A stretch of 64,000 nucleotides of DNA from Patescibacteria group bacterium (lineage in GTDB: Bacteria; Patescibacteriota; Patescibacteriia; JBAZBY01). Made by a program: the position numbers and the translations under genes. The notes beneath the pieces are model-generated. The model was given only the letters and a program-made list of their open reading frames with translations, searched no databases and had not been told where the DNA came from. Shown one piece after another: positions 1 to 64,000 of the stretch; positions within the stretch are counted from its first letter, which is position 1, and every line of letters starts with the position of its first letter. The stretch covers positions 558,940 to 622,939 of the forward strand of contig JBAZBY010000001.1 in NCBI GenBank assembly GCA_041671225.1, given 5' to 3'.

Positions 1-3000
1 CCCGTTCTACTATGGTGGCCTGGTAATGACGACGAACAGCCGTGTCATGGGCTTTCGCGGGTATAATTCTTCTGCATTGGAAACATACGTCGTGCCGACC
101 GCCTCCACGGCGTTCGCACCCTACGGAACATGGACGTCGGAGATCACGGATTTTGGTGCCGGCCTGTATGGCTATGGCGGATTGACCATCAACAGCACCG
201 ATGTCTCAAATGCCTCCATCACCTATCAGACGCGCACATGCAGCGATGCCGGATGCGCCGCAGATGCCAGCGACAGCCATTGGGGAAGCTGGACGGACGT
301 CACGGAGAACAGGGAGATCAGCGGCACGGATACCTACCGCGTCGCCTCCACGGTTGCGCGTTACGGGCAGATCCGCGCGGTCTTCAAATCGGATCAGGTC
401 TATACCCCGACGCTGGCAGACATCACATGGGCGTACTATGCGGATACCACCGCCCCCACCAATCCGTCCGAAGCAGACGGCTGGACCGACGCAACAAAGG
501 TCACCACGGTCACAACGGATACATGGGGAGGGGATGCAACGCCGTATTTTGAGTGGACGGTCACGGAGAATAGCGGAGGCATCGGCGTTGACGGGTCCTA
601 TGTGTATTTTGGGACCAACAGCGCATTGGATCCGGTTGATGATGCGGACGACGCGACCAATCTTGCATACAGAAGCGGCACCAATTATTACGCGGCGAAT
701 AGTTCCGGCCTTGTGTCATGGAACGTTGCAACGCAGGCAGCGTCGACGCCGACATCAGGAACGTACTACCTCAAAGTGAAGTCCAAGGACCTCAACGACA
801 ATGTCACCGCGACTGCCGCGAGCGTTTTCATATTCAAACTGGATACTGATGGCCCTACGACGCCCACGGGCGTCACGGCGTCCCCGGCAGGATACTCCTC
901 AACGGATTCATTTGCGTTCACATGGAGCGCATCTGCGGATACGGGCTCTGGCGTTGCAGAATATTGCTGGAAGACCGGTGCGGATGGCGCAGTGGATACT
1001 TGCCAGGCCGCATCTCCGCGGACGCTCTCAGGCGTCACGTCATACCAGACGCGCGGGAACACGTTGTCTATTCGCGCAAAGGATAACGCTGGGAATTATT
1101 CTTCATATGCCACGGCAACGTATTACTACGCCGGCACCCCGCCAACGGCACCACAGGGACTTGCGCCGAATCCGACCGAAGCCGTTGATACGAACGCATT
1201 TTCTTTCTCCTGGAGTTTACCGGAAACCTGTCTTGGCCAGACGCCCTGCGAGGCTGGAGATATCGTCCGGTATTGTTACACCATCAATGTGGAGCCAAGT
1301 GCCGGCACCTGCGGAACCAACCTTGGCGGAAGTGCAACGCCGAGTCCGGACGGAGGATGGACAACGAGCACGCAAACAGCAAATCGTCTGCTTCCGGGTT
1401 TTTCCGCTGCAACACAACAAGGTACGAATATCATGTACATCGTTGCTGCGGATGCGATCAATAACATCGACTATACCGCGTATATTTCCGAAGAATTCGA
1501 CTTTACCTCGAACGCGCCGGATGTCCCGACGGACATGCGCGCCGTTGACTCCTCTGACCGCGCAACACAGAAGTTCTCCGCGACCATCACCTGGAACGAA
1601 CCCGAAGATGTTGGCGCCGGCGTTGAAGAGTATGTGATCTACCGTTGCGATGCGAACAGCAGCGATTGTGATGCTCCATCGCCGACGGAAGATCCTCCGG
1701 CAAATTATGCGGCGATCGCAAGCACCTCAACGACCGGATATCTGGATGTCGGCCTTGATAATACGATCACGTACCGCTATTTCGTCCGCGCTGTCGGCCC
1801 CGGGAACGCCCCATCGGGTAATTCTGCCGTTGTTTCCATCAAGCCGGAAGGAAAATTCACTTCTGCACCATTAATGACAGGCCAGCCGACCATCACTGCC
1901 AAGGTGACCACTGCCACAATCGAGTGGTATACGCAGAATGATACGGACCAGCAGGGGCAGATCATCGAGCATCCGGCTTCATCATTTGTTGAATATGGAG
2001 AAACAGATGCATACGGGAGCGAGACCGGCACGTCCGATCTCGTCAATGAACACACTGTCACAATTTCTGGCCTTGCGCCGAATACCGACTACCATGCGAA
2101 TGCAACATGGCTTGACGTGGATGGGAACCCCGGCGAGTCCGGAGATTTCACCTTCACGACGCTTGGTGCGCCGTCAGCACCGACAAATTTGACGGTTGAT
2201 CCGGAGACCAATACGAGGAATCACTTCACATTCGCATGGGATCCGCCAACAGATGAAGGCATCGTCATTGGCGGGTATTTCTATTCGATCAATGCGATTC
2301 CCACGGAAAGCAATACCAGTTTCACCACATCAGAAAGCGTAGGGCCGATAGCCGCCGCAACCCAACAAGGGGAGAACACCCTCTATCTCATTGCTATTGA
2401 TGATTCCGGAAACGTGGATTATGACAGTTATGCAACTATCAGTTTTGAAGCACATACGACCCCGCCAAGCGCGCCGACCGATCTGTTCATCGAAGATTCA
2501 TCGAACCGTGACGCAAAGAAGTATTACACGACGTTGACGTGGACGCCGGCGGCAGTGGACATTTCCAGTGTTGCGGGCGCATTGGTTGAGGGCGAAGATG
2601 CCGTGACATATGAGATCTACCGCGCAAAGGATGACGGCGACTTTGAAGACCTTGCGACGGTGAAGACGACGGCATATCTGGATGCGGATCTTGAAGGCGG
2701 CGCGACGTACGCATATAAGATCGCGGCACTTGATTCAGCTGGGTCTGTTTCCGAGCCATCAGATACGGAAGAGATCGTGCCGACCGGGCGATTCACCACG
2801 CCACCGGAGATCACCGTTGCGCCTGATGCAGCGCCGGATTCATTCGTCGCAACGATCACATGGGAAACGGAGCGCGTCACGTCCTCACATGTTGAATTCG
2901 GGACATCCGATGATCTTGGCGATGAACAGGGAACAGCAGACCTGGTGAAGGAGCATAGCGTGGCCGTGACCGGACTCAAGCCGGAGACGAAGTATTACTA

Positions 3001-4018
3001 TCGCATCAAGTCCATAGACATTGATGAGAACGAGCAGATATCCGACATCGATTCGTTCACGACGCTGGAAGCGCCAAAGGTCTCTGACGTTGAGATCAGC
3101 GATATCAAGCTCTATGATGCGACGATAACATGGACTTCCAATAAAGAAACAACCACGGCTCTGGGATACGGCACGACAACGGATTATGGCTTTACCGTGA
3201 ATGACACGTCAGGTTCGCGTTCCTTCAACCACAGCGTCAAGCTGACGAACCTTTCCGACGGAACAGTGTATCACGTGCAATTGGGCGGTCTGGATGCCGG
3301 AGAAAATCAGGTCGCTTCTGACGACTATATCTTCACGACGCTGACATTCCCGCGCGTATTGACCTATGTCTCCGAGAACAAGGCGGAGGGCGAGACGGAA
3401 GTGCGCTGGACGACGAACGTCGCAACCACTTCTGAAGTGGAATACTACAATGAGAATATCCCATCCCGCACGCAGGGGAACAATGCGCTGGTGACGGACC
3501 ACAGCGTTCTACTGTACGGCCTTGAAGATGCCACAGAATACAAATTCGTCATCCGCGGCGAAGACCAGTTCGGCAACAAGGCGGAATCCGATGAAGGGGT
3601 ATTTCGCACATTGGAGGACACCACTCCGCCGGTCATTTCCAACGTGCAATCAGAATCCAATACCATTGGTTCTGGGGATGCGGCAAAGGTTCAGATCATC
3701 GTTTCCTGGCTCACCAACGAACCCACATCGCAGAAGGTGGAATACGGCGAAGGATTATCCGGAAACGATTTCAGCGGGGAAACGGATGAGAATGTTGAAC
3801 GCGTGCGGGATCATTTGATGGTCGTTTCGGGCCTGCAGCCGGCGAATACCTATCACTTCCGCGTCTTTTCACGGGATAAAGCGGGAAACTCCACTTATTC
3901 CAGCAGCTATTCCATCCTTACCAGCAGGTCGCGGCAATCATTCCTGCAACTGGTGATCGCCAACCTTGAAGAAACGTTCTCCTGGCTGGGGAACATGGGT
4001 ACACTTTTCAACAACTAA
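1..4018 (+). CDS. Giant secreted surface protein with many fibronectin type III-like (purple-acid-phosphatase N-terminal-like) repeats; 5' end likely truncated by the window edge (open frame continues upstream of 26)
   Basis: 1330-aa ORF; recurring ~90-aa units such as 'HTVTISGLAPNTDYHANATW', 'EHSVAVTGLKPETKYYYRIKS', 'DHLMVVSGLQPANTYHFRVFS' and 'PSAPTNLTV...FTFAWDPP' typical of FN3 folds; no stop in frame from position 2. Confidence 0.6.
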   Translation, partial: PFYYGGLVMTTNSRVMGFRGYNSSALETYVVPTASTAFAPYGTWTSEITDFGAGLYGYGGLTINSTDVSNASITYQTRTCSDAGCAADASDSHWGSWTDVTENREISGTDTYRVASTVARYGQIRAVFKSDQVYTPTLADITWAYYADTTAPTNPSEADGWTDATKVTTVTTDTWGGDATPYFEWTVTENSGGIGVDGSYVYFGTNSALDPVDDADDATNLAYRSGTNYYAANSSGLVSWNVATQAASTPTSGTYYLKVKSKDLNDNVTATAASVFIFKLDTDGPTTPTGVTASPAGYSSTDSFAFTWSASADTGSGVAEYCWKTGADGAVDTCQAASPRTLSGVTSYQTRGNTLSIRAKDNAGNYSSYATATYYYAGTPPTAPQGLAPNPTEAVDTNAFSFSWSLPETCLGQTPCEAGDIVRYCYTINVEPSAGTCGTNLGGSATPSPDGGWTTSTQTANRLLPGFSAATQQGTNIMYIVAADAINNIDYTAYISEEFDFTSNAPDVPTDMRAVDSSDRATQKFSATITWNEPEDVGAGVEEYVIYRCDANSSDCDAPSPTEDPPANYAAIASTSTTGYLDVGLDNTITYRYFVRAVGPGNAPSGNSAVVSIKPEGKFTSAPLMTGQPTITAKVTTATIEWYTQNDTDQQGQIIEHPASSFVEYGETDAYGSETGTSDLVNEHTVTISGLAPNTDYHANATWLDVDGNPGESGDFTFTTLGAPSAPTNLTVDPETNTRNHFTFAWDPPTDEGIVIGGYFYSINAIPTESNTSFTTSESVGPIAAATQQGENTLYLIAIDDSGNVDYDSYATISFEAHTTPPSAPTDLFIEDSSNRDAKKYYTTLTWTPAAVDISSVAGALVEGEDAVTYEIYRAKDDGDFEDLATVKTTAYLDADLEGGATYAYKIAALDSAGSVSEPSDTEEIVPTGRFTTPPEITVAPDAAPDSFVATITWETERVTSSHVEFGTSDDLGDEQGTADLVKEHSVAVTGLKPETKYYYRIKSIDIDENEQISDIDSFTTLEAPKVSDVEISDIKLYDATITWTSNKETTTALGYGTTTDYGFTVNDTSGSRSFNHSVKLTNLSDGTVYHVQLGGLDAGENQVASDDYIFTTLTFPRVLTYVSENKAEGETEVRWTTNVATTSEVEYYNENIPSRTQGNNALVTDHSVLLYGLEDATEYKFVIRGEDQFGNKAESDEGVFRTLEDTTPPVISNVQSESNTIGSGDAAKVQIIVSWLTNEPTSQKVEYGEGLSGNDFSGETDENVERVRDHLMVVSGLQPANTYHFRVFSRDKAGNSTYSSSYSILTSRSRQSFLQLVIANLEETFSWLGNMGTLFNN

Positions 4019-4056
4019 CCATGTTTTCCGAATGGAAAGCAGTGTAGACTATCTTT

Positions 4057-4803
4057 ATGGCAGAAAAGCCGATCATAGAGATCACGAATCTCATCAAAGA
4101 GTTTCACGTCGGCGGTGAACCGATTCGCATCTTGAAAGATGTCAGCGTGAGTATCGACCGCGGGAAGTTTGTGATCCTTTTTGGTCCGTCTGGATCCGGA
4201 AAATCAACGCTGCTCCACAGCATGCTCGGTCTTGAGAAGCCGACCAGCGGTTCGGTGCGCATCGAGGATGCGTATTTTGAGAAGATGAATCCGAATGAGA
4301 TTGCGCGTTTCCGGCTGGCAAAGATCGGCATCGTCTATCAGCGTCCGGACTGGATACGCTCCATCAATGTGATGGAGAATGTCGCCTTCCCGCTTGCCAT
4401 CAAGGGGGTTTCCCGCTCCAAACGGAATCAGAAAGCCCTGGATCTCCTGAAAAGTTTCAAATTGGAACACCGCGCATACTTCGAACCGACCGAGCTTTCC
4501 GGAGGGCAGCAGCAGAAGGTGGAGATTGCTCGCGCGCTCATCACCGACCCGAGCATCATCGTTGCAGACGAGCCCACCGGCAACCTTGATACGGAGTCCG
4601 CGGAAAATGCGATGAATCTGTTCAAACGTTTGAACGAGGAAAAGGGCATCACCATCATTATGGTCACGCATAACATGGAATATGTGAGCTATGCATCCCA
4701 GACCATCTATATGCGGGACGGAGTGATTCTTTCCGGTACCGGGCAATTCAAAACGGCAAGTACGGAACCTGAAACGAAAAATAAGGTAAAAACGACGGCA
4801 TGA
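4057..4803 (+). CDS. ABC transporter ATP-binding protein (MacB/LolD/FtsE-like)
   Basis: Walker A 'GPSGSGKSTLL', ABC signature 'LSGGQQQKVEIARAL', Walker B 'IIVADEPTGNLD'. Confidence 0.85.
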   Translation: MAEKPIIEITNLIKEFHVGGEPIRILKDVSVSIDRGKFVILFGPSGSGKSTLLHSMLGLEKPTSGSVRIEDAYFEKMNPNEIARFRLAKIGIVYQRPDWIRSINVMENVAFPLAIKGVSRSKRNQKALDLLKSFKLEHRAYFEPTELSGGQQQKVEIARALITDPSIIVADEPTGNLDTESAENAMNLFKRLNEEKGITIIMVTHNMEYVSYASQTIYMRDGVILSGTGQFKTASTEPETKNKVKTTA

Positions 4804-6017
4804 AATTCAGTTATATATCATATCTTTCATGGAACAATCTCCGATCGCATAAGTTGCGTTCGTTTCTGACCGTCGGCGGTATGTCCATCGGTATCGGCGC
4901 AATTGTGTTTCTTGTCTCGCTCGGCTTCGGACTGCAGAATATTATCGTGTCGCAGGTGACGGACGTGAATGCCATCACCGTTCTGGATGTGACGACCGGC
5001 GCCTCCACGCTGCTCGCGATCGATGACCAGATCCTCACGTCATTCCGTTCTATGGAGCACGTCGTCGGCGTGAGCCCCACGGTATCGCAATCCGGGCAGA
5101 TCATACGCGGCGAATCCGTCACCGATGCAGGCCTGTATGGCATCGATCCGCAATACATCAGCCTGGAGGGCGTTACGCCGATCTTTGGAGAGGCGTTCGG
5201 GGTGGGCGATACGGAATCCATCGTTATCAGCAACACGACCGCGCAACTCCTGGGCGTCACCAATTCCGGAGACCTCGTTGGCGAACAGGTAAATGTGCGC
5301 ATCTTGGTTCCGGTCCAGCAGACAGAACCGACGCAGGGCGAAGTTGCCGCGCAGGAAGTGGAATTTGAAAACAAGGATTTTCCCGTGACCATTTCCGGCA
5401 TCGTGAGCGACGATTTGTCCATCGCCTATGCGCCGCTCGCGATCTTTCAGGATAACGGCATCAGCAAGATCAATCTTGCCCGTGTGAAGGTTGACGCCAG
5501 AGAAAATTTATCAGCAGTTCGCGTGGCCATTGAAGCGCAGGGATTCCAGGTGGACTCCGTTGCAGATACCGTCGGCCAGATCGATCAGATATTCGTCGTC
5601 TTTCAATTCGTCATGGCCGGGTTTGGCTTGATCGCGATGTTCGTTGCATCTCTTGGCGCATTCAACACGCTTACGGTCTCTTTGCTGGAGCGCACGCGCG
5701 AAGTCGGTGTCATGAAATCCCTTGGCACGACCAGCAGGGATGTGTACACGCTGTTCATGGCTGAATCCATATTGATCGCATTTCTGGGCGGAGGGCTGGG
5801 GCTTGCTATTGGCGTTGGCGGCGGGCAGCTCGTGAATCTCCTGATCAATAACCTTGCGCGACGCTTGGGCGGGCAAGAGGTCGATCTGTTTGCCATCCCG
5901 CTGTCGTTCTTGCTCATGATCATCGGCGTCATCTTGGTCGTTGGCTTCATCACTGGGCTGTATCCTGCACGCCGTGCGGCGAAGATTAATCCACTTGATG
6001 CATTGCGATATGAATAA
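4800..6017 (+). CDS. ABC transporter permease, FtsX/MacB-like (N-terminal TM, large periplasmic domain, C-terminal 3-TM FtsX fold)
   Basis: 4-bp ATGA overlap with upstream ATPase; N-terminal TM 'FLTVGGMSIGIGAIVFLVSLGF'; C-terminal hydrophobic helices; 'INPLDALRYE' FtsX-type C terminus. Confidence 0.8.
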   Translation: MKFSYISYLSWNNLRSHKLRSFLTVGGMSIGIGAIVFLVSLGFGLQNIIVSQVTDVNAITVLDVTTGASTLLAIDDQILTSFRSMEHVVGVSPTVSQSGQIIRGESVTDAGLYGIDPQYISLEGVTPIFGEAFGVGDTESIVISNTTAQLLGVTNSGDLVGEQVNVRILVPVQQTEPTQGEVAAQEVEFENKDFPVTISGIVSDDLSIAYAPLAIFQDNGISKINLARVKVDARENLSAVRVAIEAQGFQVDSVADTVGQIDQIFVVFQFVMAGFGLIAMFVASLGAFNTLTVSLLERTREVGVMKSLGTTSRDVYTLFMAESILIAFLGGGLGLAIGVGGGQLVNLLINNLARRLGGQEVDLFAIPLSFLLMIIGVILVVGFITGLYPARRAAKINPLDALRYE

Positions 6018-6465
6018 TGACATTGATCGAAAGAATATCTCTATTTACGAGGACGATAAAACGATTCGTGAGATGTATGAGATAAAGCTGAAGAGTTCAG
6101 GATATGGCGTATACGCGCATGAGGACGCGGGCAATGTCGTTCAGGAAGTGAAGCATGAGAAGCCGGACTTGGTTCTTATGGATATTCTTATGCCAAAAGT
6201 GGACGGTCATGCCGCCATTAAGGCTCTTAAAGATGAAAAAATAACAGCAGCTGTTCCTATACTCGTTATCACGAATTTTGGGGATGATGTGACCGTGCAG
6301 AAGGCATTGTGGTTTGGCGCATATGATGTCATCGTAAAAGCTGATTACACGCCGCAACAGGTTGTTGACAGAGTGAAGGATGCGCTGGCGGGGAAACGCG
6401 CAAGCCATGTCATCAATCAGGATCTGGTGAAATTCTTTCACATCGACGAGCAGGCAAGGAAATAA
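6010..6465 (+). CDS. Single-domain response regulator (CheY-like receiver)
   Basis: 'IYEDD', phospho-acceptor context 'DLVLMDILMPKVDG', 'YDVIVKADY' lysine; start chosen at MNNDIDRK (6010), which overlaps the upstream stop. Confidence 0.75.
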   Translation: MNNDIDRKNISIYEDDKTIREMYEIKLKSSGYGVYAHEDAGNVVQEVKHEKPDLVLMDILMPKVDGHAAIKALKDEKITAAVPILVITNFGDDVTVQKALWFGAYDVIVKADYTPQQVVDRVKDALAGKRASHVINQDLVKFFHIDEQARK

Positions 6466-6480
6466 GCAGGACACTCCATT

Positions 6481-7824
6481 ATGTTCCCTAATCAGATCGC
6501 CCTCATACACTTTCTCGGTGTGACCGTTCTCGCAAGCGGCGTCATCGCCTTTTTTTATACGATCCTTGCGCAGCATCGTTTTCGCGCTCCGGTGCAAGGA
6601 TATTTTCAGCGTATGGCGATCGGCATTCTGCTCGGTGTCTATGGGTCTGTGGCGATATGGGTCTTCGATACCGTTCATGAACTCCAGAAAATAAATCTTT
6701 CCTCATATCTTGTGGATACCTGGGCCGGTCCGCTTGCCATTATTTTGGGTGTCTTCATGGTAGCTACTGCGATCCGTCACCTTCAGCATGATGCAGTTGC
6801 AAAGGAGTATCGCAGCGCAATCAGGTATTTGAACATAGGGATCCTTTGTTCCCTTGCTGCACTCATTGCCGTTGCCCTGATGCTTTTCATATCTTTCCCG
6901 ATCCTCCTCATTTTGCGGGGGTTTTTTGCGACAATGGCATTCCTTTTCTTTGCAACAGGAGCATATGGCTTCCGCCGCATCGATGTCGGCGGCAGCCTCC
7001 AACTCTTCATGCTTGTAAGTTATTTTGTGGCTGCTTCCGTCATGAGTTATCTTGGCATCCAGACCAATATGCATTTAGAACAGCGCATCATCAACTCCAA
7101 CCTGCCATTTATTGAGAATTTTGTACAGCATGAGATCGACGAGCACCTGACGAGCGCGGCCTTCGATATGCAGAATACACAGGGGGAGGAAGAAATGCAG
7201 AATTTTCTTGAAACATTCGCCGCTGATAACGTGCGGCGCGTTAATATTGTGTACAGCGATGGATATATCGCCGCCTCGGATCTCGCGCGGCTCACAGGCG
7301 CGCATCCTGCGCTCACAGAAGAGCAGCAGCGCGCTCTCTCACAGCATGAAGCGACATTGCATCTGATGACCGATCAAGAGCAGCTACCGGAATGGGATAG
7401 GGGGCTCGGCAGCCTGTATGTCGCGCGCATCCCGATCGACCTGCAGGACGGTTCCGGAGCGCGCGGGTTCGCAGAGATCGCATACAGCGCAGAAGTACCA
7501 AAGCGAACCATCCTTTCCGTACAGAACGATATTTTTTCCATCCTTGCCGTGACCGGCGTGTTGTTCTTTTTGGCCATCATAGTGCTGTTCGTCATGCTGC
7601 ACAAACAGATCTTGCATCCCCTTGCAGGTCTGTATGAACAGCTCACACGAGTTGAGAAAGCGGAATCAACTGAAGACCGCGATCTCGGGAGGCGAAGGAT
7701 TCATATGCATGCCAATAAGACGTTCGAACGTATTGCCGGCGAGTATAATCATTTCATCGAATTGCACGAGAAGCAGGTGGGAGAGCTTAAAAAGCAGATT
7801 CGGGAGAGGCATTGGAAAGGATAA
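6481..7824 (+). CDS. Polytopic membrane protein, sensor-like, with no recognisable histidine-kinase domains
   Basis: About 7 N-terminal hydrophobic helices, a soluble segment, another TM 'ILAVTGVLFFLAIIVLFVMLH', then a coiled/HAMP-like tail; no H-box or HATPase motifs seen. Confidence 0.5.
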   Translation: MFPNQIALIHFLGVTVLASGVIAFFYTILAQHRFRAPVQGYFQRMAIGILLGVYGSVAIWVFDTVHELQKINLSSYLVDTWAGPLAIILGVFMVATAIRHLQHDAVAKEYRSAIRYLNIGILCSLAALIAVALMLFISFPILLILRGFFATMAFLFFATGAYGFRRIDVGGSLQLFMLVSYFVAASVMSYLGIQTNMHLEQRIINSNLPFIENFVQHEIDEHLTSAAFDMQNTQGEEEMQNFLETFAADNVRRVNIVYSDGYIAASDLARLTGAHPALTEEQQRALSQHEATLHLMTDQEQLPEWDRGLGSLYVARIPIDLQDGSGARGFAEIAYSAEVPKRTILSVQNDIFSILAVTGVLFFLAIIVLFVMLHKQILHPLAGLYEQLTRVEKAESTEDRDLGRRRIHMHANKTFERIAGEYNHFIELHEKQVGELKKQIRERHWKG

Positions 7825-7890
7825 CCAACGTCACGCACGCAGCATCATGAAGATACGAACAAAAAGTACTTTACACTATAGAAAATAGAT

Positions 7891-8274
7891 ATGCCAAAAA
7901 CAATTCTTATTGTAGAAGACGAAGCTCCGATTCGAGAAGCATTGCAAAACCTTTTTGAAAAGGAAGGATATTCTCTTCTCACAGCGTCAGAAGGGGATGC
8001 AGCGGTTCGTATTGCACTGGAAAAACATCCAGATCTCATTTTATTGGATCTCATTATGCCAAAATTGCACGGTCTTGAGATCCTCCGCCAACTTCGCAAT
8101 GATACGTGGGGCAAGGATGTTGCAGTTTTTGTGCTTTCGAATATGGATGACAAGTCAATGCAACGAAAAGCCGCTGAGCTCGGTGTTCTGGATTATTATG
8201 TCAAAACGAATATTTCACTCGATGAGGTAATCAACAACGTGAAGAACCATTTTGCGCAAGATAGAGTGAAATAA
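7891..8274 (+). CDS. Single-domain response regulator (CheY-like receiver)
   Basis: 'ILIVEDEAPIRE', 'DLILLDLIMPKLHG', 'DYYVKT'. Confidence 0.8.
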   Translation: MPKTILIVEDEAPIREALQNLFEKEGYSLLTASEGDAAVRIALEKHPDLILLDLIMPKLHGLEILRQLRNDTWGKDVAVFVLSNMDDKSMQRKAAELGVLDYYVKTNISLDEVINNVKNHFAQDRVK

Positions 8275-8392
8275 TACTCCGAGCGTCTTTCATGTTCACT
8301 CATGCAGAGCCGGAAGGGATCGTACACAATACAAATCAAGCTCGGCGTCTAAGAGGCCGGGTAATGAAATAGGGAAGTGAATCTTTTGTTCG

Positions 8393-8883
8393 CTAGATCT
8401 TGAGTTCTCGGGCTATTTCTTCAGTGACGGGCTCTTCTTCTCTTTCAAGATCCTCAAAGAGGTAGCGCCTCAGCATATCCCGGATGCGGAGTGGGTTGGT
8501 ATCTTCCAGTGGGATGGAAAGATATGGACGCAGATTACTTTTGAAGTGAAAGAATATATTTTGTATCTTTCCGGGTTTGTAGACGATCCAGAAACGATCA
8601 ATTTCCTCAAAGCGGTATTCATCATCTCCGAGGGTGATGCCATCTTCATGCACTCCAAATTTCACTAACCTGGGATGATTACGCGCCTGCATGAAGTAGA
8701 TGATGCCTACCAAAATAAGTATCACTGCAAAGAGAAAATTGCTTGTTGCGAGGGCGATAATAAAGAGTACAACGCCTACCACGCCTAAAGCGAGCCAGCT
8801 GCCAACGCTGCGTTCGCGGTCAGGATATTCCGGAAATTCCCATCCCAAGAGTTTTTCTCCAAGTTTGCTGGTTTGTTCTGCCA
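8393..8883 (-). CDS. Hypothetical membrane protein (2 TM); shorter start at MAEQTSK preferred over the full 8393..9319 ORF
   Basis: Hydrophobic helices 'WLALGVVGVVLFIIALATSNFLFAVILILVGIIYF'; upstream part of the long ORF is low-complexity and unconvincing. Confidence 0.4.
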
Positions 8884-9022
8884 TATTTTTAGTATAGCAT
8901 GGGAAGATTGAGAGTGGTAGGATAGCTTTGACAAGGCGCGCAGCGTCTTTTATGCTGTGTATGCAGTAGCAAAGAGGGGGTTTATTTCCCCTTGTGGTTC
9001 CTTTTGCGAAGAAGGAGTGGCG

Positions 9023-9226
9023 ATGTCCAAGAAGATTGAGAAGAGGGCAGTCGCAAGACAGCTCGGCGTTCCCGAGTCTCGTCTTGCGTGGGATCATGGG
9101 GTTCTGATGCTGGATGGCGCACCCATCTCTGGTCACGCGCATACCGTGCAGCGCAAGCCTCCGCGGGAGCGAGGGAACTTCAACGTTCGGTATGCTGGTA
9201 CCGACCGGCACAACCACGGTCGCTGA
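9023..9226 (+). CDS. Small hypothetical protein (67 aa) with a strong Shine-Dalgarno
   Basis: 'gaaggagtggcg ATG' with AAGGAG 7 nt upstream of ATG at 9023; product 'MSKKIEKRAVARQLGVPESRLAWDHG...'; no family recognised. Confidence 0.25.
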   Translation: MSKKIEKRAVARQLGVPESRLAWDHGVLMLDGAPISGHAHTVQRKPPRERGNFNVRYAGTDRHNHGR

Positions 9227-9383
9227 AGCGACATTCCCTTCGATGATCGTACCCGGGGCGGCTGCTATGCTGCCCCGGTTCACTTTTTCATCTGACGGAA
9301 AGGGAAAGATTCCCGTCAATTGATCTGTGCAAATAGCACCACAGAAGTTTTTCCGTATGCTTTGTGGATAACTCCTCTAGACC

Positions 9384-9422
9384 TACTACGCAAAGTAGTA
9401 TATATTCGCAATATCGAATATG
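9384..9422. promoter_or_regulatory. Putative ArsR/SmtB-type operator: two perfect short inverted repeats immediately upstream of and overlapping the regulator start codon
   Basis: 'tactac-gcaaa-gtagta' (9384-9400) and 'atattcg-caatat-cgaatat' (9403-9420) read directly in the sequence. Confidence 0.4.
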
Positions 9423-9896
9423 TATGAAGAATTCTTTCACCTTCACGCGCAGCTTCTCAAGGCTTTAGCGCATCCGCGGAGATTAGAGATCATCCATTTA
9501 CTCAAAGAAGGTTCTGTGACAGTTGGGGGCATGCAGGAAATGCTGGGCTTGCCGCAGGCGAACTTAAGCCAGCATCTGAAGATCCTTCGCGATGCAGGAG
9601 CAGTGACGCAAGAGCGGAACGGTAAACATATCACCTATCGGCTCGCACACAAGAATTTTACCAAAGCAAGCGAAGCCATGCGGGATGTTCTTATTGAACG
9701 TTCTCAGGGGAAAAAATCGGACGAATTTACCCGACGCATGAAGGACCTGACGCCTATCGTGAAGGATCCCGTATGCGGGATGCGCGTCTCACCAAAGACA
9801 GCCGGTGCCGCGTTTGCCTATAAGGGCGTGCGATATTATTTCTGCGCGGCGGGATGCAAAACACAATTCCGCAGAAATGTGCAACGTTATGTCTGA
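9420..9896 (+). CDS. ArsR/SmtB-family metal-responsive transcriptional regulator fused to a C-terminal YHS/TRASH-type metal-binding domain
   Basis: wHTH '[47 protein letters not shown]'; C-terminal '[34 protein letters not shown]'. Confidence 0.8.
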
Positions 9897-12105
9897 ACAA
9901 CGAACGATCTCATTTCACGTTTCCGGAATGCACTGCGCAAGCTGCGCGGCGAATATCTCCCGGAAGCTCAAGAAAATGCCGGGCGTTTCCGACGCTGCGG
10001 TGAATTATGGCAATGCGCAGGCAACGGTGGTCTTTGACCCGCATCATGCGCACGAGAAGGGCATCGGCATGGCGGTGCAGAAGATGGGGTACAAAGCCCA
10101 CATCGGCGTGCACGATCATGGTGATCTTTCCGAGCAGGAACGGAACGCGGAGCTCAAGCGCCTGCGCGTGAAGCTCGCTGTGGCGATCCCGCTTTCTTTA
10201 TTGTTGATTTTTGGCGCGATGCTTCCGCAAGCGCCATCTTTTCTTACGAACCCGTGGTTCATGCTGCTCTTTGCCACTCCCGTGCAGTTCTGGGCTGGAT
10301 CGCAATTCTTTCTCAGCGCGTGGTCTGCGCTTAAATCGAAGACGGCGAACATGGATACGCTCATCGCGCTCGGCACCACGGTCGCGTACGGCGCATCCGT
10401 CGCTTTTGTTGTCTTTCGCAGCACATTTGAGCGATACGGCATCGAGGATCTCATGTATTTTGAGACTGCAGCTGCCATCATCACGCTCGTTCTGCTTGGC
10501 AAATTCCTTGAACTCCGCGCAAAAGGGCAGGCGGCAACGGCGATCAAGCGCCTCCTCAATCTGGAAGCGAAGACCGCTCACGTGTTCCGCAATGGGGCAT
10601 TCACGGATCTTCCGGTGACGGAAGTGACAAGAGGCGACCGCATGCTCGTGAAGCCTGGAGAGAAGGTGCCAGTGGACGGCGTGGTGCTCTCTGGAACGTC
10701 AGCCGTGGATGAAAGCATGGTGACAGGAGAAAGCCTGCCGGTTGAGAAGAACGAGGGCGATATGGTGATCGGGGCGACCATCAATACGAGCGGAGCGTTC
10801 GATATGCGCGCGGAACGCGTGGGGAAAGAGACGATGCTTGCCCAGATCGTCAGGCTTGTGGAAGAGGCCCAGGGGTCGCGCCCGCCCATCCAGAATCTTG
10901 CTGACGCGATCTCCGCGTACTTCGTGCCGGCAGTCATCGCGCTTTCGCTCGTCACATTCGGTTTGTGGCTCGCGTTCGGGTCGGAACCGGCATTTCCTCA
11001 TGCGATCGTGAGCATGATCACTGTTCTCATCATCGCGTGTCCGTGCGCGCTGGGGCTTGCAACGCCGACGTCCATCATGGTCGGCATCGGCAGAGGCTCG
11101 GAACTCGGGATCCTCATCAAGAATGCGGATGCCCTTGAGCGCGGCAGGCATATCCGCACGGTCGTGTTCGATAAGACCGGCACACTCACAGACGGCAAGC
11201 CGAGCGTGCAGGTCATGCGCGTCGCAGAAGGCATCGCAGACGGCGAACAAAAGGCGATCCTTGCGCGCGTCCGGGCGGCAGAAGAACGCTCGGCCCATCC
11301 GCTTGCCAAGGCCATTGCGGCATTCATCGCATCCAAAAGGATAGAATCGTATGAGGGTTCAACGGACATTCAGGACATACCGGGCAAAGGGATCCGCGTG
11401 CAGGATGCTGCCGGTGAGCTCTTCATCGGCACGGCAGCGTTCCTTGAGGAACACGGAGCGACGATCCCCGCAGAGTGGACAGGAGGAGATATCCGCGGCT
11501 CGCGCGTCTATGTGAGCGAGGGGAAACGCGCGATCGCTCTTTTTGCGATAGCGGACACTATTCGTGCAGAAGCCAAAGACGTCATCGCAATGCTCACGAA
11601 GCGCGGCATTCGTTCGGTGATGCTCACTGGAGATACGGATGACGCCGCCAGGTCCGTGCAAAAGGAACTCGGGATTACGGATGTGATCGCCCGCGTCCTC
11701 CCGCAGGAGAAGGAACAGCGCGTCAAGGAACTCAGCGGAAAGGGCGCTGTGGCGATGGTGGGCGATGGCATCAATGACGCTCCGGCGCTTGCCGCCGCGG
11801 ACCTCGGGATCGCGATGGGTGCAGGAACCGATGTGGCGATCGGCACGGCCGGCGTGGTCCTGCTCCAGAACAACCTCCGCCTCGTGCCGTCGCTCGTTGC
11901 GCTCTCCCGCGCGACTATGCGCAACATCTGGCAGAACCTCGGCTGGGCGTTCGGGTACAATATCCTCCTCATTCCCGTCGCCATGGGCGCGCTCGTGCCG
12001 CTCTGGGGGATATCCATCAGCCCGGTGTTCGCGAGCGCTGCCATGGCGCTCTCAAGCATCTCTGTGGTGCTGAATGCGCTTCGACTTAAAAGATTCACGC
12101 TTTAA
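9889..12105 (+). CDS. copA: Copper-translocating P1B-type ATPase
   Basis: N-terminal HMA 'GMHCASCA'; 'CPC' in TM6 ('[11 protein letters not shown]'); 'DKTGTLT'; 'GDGINDAP'; 8-bp overlap with upstream regulator. Confidence 0.9.
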
Positions 12106-12106
12106 C

Positions 12107-13156
12107 ATGAATTATTGGATCTTCTTTTTTACAGGTCTTACAACAGGCGGACTCGCATGTCTTGCCGTGCAGGGCGGGTTGCTCGCCGGCGTCATTGCAA
12201 ACCAGAAAGAACATGACCGCGCTTTGGATTCCAAAGATTCCGCGCATGCCCCGCGTTCCTTTGACGCGATGGATATCTTGCCGGTCGTGATGTTTTTGGT
12301 CGCTAAACTCATTATACATACGATATTCGGCTTCTTCCTCGGCTGGCTGGGGACAAAGCTCACCATTGGCCTCAATATCAGGCTTGCCTTCCAGCTCGCA
12401 GCGGCATTGTTCATGTTTGCAACCGCGATGAATCTCCTTAACGTGAGCCCCGTATTCCGTTTTCTCGCCTTTCAGCCGCCGAGGTTCTTGCAGCGCTATA
12501 TACGGAAGTCTTCAAAGAGAAGCTCGCTTTTTGCGCCGGCGTTCCTTGGTTTCCTCACGATCTTCATCCCTTGCGGAGTGACGCAGGCGATGGAAGTGGT
12601 CGCCGTGACCAGCGGGAGCCCAGTGGCCGGAGCGCTCATCATGTTTTTCTTCGTCCTCGGCACGTCGCCGCTATTCACCATTCTCGGCGTTCTGACGTCG
12701 AAGCTCTCAGAAATGGTGCATGGGTTATTCCAGAAAGCTGCGGCAATTTTGCTCATTGGCCTCGCGCTTTATAGCATCAACGGCATCCTTAATGTGCTCG
12801 ATTCGCCGATAACCTTCAGCAAGGCATTTGCGGCGATGCAGAAGCAGGATTCGTCAGAAAAGGAACAGGACTCGGTCGTCAACGAAAATGGCGTTCAGCG
12901 GGTGCATATCGATGTGCTTTCCGGCGGGTACAGCCCTTCGCGATTCACCGTGAAACAGGGGATCCCCGTGCAATTGGATCTGGAGAGTAAAGGCGTGTAT
13001 TCATGCGCTGTTGCATTCACTTTCCGCGCATTCAATATTAACGTCTTTCTTGACCCGGTCGATCAGGAGAGCGTCACCTTCACGCCGGAGAAGACGGGGA
13101 AGTATACGTACTCCTGCTCCATGGGGATGTACACCGGCGTTATGGAGGTCATTTAA
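12107..13156 (+). CDS. Integral membrane protein with a C-terminal cupredoxin-like domain; copper-resistance accessory
   Basis: About 6 hydrophobic helices, then soluble C-terminal 'VHIDVLSGGYSPSRFTVKQGIPVQLDLESKGVYSCAVAF...YTYSCSMGMYTGVMEV' (Cys/His/Met ligand-like pattern); starts 2 nt after copA stop. Confidence 0.55.
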   Translation: MNYWIFFFTGLTTGGLACLAVQGGLLAGVIANQKEHDRALDSKDSAHAPRSFDAMDILPVVMFLVAKLIIHTIFGFFLGWLGTKLTIGLNIRLAFQLAAALFMFATAMNLLNVSPVFRFLAFQPPRFLQRYIRKSSKRSSLFAPAFLGFLTIFIPCGVTQAMEVVAVTSGSPVAGALIMFFFVLGTSPLFTILGVLTSKLSEMVHGLFQKAAAILLIGLALYSINGILNVLDSPITFSKAFAAMQKQDSSEKEQDSVVNENGVQRVHIDVLSGGYSPSRFTVKQGIPVQLDLESKGVYSCAVAFTFRAFNINVFLDPVDQESVTFTPEKTGKYTYSCSMGMYTGVMEVI

Positions 13157-13157
13157 T

Positions 13158-13403
13158 ATGTTCGGTTCAAAAGAACGACCAGCACGCGGAGATACGGCAA
13201 CGCTCGCCATAACCGGCATGCATTGCGTTTCATGCAGTATGGCCATCGACGGCGATCTGGAAGACCTTCCAGGGGTTGCCAAGGCAGAAACGGATTATGC
13301 AAAAGCGCGAACAACAGTGCAGTATGATCCGGGAAAGGTTTCCATGGAAACCATCATTGCCGCCATCAAAAAACTCGGCTACGATGCCGCGCCGCAAAGA
13401 TAA
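13158..13403 (+). CDS. copZ: Copper chaperone, HMA domain
   Basis: 'ITGMHCVSCSMAIDGDLEDLPGV' MxCxxC motif; 81 aa. Confidence 0.85.
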   Translation: MFGSKERPARGDTATLAITGMHCVSCSMAIDGDLEDLPGVAKAETDYAKARTTVQYDPGKVSMETIIAAIKKLGYDAAPQR

Positions 13404-13472
13404 AGAATCCGGGGTTATCTTAGCACCGATGTGACAGGAAATTCTTTCTACGATATCTGCTCATGCGAAGCA

Positions 13473-13817
13473 TTAAGGCGCATAACAGTGGATTTTGCAG
13501 ATTGAGCAACCACCTGCTGTAAGTTCGCCGCCGCAATCACGTTCACTGTGGCCAACGCGACTTTCAACCAAAGCACAGCTGGTAACTGATTGGCCGCCCT
13601 CAACTTCACGCGCCAACTCCATTGATTTTTCTATATAATCTCCCATTCTCTGCAAGCATTCATCTGCAATCGGCGGTGGCTCGGTAGCATCACCTCTCGC
13701 ATAAATACTGAGCGTAATAAGTTCTGGTTCTGATGAGTCTGTGCTTCGATAGATGATGCCAATCAAAATCGCGAGAACCAATAAAAACAGCGCATTGAAT
13801 AGTAGTATTTTTTTCAT
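13473..13817 (-). CDS. Hypothetical small secreted/lipoprotein-like protein with a Cys-rich C terminus
   Basis: Signal-like 'MKKILLFNALFLLVLAILIGII'; C-terminal 'CGGELTAGGCSICKIHC'. Confidence 0.4.
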   Translation of the reverse strand: MKKILLFNALFLLVLAILIGIIYRSTDSSEPELITLSIYARGDATEPPPIADECLQRMGDYIEKSMELAREVEGGQSVTSCALVESRVGHSERDCGGELTAGGCSICKIHCYAP

Positions 13818-13827
13818 CTGAGAAATT

Positions 13828-14316
13828 TTATTGACTAATCTGTGCGAACAGCACCACGTAGTTCTTGCCATACGCCTTGGCGCATTTGGGGCACGTGGTG
13901 TATGAGAAGTACAGCTTCGTCATCTTTTCCCCCTTTTTCTCAACGTATTCCTTCATTTCCTGCGCCCACTTTCCGGCATTCTTATATGGCCCTTCAAAGA
14001 CCTTTGTGAGGAATGTTCCGGATAGCGTCGCCATTTGCGCGCCCGGCACATCCTTGGAAACGTCAATATAGATATCCGAGCCCCACATGGATTTTTCATC
14101 CGTGAGCATCAATTGGTACGGCGCTTTTGCATTCGCCTTTTCGATCAGGGCCATGTTTGATGTTATTTTGTTCCCCATATTGAGCGGGATGTGCAAAAAG
14201 CTTGTGACATGGTCCTTCACAAAGATCTTGTTGTTCCATGTGATTTCTTTTTCCTGCCACGGTGCAGGATCAAAAGGGTCGCAACAGCCGGTTGACTTGA
14301 TCGTTTGGTCGTTCAT
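13828..14316 (-). CDS. Hypothetical protein (CxxC-containing, family not recognised)
   Basis: 162-aa ORF with 'YTTCPKCAKAYGKNY'. Confidence 0.4.
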   Translation of the reverse strand: MNDQTIKSTGCCDPFDPAPWQEKEITWNNKIFVKDHVTSFLHIPLNMGNKITSNMALIEKANAKAPYQLMLTDEKSMWGSDIYIDVSKDVPGAQMATLSGTFLTKVFEGPYKNAGKWAQEMKEYVEKKGEKMTKLYFSYTTCPKCAKAYGKNYVVLFAQISQ

Positions 14317-14371
14317 ATGATTTTCTTATGTTATGAGAATATATTGTTCATGCAGGCTGATGCTCTCAGCA

Positions 14372-14875
14372 TCATCGTATATTATATTCCCGCCACGGGC
14401 CGACGAGCTTTTTTTTCTTTAGCGCGATGACAACCACGGTCAGCAGCCATGCGAACGAAAGAATGACGGCAATTCGAGCCCATTCTTCCCGCCAGGAGGA
14501 TGATGTTTTTGCGCTATCGGTCGCAGGGGACGTGTCTGATGATGGCGGCGGCGCAGAACCATTGACGTTCTCATCCTGAATGCTCCCGCCCACCTCGGTT
14601 TGGGCTTGTTCAAAGACATCACGCTGGTCTTTGCGTGGCTTTGCGCTATTCGTGTTCGCTGGAGGTGTATTGGTATTCTGATCGGCAATGGTATTGTCAG
14701 CGGGAATGACCGAATAATGCTCCGATGTGCCATCACTGACAGCAAAAAGCTGGTCCGCGCCGATGCGGCTGAAGTCAACAACGTAGTTCTGGCTGCTCAT
14801 TGTGGCAGCAAGGCTTGCGAACGGGAGTGCAATTCCCAACAACGCGCATGCGACCATGATTCGTTTGAACGTCAT
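14372..14875 (-). CDS. Hypothetical secreted protein with signal peptide and C-terminal TM anchor
   Basis: 'MTFKRIMVACALLGIALPFASLAA' then low-complexity T/S/P region and 'IAVILSFAWLLTVVVIAL'. Confidence 0.45.
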   Translation of the reverse strand: MTFKRIMVACALLGIALPFASLAATMSSQNYVVDFSRIGADQLFAVSDGTSEHYSVIPADNTIADQNTNTPPANTNSAKPRKDQRDVFEQAQTEVGGSIQDENVNGSAPPPSSDTSPATDSAKTSSSWREEWARIAVILSFAWLLTVVVIALKKKKLVGPWREYNIR

Positions 14876-14943
14876 AGATGCTTTGCCATATGTCCACTAT
14901 CGCCATCCATACTGCTCTCTACGTGATTACAAAACATCGGTGT

Positions 14944-15462
14944 CTAGGGGGCGGATTGATCGGTGTTCGTCGTGCCTTGCAAACCTGATGTATTTGTCAA
15001 AGGCGACGAATTTGTTTCAGTTTGATCCAAGACAAGCGGCGCAACTTTGATTATTTTTTTTGCGCTCGGCCTGTAGAGAATGGCCATCTTTGAGCTGGCA
15101 TAGATGAGGATTTTATCCCCGTTCTCCGCGTTCTTGAAAAAATCCTGATCCTGCAATTGATCCTTGTTGCTCACCGTCGCCACGGTCGGGTCGATGCCCT
15201 CGGGTAATGCGAATATCTTTGACACCTCAGCGACGAGGTTCTGTGTTTCTTTCTGGCTTGCCTCAGTCGTATCCTCGTTTGCCTGCTTGAATTGCCAGTA
15301 GTAATAGCCGGATACTGCGATCAGGCCTATGATCAGTATACCGAGCAGGATCGCATACGTCCTTTTTCTTTTGTTCGGTTTTTTTGGTGATGGCTGTGCG
15401 AGTACTGACGGATTTGTCGCTTTCATGTTCTTTGCAAATTGCTCAATTCTTTTCATTTTCAT
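14944..15462 (-). CDS. Hypothetical membrane-anchored protein
   Basis: Basic N terminus, TM 'YAILLGILIIGLIAVSGYYYW', S/T-rich tail. Confidence 0.45.
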   Translation of the reverse strand: MKMKRIEQFAKNMKATNPSVLAQPSPKKPNKRKRTYAILLGILIIGLIAVSGYYYWQFKQANEDTTEASQKETQNLVAEVSKIFALPEGIDPTVATVSNKDQLQDQDFFKNAENGDKILIYASSKMAILYRPSAKKIIKVAPLVLDQTETNSSPLTNTSGLQGTTNTDQSAP

Positions 15463-15468
15463 ACGTGA

Positions 15469-18400
15469 TTAATCAGAAACAAAGGTGTTGACGAACTCGC
15501 GGTACACGACATCAGCCATTTGGTAGTATCCTTCCGTGAGCGGGTGCAGGCCGTTCGTTTCTCGCTTTTCCGTCGTTGCACTGCGCGTGTTCACCGCAAC
15601 GTCGGTCTGCGGATAATTATTCTCGGAGTCAAATTCCGGTGCAAGTGATGTGAACTTCACCCAAGAACTGTATGTAGCCGAATTTGCCAGGTCTTGGTAG
15701 GCATCATTCATCGCGTTGGCCGCCCGGATCATTCCGTAATAATTTGAATATCCTCCGTTCGCTCCATAGTTCGTGCCTAGGCCGCCGTCCACAGATGGAA
15801 GATGAATCCCTATGATCCTTGCTATGGCGCTCGGGTATTCAGCGTGCAGCTTATCGAGGAATGCAGTGACATCTGTCATGTAGGTCGTGAAGTCCGTTGC
15901 GTTTGGAACGCTGTTGCTGTTCCAGCCGAGTATGATGTATGCGGCATCGATGCCGGAATAGCCATGCCGTGTGACCCAGGACGAGAATGACATCTCATCA
16001 GCGCCGGAATCCCAGAATGGGCTTTGGGGTTCGGTTGTCGCGCTTGTGTAGACGATATCTGCGGTATGCGTAGCGCCGGAGACATGCGTCAGCGTTCCAG
16101 AGGCTGGCAGCGTATAGGAGCCGTAGATCTTGAGTCCTCCCGTGACAGATACGATATACCAATAGTGGCCGTTGGTATCGAGCCATGCTGAAGTGACATC
16201 GGTCTTGTCCTTATCAAAGGTTCCGGTGAGCACGTGGCCATTTGTAATACCGGACGTTCCATTATAATTGGCAAATGTCCAACCGCCGTTTCCGGTGTAG
16301 GCTTGTGTTGGGTATGCAGACATCGCTTTTTCGCCAATGAAACTGATGTTGCCGTAGCCGAGTCCGGCTGGCGATCCGCCGCTTTGCGTGAGCCTTCGGT
16401 ACAATTCCGTCGGCCACGTTCCGGTGGCCGTCACCGAGTCTCCGACAACGAGGATATTCTTGTTCGCCACCGGCTCGCCGGTTGGATTCACCGTTACGAG
16501 GTCGACCGTTTTGGTTGCGAGTATGCTGTAATCATAATTGTACACTGTCACCGTGAAGTCCGTCGTCCCCACATTCGCTTCAACAGGGGTGTATTCAAAA
16601 TACCTTGGGTATGATGAACCAACAGCGCACGTGATCACGTACGGAAGATTATACGGATTTTGCGCTTCGATCATCCCACGGACATACAACTGTAATTTGT
16701 CACCGACAACCGCATAAATTGTGTCTGGGAGCACGATCTGAGGAGCGACGATTTCTGCTGCCGGGTTGTGATTATAAGCTTCGATAATGGCGTCGCGGAC
16801 ATTCGTGGACGTCATGACGTCATCGGGATCGCTGAAGGTTATTGCCGTGCTGGGCAAGTTGTTGAAGATCGTCTCGATACTGAGCGGCACGAGCTCCTCA
16901 ACATCGGTCAATAGCTTCAAGGAGATATCGTCAAAGTAGGCTACGTAACTCGCAGCAGTATTGTCCGGAACGAAAATGAACGTTACTGCAGTACAATCGG
17001 CAGGAGCTTCAAATGTCGTCGTGACCTGCGTATAGGTCGTTCCCGTGACTCCGGTGGTGAGACCGCCGCTGGAACTATTGATATATGTGCTGTGCGTCGC
17101 ATCAAGAAGCGAGTATTTGCCGGCATGTGTTCCGTCGCCCCTGGTCCAAAAGGAAAGTTGATACAGTTGGCCAGGAGTCACTGCGAAAGAGTTGTAGGTC
17201 AATTGAGGAGAGAACCAATTGATGCCGGACGATGTCAACTTCGCCGCATGAGAGCCGGCATGCACGGAGGTTGTTTCATCGGCAATGGTCCCACCACTCA
17301 TGATTGTTTCAGCCCAGTTCGCCCAGATATCACTGCCGCCCGCGCCTGCTGTTTCAAATCCCGTATTTGAAAATTGTTCGACGCCAGCAACCGTGACGGT
17401 CGTTCTTGTTATGTCCGTATCCCCATAGACCCTGAACGTCGCCGCGTAATAGGTCGGTGGTGATGTGACGAAGAAGTTCGTGTTTGTCGCTCCGGCTATG
17501 AATCCGTGCCGGCTCGGACTTGATGATACGGTCGAGAAGTGCGCGATCGTCACTTCTCCGCCAACAGTTGACTCCCACAGCACAAAGAGGTATTGCCCCT
17601 CCAGAGCCGTGATGGAATCGGTCATTGTAAAGAGGGAGCCGCCTGATGTTGAACTGTGCGGCATGGACGCGGCGCTGATGGTTCCTGAATATGTCGGGGT
17701 AACGGAATCCGGGTTGAAGACTGCGGTCGTGTCTCGCACAAAGACTTTGAAGGTGATGTCGCGTGAGGCGTTATTGCACCATACGTTCGCTTTTATGGCG
17801 GATACCGTGGTATCTGCGGTCATTTGCTCATACATCCCGTATGTGGCGAAGGAAGCATGGGTGTAGCTGGCGGTACCATCCAACTCTTCCGGATCCCTAG
17901 CGTGCTGGTAGGTGATGGTTGAAGAATAAATCGGCGTGTTGAAAAGCACCTCATCCTTTGCCAGCGTATGCCGTTCCCCGTCGCTGTCCGTGTAGTACAG
18001 GCTCGCCCCATCGAATTCGATCGCCCCTATTTCAGCGGCATCCAGAAGGACCCCCACGTCTATTTTCAATGAGGCAGTACCGGCAGTTGCCGTCCCGGCG
18101 CCTAAATGCAATTGCGCGCTTGGCTCTGCTGCGCCAATACCGACATACCCGTCATACGTAATGGCCGGACCATCGGTCGTCCATTGCGAGGAAACTTTGC
18201 TATTGAAGGCGCTCCAATCGCTCGCATCCAAATATCCGTCATTTGACGCATCGGCCATGACCAGCGAAACAACATCTGCATCGCGGGAGAGCGGCCCGGA
18301 GAAGGTGAGTGCATCTTCTTTAGCACTGAAGCTCGTCCAGTCGCCAAACGCCAGATACCCATCCGTGGATCCGTCAGCCTGATCCACTGAAATTGTATCG

Positions 18401-19647
18401 GCAATTCGAGATATCGGCCCGGAGAAGGTGAGTGCGTTTTCCTTTGCACTGAAGGCAGCCCAATCGCTTGCACCCAGGTATCCGTCATTTGACACATCAG
18501 CGATGTGCAGAGAGATCGTATCGTCAGTACGGGAGAGCGGCCCGGAGAAGGTGAGTGCATCTTCTTTAGTACTGAAGGCTGTCCAGTCGCCAAAACTCAG
18601 ATATCCATCCGTGGATCCGTCAGCTTGGGTAATTGATATCGTATCGCCAACTCGGGAGACTGGTCCGGAGAAGGTCAATGCGTTTTCCTTGGCGTTGAAG
18701 GAGCTCCAATCGCCCGCATCCAAGTATCCATCATTTGACGCATCGGCCATGACCAGCGAAACAACATCTGCATCGCGGGAGAGCGGTCCGGAGAAGGTGA
18801 GTGCATCCTCTTTTGCGCTGAAAATAGCATGGTCAGTGGAAGAAAGCAGTCCGGTCTGCGTGCCGTCGGCATTGGCAATGGAAATGGTAACTCCGTCACC
18901 GAATACAGCACCGGTCCCGCCGGTAATGGTCACGCCATCGGTCGGAGAGGTGATATCGCCGGTTTCTGCCGCTGTTGTTCCTGATAGCGCGGCCCATCCA
19001 CTGGTCGTCTTGATGCCGGAAATCTTGATATAGAGCGTAGTATTTGTCATGTCCAACGCAATATCACCCACAGTTCCGCTTTGGACGCCATTCGGGTCTC
19101 CAATGACCTTATAGATACTTGTGCCGTCAACTGCATCAGCATTAAAGGCGTACGGAGCGGAACCGAATTTCTGGCGCGGGGTCATTTCACTGTCTGTCCC
19201 GATCGTGAGTCCGAGATAATACTCATCCTGAGTGAAATCGACCGCGATGTCATTTCCGGTCCCTGAACCAAGCAATACCTCGAAATTCCCTCCTTTTACT
19301 CGCACTGGATTGCCGTTCAAAGCGGTATACTGCCCGGTCCATAGCACCGTTTCGTCAGTATCATATATATTGAAGACCATATCGTAGCTTCCATCAGCAA
19401 CAATGATCCCAGCAGCTGACTTGAGGACGCCGGCATATGATATTTCCTTATTGATGCCAGACGTGGCATGAACGCCCGCAGATACCCAAAAACTGCCCAA
19501 GATTATCAGAAGGACCAGGGCAAAACGCGCCACAAGCACTCCGGGCTGCTTCCTCTTTTTTTCTTTCATGATGGCTGTGTATTTCTTGCTAACCTCAACC
19601 ATTGTTATAAGTGATTTTATGTGTTTTGTCAATTTCAAAAATGGCAT
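15469..19647 (-). CDS. Giant surface protein: signal anchor, about 6.5 tandem 37-aa repeats, CBM4/9-like carbohydrate-binding domain, C-terminal SGNH/GDSL hydrolase domain
   Basis: Repeats 'DALTFSGPLSR..D.IS...AD.S.DGYL...DW..F..KE'; CBM-like 'FSNTGFETAGAGG...WANW...GQLYQLSFWTRGDG'; SGNH block I 'ILVVGDSVT' and C-terminal 'NGLHPLTEGY' (DxxH-like); GGAG 6 nt upstream of start. Confidence 0.65.
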   Translation of the reverse strand: MPFLKLTKHIKSLITMVEVSKKYTAIMKEKKRKQPGVLVARFALVLLIILGSFWVSAGVHATSGINKEISYAGVLKSAAGIIVADGSYDMVFNIYDTDETVLWTGQYTALNGNPVRVKGGNFEVLLGSGTGNDIAVDFTQDEYYLGLTIGTDSEMTPRQKFGSAPYAFNADAVDGTSIYKVIGDPNGVQSGTVGDIALDMTNTTLYIKISGIKTTSGWAALSGTTAAETGDITSPTDGVTITGGTGAVFGDGVTISIANADGTQTGLLSSTDHAIFSAKEDALTFSGPLSRDADVVSLVMADASNDGYLDAGDWSSFNAKENALTFSGPVSRVGDTISITQADGSTDGYLSFGDWTAFSTKEDALTFSGPLSRTDDTISLHIADVSNDGYLGASDWAAFSAKENALTFSGPISRIADTISVDQADGSTDGYLAFGDWTSFSAKEDALTFSGPLSRDADVVSLVMADASNDGYLDASDWSAFNSKVSSQWTTDGPAITYDGYVGIGAAEPSAQLHLGAGTATAGTASLKIDVGVLLDAAEIGAIEFDGASLYYTDSDGERHTLAKDEVLFNTPIYSSTITYQHARDPEELDGTASYTHASFATYGMYEQMTADTTVSAIKANVWCNNASRDITFKVFVRDTTAVFNPDSVTPTYSGTISAASMPHSSTSGGSLFTMTDSITALEGQYLFVLWESTVGGEVTIAHFSTVSSSPSRHGFIAGATNTNFFVTSPPTYYAATFRVYGDTDITRTTVTVAGVEQFSNTGFETAGAGGSDIWANWAETIMSGGTIADETTSVHAGSHAAKLTSSGINWFSPQLTYNSFAVTPGQLYQLSFWTRGDGTHAGKYSLLDATHSTYINSSSGGLTTGVTGTTYTQVTTTFEAPADCTAVTFIFVPDNTAASYVAYFDDISLKLLTDVEELVPLSIETIFNNLPSTAITFSDPDDVMTSTNVRDAIIEAYNHNPAAEIVAPQIVLPDTIYAVVGDKLQLYVRGMIEAQNPYNLPYVITCAVGSSYPRYFEYTPVEANVGTTDFTVTVYNYDYSILATKTVDLVTVNPTGEPVANKNILVVGDSVTATGTWPTELYRRLTQSGGSPAGLGYGNISFIGEKAMSAYPTQAYTGNGGWTFANYNGTSGITNGHVLTGTFDKDKTDVTSAWLDTNGHYWYIVSVTGGLKIYGSYTLPASGTLTHVSGATHTADIVYTSATTEPQSPFWDSGADEMSFSSWVTRHGYSGIDAAYIILGWNSNSVPNATDFTTYMTDVTAFLDKLHAEYPSAIARIIGIHLPSVDGGLGTNYGANGGYSNYYGMIRAANAMNDAYQDLANSATYSSWVKFTSLAPEFDSENNYPQTDVAVNTRSATTEKRETNGLHPLTEGYYQMADVVYREFVNTFVSD
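18090..18810 (-). repeat. In-frame tandem repeat array (about 111-bp unit, about 6.5 copies) inside the giant SGNH surface protein gene; first and last units nearly identical
   Basis: Protein-level period of 37 aa; 'DALTFSGPLSRDADVVSLVMADASNDGYLDA[GS]DWS[SA]FN[AS]K' occurs at both ends of the array. Confidence 0.7.
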
Positions 19648-19794
19648 GGCGCGCTCCAGGGTTCGGAGGCATTATTCAGCTCCTTGAGCAATTCCTCTTT
19701 TGTGAACCATTTGGCCTGTTCAACCTCTTCTTTTTGTCGGTAAAAATTGAATCCAAAAAATTATTTCATCTAACCTTTGTTACCGCCATGTGCT

Positions 19795-20877
19795 TTATTC
19801 ATTTTGATTAACTAATCTAACAATTTCCTTTGAAATCAATTCCGTAGCATTTGAATTCCAGTGAGTGTCGTCAAGATGGTATAACAAATTATCATTTTCT
19901 CTTCTATAGTCGTTATAAATTCTTAGTGTGTTTATCGTCGATACGCCATTGCTCTTTAATAACGAATCTAATTGAAATAAATAATTTGGTTGTTCGCTAA
20001 AAGGAACAAGTTCGTAATAAACTGTTTCTTTGTCAGGCATAGGTAAAAACAGGAATTCTATTCCAAGAGAATCACAATACTCCTTATATGAAATTAACGT
20101 ATTGACGGTATTTATTAAATCCTCTTCTTCATGTTTTTGATTGGATCCTTGGAAAAAATACATTTTGGAATCATTGATACCTTCGGTTCCTATTCCTTTG
20201 GCATTTTTGGCCCTGGCCTTGATCCATTTAAGCGGATATACCTTAATAATTTTATCAATATAAGCGTTAAGACCATTGTAATTTAGTATGTTTTGAATGG
20301 TTTCCTTTTTGGAATGAGGAATATAATATTTGATTTCACTAGGAATATTTCTTTCAGCTATTGAAAAAATTATTTGTTTTGGTTTATGTATTCTTCCTAG
20401 CTTTACTAGTTTGTCAAATTGTGAAAATGAACTCGGTGCCATATTATAAACCTTCAAATTGTCATCCATTTTCATTACTTGATTACTAATTGTATTTGTT
20501 TGAGTTAAACCACTACCTGCAATATATGAATCGCCAATGATTAATATATCCGCACTCTTTATATAATTATCATTTCTAAATCCTAACTCATCAGTTTTCC
20601 AGGATTCATTTTTTATAATGGAATTTTCAGTGTGATGGCATAAATCGCCAACAGAATTCATAGTAAGGGTTGCGTTAGTGTAAAAAGGAGCATTGGCGGG
20701 GATTTTTGAAAATGATATGGCCTCCCAGGGTCTATAAAAAAATACTGTAACAGGTATAAATATCTCACAAAGTACTATTATAATTAACGCAGAGAGTGAG
20801 AAAAGCGTTAATGTATTTATAAATTTCTTCATGACATTAAAACTGAAAATAAATGAATTGTTGTTCTGAACCTGCAA
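19795..20877 (-). CDS. Membrane-anchored SGNH-like partner of MBOAT (AlgX/AlgJ/DltD-like O-acyltransferase accessory)
   Basis: N-terminal TM anchor; 'ILIIGDSYIAGSG' SGNH-like block; directly overlaps/abuts the MBOAT gene; AT-rich. Confidence 0.55.
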   Translation of the reverse strand: MQVQNNNSFIFSFNVMKKFINTLTLFSLSALIIIVLCEIFIPVTVFFYRPWEAISFSKIPANAPFYTNATLTMNSVGDLCHHTENSIIKNESWKTDELGFRNDNYIKSADILIIGDSYIAGSGLTQTNTISNQVMKMDDNLKVYNMAPSSFSQFDKLVKLGRIHKPKQIIFSIAERNIPSEIKYYIPHSKKETIQNILNYNGLNAYIDKIIKVYPLKWIKARAKNAKGIGTEGINDSKMYFFQGSNQKHEEEDLINTVNTLISYKEYCDSLGIEFLFLPMPDKETVYYELVPFSEQPNYLFQLDSLLKSNGVSTINTLRIYNDYRRENDNLLYHLDDTHWNSNATELISKEIVRLVNQNE

Positions 20878-22285
20878 AAATATAAATGGCCAAAATGATA
20901 ATGTAATACATCGTCCATCTAAAAGGTTTGTACCATTTTGTTCCTAAATGTGCGATTGCATATTGTTGTTCTCTCCCAAGCCATTCAACGATCAAAAATA
21001 CACTTGTCAGAAAAACTATTGGCATTACTTTCCCAATCCCTGGAAAATCGGGCATTGTTAACAATGAACTTGAAAATATTTCAGAGATATAACTAAAAGC
21101 ATGTGTAACATTTGCGGCACGAAAGAAAATCCAAGCAAATACAGTTAAGCCAAAAGTAATTCCAATAGCAAAAAATTCTCGTATTGTTGGTAAATATTTA
21201 CCTCTTGCCACAATATCAAGATTGTTTCTATGTGTATTGAAAATAATTGAAGGCATTATATATAAAGCATTGAGAAACCCCCAAACAATAAAGGTCCAAT
21301 TAGCACCGTGCCAAAAACCACTTACTAAAAAAATGATAAAAGTATTACGAATCTTCATCCACATACCACCCTTACTTCCTCCTAATGGAATGTAGAGATA
21401 ATCTTTAAACCAAGAGGATAGTGAAATGTGCCAACGTCTCCAAAATTCGGCAATGTCTCTTGAGAAATACGGAAAAGCAAAGTTTCTTAAAAGGTCTATG
21501 CCAAATAGTCGGGCTGTTCCCAATGCAATATCAGAGTAACCTGAAAAGTCACAATAGATTTGAAAAGTAAAAAACAATGCACCCAAAACAAGCGTACTTC
21601 CAGAATAGTCAGTAGAATTATTGAAAATTGTATTTGCATATTCTGCACAGTTGTCAGCTATGACAATTTTTTTAAATAAGCCCCACAATATTTGTCGCAA
21701 CCCATCAACCGCTTTTGAATAATCGAACTCCCTTTTTTTGAGAATTTGAGGCAAAAGATGCGTTGCTCTTTCTATTGGTCCAGCTACGAGCAAAGGGAAA
21801 AAGCTAACAAAAACAGAATAGTTGATAAAGTTTCTTTCAGGTTTTATTCGGTTTTTATAGAGGTCAAGAACATAGGATAAGCCATGAAAAGTATAAAAAG
21901 AAATACCAACAGGCAATATCACTTGTAAAGAACCTAAATTTGCCTTCAATCCTAATAGAGATAGTCCATCAGCAAATGAATCAGCAAAAAAGTTGTAGTA
22001 TTTAAAAACTCCAAGAAAACCTAAATTGATTCCAATACTTAGCCATAACCAACATAATTTCTTTCTCCGCCTTGTAGCTTCATGTATTTTAATACCTGTA
22101 TAGTAGTCCAGTAAGGTCGAGAAAATAAGTAAAAACATAAACCGCCAGTCCCAGCAAGCATAAAAAAAATAGCTTGAAACGAGCAATAAAATGTTTTGGA
22201 GTCTTAAATTTCTTTTTGTCGCAAACCAGTAAAGTATAAAAATAATTGGCAAAAATATCGCAAAGCTTATTGAATTAAAAAGCAT
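20837..22285 (-). CDS. MBOAT-family membrane O-acyltransferase (DltB/AlgI/PatA-like)
   Basis: Polytopic; 'FWRRWHISLSSWFKDYLYIPLGGSKGG' and 'FLVSGFWHGANWTF' with the conserved His. Confidence 0.85.
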   Translation of the reverse strand: MLFNSISFAIFLPIIFILYWFATKRNLRLQNILLLVSSYFFYACWDWRFMFLLIFSTLLDYYTGIKIHEATRRRKKLCWLWLSIGINLGFLGVFKYYNFFADSFADGLSLLGLKANLGSLQVILPVGISFYTFHGLSYVLDLYKNRIKPERNFINYSVFVSFFPLLVAGPIERATHLLPQILKKREFDYSKAVDGLRQILWGLFKKIVIADNCAEYANTIFNNSTDYSGSTLVLGALFFTFQIYCDFSGYSDIALGTARLFGIDLLRNFAFPYFSRDIAEFWRRWHISLSSWFKDYLYIPLGGSKGGMWMKIRNTFIIFLVSGFWHGANWTFIVWGFLNALYIMPSIIFNTHRNNLDIVARGKYLPTIREFFAIGITFGLTVFAWIFFRAANVTHAFSYISEIFSSSLLTMPDFPGIGKVMPIVFLTSVFLIVEWLGREQQYAIAHLGTKWYKPFRWTMYYIIILAIYIFAGSEQQFIYFQF

Positions 22286-22327
22286 ATTGTCTGTCTATTT
22301 TGTCATTTTTAAGTTGTGCGAAGTGCG

Positions 22328-22792
22328 TTACGTTCGTTTCGTAAAACCTAACGAATGGACAATGCTCAAGTCAAAGTCGCCGCGTTTCCGGTAATCTTGA
22401 ACCATGTGTTTCATGTCCGGGCTTCGAAGCTGGGCTTTGGGTAGTGATAAGCACTCACTGAAGCTGATCCATTGCACATTCATGATCTCGTGCTGAGGAT
22501 ATATAAATTTAGTCGATTTCGTGGTCGCGGTAAAAATAATTTTAACAATATTATTACCAATTGCGCTCTTTTGCTGATAGAGACCAAGTACCCCTGTCAA
22601 TTTTATTCGAAGACCCGTTTCCTCCTTTACTTCTCGCCTAACGCAGTTCAAAATATCCTCGTTGTATTCCAACTTTCCTATAGGGATATCCCACTTTCCT
22701 TTGATATATTCTTTTGCCTGCTGAACCGCCACAAATGTCTTTCCCCGTACAATCAGAGCTCCGCAGGCGACTTTGACTTGTGGTCTATTCAT
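22328..22792 (-). CDS. NUDIX hydrolase
   Basis: Nudix box 'GKLEYNEDILNCVRREVKEETGL'. Confidence 0.8.
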   Translation of the reverse strand: MNRPQVKVACGALIVRGKTFVAVQQAKEYIKGKWDIPIGKLEYNEDILNCVRREVKEETGLRIKLTGVLGLYQQKSAIGNNIVKIIFTATTKSTKFIYPQHEIMNVQWISFSECLSLPKAQLRSPDMKHMVQDYRKRGDFDLSIVHSLGFTKRT

Positions 22793-22854
22793 AGATTATT
22801 TTAGTTGAACGTTTTGGGCTGGCCGTGTTGGGTGATGTAAAAAATTCTCGGGAC

Positions 22855-23346
22855 TTATAGTACTTTTGCATACAAAAAACAATCTTTCATTGAACCATCT
22901 TTATATTTAAGTACCTTTTTAAGCAATCCTTCTTTAAGATATTTATTTTTTATTGCTACTTTTTTGCTACCTTCATTTTTTGGTTGCACTACAATTTCGA
23001 GTCTTGTTAATTTCAATTTTTTAAAACAAATATTTTCTACTAATTTTACTGCTTGCGTTGCAATTCCTTTACCCCAAAACTTTTCATCTAAAAAGTATCC
23101 AATTTCACCGATGTGATTTCTATGCAAATTAATCTTTACTCCGATAGCGCCAATAATTTCATCATCATTCATTATTGTGTAATTCCATTCAGTATTATTT
23201 TTTCTGCGTTTTGGGTTTTCTGCTAACCATTTTCTTTCATCTTTGATAGATTTTGGTTGCACATTAAAGTAAGTAAAATGAGGATTGCCTAAAATTTCAT
23301 AGAATCTTTCTGCATCACTTATTTTTTGTAGTCTGATTTTTATCAT
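22855..23346 (-). CDS. GNAT-family N-acetyltransferase (RimJ/RimL-like)
   Basis: 'IGEIGYFLDEKFWGKGIATQAV' acetyl-CoA binding motif region. Confidence 0.8.
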   Translation of the reverse strand: MIKIRLQKISDAERFYEILGNPHFTYFNVQPKSIKDERKWLAENPKRRKNNTEWNYTIMNDDEIIGAIGVKINLHRNHIGEIGYFLDEKFWGKGIATQAVKLVENICFKKLKLTRLEIVVQPKNEGSKKVAIKNKYLKEGLLKKVLKYKDGSMKDCFLYAKVL

Positions 23347-23562
23347 AATGATTTTTTGTTGTTAAAAGTAGAAATTTTTATTTCGTTTAGCGGAGCAGGA
23401 TATCTGATGGATTGCGGAGCAAAAATCTTAGTGGGAGATAGCCGAGCCCATACCGTCTATTCCTTGTTATATGAAAGTGAGTATAACGCAGTGGAGCGAA
23501 AGCACAGCGTTCCCTTGCGCAGGACGCAGAACACCCCCGCTTACAATCATGAAGAGCAAAAT

Positions 23563-24159
23563 TTAACGTTGTATCGAATAGACTTTATTCAGAATTGGAG
23601 TAACTATCGTTCCGAGAACATCTAAGATCGCGAATACTCCTAGCAATCTAAAATAAAATTCACCCATATCATGAGCTTCATTAAGCACAAGTATTATAAA
23701 CATTATCGCGACAATTGAAGTGAAAATTACTGTTGCCGATAAAGCGATACGGACGAATGATTTTTCAGACTTGATGAGTAAGAGTAAACAGGAATGTGCA
23801 GTGCTTGCAGCAAGAATGATGAATATGATTAAAGCTTTCCACGTAGAATCACCATATAGATCAAAGACTTCCCAGATTACCAGTACGGTATACAGAAAAC
23901 CGATAATGGAGATCGCCATTCCAGATAATGCGAGTGGGATGAATTTTCTTCTTTCATACAGAACAGAACAGCAGAGACCGGTTAAACTGTACCCTCCTAT
24001 AGTTAAGGTAGTCATGAGCAAGCTAAATTCAGTGTCACCAAAATCTCCAAGCAGGAAAACGAAAATTCCGATCAGCGCACTGATACTGAGAGAAATGATC
24101 ATCGTGATAAGGAGTGTTTTTTTGAAATGAAAATTTTGTCCCATACTCGTTCTATTCAT
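23563..24159 (-). CDS. Hypothetical polytopic membrane protein
   Basis: Five to six hydrophobic helices throughout; AT-rich. Confidence 0.5.
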   Translation of the reverse strand: MNRTSMGQNFHFKKTLLITMIISLSISALIGIFVFLLGDFGDTEFSLLMTTLTIGGYSLTGLCCSVLYERRKFIPLALSGMAISIIGFLYTVLVIWEVFDLYGDSTWKALIIFIILAASTAHSCLLLLIKSEKSFVRIALSATVIFTSIVAIMFIILVLNEAHDMGEFYFRLLGVFAILDVLGTIVTPILNKVYSIQR

Positions 24160-24337
24160 TGGTAAATGTTATGAACTTTTTTATTTGCAAAGTGAAGGGG
24201 TATTCGAGTGGTATGTCATTTAACGTCCGCGCGTAGCCGATGGTTTCTGGTGTTATCATATGCCGCAGAGCAGCAAAACACCAGAAACTATGCGTGAGGT
24301 TTTTTGGAGAGGACGATAAAATTCTGCCCCCAACCAT

Positions 24338-24676
24338 TTATTTTCCGAGTTTTTTTTCGATGTTTTGGTTCAGTTTTTCGCGCCCATTTTCTACATAGGT
24401 CTTTTCGCCTCGCACGAGTTCATCGCAGAATGCGGCTACATCGTTGCCGGTGATCTCCAACACCGGTTTGCCGTTCGCTGCGCTTTCTTCAAATAGGTCC
24501 ACGATATTTTTGAATACGTCGATCGTATAAAGCCCTGTATTGTTGAAGAAATAGTGCTTCATTTCCTCGTATACGATGCGGTATTCGCGCGGTAATGCCT
24601 TTGCGCGCGCCTCCGTGGCTCTCCACTCCTTTTTCGCTTCAATACCTCCAATGATCTTTTCCAAAAAGTTATTCAT
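24338..24676 (-). CDS. DUF1048-like protein, the usual PadR companion
   Basis: 4-bp overlap with the padR gene; helical 112-aa protein. Confidence 0.45.
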   Translation of the reverse strand: MNNFLEKIIGGIEAKKEWRATEARAKALPREYRIVYEEMKHYFFNNTGLYTIDVFKNIVDLFEESAANGKPVLEITGNDVAAFCDELVRGEKTYVENGREKLNQNIEKKLGK

Positions 24677-24996
24677 TTGCTTCTCCTTACTTCATTAATT
24701 TTGAGTGACACAAAGTCCCATCTTGCCCAAAAGCGGCGCAGTTCCTCACGGCCGGTTTTGGTCAGCGTATAGAATTTGCGGGGTGGCCCCATTTCAGACG
24801 GCTCTTTTTCTATACGCACGAAGTTGTTCTTTTCGAGCCGCACCAGAATGGCATATACCGTGCCTTCTACCATGTCCGTGAAACCGTGCGTGCGCAATTG
24901 CCCGGTTATTTCATAGCCATAGGTCCTGCCACGACCGATGATCTCAAGCACGCAGCCTTCAAGCGCGCCTTTGAGCATTTCTGTGATGTTTTCCAC
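24673..24996 (-). CDS. PadR-family transcriptional regulator
   Basis: 'GCVLEIIGRGRTYGYEITGQLRTHGF...EGTVYAILVRLEKNNFV' winged-helix signature. Confidence 0.85.
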   Translation of the reverse strand: MENITEMLKGALEGCVLEIIGRGRTYGYEITGQLRTHGFTDMVEGTVYAILVRLEKNNFVRIEKEPSEMGPPRKFYTLTKTGREELRRFWARWDFVSLKINEVRRSK

Positions 24997-25012
24997 GCAA
25001 TTCTCCTGTTAT

Positions 25013-25046
25013 CTACATAGTAATACTGACTACCACTACATAGTAG
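25013..25046. promoter_or_regulatory. Direct repeat of a near-palindromic 10-mer upstream of padR; possible PadR operator
   Basis: 'ctacatagta' at 25013-25022 and 'ctacatagtag' at 25036-25046. Confidence 0.3.
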
Positions 25047-25194
25047 CACAGAGTAGTTGGCTGTCAAGAGGTATGACAAAAGCTCAGCAACAGCTGGGGG
25101 CGCATGGGGCAGGGGTCTGATAAACAAAAACTTCGGCTCAATGTCTGAGTTACAGTTGCCTTCTCTAAGGAGGAGTTTTGGTGGTTTTCTCTAG

Positions 25195-25692
25195 TTATTC
25201 AATTTTTACTATCCTGCACGCAATACGTTTAGTTGCTGACTGAAAGGTGACGTCGTCACCTACCCGGTGCCCCATGAGCGCAGAACCGATGGGTGAGTTG
25301 TGAGAAATGATCCCTTGAGCCGGGTTCGCTTCTGTTGAACCGAGCATATGGTACGTTTCTTGCTTCCCGGCAATTTCAATGGTGACGCGATGGCCAAGTT
25401 GTATGTGCAACGCATCTTTTGGCGGCGAAATGACTTCGGCATATCTGATCTGATCTTCGAGCTCAAGTATTCTTTGGTTTATTCCCCTCAGGCGCCCCTT
25501 TGCCATTGCATATCCGGCATTATCAGAAAAATCACCACCCTCGCTTAAGCTTTTGACTTCTTCTGCTGCACGGGGTTGGATCTTTTTTAGCTTCTGCAGC
25601 TTCTCTTGCAGTTCTGTGAGCTTTGTGGTCGTCAGACGAGGATCAGACTTGGAGTGTGTATATTTACCAGGTTTTCGTATTGGAACTCGCAT
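25195..25692 (-). CDS. greA: Transcription elongation factor
   Basis: N-terminal coiled-coil 'LTELQEKLQKLKK', 'DFSDNAGYAMAKGR', C-terminal FKBP-like 'LGSTEANPAQGIISHNSPIGSALMGHRVGDDV'; start taken at MRVPIRK. Confidence 0.85.
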   Translation of the reverse strand: MRVPIRKPGKYTHSKSDPRLTTTKLTELQEKLQKLKKIQPRAAEEVKSLSEGGDFSDNAGYAMAKGRLRGINQRILELEDQIRYAEVISPPKDALHIQLGHRVTIEIAGKQETYHMLGSTEANPAQGIISHNSPIGSALMGHRVGDDVTFQSATKRIACRIVKIE

Positions 25693-25754
25693 TGTGTTTT
25701 CGGTTTTGAAGGATGTGGTCTTGGCATCTCTGTGAACTGGCGGGCACACGGGTT

Positions 25755-26165
25755 TTACTGAAAGAAGTCATCAATGATTTTTTTTGCATCATCGACGCTT
25801 TGGTATTTCATATTCGTGATATTTGGAGAACCGGCTATCATCGCAGAAAGCATTTTCCCATCCTGAGGACGATAGAGACACAAAACTCTTTTATGATTTT
25901 CTACTGCTCTTCCAATTTCATAACCTACCCCAAGTGAAGCGGTTGAGACTTCTGCAATTACGACATCAGATTGCAGAACCCATTGAAGATCACGATTATG
26001 AATGTAATCATCAGTAAGACCATCCTCGCCTAGCATCTTGAGGTTTTTGTCCCCGATATGTTCTGTGGAAACCTCGCCATACTTTTTCAGATGGTCGATT
26101 ATTTTTAGATAAAGATCTGCATTATCTCGTCCTCCTCGAATTGAAGCAGCAAAGTATATCTTCAT
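25755..26165 (-). CDS. Nucleoside 2-deoxyribosyltransferase-like / DNPH1 (Rcl)-family protein
   Basis: 'MKIYFAASIRGGR' N terminus and overall length/pattern typical of DNPH1-like N-glycosidases. Confidence 0.65.
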   Translation of the reverse strand: MKIYFAASIRGGRDNADLYLKIIDHLKKYGEVSTEHIGDKNLKMLGEDGLTDDYIHNRDLQWVLQSDVVIAEVSTASLGVGYEIGRAVENHKRVLCLYRPQDGKMLSAMIAGSPNITNMKYQSVDDAKKIIDDFFQ

Positions 26166-26318
26166 GGAATTTTTTTAGGAAGATTTAAGACACTCGGGTC
26201 ATCCGATAGAACGTTCTTCTGGCGGGACACATGGGTTAGGTACCCATCCACCTCGGGAATTTCTGCTAGATCTGCTCGAACCTAGATGCCCAGTGCTGAC
26301 AAGTAGATACAAAGATTA

Positions 26319-27335
26319 TTAAATCTCGCCAAACCATTTTTTGTGCAATACATCGTAAGATCCATCTTCATGCAGTGTTAAAATAGCAAGATTGACCTTT
26401 TTTCGTAATGCACTCTTTTCTTGTAGCACAAAACCGTAATCTTGTTTATCAAATAATTCACCGACAACTTCCGCCCATTCAGCACCATCATTTAATGCAT
26501 AAAACTCCAAAATTGGAGCATCAAAAACAACTGCTTCAACCTTGTTCTTTTTTAATTTTTCGTACGCTTCTTCAATTTTAGTCACTGGTACAATAATGCT
26601 CCCTGCATTTTTCAACAGAACTTCACTAGTGGTTTGTTTTATTGTTGCAATTGTTTTCCCTCGCAAGTCATTGACCCCATCTATGTTAAGTCTAATTTTT
26701 TTGGCTGTAATGAAGGCCGTGAGTTCCCCAATAAAAAGGCCAAGGAAAGCAAGACTGATAATTTGCCCAGAGGATACAATGAATCTTCCCGTCCATGACG
26801 TTACTGTATAAACAAAAAATCCTCCATCAAGTCCTAACATTGAACATAAAAATATCCAAGTTGCTTGCAATGTTCCATAAAAATACAATGGGGATAGTGA
26901 TCCATTACTTCTTTCGACAAAATACAAAGCATTCCCGAGTGCAAAAATAATGATCAGCAGAATGTATAAAGGTTTTATGAATTGTTTATAACCTTGAGCA
27001 AAAAAGTTTTTAATAGTATTACTCAGATCTATATTTTTCCTATTTTTTGACAATAAAATTCGTAAGCCAGAGTTGAACGTGGGATAAGAAAAATCAACAA
27101 CTTCTTCTCGTTGCTCATTGATTGTTATTGAGGCAAAAGCAACGTCTACTTTCTTCTCTTTTACGGCAGGGATGAGTTCTTGAAAAGGATATTGTGCATA
27201 CTCAAAATGTACACCCATCTCTTTTGCTACCATTTCCCATAATTCTATTTCAAACCCAGAATATTTTCCTTTTGAATCGAAGACAAAAGGTGGCATTGAA
27301 GTAATCGCAACTTTTAGTTTTTTTTCATTACCCAT
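26319..27335 (-). CDS. Family-3 solute-binding domain interrupted by a transmembrane module (ionotropic-glutamate-receptor-like / ligand-gated channel architecture)
   Basis: SBP_bac_3-like halves flank an about 90-aa hydrophobic insert 'FIKPLYILLIIIFALGNALYFV...IISLAFLGLFIGELTAFITAKK'. Confidence 0.55.
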   Translation of the reverse strand: MGNEKKLKVAITSMPPFVFDSKGKYSGFEIELWEMVAKEMGVHFEYAQYPFQELIPAVKEKKVDVAFASITINEQREEVVDFSYPTFNSGLRILLSKNRKNIDLSNTIKNFFAQGYKQFIKPLYILLIIIFALGNALYFVERSNGSLSPLYFYGTLQATWIFLCSMLGLDGGFFVYTVTSWTGRFIVSSGQIISLAFLGLFIGELTAFITAKKIRLNIDGVNDLRGKTIATIKQTTSEVLLKNAGSIIVPVTKIEEAYEKLKKNKVEAVVFDAPILEFYALNDGAEWAEVVGELFDKQDYGFVLQEKSALRKKVNLAILTLHEDGSYDVLHKKWFGEI

Positions 27336-27582
27336 TTTGTTATGAAGTCACTAATGATTCAGCTATGAACTGCCCGTTATTGTACCATTTTCCGAGACTT
27401 GGTAAACGTTGCCCACCTTCTCTGTATATCTCGGGTGAGACCAACGTAGGTGAATGTAGCAGCCTCGTTTTGGAGGATGTAGACATCATACATATCAAGA
27501 TGGCTAATGATGATGCCACCTTATTTTTTTGAGTTGACAGGCCGTAGCCCCTTTTGAGGCGAAAGCCTGGCGGGACACATGA

Positions 27583-27894
27583 CTATTTGGATCTTGAGTT
27601 TCTACCAAGTACATGTTGTACCGAAGGGCTTATTGACTTATCCGTGCGATGAATACAGCCGATCCAACAGCATGGCCGGCGCATTCCTTCCTTGAGTTCA
27701 CTGACTGTCCTTTCGATGTGCTCCTTTCTTGTCTCAGCTTTCTTGACGAAGGTAACCCAACATATCCATTCATTTCGGGCAAGTGGCGTCAAACTGTTCC
27801 ATTGTGCACGCGCGCTGGGGTCTGACACAAGGGCTTTTCGTAAATCCGATGGCACGCTATGTATAACGCCTGTAGCGATCTGTGTTTTTGTCAT
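27583..27894 (-). CDS. YdeI/OmpD-associated family protein
   Basis: 'WNSLTPLARNEWICWVTFVKKAETRKEHIERTV'. Confidence 0.55.
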   Translation of the reverse strand: MTKTQIATGVIHSVPSDLRKALVSDPSARAQWNSLTPLARNEWICWVTFVKKAETRKEHIERTVSELKEGMRRPCCWIGCIHRTDKSISPSVQHVLGRNSRSK

Positions 27895-27948
27895 AGGCTT
27901 CCTTCTTACTGCCTCTCCTTTAAAACTTTTACGGTTTCGCAAAAGTAT

Positions 27949-27969
27949 AATGGCGGAGAGGGTGGGATT
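27949..27969 (-). other. Isolated 20-nt copy of the 3' end of tRNA-Ser (T-arm/acceptor), about 45 nt from the intact tRNA; possible att-site remnant
   Basis: 'tggcggagagggtgggattc' versus tRNA 3' 'tgggcggagagggtgggattcgaaccc'. Confidence 0.4.
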
Positions 27970-28012
27970 CCCCGCCAGAGGCGGGTGCCCATGTTTTCCG
28001 CGATAAGTCCTG

Positions 28013-28100
28013 GGCGGAGAGGGTGGGATTCGAACCCACGGACCCCTTGCGGGGTCAACACCTTAGCAGGGTGCTGCTTTCAACCACTCAGCCACCTCTC
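28013..28100 (-). tRNA. tRNA-Ser (anticodon GCT), long variable arm
   Basis: Reverse complement folds as GGAGAGG-TG-GCTGAGTGGTTGAAAG-CAGCACC-CTGCTAA-GGTGT-long variable arm-GTGGGTTCGAATCCCAC-CCTCTCC-G; terminator-like hairpin 'cccgcctctggcggg' follows. Confidence 0.8.
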
Positions 28101-28138
28101 CGCCCAGGACTCATTCTTACAATATAAAAAGTTCTTTT

Positions 28139-28260
28139 TTGCTTTTTGGGTGCGCCTTTGGTGCAGAACCCACGTCCGCCTCTGGTGGAAACACCTTAGC
28201 AGGGTGCTGCTTTCAACCCCTGCCTGCCGGCAGGCAGGATTCAGCCACCTCTCCGTATTC
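28139..28260 (-). pseudogene. Degenerate tRNA-Ser(GCT)-like copy: intact 5' half and anticodon arm, a 20-nt perfect palindrome inserted in the D-loop, disrupted T-arm and no 3' acceptor strand
   Basis: RC 'GGAGAGGTGGCTGAATCCTGCCTGCCGGCAGGCAGGGGTTGAAAGCAGCACCCTGCTAAGGTGT...GTGGGTTCTGCACC' compared with the neighbouring intact gene. Confidence 0.5.
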
Positions 28261-28292
28261 ATGTTATCAAGATCCGTCGCGGAAAACTCCTC

Positions 28293-28382
28293 TGGCGGAG
28301 GGTGTAGGATTCGAACCTACGAGAGGCTTGCGCCCCTAACGGTTTTCAAGACCGCCGCCTTCGACCACTCAGCCAACCCTCC
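28293..28382 (-). tRNA. tRNA-Ser (anticodon TGA), CCA encoded
   Basis: RC 'GGAGGGT-TG-GCTGAGTGGTCGAAGGC-GGCGGT-CTTGAAA-ACCGT-TAGGGGCGCAAGCCTCTCG-TAGGTTCGAATCCTAC-ACCCTCC-G-CCA'. Confidence 0.8.
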
Positions 28383-28478
28383 ATCAGAGGAGTTGCACAA
28401 CCGCTACCTTCAGCCACCCCTCCACTCTGGTGCGGTGACAAGACCATCGCCTTTCCCGCCTTTGGCATCGGAGCGTAT

Positions 28479-28628
28479 TTATTTGTCTCCCAGTTCTTCT
28501 GCCTCTTTACCCTCTTCGCTTATTTCTTCTGCGCCCTCTTGAATTTGTATGCCGCCGCTCTCTACTTGCTCGCGTCCCTTTTCAACCAACTTGTCGCCGT
28601 CTTGATCTTGTAGTGTGTTTGTTGTCAT
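28479..28628 (-). CDS. Small acidic hypothetical protein (49 aa) with a strong RBS
   Basis: minus-strand 'ggaggtgggtat ATG'; product 'MTTNTLQDQDGDKLVEKGREQVESGGIQIQEGAEEISEEGKEAEELGDK'. Confidence 0.3.
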   Translation of the reverse strand: MTTNTLQDQDGDKLVEKGREQVESGGIQIQEGAEEISEEGKEAEELGDK

Positions 28629-28685
28629 ATACCCACCTCCTTTCAATTTTTTTCCTTACAATACATGCAACGAATGAGATAAAGG

Positions 28686-29327
28686 TTACGGATTCCACGC
28701 GAGCGTGATCGCGCGGATATCGCGAGCGCCATGCTGTGTAAGTGCATGCGCTGCGGCAGCAAGTGTTGCTCCGCTCGTTACCACGTCATCAATCAGTATA
28801 GCAGACCGAGGAACGATGGTGGTGCCCTTACGGACAACCAACGCATTGTGCATGTTTTCCTTGCGTTTTGCAAGTCCCAGGCTCGCTTGGCGCTTCACGG
28901 GTCGGGCGTAATGCAGTATATCTTGCGTTGGGCATCCGTAGTGCTGCTGCAGGAGAAAGGCTAACGTCTGCGGTGGCGCAAAGCCGCGCTGGTTATTATG
29001 GCTACGCTGCGTTGGCACAGGAACAAGCACGTCATGATGTGAAAGGTTCATCTGTTTGCACCCCTCCAGAAAAAGAGGGATCAATATCTCCTCCGCATGA
29101 CGGTTTCCGCGGTACTTCCACTCGCGAAACAAGCGCTTAATGATCGGGTTGTGATAAGAAACACAGCTCCATGTTGCTGGTATTCCGGGGGCGTGGCGGA
29201 TAAGGGGATGCAGTGTTGCGGCACATATGGCACACACCAGTGCGCCGGTCTTATGACATGCAACACACCGCTCTGGGAAGAGGAGTGATGTTAGTAGGTT
29301 AGGGAGCTTAGAGAACCTAGCCGACAT
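28686..29327 (-). CDS. comF: ComF-family protein (phosphoribosyltransferase-domain competence protein)
   Basis: N-terminal zinc-finger-like 'CVACHKTGALVCAICA'; C-terminal PRTase motif 'ILIDDVVTSGATL'. Confidence 0.8.
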   Translation of the reverse strand: MSARFSKLPNLLTSLLFPERCVACHKTGALVCAICAATLHPLIRHAPGIPATWSCVSYHNPIIKRLFREWKYRGNRHAEEILIPLFLEGCKQMNLSHHDVLVPVPTQRSHNNQRGFAPPQTLAFLLQQHYGCPTQDILHYARPVKRQASLGLAKRKENMHNALVVRKGTTIVPRSAILIDDVVTSGATLAAAAHALTQHGARDIRAITLAWNP

Positions 29328-29679
29328 AGAGCCTTGTAAGCATACTATTGAGCATCCTCATTACCTCATCAAGTAGTTGATCCACTTTTTGGTATGCGTC
29401 GTGCGGCAAGGACATCGTTCGTTTCGAGATGATGATCTGTGTTTCAAGCTCTGCGCCAGACGCATAGGCAATTCTTAGGAATCTTCCGTACTCTTTTGCC
29501 GTCCAACGATACTTTCCCTCAGCAATATTTGAAGGTATTGAGATTGACGTTTTTCTGATATGCGCAGTAAGCCCGAATTGCTCATTCATGGGGAAACGTT
29601 TTGTGAGTTCATATATTGCAACAACAAGCTCAATCGAGCGTTGCCACACAATGAGTTTGCGATAAGAAACAATGGACAT
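29317..29679 (-). CDS. Four-helix-bundle protein (23S rRNA intervening-sequence protein family)
   Basis: 'YRKLIVWQRSIELVVAIYELTKRFP..E.FGLT.HIRK.SISIPSNIAEG' family signature. Confidence 0.75.
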   Translation of the reverse strand: MSIVSYRKLIVWQRSIELVVAIYELTKRFPMNEQFGLTAHIRKTSISIPSNIAEGKYRWTAKEYGRFLRIAYASGAELETQIIISKRTMSLPHDAYQKVDQLLDEVMRMLNSMLTRLYVG

Positions 29680-29731
29680 ATATGTATGCCACCGTTTAAT
29701 GATGATTAACCTTGCTAACTTCTCTAACTCT

Positions 29732-32269
29732 CTAACCTGCTTTTTTCACCTCAAGGCCGTCGCCCTTTGTTGTTACCTTGACCGTTGTTCCGGGAGGAAT
29801 CGCTCCAGTAAGCATTTGCTCCGCAAGCGGGTTCTCTATCTTGTCTTGAATAACCTTACGGATCGCGCGCGCGCCCTGATCTGGAGAAAAGCTTTCCTGA
29901 ATGATGTAGTGTTTTGCCTTTGCATCAATTTGGATCTTCAGCGCCTGCTCAGCGAGCCGAGCGGAGAGTTCTTTGATCTGCAGGTCAACGATTTTTGTGA
30001 GTGTTTTTTTATCGAGCGGACGATACACGATTGTATGATCCACGCGGTTCAGGAATTCCGGGAGAAATTCCTGCTTCAGCTGCGCGAGCACCTCAGTTTC
30101 AATTTTTTCATAGTGCTTTTCTGCTGCCTGTTCTTCATTTCCTGTTTCTGTGTCAAAGCCAAGCGCCTGCGCCTCATTGAGCGACTTCATTCCGATATTT
30201 GACGTCATGATGATGATGGTGTTTGAGAAGTTTACTTCTTTACCAGAGCCATCAGTCAGCACGCCATTGTCCAATACCTGGAGAAAGACATTAAAGATGT
30301 CCGGATGGGCTTTTTCAATTTCATCAAGCAGTACGACGGAATATGGCTTGCGGCGCACAGCCTCCGTGAGTTTGTTTCCATCCTTGTAGCCAACGTATCC
30401 GGCAGGAGCGCCGATAAGCTTTGAAACAGTAAAGCTTTCCTGGAATTCAGACATATCGATGCGGATAAGCGCATTGGGGTCTTCAAACACAAGCTCGGCG
30501 AGCGCCTTTGCCGTTTCTGTTTTACCCACACCAGAAGGTCCGAGGAAGATGAAGGATGCGATAGGTTTTTTTGGGTGCGCCAATCCAACGCGCGAGCGGC
30601 GAATAGCGTTGGCAATAGCCTTGATGGCCGGATCCTGACCCACAATACGATTTTTGAGGAGCTTTTCGATATTGAGCAAACGATTCTTCTCTTCTTTAAG
30701 GAGATCCTCAACCGGCACGCCTGTCATGCGGGAGATGATAGTGGCAATATCCTTCTCCGTAATGGTTCCGCTTGAAGCGGCGTGTTCTTTTTCCTGGCGC
30801 TCTTTCATGCCCTCGAGTTTACTGCCAAGTCCCGCGCCGCGTTCCTTATAGGCAAGTGCTTTTTCAAATTGCCCCTCATGCACGGCATGCATCTTTTGTT
30901 CTTCAAGGACAGTGACCTCTTCTTCAAGCGCACGGATTTCACGCTGCAGACCCTTGGGTTGGTGTTCCACCTTTCTTTTTGATGCCGCTTCGTCAATAAG
31001 ATCGATGGCTTTATCAGGAAGGAACTTGTCCTGCACATACCGCTGTGAAAGCTTTACCGCGGATTCTATGGCTTCATCTGTGATATGCACGCGATGATAT
31101 TTTTCATAATTGTGTTTGATGCCCTGAAGAATGGCGATCGCCTCGATCGTTGTCGGCTCATCAATGATGATCGGCTGGAATCGCCGCTCGAGCGCCGCAT
31201 CGGATTCGATATTTTTTCTGTATTCGTCCAGCGTTGTGGCGCCGATGCAACGCACGTGGCCTTTTGCCAGCGCTGGCTTCAAAATATTCGCGGCGTCCAT
31301 GGAACCGGATGCAGAACCGGTGCCGACGATGGTGTGGATTTCATCAATGAAGAGCACGATATTTGGGTCAGCCTTTATTTCATCGAGCACCTGCTTGAGG
31401 CGGCTCTCGAATTCCCCGCGATAGATGGTTCCGGCGACCATGAGCGCAAGGTCCAGCGCAAGAATGCGCTTGTTCGCAAGTTCGTCAGGGACATCGCCCT
31501 CCATGATCTTTTTTGCCAGTCCTTCGACGATCGCTGTTTTGCCCACGCCAGGGTCACCAATAAGTACGGGATTATTTTTTGTGCGGCGCGAAAGGATATG
31601 CACGAGTCGTTCGATTTCCTTGCCGCGCCCAATCACAGGGTCAATGTTTTTTTGCGCTTCTTTTGTGGTGAGGTCTTGCGCAAAATATTCCAACGCTTGT
31701 GTCTGTTGTTCACGCCCTACAAAATCCGGTTCCGTGCCCATCGGTAATGCACCGCCGCCAGCAGATTCAGCGGGTGTATCAAAGAAGTTCGTAAGTTCAG
31801 GAAACTTTGAGGTGGATTTGAGTACCATCAACAATTGACGGTTTGCCTCAGAAAGACGGAAGTTTGCTTCGGTGAAGAATTCTTTTATCTCTGGATCAGA
31901 AAGCTCAAACAGCGCATTCATCAAATGTTCCGTACCGACATATTTATGCTTGAATTGGTTCGCCGTGAGTACGGATCGCTCCAATGCCTTTTTGGCAGCA
32001 GGGGAGAAGGTAAGATCGTCAACAGAAAGCTGATCCTGTTTGATCGCAGGTTTCTTGTGGCGCAGTTCAATGAATGTCTTTAAATGGTCAGTTTTGAGCC
32101 CGCTCCTGCGAAGGATCTCATACGCAACGCCGCCCTTGCTTTCCGCAAGGCCGTAGAGGAGATAGAGAGGTTCAATAGACGAGCAACCGAGTTCAAGCGC
32201 GAACCGTGAGGAGGCATCGAGCGTCCGTTTGAGATGTGCGCTGAATTTATTGAGAATGTTCGGACGCAT
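29732..32269 (-). CDS. clpC: ATP-dependent Clp protease ATP-binding subunit (ClpC-type, two AAA+ modules with a UVR-like motif)
   Basis: Clp-N repeats; Walker A 'GDPGVGKTAIVEGLA' and 'GPSGVGKTETAKALA'; UVR-like 'EIRALEEEVTVLEEQKMHAVHEGQFEKA'. Confidence 0.9.
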   Translation of the reverse strand: MRPNILNKFSAHLKRTLDASSRFALELGCSSIEPLYLLYGLAESKGGVAYEILRRSGLKTDHLKTFIELRHKKPAIKQDQLSVDDLTFSPAAKKALERSVLTANQFKHKYVGTEHLMNALFELSDPEIKEFFTEANFRLSEANRQLLMVLKSTSKFPELTNFFDTPAESAGGGALPMGTEPDFVGREQQTQALEYFAQDLTTKEAQKNIDPVIGRGKEIERLVHILSRRTKNNPVLIGDPGVGKTAIVEGLAKKIMEGDVPDELANKRILALDLALMVAGTIYRGEFESRLKQVLDEIKADPNIVLFIDEIHTIVGTGSASGSMDAANILKPALAKGHVRCIGATTLDEYRKNIESDAALERRFQPIIIDEPTTIEAIAILQGIKHNYEKYHRVHITDEAIESAVKLSQRYVQDKFLPDKAIDLIDEAASKRKVEHQPKGLQREIRALEEEVTVLEEQKMHAVHEGQFEKALAYKERGAGLGSKLEGMKERQEKEHAASSGTITEKDIATIISRMTGVPVEDLLKEEKNRLLNIEKLLKNRIVGQDPAIKAIANAIRRSRVGLAHPKKPIASFIFLGPSGVGKTETAKALAELVFEDPNALIRIDMSEFQESFTVSKLIGAPAGYVGYKDGNKLTEAVRRKPYSVVLLDEIEKAHPDIFNVFLQVLDNGVLTDGSGKEVNFSNTIIIMTSNIGMKSLNEAQALGFDTETGNEEQAAEKHYEKIETEVLAQLKQEFLPEFLNRVDHTIVYRPLDKKTLTKIVDLQIKELSARLAEQALKIQIDAKAKHYIIQESFSPDQGARAIRKVIQDKIENPLAEQMLTGAIPPGTTVKVTTKGDGLEVKKAG

Positions 32270-32303
32270 TGTGCGTACACAATACGGAGATCAAGCCCCT
32301 TTG

Positions 32304-33227
32304 TCAATGGCTTTCGTGCATGTTTCCCATCTCGCGCAGCAGCCGAATGCGGTCTTCAATGGGAGGGTGCGTGGAGAAGAGTTTTTTGGTGCCGCTTGCG
32401 TTCGGGCCAAACGGGTTACTAAGAAAGAGATGCGCTGTTGCGCCATTGGCATGGAGGAGCTTCCCGTTCTGTTGGTTCTTCAATTTTTCTAGCGCGCTTG
32501 CAAGGCCTTCCGGGAACCGCGTGAGCAGCGCACCGGACGCATCCGCAAGATATTCTCGTTTGCGGGAGATAGCAAGCTTGATGATTTCCGCAATGATCGG
32601 CGCGAAGATGATCAGAACGACGCCAACGATCCCAAAGATCGCTCCAAGCTGGCCATTTCCGTTTCCGTTTTTTCGTCCGCCGCCAAAGAAGGAGATGCGG
32701 AAGAAGAATTGCGAGAGAAGGGTAATGACGCCAACAAGCACAACAACAAGCGTCATAAAGCGAATGTCGAAATTTTTTATATGAGAAAGTTCGTGCGCGA
32801 TCACGCCTTCGAGTTCTTCGTTTTCAAGATTCTCAATGATGCCAGTCGTGAGCGCGATAGATGCATTTTTTGGCGAGCGTCCCGTTGCAAAGGCGTTCAT
32901 TGCCTGGTCAGGGATGATGTATATCTTTGGCATTGGCATGCCGGATGTAATGCAAAGATTTTCGACCATGCGATAGACATAATCATTTTGCCCTTTTTGC
33001 AATGGCCCTTGTGCGCCAGAAACCCGCAGCGCAATTTTATCACCCTTGAAGTAGCCAACAAGATTCATCACCAGTGCAAAGAGCACCGCCATCGTCAGGA
33101 GGCCATAGCCAAACCCAAGCGGTTCGGCAAAGATCCAACCGATCGCAGCGATGAACAGCGTGAAGCCGACGATCAAGAAGAATGACCGTCGTTTATTGGC
33201 GGCAATGTAATCGTACGTTGTCGCCAT
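32304..33227 (-). CDS. htpX: M48-family zinc metalloprotease HtpX
   Basis: 'HELSHIKNFD' HExxH motif, four TM helices. Confidence 0.85.
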   Translation of the reverse strand: MATTYDYIAANKRRSFFLIVGFTLFIAAIGWIFAEPLGFGYGLLTMAVLFALVMNLVGYFKGDKIALRVSGAQGPLQKGQNDYVYRMVENLCITSGMPMPKIYIIPDQAMNAFATGRSPKNASIALTTGIIENLENEELEGVIAHELSHIKNFDIRFMTLVVVLVGVITLLSQFFFRISFFGGGRKNGNGNGQLGAIFGIVGVVLIIFAPIIAEIIKLAISRKREYLADASGALLTRFPEGLASALEKLKNQQNGKLLHANGATAHLFLSNPFGPNASGTKKLFSTHPPIEDRIRLLREMGNMHESH

Positions 33228-33230
33228 GGA

Positions 33231-33794
33231 CTATTTATCGAACGAGACCTTGACGTTCTCGCGTTCTGCGGCGTCGGCAACTTCAAAGAATTCGTACTTT
33301 TTGAATCCGAGCATGCTTGCCACCAGCGTATTCGGAAAGACCTGAATCTTCGTGTTGAAGTCACGTACATTGCCATTGTAGAAGCGACGTGATGCCTGCA
33401 CTTTGTTTTCAGTGTCAGTGAGCTCATCCTGCAACTTCGCAAAGTTCGTGTTTGCTTTGAGGTCAGGGTAGCTTTCAGCAACCGCAAAGAGGCTCTTCAA
33501 TGCACCTTCAAGCATGTTTTCTGCCTGTGCCTGATCCTTCTGGCCATGCGGCTGCATCGCGTTCGCGCGGGCTTCCGTCACTTTTGTGAAGACGCCTTCC
33601 TCGTGCTTTGCGTATCCTTTGACCGTTTCTACCAGGTTGGGGATAAGGTCATAGCGACGCTTCAATTGCACATCAATGTCTGACCATGCTTCATCAACGC
33701 GATTGCGGAGCTGAATGAGTCCATTGTAGACACCAATGAGCCAGAAAGCCGCAAGGACGATGAGACCGAGAATATACCAGAGAATATTACTCAT
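33231..33794 (-). CDS. lemA: LemA-family protein
   Basis: N-terminal TM plus 'NGLIQLRNRVDEAWSDIDVQLKRRYDLIPNLVETVKGY'. Confidence 0.85.
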   Translation of the reverse strand: MSNILWYILGLIVLAAFWLIGVYNGLIQLRNRVDEAWSDIDVQLKRRYDLIPNLVETVKGYAKHEEGVFTKVTEARANAMQPHGQKDQAQAENMLEGALKSLFAVAESYPDLKANTNFAKLQDELTDTENKVQASRRFYNGNVRDFNTKIQVFPNTLVASMLGFKKYEFFEVADAAERENVKVSFDK

Positions 33795-33805
33795 ATACGA
33801 TACGT

Positions 33806-34312
33806 TTAAGATTCTTCCTCAATACTGTAACGCTCAATGCGCGTTGCGGTAAAGACGTCTTGATTAACAATGTTTTCGCTGGAAGTTGCATTAATGGTGT
33901 CTCCCAGCGTTAATTCCGAAGCGGTCATGCCTGCTGTGGTGAGTTCTGTCTCACCGAATGCAAGATGCCGTTCTTGATATTCTGTCGTATCTGTCACGAG
34001 GATCATGAAGCGCTGCTCATAGACAGTGCCATTTCTGACTGCCTGGGATGAAATAACCATATAATCGTCTTCAAGCTCAACGATCTCACCGCTGCGGGTG
34101 TAGATTTTCTCAAGTGCGTCATCGATCTGAATGTCCGTGGCAACGGCCTTTGGGTCAAAACTTTCAACGGTCGTATCCACCTCCCGTGATTTTTGGATGA
34201 ACAAAATGATGACAAAAGCCAAAAGCACGAGAACGAGGAGGATAATGAGCCCATGTCGACGTACGTCGAATGTCGTTGGTTTTCCTTTCGTTGTCTGCCC
34301 TTGTTCCGTCAT
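33806..34312 (-). CDS. Hypothetical membrane-anchored protein
   Basis: TM 'LIILLVLVLLAFVIILFI', then a soluble domain. Confidence 0.45.
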   Translation of the reverse strand: MTEQGQTTKGKPTTFDVRRHGLIILLVLVLLAFVIILFIQKSREVDTTVESFDPKAVATDIQIDDALEKIYTRSGEIVELEDDYMVISSQAVRNGTVYEQRFMILVTDTTEYQERHLAFGETELTTAGMTASELTLGDTINATSSENIVNQDVFTATRIERYSIEEES

Positions 34313-34380
34313 AATAGACAGTGAACTCTACTTTATGGTATTATATGCCTATAAACGCTGACTGTCAAAACGGTCTCGTT

Positions 34381-35343
34381 ATGAAAAAACGTCAAATTTT
34401 TTTCCTCCTTCCCACTTTACTCTTGCTTGTCTTCGTGCTTTTTCAGCACGCTGATTTGACGAGTGCACAGAATCCTCCCTTCACCACTCCGACGCTGCCG
34501 GCGCCGTCAGGTTCCACACAACCCTTTATTGATACGAGCGACACAGCCCAAACCAAGGAAGGATCGCTTATTTTGGATGGAACAGGTCCGGTTACCCTTT
34601 GTTTGGGAGGCGACCCCACAAATCCTGCTTACCCTTCCGATTGTCCTGCGGATTCAGATGTGAATGTGCTCCAACTGAATAATGAGGAGATCGTCCAATT
34701 GGGCGTTCCTTCTGATGGCATTCCACTTGAGGTATTGTCAAACACAAGCCCGCTTTATACCGGTTTTGCGCGACTCCGAGCGCAGGCAGACCAGAGTTAT
34801 GCCATGGGACTCAATGGAAATGGTTCAGGTGGCGGATTTCCATGGGTTGCCGCACTGGTTGCACAGGCAGGCCCGCAGAATGCCGCATCACCATCATTGC
34901 AACGCTATGGTATCCGCGCAGAAGCACGGGTGAATTTGGACACTGCCTATGCCATTTATGGGACTGATATTTGGTTTGACCCTGCCAACGTCCCGAGTAG
35001 TGCGTATGCTGCCAAATTTGACGGGCAGACAGGCTTGAAGGGTGATCTTATGCTTGGTGATGATATTTATCAAAAGCAGCTCTGTTTGAATGGTGAAGAT
35101 AGCGGCCATTGCATCTCCGCATGGGACCCGGAAGGGTCTGGTTTTGCGTTCATTGAGCTGCAAGCCACAGACGTGCCTTCTGTGCCGCAAACAGGCTCAG
35201 TGAGTCTTCGCGGGAATGGGCAGCTGCATTCCGCGATCATTGGCCCAATTGGCGACATTCCATTTTCTTTTACTTGTGGCGACTTAGCGTGTAATGGAAT
35301 AGAAGCAGCCACAGGTCCTAACCAATGCTCTGATTGTTTATAA
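34381..35343 (+). CDS. Secreted protein P1 of the pilus-adjacent array (signal peptide; paralog of P2)
   Basis: 'MKKRQIFFLLPTLLLLVFVLF'; 'TAQTKEGSLILDGTGPVTL'; 'YAAKFDGQTGLKGDLML'; C-terminal 'FSFTCGDLACNG...CSDCL'. Confidence 0.55.
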   Translation: MKKRQIFFLLPTLLLLVFVLFQHADLTSAQNPPFTTPTLPAPSGSTQPFIDTSDTAQTKEGSLILDGTGPVTLCLGGDPTNPAYPSDCPADSDVNVLQLNNEEIVQLGVPSDGIPLEVLSNTSPLYTGFARLRAQADQSYAMGLNGNGSGGGFPWVAALVAQAGPQNAASPSLQRYGIRAEARVNLDTAYAIYGTDIWFDPANVPSSAYAAKFDGQTGLKGDLMLGDDIYQKQLCLNGEDSGHCISAWDPEGSGFAFIELQATDVPSVPQTGSVSLRGNGQLHSAIIGPIGDIPFSFTCGDLACNGIEAATGPNQCSDCL

Positions 35344-35348
35344 CGACT

Positions 35349-37661
35349 ATGTCTATGAAAAGGGGTTACCTTACCATTGCCGCACTCATGCTTTTCATCA
35401 TATTTGGTGTGCAGCAGGTGCATGCGCAAGCTTTTACCGAGCCAACAGACCTTCCGCCAGGCGGGAGCGAAGTGGCGCCGCCGCTCAATACTTCGTCTAC
35501 GACGCAGACAAAGCAGGGAAATTTGAGGTTAGATGGACCAAATCCCGTACGCCTTGAGATAGGGAATAGTTCAGAAACAGGAAATTCCATATGTCTCAAT
35601 GGCGTGTGTAAGACGGATCTTTTTTTTGAAAATTACATTTTATTGCAAGATGGTCCAACCTCTGCTGGCAGCACGCAGGGAGGTTTTACAAAAGTGAGCG
35701 CGAAATCAGGACAACAATATGCGATTTATGCTGAAGGTTCGGAGCCGACAACCGATTGGACTGCCGGGCTTTTTGGCACTGTTGCGTCTGCTGGAAGCGG
35801 TCCATACAAACGTTATGGCGTGGTTGGGCAGTCAACGTCGAATGACGAGCTGGCCGTTGGCGTGTATGGGTATAGCGAGTTTGATGCTGCGTATGCCGGA
35901 TACTTTGATGGACGCGTGCGCGTTGCCGGCGATTTACTGATCTCACCCTATGTTGATGATGCGGGAGCCACACAGCAATCAAAGATCTGTTTGAACGACC
36001 CAGGTAACGAATCACAATGCGTCACGGAATGGCCATTCAGCTTAAGCGGTCAGTTCGTGCGTCTGCAAAAGGTGGGTACGCCTACATTGGATGACGGAAG
36101 TTTGAATATTTCCGGCAGCGGAACATTCTCCAGTATCGTGCTCGGAACCGCGCCAGCAAACACGCCTTTTGATATCACCTGTGGCGATGGCGTGTGTCAG
36201 CCAACGTCATTACCAGCCGAAACGGTCAGTTCGTGTCCCATAGACTGCTTTGCGGTGACCAATATTTCCGTTCAGAAATTCGTGAATTCTGCGACCATCA
36301 GCTGGATCACCACAGAGCCAACAACGGGTTCGGTGGATTTTGGGCCATCAACATTCTATTCGGATGACGTGGTTGACACGAACTTTGCAGGTACCCACGG
36401 ACCGCTCACGATGAATAATCTGCAGCCGGATACAACATATTTTTACCGCATTATTTCCGTTTCTGAATCCGGCGCTGTTGCGTCGAGTAATTGCTCCCCA
36501 AATCCTTCGTGTAGCTTTCGCACATTGCCAACGGATCTATCACCGCCCTCAACAGTGCAGAATCTTCGGATAAACGGCAGTGTTGCATGGGATAGCATTC
36601 CAATAGCATGGGACGCGGCATCGGATAATGTTGCGATTTTGCACTATATTCTTGAGCGCAATGATGGCACGGGCTTTGTGGCGGTCGGCGGAAATATCAT
36701 TGGGACAAGCTATACTGATACCGCAGTCATTCCAAGTAAACAATATACCTATCGCGTGAAAGCCGTGGATACGGCCTTGAATCCAAGCGCGTCATATAGC
36801 GCCACGTTGATTGTGACGACGCCCGCGCAACCAGCAGACACCACCCCACCGAGCGTTCCCGCGGGGGTATCGGTTGTGGGAACAGCATATTATGATAACG
36901 TGGACCTGCAATGGAGTGCCGTACCTGACGCAGATATAAAGGAGTACAACGTCTACCGCAAACTGACGAGCGAGCCGGACACAGAATGGAAGTTCATTGT
37001 AGCGGTCGCGCAGCCAACCCTCACCTACAAAGATGTCGGGCTTTTGACTCCTGATACTGATTATGATTATGCCGTGAGCGCGGTTGATAATGACAATAAT
37101 GAATCAGACCGCTCAGCAAAGGTAACAGCATCTATTGCGCCAGACACCACGTCGCCGGGGGTCCCCGGAACGGTCTCTATCCAGAATCTCGGGACAACAC
37201 GTCTTAGTGTTTCTTGGCAAAAAAGCGCAGGAGACACAGGTGGTTCAGGACTTGCGGGGTACCGCTTGTATCGCTATGACTGTACGTTAGATCCGCATCC
37301 GGATAATGACTGGCTTGAAGAATGCAATCCTGACCCCGCTCCGCCCCCCGGCGTTGGTTGGACGCTCATCGTACAGACTTCGGTATTGTACTGGTACGAT
37401 AGTAGTATTATTTCAGGACGCCAGTATCAGTATCGCGTTACGGCATATGACAATGCCGGCAATGAAAGCACGGCAACCACGCCAACCAAAGAGGTCTATG
37501 TGCCCTATGATGCATGTACAAGCAACAACCAATGCACCAATCCGCCTGTGCCGAATTCTACATATTCCGTGTGTTGTAATGGAGTATGCACCACAGGGTG
37601 TGGCAGCGGCGACGGTGGCGGCCATCTTCCACCGGTAGAGGTAAAAGGGTTTCTTGATTGA
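35349..37661 (+). CDS. Secreted protein P2: P1-like N-terminal domain, about 5 FN3-like repeats, Cys-rich C terminus
   Basis: 'TTQTKQGNLRLDGPNPVRL', 'YAGYFDGRVRVAGDLLI', 'FDITCGDGVCQP...CPIDCF'; FN3 units 'LQPDTTYFYRIISVS', 'SKQYTYRVKAVD', 'GRQYQYRVTAYD'; tail 'CTSNNQCTNPPVPNSTYSVCCNGVCTTGCGSG'. Confidence 0.6.
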   Translation: MSMKRGYLTIAALMLFIIFGVQQVHAQAFTEPTDLPPGGSEVAPPLNTSSTTQTKQGNLRLDGPNPVRLEIGNSSETGNSICLNGVCKTDLFFENYILLQDGPTSAGSTQGGFTKVSAKSGQQYAIYAEGSEPTTDWTAGLFGTVASAGSGPYKRYGVVGQSTSNDELAVGVYGYSEFDAAYAGYFDGRVRVAGDLLISPYVDDAGATQQSKICLNDPGNESQCVTEWPFSLSGQFVRLQKVGTPTLDDGSLNISGSGTFSSIVLGTAPANTPFDITCGDGVCQPTSLPAETVSSCPIDCFAVTNISVQKFVNSATISWITTEPTTGSVDFGPSTFYSDDVVDTNFAGTHGPLTMNNLQPDTTYFYRIISVSESGAVASSNCSPNPSCSFRTLPTDLSPPSTVQNLRINGSVAWDSIPIAWDAASDNVAILHYILERNDGTGFVAVGGNIIGTSYTDTAVIPSKQYTYRVKAVDTALNPSASYSATLIVTTPAQPADTTPPSVPAGVSVVGTAYYDNVDLQWSAVPDADIKEYNVYRKLTSEPDTEWKFIVAVAQPTLTYKDVGLLTPDTDYDYAVSAVDNDNNESDRSAKVTASIAPDTTSPGVPGTVSIQNLGTTRLSVSWQKSAGDTGGSGLAGYRLYRYDCTLDPHPDNDWLEECNPDPAPPPGVGWTLIVQTSVLYWYDSSIISGRQYQYRVTAYDNAGNESTATTPTKEVYVPYDACTSNNQCTNPPVPNSTYSVCCNGVCTTGCGSGDGGGHLPPVEVKGFLD

Positions 37662-37673
37662 TCGTGAACTGAT

Positions 37674-38432
37674 ATGTTGTTAAACGTTACTTCGCATAAA
37701 CGCTCCCTGCTTTTTCTCCTCATTCTTGGCGGATTGGTTTTTGGCGTTTCCGCAGGCGCGGAGATCGTGAAGCGCGTGACGGTGTATGAAGGAGCGTTGC
37801 GTATTGTGGATTCTCCGGATGGCGGTTCAAGTTATGAAGCGCTTTCTCTTGGTTCTGACGGAAGAGGCATATTCTCCACCAATGAAATCTATATTGCACC
37901 AGGGAGGAGCACTCCAACGTCGTTCTTCCGCGGGCAAGCGGGCACGATCAATGCGGGGTTGTATCTTGACAGTGGTACTGCAGGATTTTCCGCTCTTGAA
38001 GCAGTTGGTGATTCTGCAACGAACCCGGTGCTCGTTGCTGAGCAGCTTGCGAGCGGAAGCTATGCCGGTTATTTTGATGGCGATGTGATTGTTGATGGCG
38101 GGAATCTTGAAGTAACAAAGAGTAAAACTGCAAAGGTCCGCACCTCGCAAGGAGAAGTCTATTTGCATGCGTTGGAATCACCCACAGTGAAGTTCACGGA
38201 TTACGGCGAAGGTATGTTGCACAATGGCACAGCACAGGTGCAGCTTGATCCGCGTTTCATGGAAACGATCGAGGGTGAATATCACGTATTCATCACTGCA
38301 CTCGGTGACCCAACCCCACTCGCGGTGAGTGAGCAGACAACGCAAGGATTCATTGTCAGTGGCGCACGCGACGCTGCCTTTATCTATGAGATCGTTGGTA
38401 CGCGTAAGGGATTTGACGGGAGGAGATTTTAA
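37674..38432 (+). CDS. Secreted protein P3 (signal peptide; Gly-rich middle; conserved C-terminal domain shared with P4 and P5)
   Basis: 'YAGYFDGDVIVDGGNLEV'; C-terminal 'LESPTVKFTDYGEGM...LDPRFMETIEGEYHVFITALG...LAVSEQTTQGFIVSGARDAAFIYEIVGTRKGFDGRRF'. Confidence 0.55.
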   Translation: MLLNVTSHKRSLLFLLILGGLVFGVSAGAEIVKRVTVYEGALRIVDSPDGGSSYEALSLGSDGRGIFSTNEIYIAPGRSTPTSFFRGQAGTINAGLYLDSGTAGFSALEAVGDSATNPVLVAEQLASGSYAGYFDGDVIVDGGNLEVTKSKTAKVRTSQGEVYLHALESPTVKFTDYGEGMLHNGTAQVQLDPRFMETIEGEYHVFITALGDPTPLAVSEQTTQGFIVSGARDAAFIYEIVGTRKGFDGRRF

Positions 38433-40490
38433 ATGAAACGCCGGCTTACCATTATTAGCGTAGGTTTTACTGCCGTATTACTGCTCGGCATTTTTTCATT
38501 TCTTCCGGTTGAGCCAGCGCTTTCTGTGGCAGGGGATTATCTGTGGGTGGATAAAAAGATCAACCCCCCGTTTACCGGTGACGTTGCTCGTGTCCGTTTA
38601 GAGACGGCTACGGACGGCAATGCGCTCACAAAAATTTCATATACTCCATACCGTAAATGGTCAATCTCAAAGCTTGATCGGACTAACGGCAATATTCTGT
38701 GGACTGCCAGCTGGAATGCCGACTTCAATTGGTATGATGACTTGCTTCCGGACAACGCAGGCGGCTTTTATTCTTCCGGTCTTTGTGATGATTTTGATGC
38801 AAGTTGTGTGTATGGATCAAACGGCATGCGCGTGAACCATTATGATACAAATGGTAATGCATTGTGGGACAAAGGCTTCCCGAAGACCGCGGAAGTAGGA
38901 ATTTTTGGCAGCCAAAGAGAGTTACAACTTCAGCTTTTGGACAATAACGATGTGCTTTTTGCAAACGCCGAAGCGACTGATCCAAGTTGGTGGCGATTGC
39001 GAAGACTGGCTGCGAACAATGGTGAAACAATATGGGGACCGATAACGCCTAGTAATTGTGATGACGCAAACGCACAAACGGGTCTGACGGCGCAGGGAAA
39101 TTTTATTTTTGCCTGTGTTGATGACCTTGCGACCGATATTCTTCGCATTCGGGTGTATGATCCATTGAACGGCACGCTTCTGCAAGACGGTAGTATGAGT
39201 CTTCCCAGCCCGATTGGGTCTATTGAAGACGTGTATGGAACTGCCGACGGCGGGTACCTTATTAAACAGTCGGGAATAGTGACAAAAGTGACAAGTTCTT
39301 TTGCCACAAGCTGGACAGCCACCCCGGCCACAGACGTTGTTGTTGATGACGCCGGGCAATATGTGTATATTAGTGCACCGCAAGCTGGCATGAACGTCTG
39401 GAAGCGAGATACGAGTAATGGGAATATCATATGGACAAAGAGCATTGATATTAGCGGGAGTTTTTCAAATGGACTTCGCGCAGATGCAGGCGGTCTTCAT
39501 GTCGCCTATTCGACCGGTATTGGCGGGAACGGGTTTTATGCAAAGATTGATTTTGACGGCAATTTTCTTGTTGGAGCACAGAATATCACCATCCCAGCTT
39601 CCGTGTGGGGGGATGCCAATTCCGTAACGCCGAGTGGCGATGCATTATTGGTAACGCCAGACAACCTTGGCGGCGCAACGTTAGTGTGGGAGAGTGACCG
39701 TTCTGGTACATACTACCAATATGGAACAGGCATCGAAGGCGTTCCACTCCCGACACCACCTAGCGTACCGACGCCACCTCTTCCGCCGCCAACGCCACCC
39801 GCAAAATCATTTCCGGATACCAAGCGCTTGTCCGTGTATGACGGCATCATTTGGATTGTCGGCGGCGCACCATCATATGATGTGATGCAGCTTGGGAACG
39901 CAGGCCGTGATATTCTCGCAACCAGTGGTATCTTTTTTGCTGGGAATGGCGGGGATTCCGGTGGCGCGTATCTTGAGGGGCTTGCAGGTACTGCCGCGCA
40001 ACGGCTTGCCATCAATGCGGGCAACGCAAGCTTCCCTGCGCTGCAACTTTCGAGTTCATCTTCACCCGCGCTGCAGCTGCAGCAACTTGGCACAGGGCTT
40101 GCAGCAAAGTTCATCGGGGATGTGTATGTGACGGGCGACCTTGAGGTGCTTGATGACCCGTTATACCCCGGCACAAAATCTTCTATTGTGGATACCTCGC
40201 AGGGAGAAACAAAGCTCTATGCTATTGAGGCGCCCGACGCGCGGTTTGCGGACTACGGTGAAGGGAAGGTGCAGGATGAAGAAGTGTTCATCCCACTTGA
40301 CCCGACGTTTGCAGAAACGATCGAGGATGCGAATTATCATGTGACGCTCACCGCGATAGATGAAACACATACGCTTGCGGTTGCGGATCGCACAAACAAA
40401 GGGTTCACAGTGAAGGGCGAATCCGGCACGCGTTTTTATTATGAAGTAGTCGGCATACGTAAAGGATACAACGATGCACGCTTTAAGTAA
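38433..40490 (+). CDS. Secreted protein P4: PQQ-like beta-propeller repeats, Pro-rich linker, conserved C-terminal domain
   Basis: Repeated 'GN[IA]LW'/'GETIWG'/'GNIIWTK' blades; 'PLPTPPSVPTPPLPPPTPP'; C-terminal 'IEAPDARFADYGEGK...LDPTFAETIEDANYHVTLTAID...LAVADRTNKGFTVKGESGTRFYYEVVGIRKGYNDARF'. Confidence 0.6.
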   Translation: MKRRLTIISVGFTAVLLLGIFSFLPVEPALSVAGDYLWVDKKINPPFTGDVARVRLETATDGNALTKISYTPYRKWSISKLDRTNGNILWTASWNADFNWYDDLLPDNAGGFYSSGLCDDFDASCVYGSNGMRVNHYDTNGNALWDKGFPKTAEVGIFGSQRELQLQLLDNNDVLFANAEATDPSWWRLRRLAANNGETIWGPITPSNCDDANAQTGLTAQGNFIFACVDDLATDILRIRVYDPLNGTLLQDGSMSLPSPIGSIEDVYGTADGGYLIKQSGIVTKVTSSFATSWTATPATDVVVDDAGQYVYISAPQAGMNVWKRDTSNGNIIWTKSIDISGSFSNGLRADAGGLHVAYSTGIGGNGFYAKIDFDGNFLVGAQNITIPASVWGDANSVTPSGDALLVTPDNLGGATLVWESDRSGTYYQYGTGIEGVPLPTPPSVPTPPLPPPTPPAKSFPDTKRLSVYDGIIWIVGGAPSYDVMQLGNAGRDILATSGIFFAGNGGDSGGAYLEGLAGTAAQRLAINAGNASFPALQLSSSSSPALQLQQLGTGLAAKFIGDVYVTGDLEVLDDPLYPGTKSSIVDTSQGETKLYAIEAPDARFADYGEGKVQDEEVFIPLDPTFAETIEDANYHVTLTAIDETHTLAVADRTNKGFTVKGESGTRFYYEVVGIRKGYNDARFK

Positions 40491-41325
40491 TTATCAGCAT
40501 CATAAACTCCGCAGCGCATCAAGCGGAGAAAAACCATTCCGTACCTCGGTATTGTTCGTGCTGGCATTTGTCACGCTTTTTGCGGGATCGCTGGCGGTCT
40601 ATGTGGGAAGAGTGAGCTCTGCGCCCGGCTCAGGAACACCTCCAATTCTCGGTACTACCCTTGGAAATATCTATAACGGCGGCATCCAGATAACGGGTAA
40701 TGGCGCCAGCCCTGACACGCTTGCGCTTGGTGCAGGCGGGAGTGTGATCGCCGGAACAGGCAATCTCTATTTTCTTCCGAATGAATCGATCGTTGATGCA
40801 TCATATGGTTCATACTTCCGCGGCGTCAGTGGCCAGCCGGCACAGGGATTGGTGATTGATACGCGTTTGTGGGACGCCACGGGCGTGACATTGCAGAACA
40901 ACAACGCAGCACAGATCACCCTTGCGGCGCTTGCAACAGGCAGCTCCACGACAGCCGCGTCATTTTTGGGTGGTCTGCGCATTGAGGGTAATCTCGTTAA
41001 AGAGAACCTCAATGCTGTTGTTGATACGAGCGCAGGCCCGGCAACGCTTTCAACGCTTGAGGCGCCGGATGCGCGTTTTGTTGATTATGGCACAGGTACA
41101 ACACAGGACGGCAGAACTGAGATTGCGATTGACGCACTGTATGCCGAGACGGTTGATCTTGAGACGTATTACGTTTTCACAAGCCCCGCGAGCAGTGATG
41201 CTGTTCTTGCCGTCACAGAGCAAACAACTGACGGCTTCACCGTTCTCGCGTCGCATGACACGGATTTTACGTATAAAATTGTTGCAGTACGCAAAGGGTA
41301 TTCGCAGAAGCGCTTCAGCCAATAA
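40474..41325 (+). CDS. Secreted/membrane-anchored protein P5 (conserved C-terminal domain shared with P3 and P4)
   Basis: Signal anchor 'VLFVLAFVTLFAGSLAVYV'; C-terminal 'LEAPDARFVDYGTGT...YYVFTSPASSDAVLAVTEQTTDGFTVLASHDTDFTYKIVAVRKGYSQKRF'. Confidence 0.55.
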   Translation: MHALSNYQHHKLRSASSGEKPFRTSVLFVLAFVTLFAGSLAVYVGRVSSAPGSGTPPILGTTLGNIYNGGIQITGNGASPDTLALGAGGSVIAGTGNLYFLPNESIVDASYGSYFRGVSGQPAQGLVIDTRLWDATGVTLQNNNAAQITLAALATGSSTTAASFLGGLRIEGNLVKENLNAVVDTSAGPATLSTLEAPDARFVDYGTGTTQDGRTEIAIDALYAETVDLETYYVFTSPASSDAVLAVTEQTTDGFTVLASHDTDFTYKIVAVRKGYSQKRFSQ

Positions 41326-41328
41326 GCC

Positions 41329-44300
41329 ATGCCGCAAATACTGCAGCACAAGAGCTTTCCGTATGTGATGACGCTCCTGGTTCTTCTATCAGGAGTCTTG
41401 CTTGGCGTCCTTTATGGTTCTCCCGTTTGGGCGGCGTGGATACAAACGCCGGTTCTTGAGGGCTATGAGAATGCTGTTATTCATGACATTGTCATGCTGG
41501 AGAAGAGCCCGGATAACACGCCAGAGAACACACCATATGTAGGTTATGCGGTAGGGCAGCTTGATGGCACACAGACCGCGGGAGCCATCATTCTTTACTA
41601 TAATGGCGTTTCTTGGTCGCATCTTTATTCTGACGAGCATCTTGGTATTTTGCGAGGTGTTGATGCGCGCTATGACGGAACAAAACCAGAAGTCATTGCC
41701 GTTGGAGATTATACCGTGAGCAGCGGCTACCCCACACCTGATTTCAATACCATTATACACGGCGTAAACAACATCTTCAGTATCCAGACGTATCAGGAAA
41801 TTGGTGGGGTTGCCGGCGCACATGATCGTTGTAATCCCATTATCGAGTTAAATTGTAAAAGTTGGGTAGCAGACGGGACAGATCTCGTTGATGCTGCCTT
41901 TGGTGATCAGGCGATCATTCACCGCTATGAAGGCGGCGCGTGTGCAGGCACTCTTCAGGATGATGGGTTGTTTATTATTGGCGACACACAAGATTATGGC
42001 GGTATAACCGGCATACGGGGTACGTTTCTTGTTGGGCAGCGTTGTGTTGACAGTTCATCGCACGATGTCATGTGGGTCATGCGTGATCAATTGTCCAATC
42101 CATACTATCCAACACTTTTTTCTTCACTTGCAACGCCAATTGTGGGGAATTTCACGGCAATGACCTACGCTGGACATAGCTCGTACTTTATTGCCGCGGA
42201 TAGAGCCACAGAATCAAAGGCAAGCCTATTTAAATTCAGCATGGACGCGGGCACGACAGGATTCAAAGAAGTGAGCACGTCTGGCGTTCAATTCAATGAT
42301 GCGGGCGGAGTGCGCACCATAGAAAGCTTGTCAGCAGTGCTTGAGCCAGGCCCGGCCGCGGACGCAAAAGGACCATATTGGCATGTCTATGCAACAACAG
42401 CAACGGATGGCAATGCGGATACAGGAGTGGTCCATCTTGGTATTTATGGTGATGCCGCGAGTGGTCTTTCGGACGGCCTTGCGCATACGCGCTTTTCAAC
42501 AAGCAAACCCATAAGTGATGTGGGTGCGGTTATTCAATATCGTGGCGGCAATATTCTTGCCAATAGTAACTTCACGGGAACTCATGAGAATAATGCGCAC
42601 CTGCCAGAAGGGTGGCATTCTTCAGATTCTATCGCCACTTTGTACGATACCACTATTCATGCCACTGATGTCGTTGATAATCCCTCAGCTCCAGAGGGGC
42701 CTTCTGGCAAGGTACTGCAGCTCGCGCAGGAACTCATAGAAAATGCCAATGAGTCAGCCGCGGTGCAGTTTTGGACAGACAATACCTTTACGACGCGCGT
42801 GACCACAACACAGAATGAACTCGCACATCCTTTTATTGGATCTCTCGACGCAGACGCGTTACTCGGAACCGTGCCTGGGAGCAATGCGTTTCGTATCACC
42901 GGTTTTTTTAAAGGCCATCCTTCTGACACATATGACTTTCAGCTTTCACTTACTCATCCAGGGGATACCCATGCACGGCTGTTTATTGGAAATAAAATAG
43001 CAGACTCAAATGGCGATTTTGATGATGCAAATGCCATAGCTGATAAGTGGACAGCAACAGCGCCTGGCTTTGGCCAGTTTACGTTTGATGGAGCAGGGGG
43101 AGAGATTCTTGATTCCATGACCCTTGGTGATGGCGCAGGCGTTCGTGAATCGGAGGGGTATTATCCTTTTGTGTTCGAGTTTGCCCGGGATAATGAACTT
43201 ATTGTTGGGCGCAGCGTCACTCTGCAATGGAAAAAAGATGGATCTGCAACGTATGATCCATTTAATCCAGCAATGCGGGTCGGTAATAGTAGCTTGATCG
43301 ATGGCGGGTTGGGTCAGCAAGCGGCTTCTGAACAGCCTTTACCGCACATGCGGGGGCCAAAGGGTCCGGCATATCTCGTGAAAGGCAAGGTGCGTGTTGC
43401 AAAGGCACCGGATGCTTTTTTTAACGCGAACGATCGTGACCCACGGAAGCCAGGAAGAGCCTGGGGCGGTATTTATACGCGTTGTGAGGATCCTGCATGG
43501 GGGGATTGCGGTTTTAACTGGTCAATAGAAACCATCGATCCAAAGGTTGAGTCTGACACGCTCACAACAGAAGACCCAGGAACAGGCGGTTGGCGTGAAT
43601 TTCAATATATCCTGGCAAAGACCGGCGAGGCACAAAATTACATGACGGTTGTTTGTTACGCCGAATACGGAGTGAAGACATGGTGTGCTGATTTTTCCAT
43701 AGAGCCGGTTCAAGAAGCCACACAAGCAACGGCGCCGCGTTATATGCTTTTTGCGTCTAGTCCCGATGGGAGTATTTTTTCTGGGAATGCAGAATTGCCG
43801 GGCACGATGACCCTCAAGGAAGAGGTGAGTGGTACCGTCGCGCTGCGCGCTATTGATGTTGCTTCTCCGGTGAAGGGAGCCGCAGGCGGTGATCATGGCG
43901 GGCTTTTTGATATTATTCCGGGGTTGGTGCAGGGATGGGGATGGGTTGGTGCAACAACCACCGGCACGTCAAAGGATGCATTGGGTTGGATCAGTTTTTC
44001 TTGCGCGGATTCCAATCAGTGCAATGAACATCAGCTGAGCTATGGTGTGAACCTCGGGAGCGCATTGCCTGGTAATCTGCATCCCTTGGATGGTGCGGCG
44101 TGGTTTGGCACCACAGACGTGAATCAGGTGCGCCAGCTTGATGGCGCACCGATAGCAAAGGATTCTGTTTGTACTGGCGACGATCGGTATATTTGCTCTC
44201 ATTATGTTCCTGATCCGGGGGACCCTGGCGCTCCTGCAGATGCGAATGCATTTTGTCAGTCTCTTGGCGCGGGAACGTGCCCTGCAGCGTCACAGGTATG

Positions 44301-46032
44301 TAGCGTGGCACCGAGCTTTGCTGATTGCGATATCGAATGTTCGCCAATCACGGGACATCCGTTTGGCTGCGCAAGCGTTGGTTGGCTTTCATTTGAGCGG
44401 AACACGGATCCATTACTTTCCACTGGCCGGCCGCCATGTGATAATGGCAGTACCGGACCATGTCTTGGCGATCTTTACAGCACCGCTGGCACAAGCCAAA
44501 CATATACTGCAGCAGTAGACTTTGATACCGGCATTATGAGTGGATGGGGTCGTCTTCTTTCCCTTGCAAGTACCATTAATGAAACGAATGTGACGCCAGG
44601 TGGTTGGGTGAAGTTTCTTGGTTCTGAAGTATCAGGTTTTACAGGGGACCTCTATGAGTGCGTGAATTGTCAGGAAAGCGCACTTGGATATCATTGCCGA
44701 CTGTGCTTTTTGCCGGATCCAACCGTCGGAAATCCATTTCCTGGTCTTTGCAGCCGCACAACGCCTGCAAACCCCGGTGAATGTACGGGAAGGTGCTCAA
44801 ACGACCTTAGTGGCACATGCACAACAGATGCAACGTGCGGAGCAGGGGAAGCGTGTCTACCAAACGGGTGGTGTGACGGAGTTGTCGGCGCTTCTGCATG
44901 TTTTTCAAATAGTGATTGCCCGGGAACCGAATGTACGAATATTGGATTTACCTGCGACACAACCAGCGCGACCTGCTATCGCTATGGCACGGGATTGGAT
45001 ACTTCTTCCGGAAAGTTTCATGGTTTCGCATGGAGCAATGACGTAGGATGGGTAGATATGTCACGCGTGCGGTATGGTAACCAGCCGTGGTTTCAAACAC
45101 TGCAGGGGAATATTTTTTCTGCTGACAATGTTGGCGACGCATCCAATGTGACGCCCGTAAAATGCAATGCAACATATCGCATCACTGCCGTGGGGACTCT
45201 GGAAAATGTTTGCTCCGCATCAGCAGCAAACCCATTTGAGGTGCCGTTTGAAGTTGATGCAGATCTAGGAGATAATCTCATCACCTCTGATAGCGATAAA
45301 AGCCTGGAGACGGTCTTTGGCGCGACAGATCTTGCTGGTTTACTGAATGACAATGACGGTGATTTTATACCAGACGCGTTTGGCATTGGTAAGGGAAGGT
45401 ATGCCAGTGAACTTGTTAATCTTAATAATGGGCCAACCCGCACAATCTTTGATGCGCAGCTTGGGGGGGGAGGTCTTTTGCTCGACAATAAGGTGTATTA
45501 TTACTGCGGAGAACCGTGTGGAAACAGCACATTGGAACTGAGCGATGGGCTCATTTTAAATGGTACCGCAGATGATGAATCAGGGGATGGCACGCTTGTG
45601 GTTCTTGGAGATCTGATCTTCATTGGGGATATTCTTTATAAAAATGTGCAGGTAGATTCTCTGACGCAACTCGCATCCCTTGGCATCATTGTTCTGGGGG
45701 ATGTGCAAATAAAGAATAGCGTCAATGAAATCGATGCGACATTGTATGCACTTGGGAATCCAGCCTTAGGCGTCGTAGGACAAGACCCACTTGCCGGACG
45801 ACGCGCAGGTACCATTCGTATTGATGGCGGAACAAGCGCCCAGTATGTGCATCGCGGTCTTATGATTGCCAGAGAATTCAGCTTCAAGCGCGTCTATGGC
45901 GGTTTGCTTTCTGATCCAGATTCAGCAGAAAAGGTCATTTATGATGGACGTGTTGTGGCAAATCCGCCGCCAGGATTCACCACACTCCAAAAGGCACTTC
46001 CTCTACTGCGTCAGTCCGTCCCTACGAACTAG
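41329..46032 (+). CDS. Giant (1567 aa) secreted protein P6 with a Cys-rich module and a beta-helix-like C-terminal region
   Basis: N-terminal TM/signal; about 30 Cys clustered in 'CVNCQESALGYHCRLC...CSRTT...CTGRCSND..CTTDATCGAGEAC...CFSNSDCPGTEC'; C-terminal 'LVVLGDLIFIGDILYKN..LGIIVLGDVQIKN'. Confidence 0.6.
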   Translation: MPQILQHKSFPYVMTLLVLLSGVLLGVLYGSPVWAAWIQTPVLEGYENAVIHDIVMLEKSPDNTPENTPYVGYAVGQLDGTQTAGAIILYYNGVSWSHLYSDEHLGILRGVDARYDGTKPEVIAVGDYTVSSGYPTPDFNTIIHGVNNIFSIQTYQEIGGVAGAHDRCNPIIELNCKSWVADGTDLVDAAFGDQAIIHRYEGGACAGTLQDDGLFIIGDTQDYGGITGIRGTFLVGQRCVDSSSHDVMWVMRDQLSNPYYPTLFSSLATPIVGNFTAMTYAGHSSYFIAADRATESKASLFKFSMDAGTTGFKEVSTSGVQFNDAGGVRTIESLSAVLEPGPAADAKGPYWHVYATTATDGNADTGVVHLGIYGDAASGLSDGLAHTRFSTSKPISDVGAVIQYRGGNILANSNFTGTHENNAHLPEGWHSSDSIATLYDTTIHATDVVDNPSAPEGPSGKVLQLAQELIENANESAAVQFWTDNTFTTRVTTTQNELAHPFIGSLDADALLGTVPGSNAFRITGFFKGHPSDTYDFQLSLTHPGDTHARLFIGNKIADSNGDFDDANAIADKWTATAPGFGQFTFDGAGGEILDSMTLGDGAGVRESEGYYPFVFEFARDNELIVGRSVTLQWKKDGSATYDPFNPAMRVGNSSLIDGGLGQQAASEQPLPHMRGPKGPAYLVKGKVRVAKAPDAFFNANDRDPRKPGRAWGGIYTRCEDPAWGDCGFNWSIETIDPKVESDTLTTEDPGTGGWREFQYILAKTGEAQNYMTVVCYAEYGVKTWCADFSIEPVQEATQATAPRYMLFASSPDGSIFSGNAELPGTMTLKEEVSGTVALRAIDVASPVKGAAGGDHGGLFDIIPGLVQGWGWVGATTTGTSKDALGWISFSCADSNQCNEHQLSYGVNLGSALPGNLHPLDGAAWFGTTDVNQVRQLDGAPIAKDSVCTGDDRYICSHYVPDPGDPGAPADANAFCQSLGAGTCPAASQVCSVAPSFADCDIECSPITGHPFGCASVGWLSFERNTDPLLSTGRPPCDNGSTGPCLGDLYSTAGTSQTYTAAVDFDTGIMSGWGRLLSLASTINETNVTPGGWVKFLGSEVSGFTGDLYECVNCQESALGYHCRLCFLPDPTVGNPFPGLCSRTTPANPGECTGRCSNDLSGTCTTDATCGAGEACLPNGWCDGVVGASACFSNSDCPGTECTNIGFTCDTTSATCYRYGTGLDTSSGKFHGFAWSNDVGWVDMSRVRYGNQPWFQTLQGNIFSADNVGDASNVTPVKCNATYRITAVGTLENVCSASAANPFEVPFEVDADLGDNLITSDSDKSLETVFGATDLAGLLNDNDGDFIPDAFGIGKGRYASELVNLNNGPTRTIFDAQLGGGGLLLDNKVYYYCGEPCGNSTLELSDGLILNGTADDESGDGTLVVLGDLIFIGDILYKNVQVDSLTQLASLGIIVLGDVQIKNSVNEIDATLYALGNPALGVVGQDPLAGRRAGTIRIDGGTSAQYVHRGLMIAREFSFKRVYGGLLSDPDSAEKVIYDGRVVANPPPGFTTLQKALPLLRQSVPTN

Positions 46033-46037
46033 TTATT

Positions 46038-46072
46038 CCCTTGCTCCGGAGTCACACTTTGTGTTATAATCT
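46038..46072 (+). promoter_or_regulatory. Candidate sigma70 promoter with extended -10 in front of pilM
   Basis: 'ttgctc'-17 nt-'tgTTATAAT'. Confidence 0.35.
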
Positions 46073-46106
46073 TGTCTATTAGAACAAACTTTGCACGTCA
46101 CATACA

Positions 46107-47321
46107 ATGAGTCTGTTTGGGGGTAAAAAGAGCTATGTCGGCGTTGATATCGGTACTTCGTCCATAAAGGTAACGGAATTCACTGATGATCGCGGACGTC
46201 CACGGCTCGTAACATATGGATTTGCCGACCAGCCAATTGAGGTTTTAAAGTCTGATACGCCGGAATCACGTGAATATGTCACGCAGTCACTGAAGGCGAT
46301 ACTCAAGAAGGCGCACATTTCCTCAACCCAAGCAGTTGCTGCGCTGCCGAATTTTTCCGTGTTTTCATCCATCATTTCCTTACCGGAAATGAGCAAGAAA
46401 GATCTTTTTTCTGCTGTACGCTGGGAAGCAAAGAAATTCGTTCCAATGCCGCTCGAGGAGATGGTTCTGGACTGGCGGGTATTGAAGACGGAAGAGCAGC
46501 ATGCTGCGGCTGCCAAGGCAGCGCTGGAGCCGGCAATGGCAGGTATGCCAGATACAATACCAAGACCCGGCATTCCATCCGCAGCTGGAGCACCAGAATC
46601 CCTCTTTAAGGCGTCCAGTCAGAGCGAGGGTGAAATCAAAGAAGAGCACAAAGAGTTGGGTAAAGAGGGTCAGACAGGCAAAAATCTTCGCGTACTTATT
46701 ACCGCCGCACCCAAAGGGCTCGTTGAAAGGTATATTCAGATTTTCAAAGGCGCCGACCTGCAAATGAAAAGCCTTGAGACGGAAGCATTTTCACTCACAC
46801 GTTCATTGATTGGCAGCGACCCTTCACCCATTTTATTGGTTGATATTGGTGCAGTGACAACAACGATCAGTATTATCGTTGATGGCATTCCCATGATGAA
46901 CAAGAGTATTGATGTCGGTGGCGAAACAATCACACAAGCCATCACTACAAGTCTTCATGTTGAGCATCGTCGAGCGGAGCAGTTTAAGCGGGATTTTGGC
47001 CTTGCCACCTCCAGCGGGCCAGCAACACAGGTTCCCAAAACGATCGAATTCACTTTTTCTTCCATTGTGAATGAAATGCATTACGTGTTGAATCTTTTTC
47101 AAAGCCAGGAACACATTGTGCCGGAAAAAATCATTCTTGCCGGCGGTTCTGCTTTTCTTCCCAATCTTATTCATCACCTTGAGACAGAAATGAACATGCG
47201 CGCATTTATTGGGGATCCTTGGGCCCGCGTGGTGTATCCAAAAGATCTTCAGCCTTTGCTCGCAGAAATCGGTCCACGCTTTGCCGTGGCAGCAGGATTA
47301 GGAATGCGAGAGATACTCTAA
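46107..47321 (+). CDS. pilM: Type IV pilus assembly protein PilM (actin-like ATPase fold)
   Basis: 'KSYVGVDIGTSSIKVTEF' N terminus, 'ILAGGSAFLPNL', about 400 aa; first gene after P6. Confidence 0.85.
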   Translation: MSLFGGKKSYVGVDIGTSSIKVTEFTDDRGRPRLVTYGFADQPIEVLKSDTPESREYVTQSLKAILKKAHISSTQAVAALPNFSVFSSIISLPEMSKKDLFSAVRWEAKKFVPMPLEEMVLDWRVLKTEEQHAAAAKAALEPAMAGMPDTIPRPGIPSAAGAPESLFKASSQSEGEIKEEHKELGKEGQTGKNLRVLITAAPKGLVERYIQIFKGADLQMKSLETEAFSLTRSLIGSDPSPILLVDIGAVTTTISIIVDGIPMMNKSIDVGGETITQAITTSLHVEHRRAEQFKRDFGLATSSGPATQVPKTIEFTFSSIVNEMHYVLNLFQSQEHIVPEKIILAGGSAFLPNLIHHLETEMNMRAFIGDPWARVVYPKDLQPLLAEIGPRFAVAAGLGMREIL

Positions 47322-47328
47322 AAAAACA

Positions 47329-48402
47329 ATGCCAGATATCAATCTCACGCCTGAAGGGAGCAGTAGCGAGAAGCGCAAGAACGCAAAGCGCAAGAATTTT
47401 GAATACACTGATCCTGAGAAGGAAAAACAGCGCAAGGATGAACGCAAAGCGCCGGGAGGCCTTCGCGTCTGGATGAAGTCATTGCTACGACGCACTCCTC
47501 CTGGTAAACGCAGTGACGATGCAATGCCGGAGTCATTGACACCGCCTGAATTCAACACAACCAAACACGACGAAAACGTTGAGGACATTTTTGGCACTGT
47601 GGACGTGCCTGCAAAAGAGCGCGCAAAAGCCAAGGAGCAGAAGCAGGAAGTGCCGAATACGCCAAAGGCGCCAAAGCTCAAAAAACTTCCAGAAAAGAAG
47701 GAAGAAAAGAAAAAGGAGGAGAGAAGGATCGATGGCATGAACCTTTTGCCGGAAGAGTTTTCAACGAAGATTGATTTTCGCGGTCGTGGTATTTTGCTCA
47801 GCCTTGTTCTGGGTGCAACAGTCGTCTTTATTGCTCTGGCGTATGGGGGTCTTATTATTTATGAGAATGTGATTGCAAATCGCACCCGCGAAGCAACAGA
47901 TACTCGCATTGCCATTCAGCGCGATATTGAAGCGCTTGAATCCGAGCAGCTTGCAAGTATTGCTTTTCGGGAGAAGCTCGATCTCGCTGAAGCACTGCTG
48001 AATCAGCACGTGTATTGGACGAAGTTTTTTGCGTTATTAGAAAAGTACACCATTGATGATGTGTATTTCAGCGGATCCCTCCTCCTTTCAGAACCAGGAA
48101 CCTTCACGCTGTCCGGAATAGGTCGTGACTATACATCTGTTGTTCGCCAGCTTCTCGCCTTCCGACAGGCGATTCAGAGTCAGGAGTTTATTAGCTCTGT
48201 CAAAATTAACGGTGCTCAGCAAACTCAAGACAGCAGTGGAGCTATCGCGACAACATTCACCGCGGAGCTTACATTGTTACCCAATGTCAATACATATACT
48301 GCCGAGGAATATCTGACAAAGCCATCCGTCATCTCCATACCGCAATCATCCAATACAAATAGCAATACTGTTGATTCTGATAATCGACCTGCAACGCTAT
48401 GA
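47329..48402 (+). CDS. pilN: PilN-like pilus assembly protein with about 135-aa Lys/Glu-rich N-terminal extension
   Basis: Internal canonical 'MNLLPEEF' (47737) followed by TM 'ILLSLVLGATVVFIALAYG' and coiled region; INLLP-like 'DINLTPE' also at the extreme N terminus. Confidence 0.7.
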   Translation: MPDINLTPEGSSSEKRKNAKRKNFEYTDPEKEKQRKDERKAPGGLRVWMKSLLRRTPPGKRSDDAMPESLTPPEFNTTKHDENVEDIFGTVDVPAKERAKAKEQKQEVPNTPKAPKLKKLPEKKEEKKKEERRIDGMNLLPEEFSTKIDFRGRGILLSLVLGATVVFIALAYGGLIIYENVIANRTREATDTRIAIQRDIEALESEQLASIAFREKLDLAEALLNQHVYWTKFFALLEKYTIDDVYFSGSLLLSEPGTFTLSGIGRDYTSVVRQLLAFRQAIQSQEFISSVKINGAQQTQDSSGAIATTFTAELTLLPNVNTYTAEEYLTKPSVISIPQSSNTNSNTVDSDNRPATL

Positions 48403-49100
48403 AGCTTTCCCTTCGTCTTAATGCAGTGACTTCATTTTTGAACAAGCAATTTCGCTGGGCTATGCTTGGGATTGTTGCGGTCCTGCTCATTTTTGGCTTT
48501 ATGGTGCTTATCATTCCAAAGTGGCAGGAGCTGAGTAAACTCGGTCTTATTACATTAGAGCGCGAACGAGAACAAACAGTGCAAGCGGAAGAGTATCTTG
48601 GAAACTTACGTCGCTCTCTTGATGAATTTCGGCTGATCAGTGATACAAAGATTGCGCAGCTGGAGCAAGTGCTTCCTACTGAATTTGATGTTGCGCCGCT
48701 GTTTCTTGAAATGGAATCGCTTTTTAATGCCGCTGGATACGCGTTGAACAGTATCGATATTCTTGATCAAGGCGCGCAGAAGGCTTCGACTGCCGCTGTA
48801 CAGCAGTCGAACACAGGACAAAGCGCTGTTGTACGAGAACTCATCACAAGGGCACAGAAGAATGCCGAGGTGGTATCTCGCAATGAGAAGCTTCGCGTTA
48901 TTCAAATATCACTTTCATTGACTGGCGCGCAGGATTACAAGGGTATCAAGAAATTACTCACAACAATTGAGCAGCATCAACGTCTTATGGATATTCGTTC
49001 GGTGGGGATATCCGTTGGCGGGAAGGATATCACTGAGGAAACCGCAACTGCGGAGGGACAAATTTCCTTCACAGTCAATATTTATTACTTCGCAGAATAG
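48399..49100 (+). CDS. pilO: PilO-like pilus assembly protein
   Basis: Start overlaps pilN stop; TM 'WAMLGIVAVLLIFGFMVLII', coiled coil and C-terminal domain. Confidence 0.65.
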   Translation: MKLSLRLNAVTSFLNKQFRWAMLGIVAVLLIFGFMVLIIPKWQELSKLGLITLEREREQTVQAEEYLGNLRRSLDEFRLISDTKIAQLEQVLPTEFDVAPLFLEMESLFNAAGYALNSIDILDQGAQKASTAAVQQSNTGQSAVVRELITRAQKNAEVVSRNEKLRVIQISLSLTGAQDYKGIKKLLTTIEQHQRLMDIRSVGISVGGKDITEETATAEGQISFTVNIYYFAE

Positions 49101-49106
49101 CGACTT

Positions 49107-49397
49107 ATGGCACTTGCGCAACGTAGCAATACACGACGAACGATCATCCTGGCCGCCGCCCTGGGCGTGGTGCTGATCGCCGGGGGAGTGTATCTGTACA
49201 TCCAAAATAAACCGGATGAAACCATCATTGATCCATCAGCGATACTTGTGAACGCGAGCCAGAACCTTCCCATTATCTCAACCTTCTCGGATACGATCTT
49301 TGATGATCCGCGCTTTCAGGATCTGGTTTTTCGCGCGCCGCAGGAGATCACCATTGGCAATCTTGGTAAGGATAATCCTTTTCAGCCTACGTTTTAA
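49107..49397 (+). CDS. Small membrane-anchored pilus assembly protein (PilP-like position)
   Basis: 96 aa, TM 'IILAAALGVVLIAGGVYLYI', located between pilO and pilB. Confidence 0.4.
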   Translation: MALAQRSNTRRTIILAAALGVVLIAGGVYLYIQNKPDETIIDPSAILVNASQNLPIISTFSDTIFDDPRFQDLVFRAPQEITIGNLGKDNPFQPTF

Positions 49398-49400
49398 TCC

Positions 49401-51161
49401 ATGCCAGCGCCTCAAGCTATCACAAGCGTTTCAACGAGCATCGGTGATATTTTAATCAGTCAGGGATTAATCACCAAAGAGCAGCTCGCAGAAGCAGAGC
49501 AAAAAGCACAGCAGGACGGCAGTTCTGTTGAGCAACATTTAGCTGAGCTCCCTGGTATGCGCGAGGATGAAGTTGTAAGGGCAAAGGGGCAGCTGTACAA
49601 CGTACCCTATGCTGATCTTTTTGGGCGTATTGTTCGCGCAGAAATACTCAATTTGATTCCGCAGAACATCGCCAATACGTACCACATGGTGACTTTTGCC
49701 CGTGAAGCGAATGAAGTGTCACTCGCCATGCTCAATCCTTCTGATTTTAAGGCTCTTGAGGCGATCGAATTTATCGCACGGAAGAATCGGTTGACCGTGA
49801 AGTACCACATCACGACAAAGGCGTCGTTGGGGTATATTCTTCGTCAGTATGAGTCGCTTTCTGCTGAGGTAGAAGAAGCATTGAAGGGCGCAGAGGAGGA
49901 AGCAACAGAACGTCAGGAGGCGCTCGTTGCGTCCGATGACAAGAGTTTTGAAGAAGTGGTGCGTCAGGCGCCGGTATCAAAGATGGTTTCTGTTATCATG
50001 CGGCACGCGGTGGAAGGCGGCGCATCAGACGTTCATATTGAGCCGCTCGAAGAAGAAACGCGGGTACGTTTTCGCGTTGATGGCATGTTGCATACTTCCA
50101 TTGTTCTCCCGCCGAATGTGCACAACTCACTCGTTGCTCGCATCAAGGTGCTTTCCAGGCTCAAGATCGATGAAACGCGCGTTCCGCAGGATGGACGTTT
50201 TCGCATGAATATTGATGGTAAGGATATCGACTATCGCGTGTCCACCTTACCGCTCATGAACAATGAAAAAGTCGTGATGCGTATTTTGGACACGTCAAAC
50301 CGCATGACAATGCTTTCTGATCTCGGTTTTGAAGGGAAGAATCTTGAGAAGATGGAGGCCAACTCACTGAAGTCACACGGCATGTTCCTGATCACCGGCC
50401 CGACTGGTTCCGGTAAGTCCACAACGCTGTATGCGCTCATGTCGCGGTTGAATAAAGACGAAGTAAACATCATTACGCTGGAAGATCCGGTGGAATATTA
50501 CATGCATGGCATTAACCAGTCACAGGTGAATCCGGAAGTCGGTCTTACCTTTGCTGCGGGTTTGCGCTCCATTTTGCGTCAGGACCCGGACATCATCATG
50601 GTTGGGGAAATCCGCGATAATGAAACCGCTGAACTGGCAGTTCATGCTGCGCTCACCGGTCACATCATGCTTTCTACTCTGCACACCAATGATGCTTTTG
50701 GAGCCGTGCCACGTCTCATTGATATGGATATTGAACCATTCCTTATCACCTCCTCACTCAATCTTGTGATGGCCCAGCGACTCGTGCGGCGTGTCTGCCA
50801 GCATTGCACGGAGGAGCGCACTATTGCGGAAGGGCTTGAGAAGGCAGTGCGAGATGAGCTGAAGAATGTTGACCCGAAGGAAATTCCCAGATCACTTGCC
50901 GGTGAACTCAAGTTCATGTATGGACGTGGTTGTCCGCGCTGCGAGAACACGGGCTACAAAGGACGCGTCGCAATTGCTGAAGTACTCGAAATGAGTGACG
51001 AGTTGAAGCGTATTATCGTTGACGCAAAGCAGGATCTCATTGGTTTGATTCAAGCAGAATTCAAGCGCCAAAAAATGCTTACCATTAAGCAAGATGGCAT
51101 GGTGAAGGTACTGCACGGCTCAACAACCATTGAAGAGGTGCTGAACGCAACACGATCTTAA
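49401..51161 (+). CDS. pilB: Type IV pilus assembly ATPase PilB (GspE family)
   Basis: N-terminal GSPII 'ILISQGLITKEQLAEAEQ'; Walker A 'GPTGSGKSTTLYA'; Walker B-type 'IIMVGEIRDNETAE'; His box 'GHIMLSTLHTNDA'; tetra-Cys 'CQHC...CPRC'. Confidence 0.9.
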   Translation: MPAPQAITSVSTSIGDILISQGLITKEQLAEAEQKAQQDGSSVEQHLAELPGMREDEVVRAKGQLYNVPYADLFGRIVRAEILNLIPQNIANTYHMVTFAREANEVSLAMLNPSDFKALEAIEFIARKNRLTVKYHITTKASLGYILRQYESLSAEVEEALKGAEEEATERQEALVASDDKSFEEVVRQAPVSKMVSVIMRHAVEGGASDVHIEPLEEETRVRFRVDGMLHTSIVLPPNVHNSLVARIKVLSRLKIDETRVPQDGRFRMNIDGKDIDYRVSTLPLMNNEKVVMRILDTSNRMTMLSDLGFEGKNLEKMEANSLKSHGMFLITGPTGSGKSTTLYALMSRLNKDEVNIITLEDPVEYYMHGINQSQVNPEVGLTFAAGLRSILRQDPDIIMVGEIRDNETAELAVHAALTGHIMLSTLHTNDAFGAVPRLIDMDIEPFLITSSLNLVMAQRLVRRVCQHCTEERTIAEGLEKAVRDELKNVDPKEIPRSLAGELKFMYGRGCPRCENTGYKGRVAIAEVLEMSDELKRIIVDAKQDLIGLIQAEFKRQKMLTIKQDGMVKVLHGSTTIEEVLNATRS

Positions 51162-51172
51162 CTATTATTCGT

Positions 51173-51586
51173 ATGTCAAAAAATACATCCAACAAAGGAC
51201 AAAGAAAAGCAAGTCGTATTTTACTTGTGGAGGATGATTCGTTCCTTGCTGGCATGTATGTGACAAAGCTCACACTGGAAGGTCTTTCCGTTGAGCTTGC
51301 GACAGATGGCGCAAAGGGACTCAAGATGGCGCAGGAGATGAAACCGGACATCATTCTTTTGGACATCATTCTTCCAAAAATGAGCGGTTTTGATGTTCTC
51401 AAAAAGCTGCGAGAAAACAAGGAAACAAAGGACGTGCCTATTCTGCTTTTGACGAATCTTGGGCAGAAAGAGGACGTTGAGAAGGGTCTGAAGCTTGGCG
51501 CAACAGATTATCTTATCAAGGCGCATTTTCTCCCTGATGAGGTGGTCACAAAAATTATCGCTACACTCAAAGGCAAGAAATCATGA
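51173..51586 (+). CDS. Single-domain response regulator (PilH/CheY-like) embedded in the pilus operon
   Basis: 'ILLVEDDSF', 'DIILLDIILPKMSG', 'DYLIKA'. Confidence 0.8.
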   Translation: MSKNTSNKGQRKASRILLVEDDSFLAGMYVTKLTLEGLSVELATDGAKGLKMAQEMKPDIILLDIILPKMSGFDVLKKLRENKETKDVPILLLTNLGQKEDVEKGLKLGATDYLIKAHFLPDEVVTKIIATLKGKKS

Positions 51587-52653
51587 GCACCGATTCAGGC
51601 ATCACCATTGAACGTATTGTTGGCGCTGCCGCAGAATACGGCGCGTCGGATGTCCACTTGACCGTTGGCAACCCGCCGATTCTCCGCGTGGATGGAAAAC
51701 TTGTTTCACTGGATCAGGAAGAAATTGTTACGCCAGATTTTACCGAAGAGGTAAAGAAGGCCGTTCTCACAGAGGAGCAGCAGCAGCGCCTCATGGAGCA
51801 GCGCGACATCACCATTGCATATACCATGCCAAACAATACGCGCTTCAAGGTAGATGCGTATTTTCAACGCGGCGCGCTTTCCATCAGTTTTCGTTCTATT
51901 GGCAAGAAGATTCGGACTATTGATGAACTCGGCCTTCCATCACAGCTCAAGGCATTCGCAAAACTGGAGAAGGGATTGGTTCTTATCACGGGCCCGTTTG
52001 GGTCCGGGCGAACAGCAACAATGGCGGCATTGGTTCAGGAGATCAACAAAACGCGCGCAGAACACATTGTCACCATTGAGAAGCCGATCGAGTATTTATA
52101 CATGAATACAAAGAGCATCATTGAGCAGCGTGAGATCGGCGTGGACGCTGTTTCTGTTGAGCAGGCAATCCACACGGCCGCACGCGAGGATGTGGATGTG
52201 ATCGTTGTTTCAGAGATGGAAACGCGTGAAGAAATTGATGCAGCGCTCACGGCGGCAGAATCAAGCCATCTCGTGCTTTCAACAATGAATACCGATTCTG
52301 TATTGCGCACGATTGAAAAAATTATCAATGCCTTTCCGCAGGACGAGCATGAAAAGGTGCGTACAGAACTCGCCGGAACCCTGCAGGGGATCCTCAGCCA
52401 ACGATTACTCTCAAAAGTGGGTGGCGGTCGCGTTGCCGCGGTGGAGGTTATGATTCCAACAGATTCACTCCGTGCGGTTATTCGCGATGGCGCTTTGGTG
52501 CAGCTCCCCAATCTCTTGCAAACATCGCGTGAAGCAGGGAGCATTCCCATGGATGTTGCGCTTGGTGAGCTCGTACGCGCGGGCACTGTTTTGCAGGAGG
52601 ATGCCATGATGCACACAAGTAACAAGAGCAGTTTGCGCGCAATGCAGCTCTAA
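51583..52653 (+). CDS. pilT: PilT-like retraction ATPase homolog with a non-canonical Walker A and His box
   Basis: 'GLVLITGPFGSGRTATMAAL' (Arg in the Walker A Lys position), 'DVDVIVVSEMETRE', 'AAESSHLVLSTMNTDS' (Asn where the second His-box His is expected). Confidence 0.8.
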   Translation: MSTDSGITIERIVGAAAEYGASDVHLTVGNPPILRVDGKLVSLDQEEIVTPDFTEEVKKAVLTEEQQQRLMEQRDITIAYTMPNNTRFKVDAYFQRGALSISFRSIGKKIRTIDELGLPSQLKAFAKLEKGLVLITGPFGSGRTATMAALVQEINKTRAEHIVTIEKPIEYLYMNTKSIIEQREIGVDAVSVEQAIHTAAREDVDVIVVSEMETREEIDAALTAAESSHLVLSTMNTDSVLRTIEKIINAFPQDEHEKVRTELAGTLQGILSQRLLSKVGGGRVAAVEVMIPTDSLRAVIRDGALVQLPNLLQTSREAGSIPMDVALGELVRAGTVLQEDAMMHTSNKSSLRAMQL

Positions 52654-52667
52654 CGATCATCGTTTTT

Positions 52668-53876
52668 ATGGCCGTTTTTGATTACAAGGCAAAAGACCTT
52701 TCCGGTGCATCAATCACCGGCGTGGTTGAAGCGCCTTCTGAGGCAGTGGCGCAGGACGTGCTCAAGGAGCGTGACCTTGTGGTGCTTTCGCTTTCTGAGC
52801 GCAGAAAGATGCGCTTGTTTCAGTCATCGCTCGGTTTTCTGAATAAGGTGCCTCGTCGCGACATTGCGCTCTTTGCGCGGCAGCTGGCTGTGATGATTTC
52901 TGCAACGGTGCCGATTGTGCAAGCATTGCGCATTTTGACAAAGCAGACAGAGAATGTGAACTTCAAGATTATCATTTCAGAGATCGCTGATGAAGTGGAT
53001 GGCGGCGCAAAGCTTTCTGCGACACTCGCGCGATACCCAAACCTGTTTACGGACTTTTTTATCCACATGGTTCGTGCCGGCGAGACAACCGGCAAGCTCG
53101 ATGAAACGCTGAACTATCTCGCGGATCAGGAAGAAAAAGACTACGACCTGAACTCAAAGATCAAGGGCGCAATGACATACCCGATCTTTATTCTGATCAC
53201 GTTGGTTATCGTGGGCATCTTGATGATGATTTTTGTGATTCCTCGGCTCTCCAGCATTCTGGAAGAAAGCGGACAAGAACTCCCGCCGCTTACCAAGCTT
53301 TTGATCGGTACAAGCACTTTTTTGCAGAATTTCTGGTGGGTGCTGGTTATTCTGGCGGTTGGCGGCTGGCTTGGGTATCGCTTTGCCATGCAGCGCCCAG
53401 AGGGGAAGCGCGTGTTGGATCGCGTGAAGATGCATGCCCCTGTTTTTGGAGCCATTTTTCAGCATATGTATCTCGTGCGGTTCGCGCGGTCGCTCTCTAC
53501 TCTTGTATCGTCTGGCATTCCTATTACGCAGTCACTTTCTATTGTTGCGGACGTTGTGGGGAATAGCGTGTATCGCGATCTCACAATGGAAACGATCAAG
53601 GAGATCGAGGGAGGAAACTCCATTTCAACTGTTTTTTCGCGAAGTAAGGACATTCCTATCATGCTTTCTCAGATGCTTGCCGTTGGTGAGCAAACCGGGA
53701 AGCTGGACATGATCTTGGACAGACTTGCCGCGTTCTACGCGCGTGAACTGGAGAATCTTGTTGCGAATCTTGTGAGTCTCATTGAGCCGCTCATTCTTCT
53801 TGTGATGGGAGCGGCGGTTTCTATTCTCGTTGTTGCGATCATGATGCCGCTGTATAGCCTTTCATCTGCAATTTAG
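52668..53876 (+). CDS. pilC: Type IV pilus platform protein PilC (GspF family)
   Basis: Two GspF repeats, 3 TM, 402 aa. Confidence 0.9.
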   Translation: MAVFDYKAKDLSGASITGVVEAPSEAVAQDVLKERDLVVLSLSERRKMRLFQSSLGFLNKVPRRDIALFARQLAVMISATVPIVQALRILTKQTENVNFKIIISEIADEVDGGAKLSATLARYPNLFTDFFIHMVRAGETTGKLDETLNYLADQEEKDYDLNSKIKGAMTYPIFILITLVIVGILMMIFVIPRLSSILEESGQELPPLTKLLIGTSTFLQNFWWVLVILAVGGWLGYRFAMQRPEGKRVLDRVKMHAPVFGAIFQHMYLVRFARSLSTLVSSGIPITQSLSIVADVVGNSVYRDLTMETIKEIEGGNSISTVFSRSKDIPIMLSQMLAVGEQTGKLDMILDRLAAFYARELENLVANLVSLIEPLILLVMGAAVSILVVAIMMPLYSLSSAI

Positions 53877-54050
53877 GTATCACAAAATGTTGGAATATGG
53901 TATAATGTTATTGGAAAGGGAAAGTTGTGGAAAGTTATCCACAGCTTTCGTTTGCCAAAAATATTAAATATTAAGTTACTGACGCAATTTTGAAGGCCGC
54001 GCGCGAGCCTTTACATTTCGGCGGTAACGCCAAAGAAAGGGGGTGACGAC

Positions 54051-54665
54051 ATGACCAATCAAAAGAAAGGATTTACGCTCATTGAATTGCTCGTCGTAAT
54101 CGCAATCATCGGTATTCTTTCAGCAATCGGTCTCGTCTCGCTCAATGGAGCGCGAGAAAAGGCACGCGACGCACAGCGTAAGAGCGACCTTGGTCAGATG
54201 AATACGGCACTCGTGTTGTATTTTGATGACAACAACAGCACGTATCCGATTCAAGATAACTTGGATGGAGAAATGGACACCCATGCTGATTGTATTACCG
54301 GAGATTCAACCCCGGTTATCGTACGCCCAGAAGCAGATAATACGACTTACACCGTAGGCGGTGCTGTGAATGCCACAGCCACAGCGACGGTTGTGAGCAT
54401 CTGGGATACCGCAGCAAATGGTTCTCCGATGATAACGGATTATCTCAGCCGACAGTTGGTTCCGCCAGGCGGTGGTACAGGTTGGAACAACGTGTACTGT
54501 TATGACACTAATAGCAGCACCGGTTTAGTTGCTGGGAATTCGTATGTTCTCTACGCCGGCCTTGAAGCAGGAGCAGGAGACACATTCTTCTCACTCAATG
54601 CTAATGGGGACTCTGATACAACCATCCCCCCAGCATGCGCCGCGGGAGCCGATTGTGACGTTTAG
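54051..54665 (+). CDS. pilA: Type IV pilin (major-pilin candidate 1)
   Basis: Prepilin '[31 protein letters not shown]', Glu at +5; C-terminal Cys pair; strong RBS 'aagggggtgacgac ATG'. Confidence 0.85.
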
Positions 54666-54687
54666 CTGATCTGTAGTTTGATCTACA

Positions 54688-54722
54688 CCAAAGACCCACA
54701 CGCGTGTGGGTCTTTTGGTGTA
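54688..54722 (+). terminator. Rho-independent terminator hairpin after pilin 1
   Basis: 'caccaaagacccacacgcgtgtgggtcttttggtg' perfect 14-bp stem followed by T-rich tract. Confidence 0.6.
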
Positions 54723-54817
54723 GCATCTAGAATATATGGTTTTGTAGGAATCTCATGTGGTGTATACTATAGACATACTTAATTTCAAATATTTCTTGAA
54801 CGAAAGGGGGTGACGAC

Positions 54818-55402
54818 ATGACCAATCAAAAGAAAGGATTTACGCTCATTGAATTGCTCGTCGTAATCGCAATCATCGGTATTCTTTCAGCAATCGGTCT
54901 CGTCTCGCTCAATGGAGCGCGAGAAAAGGCACGCGACGCACAGCGTAAGAGCGACCTTGGTCAGATGAATACGGCGTTGGTCCTCTACTACGATGATCAT
55001 TCTAGCCAGTATCCTGCGCAGACAGCGACTGATGCTGTTACTGATGCAGACTGCATTGATTCTACTGGCGCGGTGACGTATCCGCAGGCAAAGGATGCAG
55101 TATCACCACTTGTGAACCAGACTGGCGGCGCACTGAATCTGTGGCTTAGTACTGGCGGAATAGTTCCAACATATTTGAGTCGTGAACTAGTCCCACCAAC
55201 AGGCGAAGACTGGAGCGACATCTACTGCTATGACACGAATGAGGCACATGCCACCAGCCCGTACAGTTCATATGTCATTTATGCTGGACTTGAAGCAGGC
55301 ACCGGACTCAACGCCTTTACGCTGAATAGCGCTGGTGATAGTGACGAAGATGCCACGTTGCCAGTTGCGTGCACAGCTCAGGACACGTGCCTTATTGATT
55401 AA
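54818..55402 (+). CDS. pilA: Type IV pilin (major-pilin candidate 2), tandem paralog with 5' half identical to pilin 1
   Basis: First 57 residues plus RBS identical to 54051 gene; C-terminal domain diverged but conserves 'YCYDTN' and 'YAGLEAG' blocks and the terminal Cys pair. Confidence 0.85.
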   Translation: MTNQKKGFTLIELLVVIAIIGILSAIGLVSLNGAREKARDAQRKSDLGQMNTALVLYYDDHSSQYPAQTATDAVTDADCIDSTGAVTYPQAKDAVSPLVNQTGGALNLWLSTGGIVPTYLSRELVPPTGEDWSDIYCYDTNEAHATSPYSSYVIYAGLEAGTGLNAFTLNSAGDSDEDATLPVACTAQDTCLID

Positions 55403-55491
55403 CGCATAGGCGCGCGATACGCAAGACCCTGCTTCACTAGCGGGGTCTTTGGGTTATGCGAATATATGGCGGTTTATGATATACTAGCAGT

Positions 55492-56085
55492 ATGTCCATA
55501 CTAGGATTCCTTGCAGTTATCACGCCGATTTTCTTTTCGCTGTATTGGCTTTTGCTTTTTTTCCGCATGGTACGTGTCGGAAGCAAAACACAGAGCGTGT
55601 ATCTTTTGAGCGGAGTTGTACTGTATGGACTTTCCATCATTGTGGTGTTTGCGGCACGGGCAGGTATTATTCAGGAAAACGCCTCTCGCGGCCAGCTGGG
55701 GACATATTTGCTCGAGACGTCATTTTATTCAGACAGCCTTGTGCGCCTTGTGCCGCAGTATCTTGCCGCAGTCATAGGTGCGGCGGTTCTTTGGTTGTTC
55801 CTTTTGGGGCTGCGCAAAATCTCCCGTCGCAACTTTTATGACTCACAAGAGGCCGGCATGATTGCCGTGGGCGCGCTGATGGCAGGTTGGCCGGGGGTCT
55901 TTGTGTTCCTTGCGCTCCTCTTTTTTCTTGTGTTGCTTGCGGGGGTTATGCATGTGCTGTTGAAGCAAAGCCAAACAAGCGACCGGTTTGTTATTGGACC
56001 CATGATACCCGTTGCTGCCATTGCGGTCATCTGGCTGGGCACGCTTTTGCTTCATGTTACAGGCCTTGATGTCATTCGTTTTTAA
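55492..56085 (+). CDS. Hypothetical polytopic membrane protein in the pilin cluster
   Basis: About 6 hydrophobic helices; no recognised motif. Confidence 0.45.
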   Translation: MSILGFLAVITPIFFSLYWLLLFFRMVRVGSKTQSVYLLSGVVLYGLSIIVVFAARAGIIQENASRGQLGTYLLETSFYSDSLVRLVPQYLAAVIGAAVLWLFLLGLRKISRRNFYDSQEAGMIAVGALMAGWPGVFVFLALLFFLVLLAGVMHVLLKQSQTSDRFVIGPMIPVAAIAVIWLGTLLLHVTGLDVIRF

Positions 56086-56095
56086 AACACATTTT

Positions 56096-56524
56096 ATGAA
56101 CCACACACACTATTCATCCGAGCGCGGCTTTACACTGACAGAGCTCATCATCAGCGTGGGTGTTTTGCTGGTGCTGGTTCTTTATGGTGCGCTCCTCTTC
56201 CGCGGCGAGCAGGCAAAGGCACGCGATGCCGAACGCATTGCAGACATGCGCACGGCACAGGCAGCGTTTGCCGTGCTTTACAACGAGACGAATAGTTATC
56301 AAGATGCGGCAGTCGGTTGCAACACCATTGCGGACCCGCTTTCTTCCTGTGCTCTGGCATCGTATCTCCCCGGACTCACCGCGCTGGAAGATCCAGGGCG
56401 CTTTACGTACCGTGTTATTGAGCTCCCGGATTCCACGGGGTACCGCATTGAATTTGTCCTGGAGCGCGGCTATGACGGCCTCCCAGCGGGTATTCATTAT
56501 CTCACGCCAATCGGATTGCAATAA
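56096..56524 (+). CDS. Type IV pilin-like protein (minor pilin)
   Basis: 'MNHTHYSSERG|FTLTELIISVGVLLVLVLYGALL'. Confidence 0.7.
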   Translation: MNHTHYSSERGFTLTELIISVGVLLVLVLYGALLFRGEQAKARDAERIADMRTAQAAFAVLYNETNSYQDAAVGCNTIADPLSSCALASYLPGLTALEDPGRFTYRVIELPDSTGYRIEFVLERGYDGLPAGIHYLTPIGLQ

Positions 56525-56527
56525 CCT

Positions 56528-57271
56528 GTGTTTATCGCACTCATTTTTCTTTTTGGCCTCTTTTTCGGCAGCTTTCTCAACGTTGTCATTAATCGCCTGC
56601 ACACAGGCGAGCAGTTTTTGAAGGGACGTTCCCATTGCCCGCATTGCCGGCATGACCTCTCTTCCGCGGATCTCATACCCGTCATAAGCTATCTCACCTT
56701 GCGTGGCCAGTGTCGGTATTGTCATAAGCACATCTCGCCGCAGTATCCGCTCGTGGAGTTTGCAACGGGGATTGCGCTTGCCATTGCTGCCGCAGCGCTT
56801 GGATGGGGAGTTCCTTTTCTTTTTGCAGCACTTGCCACACTTTTCCTCGTTGTCCTTTTTGTTTTTGATCTGAAGCATCATTTGATCCTTGATGTGGTGA
56901 GCTATCCCTTTGCGGTACTTGCGCTCATTGCGGGTTTTCTTTTTGGCCACACGTATCTGGACATTCTGATCGGCGGCGTGATCGGCGGAGGATTCTTTCT
57001 TGCGCAGATTCTTTTTTCGCGCGGGCGTTGGGTCGGCGGCGGCGATGCAAAGCTCGGCATTGGCATGGGTTTTTTGCTTGGTTGGGATGGCGTGCTCCTT
57101 GCGCTTTTTTTGGCTTATATCTCCGGCGCGATCATCGGAAGCATTCTTCTTCTTTCCCGCAAAGCTACGCCACGTTCTGCAATTCCCTTTGGTACGTTTT
57201 TGACACTTGCAACATATATTGCGATGCTCTGGGCAGATCCCATTCTTCTTTTTTATGACCACCTTGTTTAG
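56528..57271 (+). CDS. pilD: Prepilin peptidase (A24 family), GTG start
   Basis: N-terminal TM, tetra-Cys 'CPHCRH...CRYC', catalytic-Asp context 'VGGGDAKLG'. Confidence 0.85.
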   Translation: MFIALIFLFGLFFGSFLNVVINRLHTGEQFLKGRSHCPHCRHDLSSADLIPVISYLTLRGQCRYCHKHISPQYPLVEFATGIALAIAAAALGWGVPFLFAALATLFLVVLFVFDLKHHLILDVVSYPFAVLALIAGFLFGHTYLDILIGGVIGGGFFLAQILFSRGRWVGGGDAKLGIGMGFLLGWDGVLLALFLAYISGAIIGSILLLSRKATPRSAIPFGTFLTLATYIAMLWADPILLFYDHLV

Positions 57272-57333
57272 GCAATCCTGCATCATTTTGACAGAATACT
57301 ACGCAGAGTAAATCAACGAACACTTCCCTTGCA

Positions 57334-57975
57334 ATGAGCCAACAACCCACAACCCACAACCCACAAACAGGCTTTACGCTCATTGAGCTCACTATTTCCA
57401 TCGCCATTTTTGGTATTCTTGCGGTAACCGTACTCACAGGGTTTCGCAATGCGGATAGAATTGAGGCATTTCGTCATGATGCAAGTCTTCTTGCGTCAGA
57501 TCTGCGTGCAGTACAGAATCGCGCCCTTGCTGGCGCTTTGGACAACAGCGGTGAATTCCCACGAGGCGGGTATGGTCTTCGTATTGAAGAATGTAACACC
57601 CCTCCCTGTACGTATCTTTTTTGGCGAGAAAAAGATGATCCCCCAGATCAACGCATACTTGATCTAACCGGGACAGAGGTGCAAGGCACGACAATGATGT
57701 CCAAGTATACAAAGGTTCTTTCGGTGGTCGTGCAGGATCCGGGTGGCTTGAATCAATCGCAAGCAACGCAAGCGCAAATGTCTTTTAAGCCACCGCGCCC
57801 TACGCCATTTGTGTGGTGGGCTGCTCCTCCAGGAGAGCCGCAACCGATTCCCGCAACAAACGGGATCGAAGGTAAACAGGTGATGATCACCCTTTCTTTT
57901 ACTGATGACCCTACTATTCAGCGCGTGATAGAGGTAAAGGGTATTTCAGGACAAATAAGCGTCTATGCTCCATAA
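57334..57975 (+). CDS. Minor pilin / pseudopilin
   Basis: '...TG|FTLIELTISIAIFGILAV'. Confidence 0.7.
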   Translation: MSQQPTTHNPQTGFTLIELTISIAIFGILAVTVLTGFRNADRIEAFRHDASLLASDLRAVQNRALAGALDNSGEFPRGGYGLRIEECNTPPCTYLFWREKDDPPDQRILDLTGTEVQGTTMMSKYTKVLSVVVQDPGGLNQSQATQAQMSFKPPRPTPFVWWAAPPGEPQPIPATNGIEGKQVMITLSFTDDPTIQRVIEVKGISGQISVYAP

Positions 57976-58561
57976 GCAGCAAAAAGGACAAACCATGATT
58001 GAGGCCGTCGTTGCCGTAGGCATATTACTTGCGGGAGTGACCGCGTTGATCACGCTTTCTATTGCCACGCTCAAGGCAGATCAAATAAGCAGCAGAAAAA
58101 TTGTTGCTATTAATCTTGCCCGTGAAGCGCTTGAAGTTGCACGCAATGTGCGTGATTCGAATTGGCTTGCAGGGAGGCATGATGATTGTTCTGGGACGCT
58201 GGCAGATGATACGGATAATTGGTTTTATGGTTTAGAGGGCCAGCCCTTCGGTTCTTGCGGTGTCGTACCCACTGAGTATTTTCCGCAACTGGAGACGGTT
58301 TCTGGCGTTTTAACCTTTGAGCGTGTTGCAGACCCGCTTGATAAGGATGTGTATTTGACGAGTGCAGGGTTATACAATCAGGATCTCTTGACACCCGTTG
58401 GTACAAAAACCATATACCGACGCTGGGTCACCGTCGCGCCGCAAACCATAAGTTCGCCGAAGATTAATTACGTCGATCTTACTGCTCATGTGGAGTACAC
58501 ATTAGATAATAGAATCCACTCGGTTGAGCTCGCGACCAGACTTTATAACTGGAAGCCATGA
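57965..58561 (+). CDS. Pilin-like protein with variant N-terminal motif (PilV/PilW-like)
   Basis: 'KGQTMIEAVVAVGILLAGVTALITL' with Glu at +5. Confidence 0.55.
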   Translation: MLHKQQKGQTMIEAVVAVGILLAGVTALITLSIATLKADQISSRKIVAINLAREALEVARNVRDSNWLAGRHDDCSGTLADDTDNWFYGLEGQPFGSCGVVPTEYFPQLETVSGVLTFERVADPLDKDVYLTSAGLYNQDLLTPVGTKTIYRRWVTVAPQTISSPKINYVDLTAHVEYTLDNRIHSVELATRLYNWKP

Positions 58562-59223
58562 TACGCATACCAAAAAAAGGCGAGAAAGGTTTTACGTTAC
58601 TTGAGCTTCTTATTGTAACGGCTATTTTTGCCCTGACGGTCGTGTTGGCAGTGGATATTTTTATTGTGCTTACCAAGCTTCAACGGAAAACGTTCACCTC
58701 GCAGCGGTTGCAGGGTGATGCGCGGTTTGTGATGGAATTGATCGCCAAGGATGTGCGTTTGGGGCAGATTGATTATGAATTTTATGACCAACTCAGCAGC
58801 CTTTATGGGATCACCATTGACCTCACAACGTCAACAAATCTCCTTGCACTACGCGACGCGCAAGGAGAATCTATCGTGTATCGACGGGCTGACCTGCAAG
58901 GGGATACTCTCTGGGATGAGCCATTAGGCAATGAGTGGAATGATCCGTCTGGCCCCGCCCTTGAAGTGTGTATTGGAGATTGCATTAGCAATACAAATTC
59001 CGTTTGGGAATCAATTACTCCAGAGGGTATTAAAGTTGTGAGTACGCATTTTTTCATAACCCCATCAGTGACGCCATTTGTGCCTGTTGCCGGCGTCTTT
59101 GCGAATGATGAGCAGCCGAAGGTTCTTATTCAGATTGGCACGCAGGGAGAGGGCTTCACCACCGAAGAACAAGGATTCATTTTCTTACAAACAACAGCCT
59201 CAACGCGTATTTATGAAAGGTAA
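58558..59223 (+). CDS. Minor pilin
   Basis: 'KGEKG|FTLLELLIVTAIFALTVVLAV'. Confidence 0.7.
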   Translation: MIRIPKKGEKGFTLLELLIVTAIFALTVVLAVDIFIVLTKLQRKTFTSQRLQGDARFVMELIAKDVRLGQIDYEFYDQLSSLYGITIDLTTSTNLLALRDAQGESIVYRRADLQGDTLWDEPLGNEWNDPSGPALEVCIGDCISNTNSVWESITPEGIKVVSTHFFITPSVTPFVPVAGVFANDEQPKVLIQIGTQGEGFTTEEQGFIFLQTTASTRIYER

Positions 59224-60109
59224 GAAAGACGAACAAGGCGTTGTCCTGATTCTTTCGTTGCTTTTACTCGCCGTCGTGACGGCCGTGGGTATTGGTGTTT
59301 CGTTGTTGGTGATTAATGAAGTGCGAAGCACGATTCGCATTGATGAGTCAGTGGTTGCAACGTATGCGGCCGAAGCAAAAATCGAAGAGGCGCTTGCGGC
59401 ACTCTCCACATATCGTCAGATTCCCGGCGCAACATTGGAAGCAGCGCTCGATGGGGCAGGGCCCCCACTCAATATCAGTGGCGTCAAGACCCTTGGAGGT
59501 ATTGTGCCCGTCGGCTCAGCGAATGCGATTGTCGATCTTACTCATTCCAGTTCAGGAGAGGCTTTTACGCTGACCACATTAGGGGAGAATCAGAGCGTTC
59601 AGTTCAATGTCCAGACTCCTGCTTGTTTCACCGATTATAACGACGAGACGTGCGTGAAGTATATCAAGTTTTCCGGTGAGCGCCTTGACTCAAGCGGCGT
59701 TGAGCCATGGATCGAAGTGACCGAGAGCGCTTTTTCCGTCGTCAGAACGCAAGAAACATCCGTGGTGAAGGAGCTTGTCTCGGAGTCTCAATTTGATGAT
59801 CCTGCAAATCCCTATTTCTATTCGTTCAAGGGTCTCTCGCCCTTAACCCTTCCCGCAGAAGTGCAGAGCGTCCGTCTTACATCCCTCTTTAATGGCGTGA
59901 AGAATTTGGAGATACGGGCTTTTACCGATGACACGGCAACGTGTACGGGCATTTGTCCGTCAGATCTGCTCGGGTACATTGTGATAAAGGCAGATTCCAG
60001 TTTTTCAAAATCAAAAATCAGCATCACGGCAGCGGTGCCATGGCAGCTGCCTTCGAGCGGGTTGTTCGATTATGCACTTTTTTCCGAAGAAACAGTACGG
60101 CAGGATTAG
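59213..60109 (+). CDS. PilX-like minor pilin / pilus tip-associated protein
   Basis: 'DEQGVVLILSLLLLAVVTAVGIGVSLLV' PilX-type N-terminal helix; overlaps upstream stop. Confidence 0.5.
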   Translation: MKGKKDEQGVVLILSLLLLAVVTAVGIGVSLLVINEVRSTIRIDESVVATYAAEAKIEEALAALSTYRQIPGATLEAALDGAGPPLNISGVKTLGGIVPVGSANAIVDLTHSSSGEAFTLTTLGENQSVQFNVQTPACFTDYNDETCVKYIKFSGERLDSSGVEPWIEVTESAFSVVRTQETSVVKELVSESQFDDPANPYFYSFKGLSPLTLPAEVQSVRLTSLFNGVKNLEIRAFTDDTATCTGICPSDLLGYIVIKADSSFSKSKISITAAVPWQLPSSGLFDYALFSEETVRQD

Positions 60110-60942
60110 AGGCGTATAGGAACGAGTTCCTGCGTGATGGAGTCTGCCGTGATGCGCACAATAAGAAAATGATAGAAGGCCGCTGCCTCGCCCCCGAGGA
60201 TGCTTTGTGGTAGCGCGCCGCCTCCGCCGCTCACCGTGACGGGGATATCATCAAGCGTATAGGGAAAGTAGGTATGCACGTGGCCATTGAATATGCGCGC
60301 TATGTTGTACTGCTTGAGAATGTTACGAAAAGCATCATTTGATGCACGTGATGCCGTTGTTTCATCATCACCAAAAAGTTCCTCAATGGGGAGCGCGACC
60401 GGTCGATGATAAAAGAGTACCTTATGTTTTGCCGTACTCTGCGCTATTTCTTTTTCCAACCACGTGAGTTCGTCATCCGGAAACCCTACCTTCCTTTCTG
60501 CATTATCCAGGAAGAAAAATTGCGTATTCTCCTTCGTTATCGTATACCAACGATCAAAACCAAAGGTTTCTCCCCATTGCGCGTACGCCGGATCCCCAAC
60601 GATGTCGTTGTTTCCCGGGATCGCATAGAGTGGCGCGTTGAATCTGTGAAAGGCTTGTTGCACCTGGGAAAAAATCTCTGGTTCTGAACGCGGAGTTGCG
60701 TCGCCAAGCTGCACAACAAAATCCACGCCACGTGTATTTGCAGCATCAATGATTTTCTCCAGCACTGGCCCCGTTCCTTCATTATCCCCAAACACCAAAA
60801 AAGTGATAAGCTCGTCCTTTTTTGTGTTTTTTATGTTTGCAGCACTTTCTTTTTGTTCATGAAATGCAGAAAGTCCCACAGCAAACGCGGTGCCAAGAAG
60901 AATGAGGAGGAGTGCTATCAGTAAGACGCTTTTTCCGTGCAT
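60106..60942 (-). CDS. Secreted calcineurin-like metallophosphoesterase
   Basis: Signal peptide; 'FLVFGDNEG', 'VVQLGDATP', 'GNNDI', 'GHVHTY' motifs. Confidence 0.8.
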   Translation of the reverse strand: MHGKSVLLIALLLILLGTAFAVGLSAFHEQKESAANIKNTKKDELITFLVFGDNEGTGPVLEKIIDAANTRGVDFVVQLGDATPRSEPEIFSQVQQAFHRFNAPLYAIPGNNDIVGDPAYAQWGETFGFDRWYTITKENTQFFFLDNAERKVGFPDDELTWLEKEIAQSTAKHKVLFYHRPVALPIEELFGDDETTASRASNDAFRNILKQYNIARIFNGHVHTYFPYTLDDIPVTVSGGGGALPQSILGGEAAAFYHFLIVRITADSITQELVPIRL

Positions 60943-61024
60943 AGTGGTATGGTACCATGAGGTTAGTGGGTTAGAGTAGTTAAGAAAGTTAGCACAGATT
61001 ATCTAACCCCTCTAACCCCCCATT

Positions 61025-63040
61025 GTGAACAAATCTCAGGCACAAGAACGCATTACAAAACTTCGCAAGGAAATCGAGCATCATCGATATCTTTACCATG
61101 TTTTGGATACACAGGAGATTTCTGATGCAGCATTGGATTCACTTAAAAAAGAATTGGCAGATTTAGAGAAGCAGTTTCCGTCGTTGATAACGCCTGATTC
61201 TCCAACGCAGCGCGTTTCTGGTATGCCACTCGAGAAGTTTGAGAAGGTGGAGCATCGGCTCAGGATGTATTCATTGAATGATGTCTTTTCGCATGAAGAA
61301 GTGGAGGAATGGGAAGAGCGATTGAAAAAACTTCTTCACCTTCAAAAAGCGCCGGAATATTTTGCGGAGTTGAAAATGGATGGTTTGGCCATCAGCCTCA
61401 CCTACGAGGAAGGAGAACTGGTTTTGGCTGCAACGCGCGGTGACGGACGCGTGGGAGAAAACGTTACCCTCAATGCGCGGACGCTGGAATCAGTGCCTTT
61501 GCGGTTGCGGCTGGATGGTGTAAAGGATTCTGTATTGCGCAAGAAGATCACTCAGCGTGTTGAAGTGCGCGGCGAGGTTGTGATCCATAAAGATACCTTT
61601 GAAAAGCTCAATAAAAAACTGGAGCAGGAGGGGAAGGTCCCGTATGCCAACCCGCGCAATCTTGCTGCGGGCGCCGTGCGTCAGCTTGACCCAAAGATGA
61701 CCGCTGCGCGTGAGCTGCACTTTTATGCATATGATATACCAATGGATCTTGGGCTCGTAACGCACGAAGCGGTGCATGATCTGGCGCGGACGCTTGGCTT
61801 CAAGACCGTGGAACATGAAAAAAAAGCACAAAGCCTGCCAGCGGTGTTTGCATTTTTGGAGCAGATAGAACGAACGCGCAAAAAGTTTCAATACAATTCA
61901 GACGGCGTAGTGGTTACGATCAATGACAGCGCTGCATTTAGGAAGCTCGGCTACGTTGGCAAGGCGCCGCGCGGTTCTATTGCATATAAGTTCCCAGCAG
62001 AGCAAGCAACCACCGTGGTTGAAGACATTCAACTGCAAGTTGGCAGAACTGGCGCGCTCACGCCTGTTGCGCATCTTACGCCTGTTCGCGTTGCTGGCAC
62101 CACTGTTTCTCGCGCTACGTTGCATAACGCAGATGAGATCGAGCGTCTTGATGTGCGTGTGAGGGATACGGTCATCATTCAGAAGGCAGGGGATATTATT
62201 CCGGACATTCTGCGCGTGCTCAAGAATCTGCGTCCAAGGGCAAGCAAGGCATTCACCTTCCCAAAAACGTTCATGGGCAGCCCAGTAGAACGGAAGGAGG
62301 GAGAGGTCGCCCATTATGTGACGGACAAAAATCTTCCCGCACGCCAGCGTGAAGCGTTGCGTCATTTTATCAGCAAGAAGGCGTTTGATATGGATAAGCT
62401 TGGCGGGAAGACCATCGATCTTCTTTTGGAACAGGATCTCATTAAAGACGCGGCAGACCTTTTTACTCTTAAGACCGAGCAACTCCTTGAGCTCCCGGGG
62501 TTTAAAGAGAAGAAAGCAGAAAATATCATCGGTGGTATTCAGGAAAAGAAGAAGGTGCCATTTGCCCGTTTTCTCTATGCGTTGGGGATTCGGCATGTTG
62601 GCGAAGAAACAGCGCAGGCTTTGGCGCACGCTTTTGGTTCGCTTGAAAGACTCAGACAAGCGAGCGAACAGCAGCTGGCATCTCAGCATGATATTGGTGA
62701 TGTTGTTGCCCATTCCATTGTGGACTATTTTGCGGAGAAGGACAGCCAATCGCTGCTTGATAAATTTCAGCGCGTTGGTCTCACGCTTGAACAGCCAAAG
62801 CGGGCGCGGAGCACCGCGCTTACCGGCAAAACAGTGGTGGTGACCGGTACGCTTGAAAAATTCACTCGCGATGGCGCGCATGATGCAATTCGTGATGCGG
62901 GCGGTGCGGTAAGCTCTGCCGTGAGCGCAAAGACGGATTATGTAGTAGCTGGAGCACATGCAGGATCCAAAGCCGCAAAGGCAAAAAAACTCGGGGTTAC
63001 TACCATCTCCGAGCCCCAGTTTATAAAGCTTTTGGGGTAA
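61025..63040 (+). CDS. ligA: NAD-dependent DNA ligase (GTG start)
   Basis: Adenylation 'KMDGLAISL' (KxDG), OB fold, 'CP.C' Zn finger, HhH and C-terminal BRCT 'GKTVVVTGTLEKFTRDGA'. Confidence 0.9.
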   Translation: MNKSQAQERITKLRKEIEHHRYLYHVLDTQEISDAALDSLKKELADLEKQFPSLITPDSPTQRVSGMPLEKFEKVEHRLRMYSLNDVFSHEEVEEWEERLKKLLHLQKAPEYFAELKMDGLAISLTYEEGELVLAATRGDGRVGENVTLNARTLESVPLRLRLDGVKDSVLRKKITQRVEVRGEVVIHKDTFEKLNKKLEQEGKVPYANPRNLAAGAVRQLDPKMTAARELHFYAYDIPMDLGLVTHEAVHDLARTLGFKTVEHEKKAQSLPAVFAFLEQIERTRKKFQYNSDGVVVTINDSAAFRKLGYVGKAPRGSIAYKFPAEQATTVVEDIQLQVGRTGALTPVAHLTPVRVAGTTVSRATLHNADEIERLDVRVRDTVIIQKAGDIIPDILRVLKNLRPRASKAFTFPKTFMGSPVERKEGEVAHYVTDKNLPARQREALRHFISKKAFDMDKLGGKTIDLLLEQDLIKDAADLFTLKTEQLLELPGFKEKKAENIIGGIQEKKKVPFARFLYALGIRHVGEETAQALAHAFGSLERLRQASEQQLASQHDIGDVVAHSIVDYFAEKDSQSLLDKFQRVGLTLEQPKRARSTALTGKTVVVTGTLEKFTRDGAHDAIRDAGGAVSSAVSAKTDYVVAGAHAGSKAAKAKKLGVTTISEPQFIKLLG

Positions 63041-63067
63041 CTTGCGTACGCGCGCCTGCATGCTAGG

Positions 63068-63391
63068 ATGAACATCGTGGAACAAAAGAACGAACAAAAA
63101 AGCAAAGAGGAGATTATTGCGCAGCTTTCAAAGCTTTCTTTGCTTGAAATTTCAGAGACGCAGCATGATAGCTTGATGAACGATCTTGCTTCGATTTTAA
63201 AGTATGTTCAGAGGCTTCAGAAGATCGACACAGAAGGCGTTATACCGACCCATCACGGAACAATCGAGGAAATGGTGATTCGCCCAGACGCTATACAAAG
63301 ATCTTCTCACGCAAAAGCACTCATCAGCAATGTGCCAGAGCAGAATGAAGGCCAGATAAAGGTGAAAGGAGTTTTTGGCAATGGAGCATGA
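63068..63391 (+). CDS. gatC: Asp/Glu-tRNA amidotransferase subunit C
   Basis: About 100-aa helical protein 'IAQLSKLSLLEISETQ...' immediately upstream of gatA. Confidence 0.75.
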   Translation: MNIVEQKNEQKSKEEIIAQLSKLSLLEISETQHDSLMNDLASILKYVQRLQKIDTEGVIPTHHGTIEEMVIRPDAIQRSSHAKALISNVPEQNEGQIKVKGVFGNGA

Positions 63392-64000
63392 TATGACGCT
63401 CATAGAAATGAGGGATGGCCTTGCAAAGAAGGAGTTTTCTTCACGTGAACTCACGGATGCGCTCCTTGATGCCGTTGAAAAGAAAAATCCAGAACTTAAT
63501 GCATTTCTTGCCATGAATCAAGATGCGCGCGCGGAAGCTGATGCAAGCGATGCGCGTCGCAGGGAAGGGAGCGAGCGCTCCGCGTTGGATGGTGTGCCGT
63601 ATGCGGCAAAGGATATGTTTTTGACAACGGGCATTGTCACGACCGCAGGTTCAAAGATGCTCGAAGGGTATGTGCCAGCTGAGAACGCAACGGCAGTACA
63701 ACGCTTGGAAGATGCAGGCGCAATACTCCTTGGCAAGAATAATTGCGATGAATTTGCCATGGGCGCATCCGGCGAGTATTCCGCGTATGGCGCAACAAAA
63801 AATCCACGGGACATAACACGAGTTCCCGGCGGCAGTTCCTCTGGATCAGCCGCGGCGGTTGCAGCGGGTCTTGCGCCGCTTTCACTTGGAACTGATACGA
63901 ACGGATCTATTCGTCAGCCAGCCGCGTTTTGTGGCGTCGTGGGATTGAAGCCGACATACGGACGCATCTCTCGCTATGGTACCGTGTCACTGATGTCCTC
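63381..64000 (+). CDS. gatA: Asp/Glu-tRNA amidotransferase subunit A (amidase signature), 3'-truncated at window end
   Basis: 'GVPYAAKDMFLTTGIVTTAGSKMLEGYV', 'GGSSSGSAAAVAAGLAPLSLGTDTNGSIRQPAAFCG'. Confidence 0.8.
   Translation, partial: MEHDMTLIEMRDGLAKKEFSSRELTDALLDAVEKKNPELNAFLAMNQDARAEADASDARRREGSERSALDGVPYAAKDMFLTTGIVTTAGSKMLEGYVPAENATAVQRLEDAGAILLGKNNCDEFAMGASGEYSAYGATKNPRDITRVPGGSSSGSAAAVAAGLAPLSLGTDTNGSIRQPAAFCGVVGLKPTYGRISRYGTVSLMS

Follow-up and report, generated by a model that had tools for sequence, protein, structure and literature searches.

The question raised by this locus, which lies within a stretch of 64,000 nucleotides (the window), is whether the 685-residue product of the ORF at 38433..40490 on the forward strand, here called P4, is a pilus adhesin of the PilY1 type, as the original prediction had proposed, or a surface protein of another kind. 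The identical protein has been deposited as the hypothetical protein WCV86_04215 of a Patescibacteria MAG, encoded on a 1.03-Mb contig. The source organism is an uncultivated ultrasmall bacterium of the Patescibacteria, represented by this MAG. The coordinates of the features discussed below are collected in Table 1.

Table 1. Features of P4, of its gene cassette and of the neighbouring pilus genes (positions in the window)
Feature	Position	Strand	Remarks
Unknown 340-aa protein and secreted 775-aa protein with four FN3 domains	34321..37661	+	First two cassette genes; Pfam fn3 E 1.5e-19
C1 paralog, 252 aa	37674..38432	+	Signal peptide and C-module only; 41% identity to the P4 module
Shine-Dalgarno sequence GGGAGGAG	38419..38426	+	Strong; 7 nt 5' of the P4 ATG; read from the sequence
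Sec-type signal peptide or signal anchor, P4 residues 1-34	38433..38534	+	Read from the sequence
Tract indicated as exchanged with a diverged relative (L004 + L003)	38530..39717	+	Coincides with the propeller domain
Beta-propeller head, P4 residues 35-435	38535..39737	+	Seven blades of four strands predicted with confidence; an eighth probable
Pro-rich linker, P4 residues 436-463	39738..39821	+	PLPTPPSVPTPPLPPPTPP at residues 438-456; pLDDT <50 (AF2)
C-module stalk, P4 residues 464-578	39822..40166	+	Present in both paralogs; within the module HMM
C-module beta-sandwich core, P4 residues 579-685 and stop	40167..40490	+	Tail-protein profile matches; AF2
C3 paralog, 283 aa	40474..41325	+	N-terminal transmembrane anchor and C-module; 35% identity to the P4 module
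Giant secreted protein, 1567 aa	41329..46032	+	Last cassette gene
pilM, two unknown genes (357 and 233 aa; pilN/O positions), pilB, pilT, pilC	46107..53876	+	Pfam PilM_2 5e-38, T2SSE 4e-128 and 5e-27, T2SSF 9e-63
Pilin cluster	54051..60109	+	N_methyl motifs, Peptidase_A24; two major-pilin paralogs, a small pilin, PilD (56528..57271) and three minor pilins; minor-pilin genes span 57334..60109; pilin identity of the 343-aa ORF at 59078..60109 unconfirmed, no Pfam match

Layout of P4 and its N-terminal beta-propeller

P4 has the layout that had been described for it and comprises four parts, namely a Sec-type N-terminus, a beta-propeller, a proline-rich linker and a C-terminal module of about 220 residues. 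The gene before it ends with its stop codon directly in front of the P4 ATG. The N-terminus consists of MKRR, a 20-residue hydrophobic stretch and the residues ALSVA/G, a sequence that suggests cleavage of the signal, and a motif scan detected neither a G-1/E5 nor a class-III type IV pilin signal at this end of the protein. The linker string quoted in the original prediction was recovered exactly, and its proline-rich character is kept in the ortholog P0009 and in the L003 ortholog. NCBIfam gave no match for P4 or its module paralogs, word-seeded homolog searches with full-length P4 or with its N-terminal part returned P4 itself only, and an exhaustive HMMER search was required to reach the sole full-length homolog. 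A profile search of genome and metagenome contigs with the alignment of P4 and P0009 returned nothing.

The N-terminal domain is a beta-propeller of seven to eight blades, and the proposal that the ~400 N-terminal residues form a propeller was borne out by blade repeats, profile matches and structure prediction, which agree with one another. Periodic blade motifs (TNGNILW at residue 84, DTNGNALW at 138, NNGETIW at 195, TSNGNIIW at 327 and DFDGNFLV at 373) are conserved in P0009, which is 40% identical to P4. The putative blades B1, B2, B3 and B6 are more alike than chance would give (z = 3.5-7.2, Smith-Waterman alignment with 200 shuffles); the remaining blades are diverged. Pfam PQQ_2 matched P4 below threshold (E 1.1e-4, 22.4 bits, cut-off 27.6) and matched P0009 likewise (E 3.8e-4, 20.6 bits), the PHROG profile phrog_8401 ('beta-propeller repeat protein') matched P4 residues 72-377 (E 1e-6), and several blades of the CylK propeller were matched in a profile search of the PDB (E 0.0065). 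The propeller matches are modest and come from three independent profile libraries.

The structure of P4 was predicted with AlphaFold2 (AF2) using 39 sequences, yielding a model of moderate confidence (mean pLDDT 66, pTM 0.50); an earlier model built on 8 sequences was discarded (pLDDT 42.6). The N-terminal fold came out as a propeller, with 28 strands arranged in seven groups of four between residues 55 and 380 (pLDDT ~70-90) and a weak eighth strand group of low confidence at residues 385-432. In the PDB, the best Foldseek matches of the model were BamB (3prw, E 3e-10), Cake8, tetrathionate hydrolase, CylK and G-beta, and the top 50 consisted of generic propellers of 7-8 blades, the best matches being 8-bladed. 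The BamB/PQQ_2 and SBBP (CylK-type) propellers are the closest fold and profile neighbours of the domain. However, this similarity is sub-threshold or confined to the level of the fold, the likeness to BamB being that of the generic fold at 12-15% identity, and BamB and CylK have neither the linker nor the tailspike-type module of P4. BamB belongs to diderm bacteria, where it is a lipoprotein of outer-membrane assembly; CylK is an enzyme.

The C-terminal module and its relation to phage tailspikes

The conserved C-terminal domain that had been placed after the linker is found there, the last 215 residues of P4 being common to both flanking ORFs (C1, E 1e-41; C3, E 2e-33). In the AF2 model the stalk is built of short beta-strands every 10-12 residues and appears beta-helix-like (pLDDT 50-63, low confidence), and residues 600-680 of the core are predicted to be all-beta (pLDDT >90). 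The tail-protein profile phrog_6616 from PHROG matched P4 (E 5e-14), C1 (1e-10) and C3 (3.5e-11) and in total 24 of 25 module copies (best 5.5e-25), and phrog_33972 matched 19 of the 25. When the module profile was compared with the tailspike of cyanophage Pam1 (7EEA, an entry of 3 chains), residues 596-662 of the 664 residues of chain A were matched (E 3.7e-6), which places the match at the extreme C-terminus of the tailspike, in the distal beta-sandwich. In BFVD a tail protein of a siphovirus was the top match (E 8e-13), with PQQ-repeat proteins of phages also among the matches. The profile comparisons identify the module as a homolog of phage tail proteins and of the Pam1 distal beta-sandwich.

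The last 70-120 residues of P4 and its paralogs are homologs of the distal beta-sandwich in the receptor-binding domain of the Pam1 tailspike gp17 (7EEA; phrog_6616, phrog_33972), which further resembles P4 in having a beta-rich stalk before the beta-sandwich and in a modular receptor-binding logic with exchangeable parts. The beta-helix and the distal beta-sandwich of Pam1 have both been proposed to recognise host polysaccharide (PMC9382816). P4 differs from gp17 in being chromosomal, Sec-exported and encoded in a conserved non-phage locus, in having a short stalk (~115 residues) with no long beta-helix, and in that its variable part is the N-terminal propeller.

A total of 2,543 homologs of the module were found with HMMER in many phyla. 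No association with pilus genes was seen near module carriers outside this Patescibacteria lineage, and when ten further carriers belonging to other phyla were scanned with Pfam, no informative partner domain emerged. Since the module is of the phage tailspike type and is widespread outside pilus contexts, the shared C-terminal domain provides no specific link to pili.

The tailspike relationship also bears on the possibility that the propeller is catalytic, for example an enzyme that degrades or modifies polysaccharide or cell wall and is brought to the host surface by a fibre. The top structural neighbours of the propeller include CylK and tetrathionate hydrolase, and depolymerase activity is common in phage tailspikes. 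However, no catalytic family was matched above threshold in Pfam or NCBIfam, no conserved catalytic motif was identified, and tailspike enzymes usually reside in the beta-helix rather than in a propeller, so that a catalytic role is considered quite improbable.

The cassette upstream of pilM and the exchange of the propeller

P4 belongs to a cassette of six genes with three module paralogs (C1, P4 = C2, and C3), which lies directly 5' of pilM in five loci with identical gene order, the ClpB and PilM proteins of these loci being 61-79% and 49-82% identical, respectively, to those of the window. The genes for the 340-aa and FN3 proteins are kept in all syntenic loci, as is that for the giant protein, which has a length of 1521-1714 aa in every one of them; the 1567-aa protein of the window has no match in Pfam, NCBIfam, PHROG or PDB. 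The C1 orthogroup is conserved in L001 and L004 and the C3 orthogroup in L001, L003 and L006, and module identity is 50-64% within the C1, C2 and C3 orthogroups versus 29-45% between them. In L007 and L008 the FN3 protein is fused to a C1-type module. Every cassette protein carries a Sec signal or anchor.

The cassette might alternatively be a remnant of a prophage or tailocin, the tail-fibre genes P4 and its paralogs having come to lie near pil genes by chance, and the PHROG tail-protein and Pam1 tailspike matches, together with the tail proteins at the top of the BFVD matches, would agree with this. Such an origin is nevertheless extremely improbable and was rejected on conserved chromosomal synteny: in five diverged genomes the cassette is flanked by the same housekeeping genes (ClpB, M48 and LemA) on one side and by pilM on the other. 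Moreover, no capsid, portal, terminase, sheath or baseplate match was obtained among the scanned neighbours, and the Sec signals or anchors on all cassette proteins likewise argue against it.

Intergenic spacings within the cassette range from -17 nt, where the start of C3 overlaps the end of P4, to +12 nt, and are followed by 74 nt to pilM; terminator-like sites showed no enrichment. The cassette is probably co-transcribed with pilM-pilB-pilT-pilC, and a promoter-like site lies at ~34.3 kb. Because it is conserved 5' of these pilus genes and probably transcribed with them, the fibre proposed below most likely acts with type IV pili, although synteny among family-level relatives may in part be due to common descent and not to a functional link with pili. 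P4 is separated from the pilin cluster by 13.6 kb and from the minor-pilin genes by 16.8 kb. No adhesin domain was detected in the proteins of the pilin cluster, all of which are at most 343 aa long.

The propeller appears to be an exchangeable part of P4. The propeller tract is 92% identical at the DNA level to that of one diverged relative, nucleotide identity being ~90-98% within the exchanged tract versus ~40-68% outside it. At fourfold sites the identity is 83% (151/181) in the tract but falls to 37% (559/1526) elsewhere in the locus (Fisher p = 3e-34), a contrast that indicates a recent, domain-precise exchange of the propeller. This mosaic signal rests on two metagenome contigs which both break inside the propeller, the tract being found in SRR22388171, and the exchanged tract may be an assembly chimera. 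In P0010, P0014, P0016 and the L007 protein the module carries unrelated or combined N-terminal domains, and compared with L001 the propeller is the least conserved part of P4 (34% identity; 78% for PilB). Exchange of the head fits a determinant of specificity. Two further accounts of variation in this segment were considered and rejected: diversification of the DGR type, as no pair of template and variable repeats involving P4 was found, and foreign composition, as the GC content of the propeller segment (0.48; GC3 0.45) is within the range of the neighbouring genes.

The same observations weigh on the view that the propeller is not adhesive and is instead a protein docking platform which aligns or assembles the pilus machine in the envelope. 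BamB and PQQ_2 are the best structural and Pfam neighbours of the propeller, P4 is encoded just 5' of pilM and of the genes at the pilN/O positions, and an N-terminal anchor would put the propeller near the membrane, all of which would suit a scaffold. However, scaffolds are normally conserved, whereas the head of P4 is swapped for unrelated domains in sister loci, appears to have been exchanged horizontally and is the part of the protein that has diverged furthest from L001; with the BamB likeness being of the generic fold only, a scaffolding role is distinctly unlikely.

P4 beside PilY1 and PilX2, and the proposed fibre

If P4 were PilY1-like, as the original prediction proposed, it would be built into or bound to the tip of the type IV pilus via the minor pilins, with an adhesive propeller as in PilY1/PilC of Pseudomonas, Neisseria and Myxococcus (PF05567; 3HX6). 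PilY1 is known from diderm bacteria. Both P4 and PilY1/PilC are large Sec-exported non-pilin proteins with a propeller, encoded near type IV pilus genes. An adhesion role is plausible for P4, whose gene shares a strand block with pilM, pilB, pilT and pilC. The expectation that the pil locus has no conventional pilY1 was also correct: no Pfam PilY1/PilC domain was present in any ORF scanned across the window, and neither PilY1 nor a large modular-pilin adhesin was found in the locus.

Homology to PilY1 was not supported by any comparison. PF05567 did not match P4 or P0009 (Pfam, E <= 0.1; PQQ_2 only), and PilY1 was absent from the PDB sequence matches of P4 and from the Foldseek top 50 of its model. 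A search for calcium-binding loops of the PilY1 type (Dx[DN]xDxxxD), by which the relationship was to be checked, gave a negative result in P4, P0009 and the L003 ortholog; an RGD motif is likewise absent, and P4 has no Pfam match to a vWA domain. The domain order is reversed, PilY1 having a large N-terminal region, often with vWA, and a modified 7-blade domain at its C-terminus, and P4 an N-terminal propeller of 7-8 BamB/SBBP-like blades, and the tailspike-type C-terminal module is absent from PilY1. Finally, the P4 gene lies 5' of pilM, outside the operon of the minor pilins, its N-terminus is not pilin-like, and its module, that of phage tails, has no pilus link elsewhere. A tip-located, PilY1-like P4 is therefore unlikely. 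What stands of the original prediction is the propeller with its linker and shared C-terminal domain, in a secreted or anchored protein whose cassette has the orientation of pilM-pilB, is tightly packed against it and is kept with it in five related loci; the kinship with PilY1 does not. Functionally, P4 would be an analogue of the propeller adhesins linked to pili rather than a homolog of PilY1.

A precedent within the phylum for a propeller-bearing candidate pilus adhesin, which counts both for the fibre proposed below and for a tip location, comes from Nanosynbacter lyticus TM7x (Saccharibacteria). Its PilX2 is pilin-like, ends in an RCC1 propeller of seven blades and is a candidate T4P-2 adhesin (PMC11623550 / ISME J 2025 wraf119). 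As judged from the description of PilX2, the two proteins share the phylum-level group, a propeller, a type IV pilus gene context, a non-canonical (non-PilD) N-terminus and a proposed binding to the host surface. However, PilX2 has a pilin-like fold followed by the propeller and is encoded in the pilin locus, whereas in P4 the propeller is N-terminal and belongs to another family, a tailspike module is present and the gene is part of a cassette with three paralogs. P4 showed no sign of the PilX2-type architecture, having no pilin motif, no RCC1 match in Pfam and a gene outside the pilin cluster.

The best explanation, to which we give about an even chance, is that P4 forms the subunit with the head in a surface fibre that resembles a phage tailspike and works alongside type IV pili. 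Sec would export P4 by way of its N-terminal signal or anchor, and its last 220 residues would form a short beta-helix-like stalk and a beta-sandwich. By analogy with tailspikes the module would oligomerise, probably as a trimer, and the 'headless' C1 and C3 may co-assemble with the module of P4. The polyproline linker would flexibly join the module to the propeller, which would serve as an exchangeable head binding a ligand on a partner or host cell, and the fibre would most likely cooperate with type IV pili in host attachment. It is plausible that P4 is a host-attachment protein. In a parallel trimer anchored at the N-terminus, the propeller would be proximal to the cell. Such a position is ill suited to a head, unless cleavage of the signal peptide leaves the module as the anchored end.

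A more specific form of the fibre, which we regard as unlikely, is a heterotrimer of C1, P4 and C3 derived from a tailspike, whose swappable heads would determine the host range of this episymbiotic lineage and which would be used with or on the pilus. The heads under such an arrangement would be propellers or FN3 arrays, and any of the three chains could carry them. If true, ultrasmall bacteria would have domesticated a receptor-binding system of phages for recognising their hosts, and it would still evolve by phage-like domain swapping.

The recognition of hosts by Patescibacteria (CPR), and their attachment to them, are little understood beyond a few cultivated Saccharibacteria, in which type IV pili and PilX2 have been implicated. 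The P4 locus provides a concrete, conserved candidate for host attachment in another lineage of Patescibacteria. The module family defined here, of ~2,500 proteins and with no Pfam or NCBIfam model, connects bacterial surface proteins with phage tail proteins. If the proposed role of P4 is confirmed, episymbiotic bacteria would use the receptor-binding logic of phages, and the head domains would be sequence markers for the prediction of host range from metagenomes.

The propeller head of P4

The P4 gene, fourth in a co-oriented, closely spaced block with intergenic distances of -17 to +12 nt, starts with an ATG that abuts the preceding gene's stop codon, with a strong Shine-Dalgarno sequence (GGGAGGAG) 7 nt 5' of the start. 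An identical database entry is hypothetical protein WCV86_04215 of a 'Patescibacteria group bacterium' MAG (1.03-Mb contig). The N-terminus (MKRR, 20 hydrophobic residues, ALSVA/G) resembles a Sec-type signal peptide or anchor, from which export via Sec would follow; the type IV pilin G-1/E5 signature was sought there and is absent. P4 might alternatively be an envelope scaffold, held by such an anchor, which is considered quite improbable.

The original prediction of an N-terminal beta-propeller was borne out by blade repeats, profile matches and structure modelling with AlphaFold2 and Foldseek. The predicted blade motifs recur every 45-57 residues and are kept in the ortholog P0009, and four putative blades are mutually similar above chance (z = 3.5-7.2 vs shuffles). 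The only Pfam match to P4 was PQQ_2, sub-threshold (E 1.1e-4; 22.4 bits vs a cut-off of 27.6) and found independently in the 40%-identical ortholog; PHROGs returned 'beta-propeller repeat protein' (E 1e-6), and a two-sequence profile matched the CylK propeller over several blades (E 0.0065). An 8-sequence alignment gave an AlphaFold2 pLDDT of 42.6, and a 39-sequence alignment was used instead, yielding a model in which residues 55-380 (pLDDT 70-90) form seven four-stranded groups (28 strands) and residues 385-432 an eighth group of low confidence. The best Foldseek matches in the PDB were all propellers: BamB (3prw, E 3e-10), Cake8 (a designed 8-blade propeller), tetrathionate hydrolase, CylK and G-beta. 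An enzymatic head, as CylK and tetrathionate hydrolase might suggest, is distinctly unlikely.

The C-terminal module is a homolog of phage tail proteins

Also present as predicted were the polyproline linker (PLPTPPSVPTPPLPPPTPP, residues 438-456) and a conserved C-terminal domain (C-module), the last 215-225 residues of P4 being common to both flanking ORFs (41% identity for the 252-aa ORF, 35% for the 283-aa ORF). An exhaustive HMMER search with P4 over 1.84 billion representatives returned 2,543 proteins at E < 1e-3, among which P0009 (694 aa, 40% identity) is the sole full-length match. P0006, a 260-aa protein on a 1.4-kb contig with 58% identity to P4 residues 435-680, probably represents a partial second P4 ortholog; the remainder match the C-module only (core, P4 residues 579-684), usually near the C-terminus of 100-2000-aa proteins with differing N-termini. 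No Pfam or NCBIfam model was found for the module.

The C-module is assigned to phage tail proteins because a profile of 25 copies matched the very C-terminal end of the receptor-binding domain in the tailspike of cyanophage Pam1 (7eea residues 596-662/664, E 3.7e-6), because phrog_6616 ('tail protein') and phrog_33972 were matched by 24 (best 5.5e-25) and 19 of these copies, respectively, and because all three window paralogs matched phrog_6616. [quoted passage not shown] In the AlphaFold2 model, P4 residues 600-680 fold into a unit made wholly of beta-strands (pLDDT above 90), with short strands spaced 10-12 residues apart on its N-terminal side, and the BFVD search had a siphovirus tail protein as top match (E 8e-13) and also listed phage 'PQQ repeat' proteins. 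By analogy with trimeric tailspikes the module would oligomerise, and C1, P4 and C3 could form one hetero-oligomer. These phage matches might be read as the trace of a prophage remnant, which is most improbable; three C-module paralogs and their position beside pil genes are conserved in the lineage.

A separate protein of 1392 aa has five or more tandem repeats of 123 nt (41 aa), matches the reovirus sigma-C triple beta-spiral in Pfam (E 3.5e-7) and is predicted to be another trimeric-fibre-like surface protein.

The pil-linked cassette and its variable heads

The order ClpB, M48, LemA, x / A, B, C-module genes, D, pilM ... pilB recurs in four other metagenome-derived loci (61-79% identity to the window for ClpB, 49-82% for PilM), with exactly three consecutive C-module genes per complete locus. 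These fall into orthogroups C1, C2 (P4-type) and C3, with 50-64% identity inside groups and 29-45% across. In 12 loci of other phyla, including Gemmatimonadota, Acidobacteriota, Planctomycetota, Chloroflexota and Omnitrophota, the module is single-copy and no PilM, PilB, PilT or PilC homolog was found within 10 kb, so its pilus association is specific to this Patescibacteria lineage. The GTDB MAG loci (L010-L020) carry single copies in proteins of 440-880 aa, with nothing in Pfam matching the N-terminal regions of these carriers.

Features of the window and related loci
Feature	Position	Strand	Length	Content
Large surface protein	26..4018	+	1330 aa	four Pur_ac_phosph_N/FN3-type domains
Fibre-like protein	15469..19647	-	1392 aa	repeats at 18204-18941
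Low-GC stretch	20000..28000			GC 0.33-0.45 vs ~0.50 elsewhere; MBOAT and AlgX-like acetyltransferase genes
ComFC-like gene	28686..29327	-		double zinc ribbon and phosphoribosyltransferase
Divergent promoter-like sites	34315..34368			between LemA-side genes and cassette
Gene A			340 aa	function unknown
Gene B	35334..37661	+	775 aa	four FN3 domains
Gene C1	37674..38432		252 aa	C-module only
P4	38433..40490	+	685 aa	propeller, linker, C-module
High-identity tract	~38,530 to 39,717			edges at propeller domain boundaries
Gene C3	40474..41325		283 aa	C-module only
Gene D	41329..46032	+	1567 aa	secreted; unmatched in databases
Major pilin, first	54051..54665	+
Major pilin, second	54818..55402	+
P0014	L006:723-2633			'GGxWGWK' x8 repeat domain on C3
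First C-module fusion (P0013)	L007:5551-8967, L008:6627-9998		1138 aa (P0013)	FN3 protein fused to first C-module paralog
Middle protein (P0016 in L008)	L007:8951-12340, L008:10001-11839			WGW domain (~eight 'GGxWGWK' repeats)

The head is modular: C2 bears a P4-type propeller in the window, L001 and L003/L004 and another N-terminal domain in P0010, and other heads occur elsewhere (table). The middle proteins of L007 and L008 are 86% identical over their overlap, and that of L007 has an extra domain N-terminal to WGW, distantly P4-propeller-like (26% over 145 aa, E 0.001). Fusion in both loci of what in the window are B and C1 provides a Rosetta-stone hint that these act together.

Heads are also exchanged. 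Against SRR22388171 (L004 plus L003, two metagenome contigs overlapping by 24 nt), the propeller segment is 91% identical in amino acids, 92% in nucleotides and 83% at fourfold sites (151/181), vs 51-64% amino acid and 29-49% fourfold-site identity for the signal peptide, linker, stalk, beta-sandwich, C1, C3, B and D; PilM (85% aa, 75% nt) and LemA (83% aa, 78% nt) reach 36% and 50% at fourfold sites. Pooled fourfold-site identity for the rest of the locus is 37% (559/1526; p = 3e-34 vs the propeller, Fisher's exact test). The simplest reading of these sequences is that the propeller alone was recently exchanged horizontally between deeply diverged genomes; the chief caveat is that they are metagenome contigs, one of them broken within the tract. 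Compared with L001, conversely, conservation is lowest in the propeller (34% identity vs 78% for PilB). DGR-type diversification was rejected, no DGR-type repeat being involved.

Gene D lies 74 nt upstream of pilM, has no match in Pfam, NCBIfam, PHROG or PDB, keeps a length of 1521-1714 aa in all syntenic loci and could itself be the large pilus-associated component. After pilM follow two unknown genes (pilN/O positions), pilB, pilT, pilC, two major-pilin paralogs, PilD and three minor pilins; the pilin cluster also includes one ORF of unconfirmed pilin identity. The tandem major pilins (first 216 nt 92% identical, first 57 aa identical) have diverged C-terminal halves, which suggests pilin variation. 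Terminator-like sites showed no enrichment. At the divergent junction (~34.3 kb), the minus-strand promoter-like site is a perfect 12/12 sigma-70 consensus and the plus-strand site, of extended -10 type, overlaps the GTG start called at 34321, which may therefore be wrong. The competence-related ComFC-like gene near the pilus locus adjoins ClpB and is kept in syntenic loci, and the low-GC stretch may be a surface-polysaccharide modification island.

Comparison with pilus adhesins and proposed role

The proposal that P4 is PilY1-like gained only partial support. Against it, PF05567 had no match in P4 or its ortholog (Pfam), no PilY1 chain appeared in PDB sequence searches or in the Foldseek top 50 for the P4 model, and P4 contains neither a PilY1-type calcium loop nor an RGD motif. 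Unlike PilY1, P4 lacks a vWA domain, has the reverse domain order and is encoded outside the minor-pilin operon. PilY1 is known from diderm systems, and no conventional pilY1 was found in the window, as had been stated; that P4 fills this place as a true pilus-tip analogue is rather unlikely. The nearest precedent in the phylum, alike in concept and unlike in architecture, is PilX2 of TM7x; it is pilin-like and carries an RCC1 propeller at its C-terminus, and deleting it halves host binding (PMC11623550).

On the sequence evidence, P4 may instead be a propeller head on a tailspike-like fibre that aids host attachment alongside type IV pili, a reading given about an even chance; the propeller would bind a ligand and the fibre would cooperate with the pili at the host cell. 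Both pilus-linked propeller adhesins and bacterial proteins with phage receptor-binding modules are already known; the combination of propeller, polyproline linker and tailspike module in a conserved paralog triad 5' of pilM, with heads exchanged precisely at domain boundaries, was not found described in the literature searched. The C-module represents a widespread domain family without a curated model, and the P4 arrangement would bear on CPR host-recognition biology.

What the first reader, a model, noticed from the sequence alone, without database searches (positions are those of the whole stretch)
51583..52653. The only PilT homolog in the locus has substitutions at invariant ATPase positions
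Compared with typical PilT ('GPTGSGKSTT', 'GHLVFxTLHT'), this protein reads 'GPFGSGRTAT' (Arg replaces the P-loop Lys) and 'SHLVLSTMNT' (Asn replaces the second His-box His). The Walker B Glu ('VSEME') is retained. PilB in the same operon has fully canonical motifs. This predicts an impaired or repurposed retraction ATPase, that is, pili that extend but retract poorly or need another motor, with implications for twitching, DNA uptake and attachment.
Basis: partly seen in the sequence, partly recalled or inferred. Interest (0 to 1): 0.65.

Follow-up and report, generated by a model that had tools for sequence, protein, structure and literature searches.

The report
Remodelled PilT pilus ATPase in Patescibacteria
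The pilus-retraction gene in this ultrasmall (Patescibacteria/CPR) bacterium really lacks several residues that every ordinary PilT motor needs, and the same altered version is conserved under selection across a large group of related bacteria, so it is an evolved variant with a changed (probably weakened or switch-like) ATPase, not a broken gene.

Summary
ORF 51583-52653 (+) is a full-length PilT-family protein. HMMER alignment to solved PilTs places Arg at the Walker A Lys and Asn at the gamma-phosphate His. There are further changes: P-loop Thr to Phe, Asp-box Asp to Lys, GEMRD to SEMET, and first arginine finger Arg to Lys.

It is not a one-off lesion. At least 110 homologues from Patescibacteria carry the same pattern. 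They form one clade (200/200 NJ bootstraps) and sit in the pilB-(receiver)-pilT-pilC slot that canonical PilT occupies in other Patescibacteria.

The gene is under purifying selection like PilB and PilC (pN 0.09 against saturated pS 0.70). It nevertheless evolves faster relative to PilB than canonical PilT does.

The Mg-binding Glu, catalytic Glu and P-loop Thr are kept. Substitutions are chemically conservative, and one is a compensated charge swap.

Best reading: a nucleotide-binding PilT with slowed or uncoupled hydrolysis, acting as a low-power retraction factor or switch.

Whether a canonical pilT exists elsewhere in the roughly 1-Mb genome could not be tested. I found no published description. 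I rate it a new variant of a known kind, moderately high interest.

The parts
51583..52653 (+). PilT* : PilT-family two-domain ATPase with remodelled catalytic site (356 aa)
   Evidence: AF2 pLDDT 88.6; Foldseek TM 0.90 to G. metallireducens PilT4-ATP 6ojx
51838..51900 (+). arginine-finger region TRFKVDAYFQRGALSISFRSI: first finger is K89 (canonical R, 119/121), second finger R104 is kept
   Evidence: finger assignment by the 15-residue spacing of PilB R271/R286 (PMC5424180)
51991..52020 (+). Walker A GPFGSGRTAT: T139F, K143R (codon CGA), T144 kept
52072..52095 (+). Asp box TIEKPIEY: Mg-coordinating E166 and E170 kept, D167K
   Evidence: role of the Asp-box Glu from PMC5424180
52198..52224 (+). 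Walker B region VIVVSEMET: G210S, catalytic E211 kept, R213E (charge-swap partner of D167K), D214T
52255..52293 (+). His box AESSHLVLSTMNT: T227S, G228S, H229 kept here (Arg in most relatives), H236N
   Evidence: role of the His from PMC6858323
52465..52488 (+). SLRAVIRD, counterpart of the PilT signature AIRNLIRE (aligned to AIRNLIRE of Aquifex PilT)
   Evidence: R297, I300 and R301 near-invariant in the clade
51173..51586 (+). stand-alone CheY-like receiver (137 aa) with the DD / D / T / K phospho-acceptor set; its stop overlaps the PilT* start (ATGA)
   Evidence: conserved between pilB and pilT in many Patescibacteria
49401..51161 (+). PilB extension ATPase, fully canonical motifs, MshEN N-terminal domain
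52668..53876 (+). PilC platform protein (T2SSF x2)
46107..47321 (+). PilM (actin-like)
47329..49397 (+). three ORFs in the PilN/PilO positions (357, 233 and 96 aa), no Pfam hit; assigned by conserved synteny only
54051..55402 (+). two tandem pilins (204 and 194 aa) with identical first 56 residues
56528..57271 (+). PilD prepilin peptidase (A24_N_bact + Peptidase_A24)
57334..59223 (+). three minor pilin-like genes with N_methyl motifs

Best explanation
This is the positional orthologue of the PilT retraction ATPase in a large Patescibacteria lineage; I call it PilT*. It has kept the PilT fold, the P-loop glycine frame, the P-loop Thr, the Mg-coordinating Asp-box Glu and the catalytic Walker B Glu. 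It has replaced the residues that make canonical PilT a fast, cooperative motor: the Walker A Lys (Arg), the gamma-phosphate His (Asn), the inter-subunit relay Thr residues (Phe, Ser), the first arginine finger (Lys) and an Asp-Arg pair (swapped to Lys-Glu). The most likely mechanism, which is inferred, is that PilT* still forms a hexamer and still binds Mg-ATP, but hydrolyses slowly or without the normal subunit-to-subunit coupling. It would then work as a low-power retraction factor or nucleotide-gated switch. In that role it docks on the PilM/PilC platform in place of PilB, so that the thin pilus can depolymerise, possibly under control of the translationally coupled CheY-like receiver. It would not be a 100-pN motor. 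Shown here: identity, substitutions, conservation, selection, synteny and fold. Inferred: ATP binding without fast hydrolysis, the platform-competition role, and the link to the receiver.
For: (1) Column assignment and family membership are established. (2) Of the 120 closest homologues, 117 are non-canonical: R at the Lys position in 99 (K in 18), F/Y at the P-loop Thr in 116, R at His1 in 109, and no His at His2 in any. The Asp-box Glu (116/117), the second Glu (117/117), the catalytic Glu (110, plus 5 Asp) and the P-loop S/T (117/117) are kept. (3) Every replacement keeps the chemical class (K/R, R/K, H/R, H/N, T/S). D167 and R213 show a charge swap: D-R in 129 canonical-type sequences, and basic-acidic in 60 of the 71 PilT* with K/R at 167 (Fisher p = 3e-15, not phylogenetically corrected). 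(4) The Arg codon is CGA here, and CGN or AGR in relatives, so the Arg is old and maintained. (5) Selection is purifying: pN 0.087 against pS 0.70 versus the 87%-identical relative, the same as PilC and slightly tighter than PilB. (6) There is partial relaxation. In canonical Patescibacteria genomes PilT is more conserved than PilB in 91% of 78 genome pairs (ratio 1.14). In PilT* genomes it is less conserved than PilB in 99% of 153 pairs (ratio 0.81). (7) It occupies the same slot, pilB-(RR)-pilT-pilC, as canonical PilT in other Patescibacteria, and all non-canonical sequences form a single clade (200/200 NJ bootstraps). (8) Some sublineages in the same slot have also lost the catalytic Glu (L047, L049, L050, L060, L079), so the family's core role tolerates loss of hydrolysis. 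(9) Published work: H229A (the residue that is N236 here) abolishes twitching, and a proton relay E204-H230-T221-T133 has been proposed (PMC6858323). The Asp-box Glu binds Mg and the second His binds the gamma-phosphate (PMC5424180). (10) The fold is intact.
Against: There is no biochemical measurement, so the conserved catalytic Glu, Mg-Glu and P-loop Thr in this subclade fit a working, merely unusual, ATPase equally well. Walker A K-to-R effects are known to me from other P-loop proteins, not from PilT. The charge-swap contact is inferred from covariation; I could not measure distances in a structure. The rest of the genome (about 94%) was not visible, so a second canonical PilT or PilU cannot be excluded. 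The NJ clade could be inflated by long-branch attraction. The receiver is also found with canonical PilT, so it is not specific to PilT*.
Confidence: 0.5

Rival explanations
1. PilT* is a fully competent retraction motor that reaches normal ATP hydrolysis with a re-wired active site. Arg would do the job of Lys in the P-loop, Arg/His and Asn that of the His box, and Lys that of the first arginine finger.
For: The catalytic Glu, the Mg-binding Glu and the P-loop Thr are almost invariant in this subclade. The substitutions are chemically conservative and include a compensated charge swap. Purifying selection is strong. The fold is intact.
Against: The Lys, both His, the Asp-box Asp and both Arg fingers are 99-100% invariant in 121 canonical PilTs and in all four Geobacter paralogues (PMC5065972). 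H229A kills twitching (PMC6858323). PilT* evolves faster relative to PilB than canonical PilT does. K and R alternate within the clade, and some members lose the catalytic Glu, so Lys-specific chemistry is not required. From my own knowledge, Walker A K-to-R typically lowers hydrolysis by orders of magnitude while keeping binding (for example RecA K72R).
Confidence: 0.2
2. PilT* is a catalytically silent adaptor that recruits another ATPase to the pilus base. The partner would be either a PilU-like or canonical PilT encoded elsewhere in the genome, or PilB working in both directions as CpaF does in Tad pili.
For: In V. cholerae, ATPase-dead PilT (K136A, E204A) still supports retraction, provided PilU is active (PMC6821130). 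Single bifunctional motors exist (CpaF, abstracts of PMC11300603 and PMC12019362). PilT can also promote extension (PMC9815625). The relaxed rate and the loss of the catalytic Glu in some lineages fit a scaffold.
Against: There is no second PilT-family gene in the 64-kb window or within 10 kb of pilT* in any of about 20 related loci. No canonical PilT in the top 120 of a search seeded with a canonical Patescibacteria PilT shares a contig length with any PilT* genome, although that test is weak. The studied Saccharibacterium TM7x is described with one PilT, encoded in its first pilus locus (PMC11623550). The retained catalytic Glu and Mg site would be unnecessary for a pure scaffold.
Confidence: 0.17
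3. The gene is a decaying relic of pilT with no remaining function.
For: Many canonical-invariant residues are lost, and the rate relative to PilB is faster.
Against: The reading frame is intact at full length. pN/pS is at most about 0.1 and equals that of PilC and PilB. The new residues are themselves conserved over at least 110 homologues at 45-88% identity. Synteny is conserved and the start overlaps the upstream gene's stop, which suggests translational coupling. The fold is predicted with confidence.
Confidence: 0.03

Closest known systems
Canonical PilT retraction ATPase (TIGR01420; A. aeolicus 2EWV, G. metallireducens PilT4 6OJX, P. aeruginosa 3JVV)
   Same: Length, two-domain fold (TM 0.90), 37-42% identity, score above the family cut-off, the gene slot between pilB and pilC, the P-loop glycines, the Asp-box Glu residues, the catalytic Glu, the second arginine finger, and an AIRNLIRE-like helix (SLRAVIRD).
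   Different: Walker A Lys to Arg, P-loop Thr to Phe, first arginine finger Arg to Lys, Asp-box Asp to Lys, GEMRD to SEMET, His-box TGH...H to SSH...N, and R246K. That makes 13 canonical-invariant positions changed. It also evolves faster than PilB instead of slower.
PilU, the PilT-dependent accessory retraction ATPase
   Same: Same family model (TIGR01420 covers PilT and PilU). P. aeruginosa PilU 9n32 is a good sequence and fold match.
   Different: In the studied systems PilU has a conserved Walker A Lys whose mutation (K134A) is used to ablate its ATPase, it depends on PilT, and it is often encoded alongside pilT (PMC6821130 and PMC6762196). Here there is no adjacent pilT and the gene occupies the primary pilT slot.
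Engineered ATPase-dead PilT (V. cholerae PilT K136A / E204A)
   Same: A PilT without the Walker A Lys that can still take part in retraction (PMC6821130).
   Different: Those are laboratory alleles that need PilU. PilT* is a natural, conserved lineage with Arg (not Ala), many co-adapted changes and no visible PilU.
[quoted passage not shown]
   Same: They show that pili can retract without a dedicated strong PilT motor (abstracts listed).
   Different: Those systems lack a PilT-like protein at the machine. Here a PilT-derived protein is retained and conserved.

Membership tests
PilT/PilU family type IVa pilus ATPase (TIGR01420) | Full-length match to the family model above its curated cut-off | tested here: met
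   356.3 bits against cut-off 319.1, covering residues 9-348 of 356
PilT/PilU family type IVa pilus ATPase (TIGR01420) | Two-domain PilT fold (N-terminal PAS-like domain plus RecA-like C-terminal domain) | tested here: met
   AF2 pLDDT 88.6, pTM 0.82; Foldseek top hits are all PilT, TM 0.90 to 6ojx
PilT/PilU family type IVa pilus ATPase (TIGR01420) | Walker A GxxGxGK[ST] with invariant Lys | tested here: not met
   GPFGSGRT: Arg143. Lys is present in 121/121 canonical domains.
PilT/PilU family type IVa pilus ATPase (TIGR01420) | Atypical Walker B (hhhhG) followed by the catalytic Glu | tested here: met
   VIVVSE: Glu211 is present. The Gly is Ser, and the following RD is ET.
PilT/PilU family type IVa pilus ATPase (TIGR01420) | Asp box E-D-P-x-E | tested here: inconclusive
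   EKPIE: both Glu residues are kept (the Mg ligand according to PMC5424180) and Asp is replaced by Lys
PilT/PilU family type IVa pilus ATPase (TIGR01420) | His box with two invariant His (the second contacts the gamma-phosphate) | tested here: not met
   SSHLVLSTMNT: the first His is kept in this protein (Arg in 109/117 relatives) and the second His is Asn
PilT/PilU family type IVa pilus ATPase (TIGR01420) | Two arginine fingers in the N-terminal domain | tested here: not met
   RFK...FRS: the first finger is Lys89 and the second, Arg104, is kept
PilT/PilU family type IVa pilus ATPase (TIGR01420) | Gene context with pilB and pilC of a type IVa pilus cluster | tested here: met
   pilM-N-O-pilB-RR-pilT*-pilC-pilins-pilD
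PilT/PilU family type IVa pilus ATPase (TIGR01420) | ATP hydrolysis that powers pilus retraction | not testable with these tools
   Needs an ATPase assay and retraction imaging
PilU (accessory motor) | Co-occurs with, and depends on, a canonical PilT, and is often encoded alongside it | tested here: inconclusive
   No other PilT in the window or within 10 kb in related loci. The rest of the genome was not visible.
Pseudo-ATPase / nucleotide-binding switch derived from a motor | Binds nucleotide but lacks meaningful turnover | not testable with these tools
   Only indirect evidence: binding residues kept, catalytic and coupling residues replaced

The most novel reading that the evidence does not exclude
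A large part of the Patescibacteria (lineages labelled Kerfeldbacteria, Buchananbacteria, Nomurabacteria and other Parcubacteria-group MAGs) has converted its only PilT into a natural non-motor: an ATP-binding 'clutch' hexamer that gates spontaneous, hydrolysis-independent pilus retraction. In that case the pili of these energy-poor ultrasmall cells retract without a dedicated motor, although they keep a PilT-shaped protein.
Probability: 0.3. Interest if true: 0.8.

Novelty: new variant of a known kind. Interest (0 to 1): 0.6.

Why it matters
Type IV pili are thought to be central to how Patescibacteria attach to hosts, move and take up DNA, and retraction is the force-generating step. The Walker A Lys and the His-box His are treated as defining, invariant features of PilT-like motors. 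A deep, selected lineage that does without them, in the primary pilT slot, is useful in two ways. It is a natural experiment on which residues the motor really needs, and it raises the question of whether retraction in these energy-limited cells is motor-driven at all. In practice, annotation pipelines label these proteins 'PilT', and sometimes 'TadA'. Comparative studies that count 'pilT present' therefore infer retractile pili and twitching for organisms in which that may not hold. I found no paper that describes this variant. The one study that looked at motifs in Patescibacteria reported conserved Walker boxes in the Saccharibacterium TM7x (PMC11623550), and loci labelled Saccharibacteria carry canonical PilT here.

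Tried and rejected
(1) Misalignment is rejected. The HMMER alignment to three solved PilTs is gap-free through all motifs.

(2) Assembly error is rejected. The identical protein occurs on 4 contigs from different sources.

(3) Receiver specificity is rejected. I asked whether the CheY-like receiver between pilB and pilT* co-evolved specifically with the degenerate PilT. The same receiver precedes canonical PilT in L019, L022, L025, L030, L033, L040, L045, L055 and L062.

(4) A relocated catalytic Lys (WNK-like) at the Asp-box position is rejected. Many R-type relatives have Gln there. The covariation with position 213 points to a structural charge swap instead.

(5) The search for a second pilT was inconclusive.
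- A protein search seeded with a canonical Patescibacteria PilT returned no hit whose longest contig matched any PilT* genome: 1,028,488; 857,372; 822,872; 609,483; 608,530; 330,388; 212,565 bp. Only the top 120 hits are listed, so this test is weak.

(6) dN/dS is only an upper bound. Synonymous sites are saturated even against the closest relative, so I report pN and pS instead.

(7) The AF2 model returns no coordinates, so the D167-R213 contact and the geometry of Arg143 could not be measured.

(8) The 390-aa ORF on the minus strand (56114-57286) is treated as spurious, because pilD lies on the plus strand there.

Full report
**What is there.**

The ORF at 51583-52653 (+) encodes a 356-aa protein. 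It matches Pfam T2SSE and scores 356 bits on NCBIfam TIGR01420, the PilT/PilU family, above the 319-bit cut-off. Its best solved relatives are PilT of Aquifex aeolicus (E 3e-82), Geobacter, Thermus and Pseudomonas.

- GPFGSGRTAT lies on GPTGSGKSTT.
- IEKPIEY lies on IEDPIEY.
- VSEMET lies on VGEMRD.
- AESSHLVLSTMNT lies on AETGHLVFGTLHT.

So Arg143 replaces the Walker A Lys, Asn236 replaces the second His-box His, and the Walker B Glu211 is kept. Also changed are the P-loop Thr (Phe139), the Asp-box Asp (Lys167), the Gly before the catalytic Glu (Ser210), the Arg-Asp after it (Glu213, Thr214), the His-box Thr-Gly (Ser227, Ser228) and the first arginine finger (Lys89).

tblastn finds no second PilT in the 64-kb window. 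PilB at 49401-51161 is fully canonical.

The exact protein is on four independently assembled contigs, one longer than 1 Mb. NCBI labels it as a Patescibacteria-group MAG.

**It is a family, not a lesion.**

Of the 120 closest database proteins (45-88% identity), 117 share the non-canonical pattern:

| Position | State in the 117 non-canonical homologues |
|---|---|
| P-loop Thr | F/Y in 116 |
| Walker A Lys | Arg in 99, Lys in 18 |
| First arginine finger | Lys in 113 |
| Asp-box Asp | K 55, Q 39, R 8 |
| Gly before catalytic Glu | Ser in 105 |
| First His | Arg in 109 |
| Second His | N 86, S 17, T 7; never His |

The residues that bind Mg-nucleotide are almost untouched: Asp-box Glu 116/117, second Glu 117/117, catalytic Glu 110 (plus 5 Asp), P-loop Ser/Thr 117/117.

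In 121 canonical PilT domains from many phyla, all sixteen positions examined are 92-100% invariant, and 97-100% for all but the P-loop Thr. A column-by-column comparison finds 13 positions that are at least 90% conserved in canonical PilT and different in this clade.

The Arg codon is CGA in the window, and CGN or AGR in relatives, so the Arg is old and maintained. A search of 1.84 billion cluster representatives shows further, more divergent non-canonical PilT-like proteins: 42 of 160 scored domains among the best 150 proteins.

**Orthology and context.**

The window carries a complete type IVa pilus cluster:
- a 1567-aa protein;
- pilM;
- three ORFs in the pilN/pilO positions;
- pilB;
- a stand-alone receiver;
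- pilT*;
- pilC;
- two pilins;
- pilD (56528-57271);
- minor pilins.

The same order recurs in a Kerfeldbacteria genome and in about 20 other Patescibacteria loci that carry PilT*.

Other Patescibacteria have a canonical PilT in exactly that slot, with or without the receiver. They are labelled Saccharibacteria, Moranbacteria, Doudnabacteria, Amesbacteria and Parcubacteria group. PilT* is therefore the positional orthologue of PilT, not a PilU-like extra.

In a neighbour-joining tree of 121 PilT domains, all non-canonical sequences form one clade separated from every canonical PilT (200/200 bootstraps). Long-branch attraction cannot be excluded with this method.

The receiver's stop codon overlaps the pilT* start (ATGA at 51583-51586), which suggests translational coupling. 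The receiver has the full phospho-acceptor residue set.

**Selection.**

Against the 87%-identical relative, pN is 0.087 while pS is 0.70 (saturated). That equals PilC (0.087 / 0.70) and is slightly tighter than PilB (0.116 / 0.69). The gene is clearly maintained.

Its constraint has nevertheless shifted. Among canonical Patescibacteria genomes, PilT is more conserved than PilB in 91% of 78 genome pairs (median identity ratio 1.14). Among PilT* genomes, PilT* is less conserved than PilB in 99% of 153 pairs (ratio 0.81). At equal PilB divergence (45-55% identity), canonical PilT averages 53.5% identity and PilT* 40.6%.

Several sublineages in the same slot have also lost the catalytic Glu (L047, L049, L050, L060, L079). 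Lys and Arg alternate at the Walker A position within the clade.

**Nature of the changes.**

Published structures assign clear roles to the replaced residues:
- In PilB the Asp-box Glu coordinates Mg, two arginine fingers sense the phosphates, the second His contacts the gamma-phosphate, and the P-loop Thr backbone touches the His-box Thr of the neighbouring packing unit (PMC5424180).
- In PilT, H229A abolishes twitching, and a proton relay from the catalytic Glu through H230, T221 and T133 has been proposed (PMC6858323).

In PilT* all three relay residues are replaced (N236, S227, F139), while the Mg ligand and the catalytic base stay.

Every replacement keeps the chemical class. Positions 167 and 213 covary as a charge swap: D-R in 129 sequences, and basic-acidic in 60 of the 71 PilT* with K/R at 167 (Fisher p = 3e-15, uncorrected for phylogeny). 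This is the signature of a remodelled, still structured pocket rather than decay.

AlphaFold2 gives a confident model (pLDDT 88.6, pTM 0.82). Its best structural match is ATP-bound Geobacter PilT4 (TM 0.90).

**Interpretation.**

I think the most likely reading (about 0.5) is a PilT that still assembles and binds Mg-ATP but has lost fast, cooperative hydrolysis. It would serve as a low-power retraction factor, or as a nucleotide-gated switch that competes with PilB for the PilM/PilC platform. The steps from 'binds ATP' onward are inference.

The main rivals are:
- a fully active motor with a re-wired site (0.2);
- a silent adaptor for another ATPase (0.17), as ATPase-dead PilT is for PilU in V. 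cholerae (PMC6821130);
- a dead relic (0.03), which the selection data contradict.

**Limits.**

The indirect contig-length test was negative but weak. Nothing here measures ATPase activity or retraction.

**Novelty.**

Six literature searches found no description of this variant. The one Patescibacteria study that inspected motifs reports conserved Walker A and B boxes in TM7x (PMC11623550), and loci labelled Saccharibacteria carry canonical PilT here. All four Geobacter PilT paralogues keep every motif (PMC5065972).

I rate this a new variant of a known kind, with interest 0.6.

Noticed in passing
window 20000-28400: Low-GC block (0.33-0.45, against about 0.50 elsewhere). It holds an MBOAT acyltransferase plus an AlgX-like SGNH protein, NUDIX, GNAT, GreA and a GluR0-like ligand-gated channel (SBP_bac_3 + Lig_chan). 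It ends at two tRNA-Ser genes (28011-28102, 28293-28382, minus strand). It could be an acquired island.
   Followed up: partly
window 54051-55402: Two tandem pilin genes whose first 56 residues are identical and whose C-terminal parts differ. This looks like a recent duplication with a diversifying exposed domain.
   Followed up: no
window 41329-46032: A 1567-aa protein with no Pfam hit lies directly upstream of pilM. A protein of similar size sits at the same place in related loci (1453 aa in L004, over 1500 aa in L008, and one with DUF2341/Laminin_G_3 in L009). It may be a pilus-associated surface protein.
   Followed up: no
L016 654-1727, L020 10001-11074, L023 10001-11074: A PilT*-like gene (GPFGSGKTTT ... 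ANSERLVITNIEA) is paired only with pilM and lies away from pilB and pilC. In L023 the order is Der - Pth - PilT* - PilM - Mfd - DprA - TopA, so it is next to a competence gene.
   Followed up: partly
L047, L049, L050, L060, L079 (pilT slot at about 10001-11074): PilT* in loci labelled Buchananbacteria or Nomurabacteria, and in related loci, has also lost the catalytic Glu (VLFLEQ, VLYLEK, VLFLEN, VVVVGM, VAFLDQ). In some of them an acidic residue appears one position earlier.
   Followed up: no
P0121-P0128; L057 8888-11056, L073 960-3128, L082 8825-11074: Tandem PilT-PilT fusion proteins (700-1000 aa) in loci labelled Myxococcaceae, Myxococcales and delta proteobacterium, and in unnamed database proteins. 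Where both halves are resolved, the N-terminal half usually has a modified His box (ALTGH or AMTGH) and P-loop (GATGSGK, GSTGSGK), and the C-terminal half is canonical in all except P0122 and P0127.
   Followed up: no
L010, L016, L018, L048, L049; P0089, P0101: Public labels look unreliable. Loci with typical Patescibacteria pilus synteny are titled 'uncultured Gammaproteobacteria', and NCBI names some PilT* proteins 'Flp pilus assembly complex ATPase component TadA'.
   Followed up: no
window 56114-57286 (-): A 390-aa ORF on the minus strand overlaps pilD (56528-57271, +) and a small pilin-like ORF (56012-56524, +). It is most likely spurious.
   Followed up: yes
window 51173-51586 and the pilB-pilT gap in L019, L022, L025, L030, L033, L040, L045, L055, L062: A stand-alone CheY-like receiver is inserted between pilB and pilT in many Patescibacteria, with canonical PilT as well as with PilT*. 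No histidine kinase was identified among the window ORFs scanned with Pfam.
   Followed up: partly

Follow-up and report, generated by a model that had tools for sequence, protein, structure and literature searches.

An identical 5′ segment in tandem major pilin genes of a Patescibacteria genome points to concerted evolution of the filament-core module

In the Neisseria pilE/pilS system, the pilS donors lack a promoter and the 5′ constant region of the gene, and gene conversion diversifies the variable part of the pilin, and in the tufA/tufB pair, gene conversion underlies the concerted evolution of bacterial paralogues. The closest analogue of the locus described here is the pilE1/pilE2 pair of Streptococcus sanguinis, two genes that we take to be adjacent. 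PilE1 and PilE2 have almost identical N-termini, and both are expressed and occur in comparable amounts in purified pili (PMC4832360); they represent two major pilins, with a third copy in some strains (PMC4832360; PMC10628169), and the structure of a heteropolymeric type IV pilus is reported in a later structural study (PMC10628169). Two major pilin genes, encoding PilA1 and PilA2, are described in a report on Legionella pneumophila (PMC13170364), wide and narrow pili in a report on Thermus thermophilus (PMC7203116), and a PilA1/PilA2 pair, along with pili that mediate binding to the host bacterium, in a report on Saccharibacteria (PMC11623550), which also places the two major pilins of TM7x in different loci (one and three) and names two PilB ATPases. 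Concerted evolution of paralogues has been described in the tandem lpl cluster of Staphylococcus aureus as well (PMC2568036).

Few surface machines of Patescibacteria are as well conserved as type IV pili, and in cultivated Saccharibacteria the pili mediate attachment to the host bacterium (PMC11623550). Here, a tandem pair of pilin genes, denoted A1 and A2, was analyzed in a 1.03 Mb Patescibacteria genome, within what we call the window, that is, the whole 64-kb stretch of DNA under study. Both genes open with the same 174 nt, denoted R, which we interpret as the outcome of concerted evolution, in a tandem pair of major pilin genes, of the module that forms the filament core, a phenomenon that recurs in Patescibacteria. 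The copying between the 5′ ends of A1 and A2 is real, but it is a familiar kind of pilin-gene evolution.

The window contains a complete, secretin-less type IV pilus cluster (Table 1), no secretin having been seen in the cluster, and A1 and A2 are placed between pilC and pilD. The prepilin peptidase, assembly ATPase, and platform protein encoded in the same cluster provide a pilin-type genomic association, and PilD would be expected to process both pilins. The 197-aa membrane protein encoded downstream of A2 has no Pfam match, and its gene is apparently leaderless, with TGaTATACT ending 6 nt before the ATG. The gene order is the same in relatives represented by short-read contigs (L003, L004, and L005-L010), where the orthologue is the sole pilin gene between pilC and the membrane-protein gene.

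Table 1. Features of the pilus cluster, with coordinates in the window
Feature	Coordinates	Strand	Basis and remarks
PilM	46107-47321	+	Pfam
Two unannotated ORFs	47329-49100	+	
PilB ATPase	49401-51161	+	Pfam
Response regulator	51173-51586	+	Pfam
PilT ATPase	51583-52653	+	Pfam
PilC platform protein, directly upstream of A1	52668..53876	+	PF00482 T2SSF, E 9e-63
A1 upstream region: promoter-like site and ~140-nt structured 5′UTR	53879..54034	+	fold z -3.2; putative function
A1 promoter-like site ATCACA-16-TGgTATAAT	53879-53906	+	promoter scan; consensus-level prediction
Repeat R, copy 1	54035..54208	+	RBS, 7-aa leader, and mature residues 1-46 of pilin A1
Major pilin A1, 204 aa, MFA6943842.1	54051..54665	+	ORF; PF07963 N_methyl, E 1.6e-9
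A1 terminator hairpin	54683..54723	+	-28 kcal/mol, z -6.9
A2 upstream region, -10-like TATACT at 54763-54768	54729..54801	+	alignment; putative
Repeat R, copy 2	54802..54975	+	same 174 nt, opening pilin A2
Major pilin A2, 194 aa, MFA6943843.1	54818..55402	+	ORF; PF07963, E 1.3e-9
A2 terminator hairpin	55422..55452	+	-21.1 kcal/mol, z -4.4
197-aa membrane protein, kept downstream of the pilin gene in relatives	55492..56085	+	synteny with L003, L004, L005
Pilin-like gene	ending 56524		
Prepilin peptidase/N-methylase PilD	56528..57271	+	PF06750, E 6e-32; PF01478, E 5e-13
Minor pilin-like genes (57334-57975, 57965-58561, 58558-59223, ~59213-60109)	57334..60109	+	PF07963; L014 gene calls

Both pilin ORFs are intact and encode all residues conserved in the family, and both proteins score well above the PF07963 cut-off of 21.2 bits (37.4 for A1 and 37.6 for A2). 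A class III signal peptide is present in each, with a short basic leader ending in Gly (MTNQKKG in A1, followed by FTLIE), a hydrophobic N-terminus, Phe+1, and Glu+5 as the N-methylation motif. The two proteins are 59% identical overall, with residues 1-57 the same in both and only 46% identity thereafter, and they have in common the YCYDTN and YAGLEAG blocks, four cysteines, and a C-terminal CxxxxxC. The preliminary description of this locus, which reported two tandem pilin genes with diverged C-terminal domains, conserved blocks, a C-terminal disulfide loop in both (corresponding to the CxxxxxC), and a separate terminator hairpin for each gene, is thus borne out. In the AlphaFold2 model of A1 (pLDDT 84.8), a helix spanning residues 10-60 is followed by a beta-sheet domain; a Foldseek search with the globular domain against solved structures gave no significant match, and sequence matches to solved pilins covered the helix only. 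Judging from the position after pilC, the promoter-like site, the strong ribosome-binding site, the terminator, and the presence of the orthologue as the sole pilin gene here in relatives, A1 and A2, both of them complete, are predicted to be major type IV pilins.

Self-comparison of the window identified R as the longest exact run at an offset of 767 nt. Each copy starts with GAAAGGGGGTGACGAC, the ribosome-binding site, 16 nt upstream of the ATG, and extends through codons 1-52 to the second base of codon 53; at the 5′ edge, A at 54034 is opposed to C at 54801. A 48-mer taken from R occurs exactly twice in the 64-kb window (0/100 shuffles). Exact alignment therefore upholds the 5′ identity noted in the preliminary description, with narrower limits: the edges given there, 54033-54214 and 54800-54981 (~182 nt), extend beyond the perfect 174-nt run by 2 nt at its 5′ end and by 6 nt at its 3′ end. 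Likewise, the first 57 codons, described as identical, are so at the amino acid level but not at the nucleotide level, where codons 53-57 encode the same residues (A-L-V-L-Y) with a synonymous difference in every codon (A1/A2: GCA/GCG, CTC/TTG, GTG/GTC, TTG/CTC, TAT/TAC). Beyond R, the ungapped nucleotide identity between A1 and A2 drops to 20-40%, and the variable parts have in common only two 30-nt patches with ~80% identity.

Short-read assemblers have difficulty with a repeat of 174 nt, which raises the possibility that R is a collapsed or mis-joined repeat created by assembly or scaffolding, but three other samples contain independent assemblies of the same strain (which may not be independent populations) that break k-1 nt inside R. 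In ERZ27249449 (k=141), the locus consists of three contigs, one ending at 54175, one spanning 54068-54942, and one starting at 54835, so that the breakpoints lie exactly 140 nt into R from either side; the middle contig predicted for a genuine repeat was recovered, with a length of 875 nt and a sequence that equals that of the window over this interval. Two k=31 Logan assemblies break 29 nt inside R. Such breaks are the signature of a true two-copy repeat and, with an independent assembly interrupted precisely at the edges of R, show that R is not an assembly artefact; moreover, A1 and A2 are consecutive accessions on one contig of 1,028,488 nt in the NCBI records, and we assign the artefact a probability close to nil. 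Perfect repeats of 174-180 nt break short-read contigs exactly at the pilin locus, so that tandem pilins are probably under-counted in MAG-based surveys.

Protein constraint is the obvious alternative to recombination as the source of the 5′ identity, because the first ~50 residues are nearly invariant throughout this pilin family. It fails as a cause: sequences that keep the N-terminal protein nevertheless differ from R at 22-42 of 156 nt. Over the same 52 codons, the L003 orthologue differs from R in 1 non-synonymous and 18 synonymous codons (22 nt), the L004 orthologue in 3 and 22 (28 nt), and the L005 orthologue in 4 and 27 (38 nt); L003 and L004 are each ~72% identical to the window at the nucleotide level across pilT-pilC. 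The third paralogue in the same genome, P0005 (MFA6944041.1), a full gene at the orphan locus L001, matches R at 45/52 aa and differs from it at 42 nt, with 27 synonymous codons, so that its 5′ end is diverged (73% nucleotide identity). By Nei-Gojobori counting, pS in these control comparisons is 0.51-0.83, whereas none of the 37.3 synonymous sites in codons 1-52 differs between A1 and A2 (pS 0), and the rest of the genes has a saturated pS of 0.875, with pN of 0.379. Even with pS = 0.5, the chance of zero differences at 37 sites is near 1e-11. The 5′ pS is thus far below that of the rest of the genes and below that of orthologues under the same protein constraint, a pattern characteristic of gene conversion, and the absence of synonymous differences in the 5′ segment, set against the controls and the saturated remainder, identifies R as a recent recombination tract.

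Selection on the nucleotide sequence as such (mRNA structure, a small RNA target, or a translation-initiation element) could maintain identity without recombination, and would agree with the observation that the tract begins exactly at the ribosome-binding site both here and in a distantly related locus (L035, see below). Against this, the orthologues and the third paralogue retain the protein and change the nucleotides, the fold of the short A2 leader is not significant (z +0.39), and the 5′ edge of R is the end of homology between unrelated upstream regions. An Rfam search of the window at gathering thresholds found two tRNAs only, leaving the pilin UTRs and the pilin region as a whole without a match. 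Given that the orthologues vary freely at R sites and that Rfam provides no match, maintenance by an RNA element is exceedingly unlikely.

The pattern is not confined to this genome. Among 80 metagenome loci encoding relatives that were surveyed, and with 86 loci examined for this feature, 46 of the latter contain two or more neighbouring pilin-like genes; because contigs break at perfect repeats that exceed the assembly k-mer in length, the counts from this survey are lower bounds. In L035, from a distant lineage (59% identity to A1 in residues 1-66), pilC and pilD flank two pilin genes that have an exact 180-nt run in common (3485-3664 = 4147-4326), which begins at the ribosome-binding site, with a 5′ pS of 0, a 3′ pS of 0.84, and C-terminal parts that are 46% identical. 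Near-exact 5′ tracts of roughly 115-130 nt with few mismatches are found in L061 and L087, and tracts of ~200 nt at roughly 90% identity in L019 and L047. This gradation, in which the tracts of these four loci are older or shorter, looks like episodic conversion followed by decay.

The flanks of the two genes bear on the history of the pair. The upstream region of A1 can be aligned with the one preceding the single pilin gene of L003 and of L004, with which it shares the TGGTATAAT promoter-like site, the TGTGGATAA/TTATCCACA element, and a hairpin, AAGSCCGCGCGYGAGYCTT; in the A1 5′UTR, TTATCCACA lies at 53935-53943 and the hairpin is AAGGCCGCGCGCGAGCCTT. The promoter scan returned 1 site in this region, compared with 3.0 expected by chance. 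The sequence following A1 aligns with that following A2 and with that following the single gene in L003, L004, and L005, the common elements being the terminator, GAATATATGG, and TATACT, the last of which, in the relatives, precedes the ATG of the membrane-protein gene by 6-9 nt. The upstream region of A2 resembles the terminator-proximal promoter of the membrane-protein gene further downstream, of which it may be a diverged copy.

The best explanation of these observations, and in our judgment a probable one, is that a pilin gene was duplicated in tandem long ago and that gene conversion has recently affected the 5′ end alone. A single ancestral major pilin gene, located between pilC and the membrane-protein gene, would have been duplicated in tandem; the copied unit would have begun at the ribosome-binding site and ended with the promoter of the gene that follows, leaving A1 with the ancestral promoter and 5′UTR and A2 with a copy of that downstream promoter. 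This duplication is likely to be old, or else the body of one copy was imported, because the globular domains, terminators, and synonymous sites have diverged as between species. The globular domain of A1 is nearest to P0002 of L003 (58%) and that of A2 to P0003 of L004 (51%), compared with 46% between A1 and A2, which rank only fourth and sixth for each other.

That each globular domain is closer to the pilin of another species than to its neighbour, together with the sharp breakpoint at codon 53, would also be compatible with cassette capture, whereby one body, probably that of A2, was imported from a related lineage through recombination anchored in the conserved 5′ segment. We consider such an import unlikely, and equally unlikely its corollary that the 5′ identity dates from that single integration rather than from conversion between resident paralogues. 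The margin of the best match is small (51% versus 46%), the regions downstream of A1 and A2, with their common terminator, GAATATATGG, and TATACT, are homologous to each other and to those of the relatives and therefore fit duplication of a resident unit, and the 5′-only pattern in L035 and the graded tracts at other loci fit recurrent conversion.

Under duplication and conversion, the first 174 nt, in which the ribosome-binding site is followed by the leader and helix alpha1 of the filament core, would have been recently overwritten by homologous recombination between the copies, in a non-reciprocal gene conversion amounting to concerted evolution. The tract would end where homology does, at the non-homologous UTR upstream and the fast-evolving domain downstream. 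Conversion may be confined to the 5′ segment because there alone purifying selection presumably keeps enough identity for homologous pairing, and selection might oppose conversion of the globular domain, should two surfaces be of use. The affinity with tufA/tufB and the lpl cluster lies in partial homogenisation by homologous recombination, with mosaic identity and sharp edges; the differences are the gene family and the nature of the converted segment, which in A1/A2 is a structural module, the filament-core helix.

Recombination or gene conversion, which the preliminary description had invoked, is accordingly the appropriate framework, the 5′ identity itself being its footprint, but the antigenic variation suggested there, here taken as transfer from silent cassettes to an expression locus, was not supported. 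In a Neisseria-type system, the variable part of one expressed pilin gene would be repeatedly rewritten from silent donors. Tandem pilin copies with a common segment and variable C-terminal domains, and a third paralogue elsewhere in the genome, are features that such a system would have, and the resemblance extends to RecA-type non-reciprocal recombination among pilin paralogues with a constant N-terminal and a variable C-terminal part. However, both A1 and A2 are complete, each with a ribosome-binding site, ATG, promoter-like site, and terminator; the common segment is the 5′ constant part, which is absent from pilS cassettes; and the third paralogue, whose 5′ end is diverged, is likewise a full gene. 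No promoterless variable-region fragments or truncated cassettes were found within the 64-kb window. Further silent cassettes with the same 5′ segment, proposed there as a search target, are likewise missing from the window, the only other close paralogue found being the diverged one. Nor did the 3′ halves show the strain-level variation that had been envisaged: the contigs from the three other samples, covering A1, part of A2, and the flanks, are all 100% identical to the window, so no variants of the variable region were seen, and the locus is the same in four assemblies. The tract homogenises the conserved part and does not diversify the variable part, unlike in Neisseria, and we regard antigenic variation as very unlikely.

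The comparison with S. sanguinis is closer. In both cases, two full-length major-pilin genes with an identical leader and N-terminal helix, or nearly so, are found next to each other in a monoderm-style, secretin-less pil cluster, with one PilD and one machinery for both products. The two systems differ in that only 57 residues are identical in A1/A2, with globular domains at 46%; in that the identity in A1/A2 is demonstrated for the nucleotides themselves and the tract ends sharply; and in phylum and leader length (7 aa in the Patescibacteria pilins, 18 aa in S. sanguinis). Co-assembly, demonstrated in S. sanguinis, is a prediction for A1/A2.

The converted module consists of the leader and most of alpha1, which is buried within the core of the filament, and the same PilD cleavage and methylation and the same lattice fit are therefore expected for both prepilins. 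With the same translation-initiation region, processing site, and core helix, a single machinery should be able to process both. By analogy with PilE1/PilE2, the products could form one mixed filament, or they could build two alternative filaments with different surfaces; the two alternative filament surfaces proposed in the preliminary description are plausible in either form. Both genes are presumed to be expressed and their products to co-assemble, possibly with an adaptive value, although one of the two could be silent. The combination, in some lineages, of an identical core helix with very different exposed domains points to mixed or alternative pilus surfaces as a means of varying interactions with hosts or phages. 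Like the genome with A1 and A2, those of Legionella, Thermus, and Saccharibacteria encode multiple major pilins, which provide alternative filaments or functional specialisation, and the accessible parts of the respective papers do not describe an identical nucleotide 5′ tract (PMC13170364, PMC7203116, PMC11623550).

As perfect 174-nt direct repeats 767 nt apart, the copies of R might also act as a recombination switch toggling between two-pilin and one-pilin states, a role that we consider quite improbable. Unequal crossing-over between the copies would delete or re-duplicate the 767-nt unit, and in the one-pilin state, the surface domain of A2 would come to lie behind the regulated promoter and 5′UTR of A1. 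Were this the case, the pilus surface would change in an episymbiotic bacterium, perhaps together with its specificity for hosts or phages, and the recurrence of the pattern in L035 would reflect selection for the switch rather than passive conversion.

Exact-protein look-ups of A1, A2, a partial A2 (P0007), and a k=31-style partial A1 returned no record, and an exact search of JGI metagenome contigs with a 28-mer from the 3′ end of R gave no match. A scan of species-representative genomes with A1 peptide patterns produced one match, which is unrelated (Sedimentisphaerales). One public MAG contains only a 'partial' A2, at the end of a contig.

In many lineages of Patescibacteria, the promoter or 5' untranslated region (UTR) of the first major pilin gene carries a perfect 9-mer resembling a DnaA box (TTATCCACA / TGTGGATAA), frequently in the form GTTATCCACAG. 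The motif is located either immediately 3' of the -10 box or approximately 30–45 nt upstream of it. Among the 80 surveyed metagenomic loci encoding pilin relatives, the 9-mer is enriched 12-fold (binomial p = 1e-8) in the interval 20–270 nt upstream of a pilin gene, where 14 loci carry it. The region upstream of A2, the second of the tandem pilin genes, lacks the 9-mer, and a literature search combining "DnaA box" with pilin terms produced no match. A copy also precedes an ArsR/copper-ATPase operon, so the 9-mer may be a general promoter-proximal operator. The locations of these and other features are listed in the table.

Locations of the 9-mer copies, the third pilin paralogue, the very large ORFs and the low-GC island genes
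Feature	Location	Strand	Remarks
DnaA-box-like 9-mer, A1 upstream region	window 53935-53943		partner TGTGGAAAG at 53926-53934
DnaA-box-like 9-mer, further window copy	window 9363-9371		
DnaA-box-like 9-mer, survey loci	L003 3398; L004 1732; L035 3420		also in 13 more loci; L003 and L004, syntenic relatives with a single pilin gene; L035, distant lineage with tandem pilins
Pilin paralogue P0005	L001:8001-8579		192 aa; MFA6944041.1; same genome, outside the window
1567-aa ORF	window 41329-46032		directly upstream of pilM
1392-aa ORF	window 15469-19647	minus	
1330-aa ORF	window 26-4018		repeated purple-acid-phosphatase-N/FN3-like domains
Low-GC island genes	window ~19800-24200	minus	MBOAT O-acyltransferase, AlgX-like SGNH protein, NUDIX hydrolase, GNAT acetyltransferase

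The 5'UTR of A1, the first pilin gene, spans about 140 nt (window 53915-54050), is predicted to be folded (-41.9 kcal/mol, z = -3.2) and contains a hairpin, AAGGCCGCGCGCGAGCCTT, that is retained in L003 and L004. This segment, for which an Rfam search returned no match, may be a regulatory leader. Downstream of the pilin gene(s), a conserved gene for a 197-aa membrane protein without a Pfam match appears to be leaderless: in four lineages (window 55480-55494, L003, L004 and a third single-pilin syntenic relative, L005), an extended -10 element (TGaTATACT) ends 6–9 nt ahead of the ATG, and a ribosome-binding site is absent.

A third close pilin paralogue of this genome, P0005, is encoded by an isolated gene outside the pilus cluster, with neighbors that include a type II restriction-methylase and Macro-domain, NUDIX, Fic/MazE-like and Zeta-toxin-like genes. 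The 5' end of the P0005 gene has not been homogenized with those of A1 and A2. In two metagenomic loci (L044 and L042), five to seven pilin-like genes occur in a row, 400–600 nt apart, and show little 5' nucleotide homogenization; multi-copy arrays without concerted evolution exist in this pilin family. In locus L009 (JGI contig Ga0209726_10005984), the pilus cluster of the lineage represented by pilin P0004 is followed, from ~9180, by genes for MarC, a TonB-dependent Plug-domain receptor and ExbB/ExbD/TonB, in the place expected for PilD and the minor pilins. The gene content beyond ~9.2 kb is odd for Patescibacteria, and the contig may be chimeric.

Elsewhere in the window, the three very large ORFs possibly encode surface proteins, the longest of them having no Pfam match. 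The low-GC island (GC 0.33–0.36, compared with ~0.50 elsewhere) is probably a laterally acquired cassette for surface-polymer acylation.
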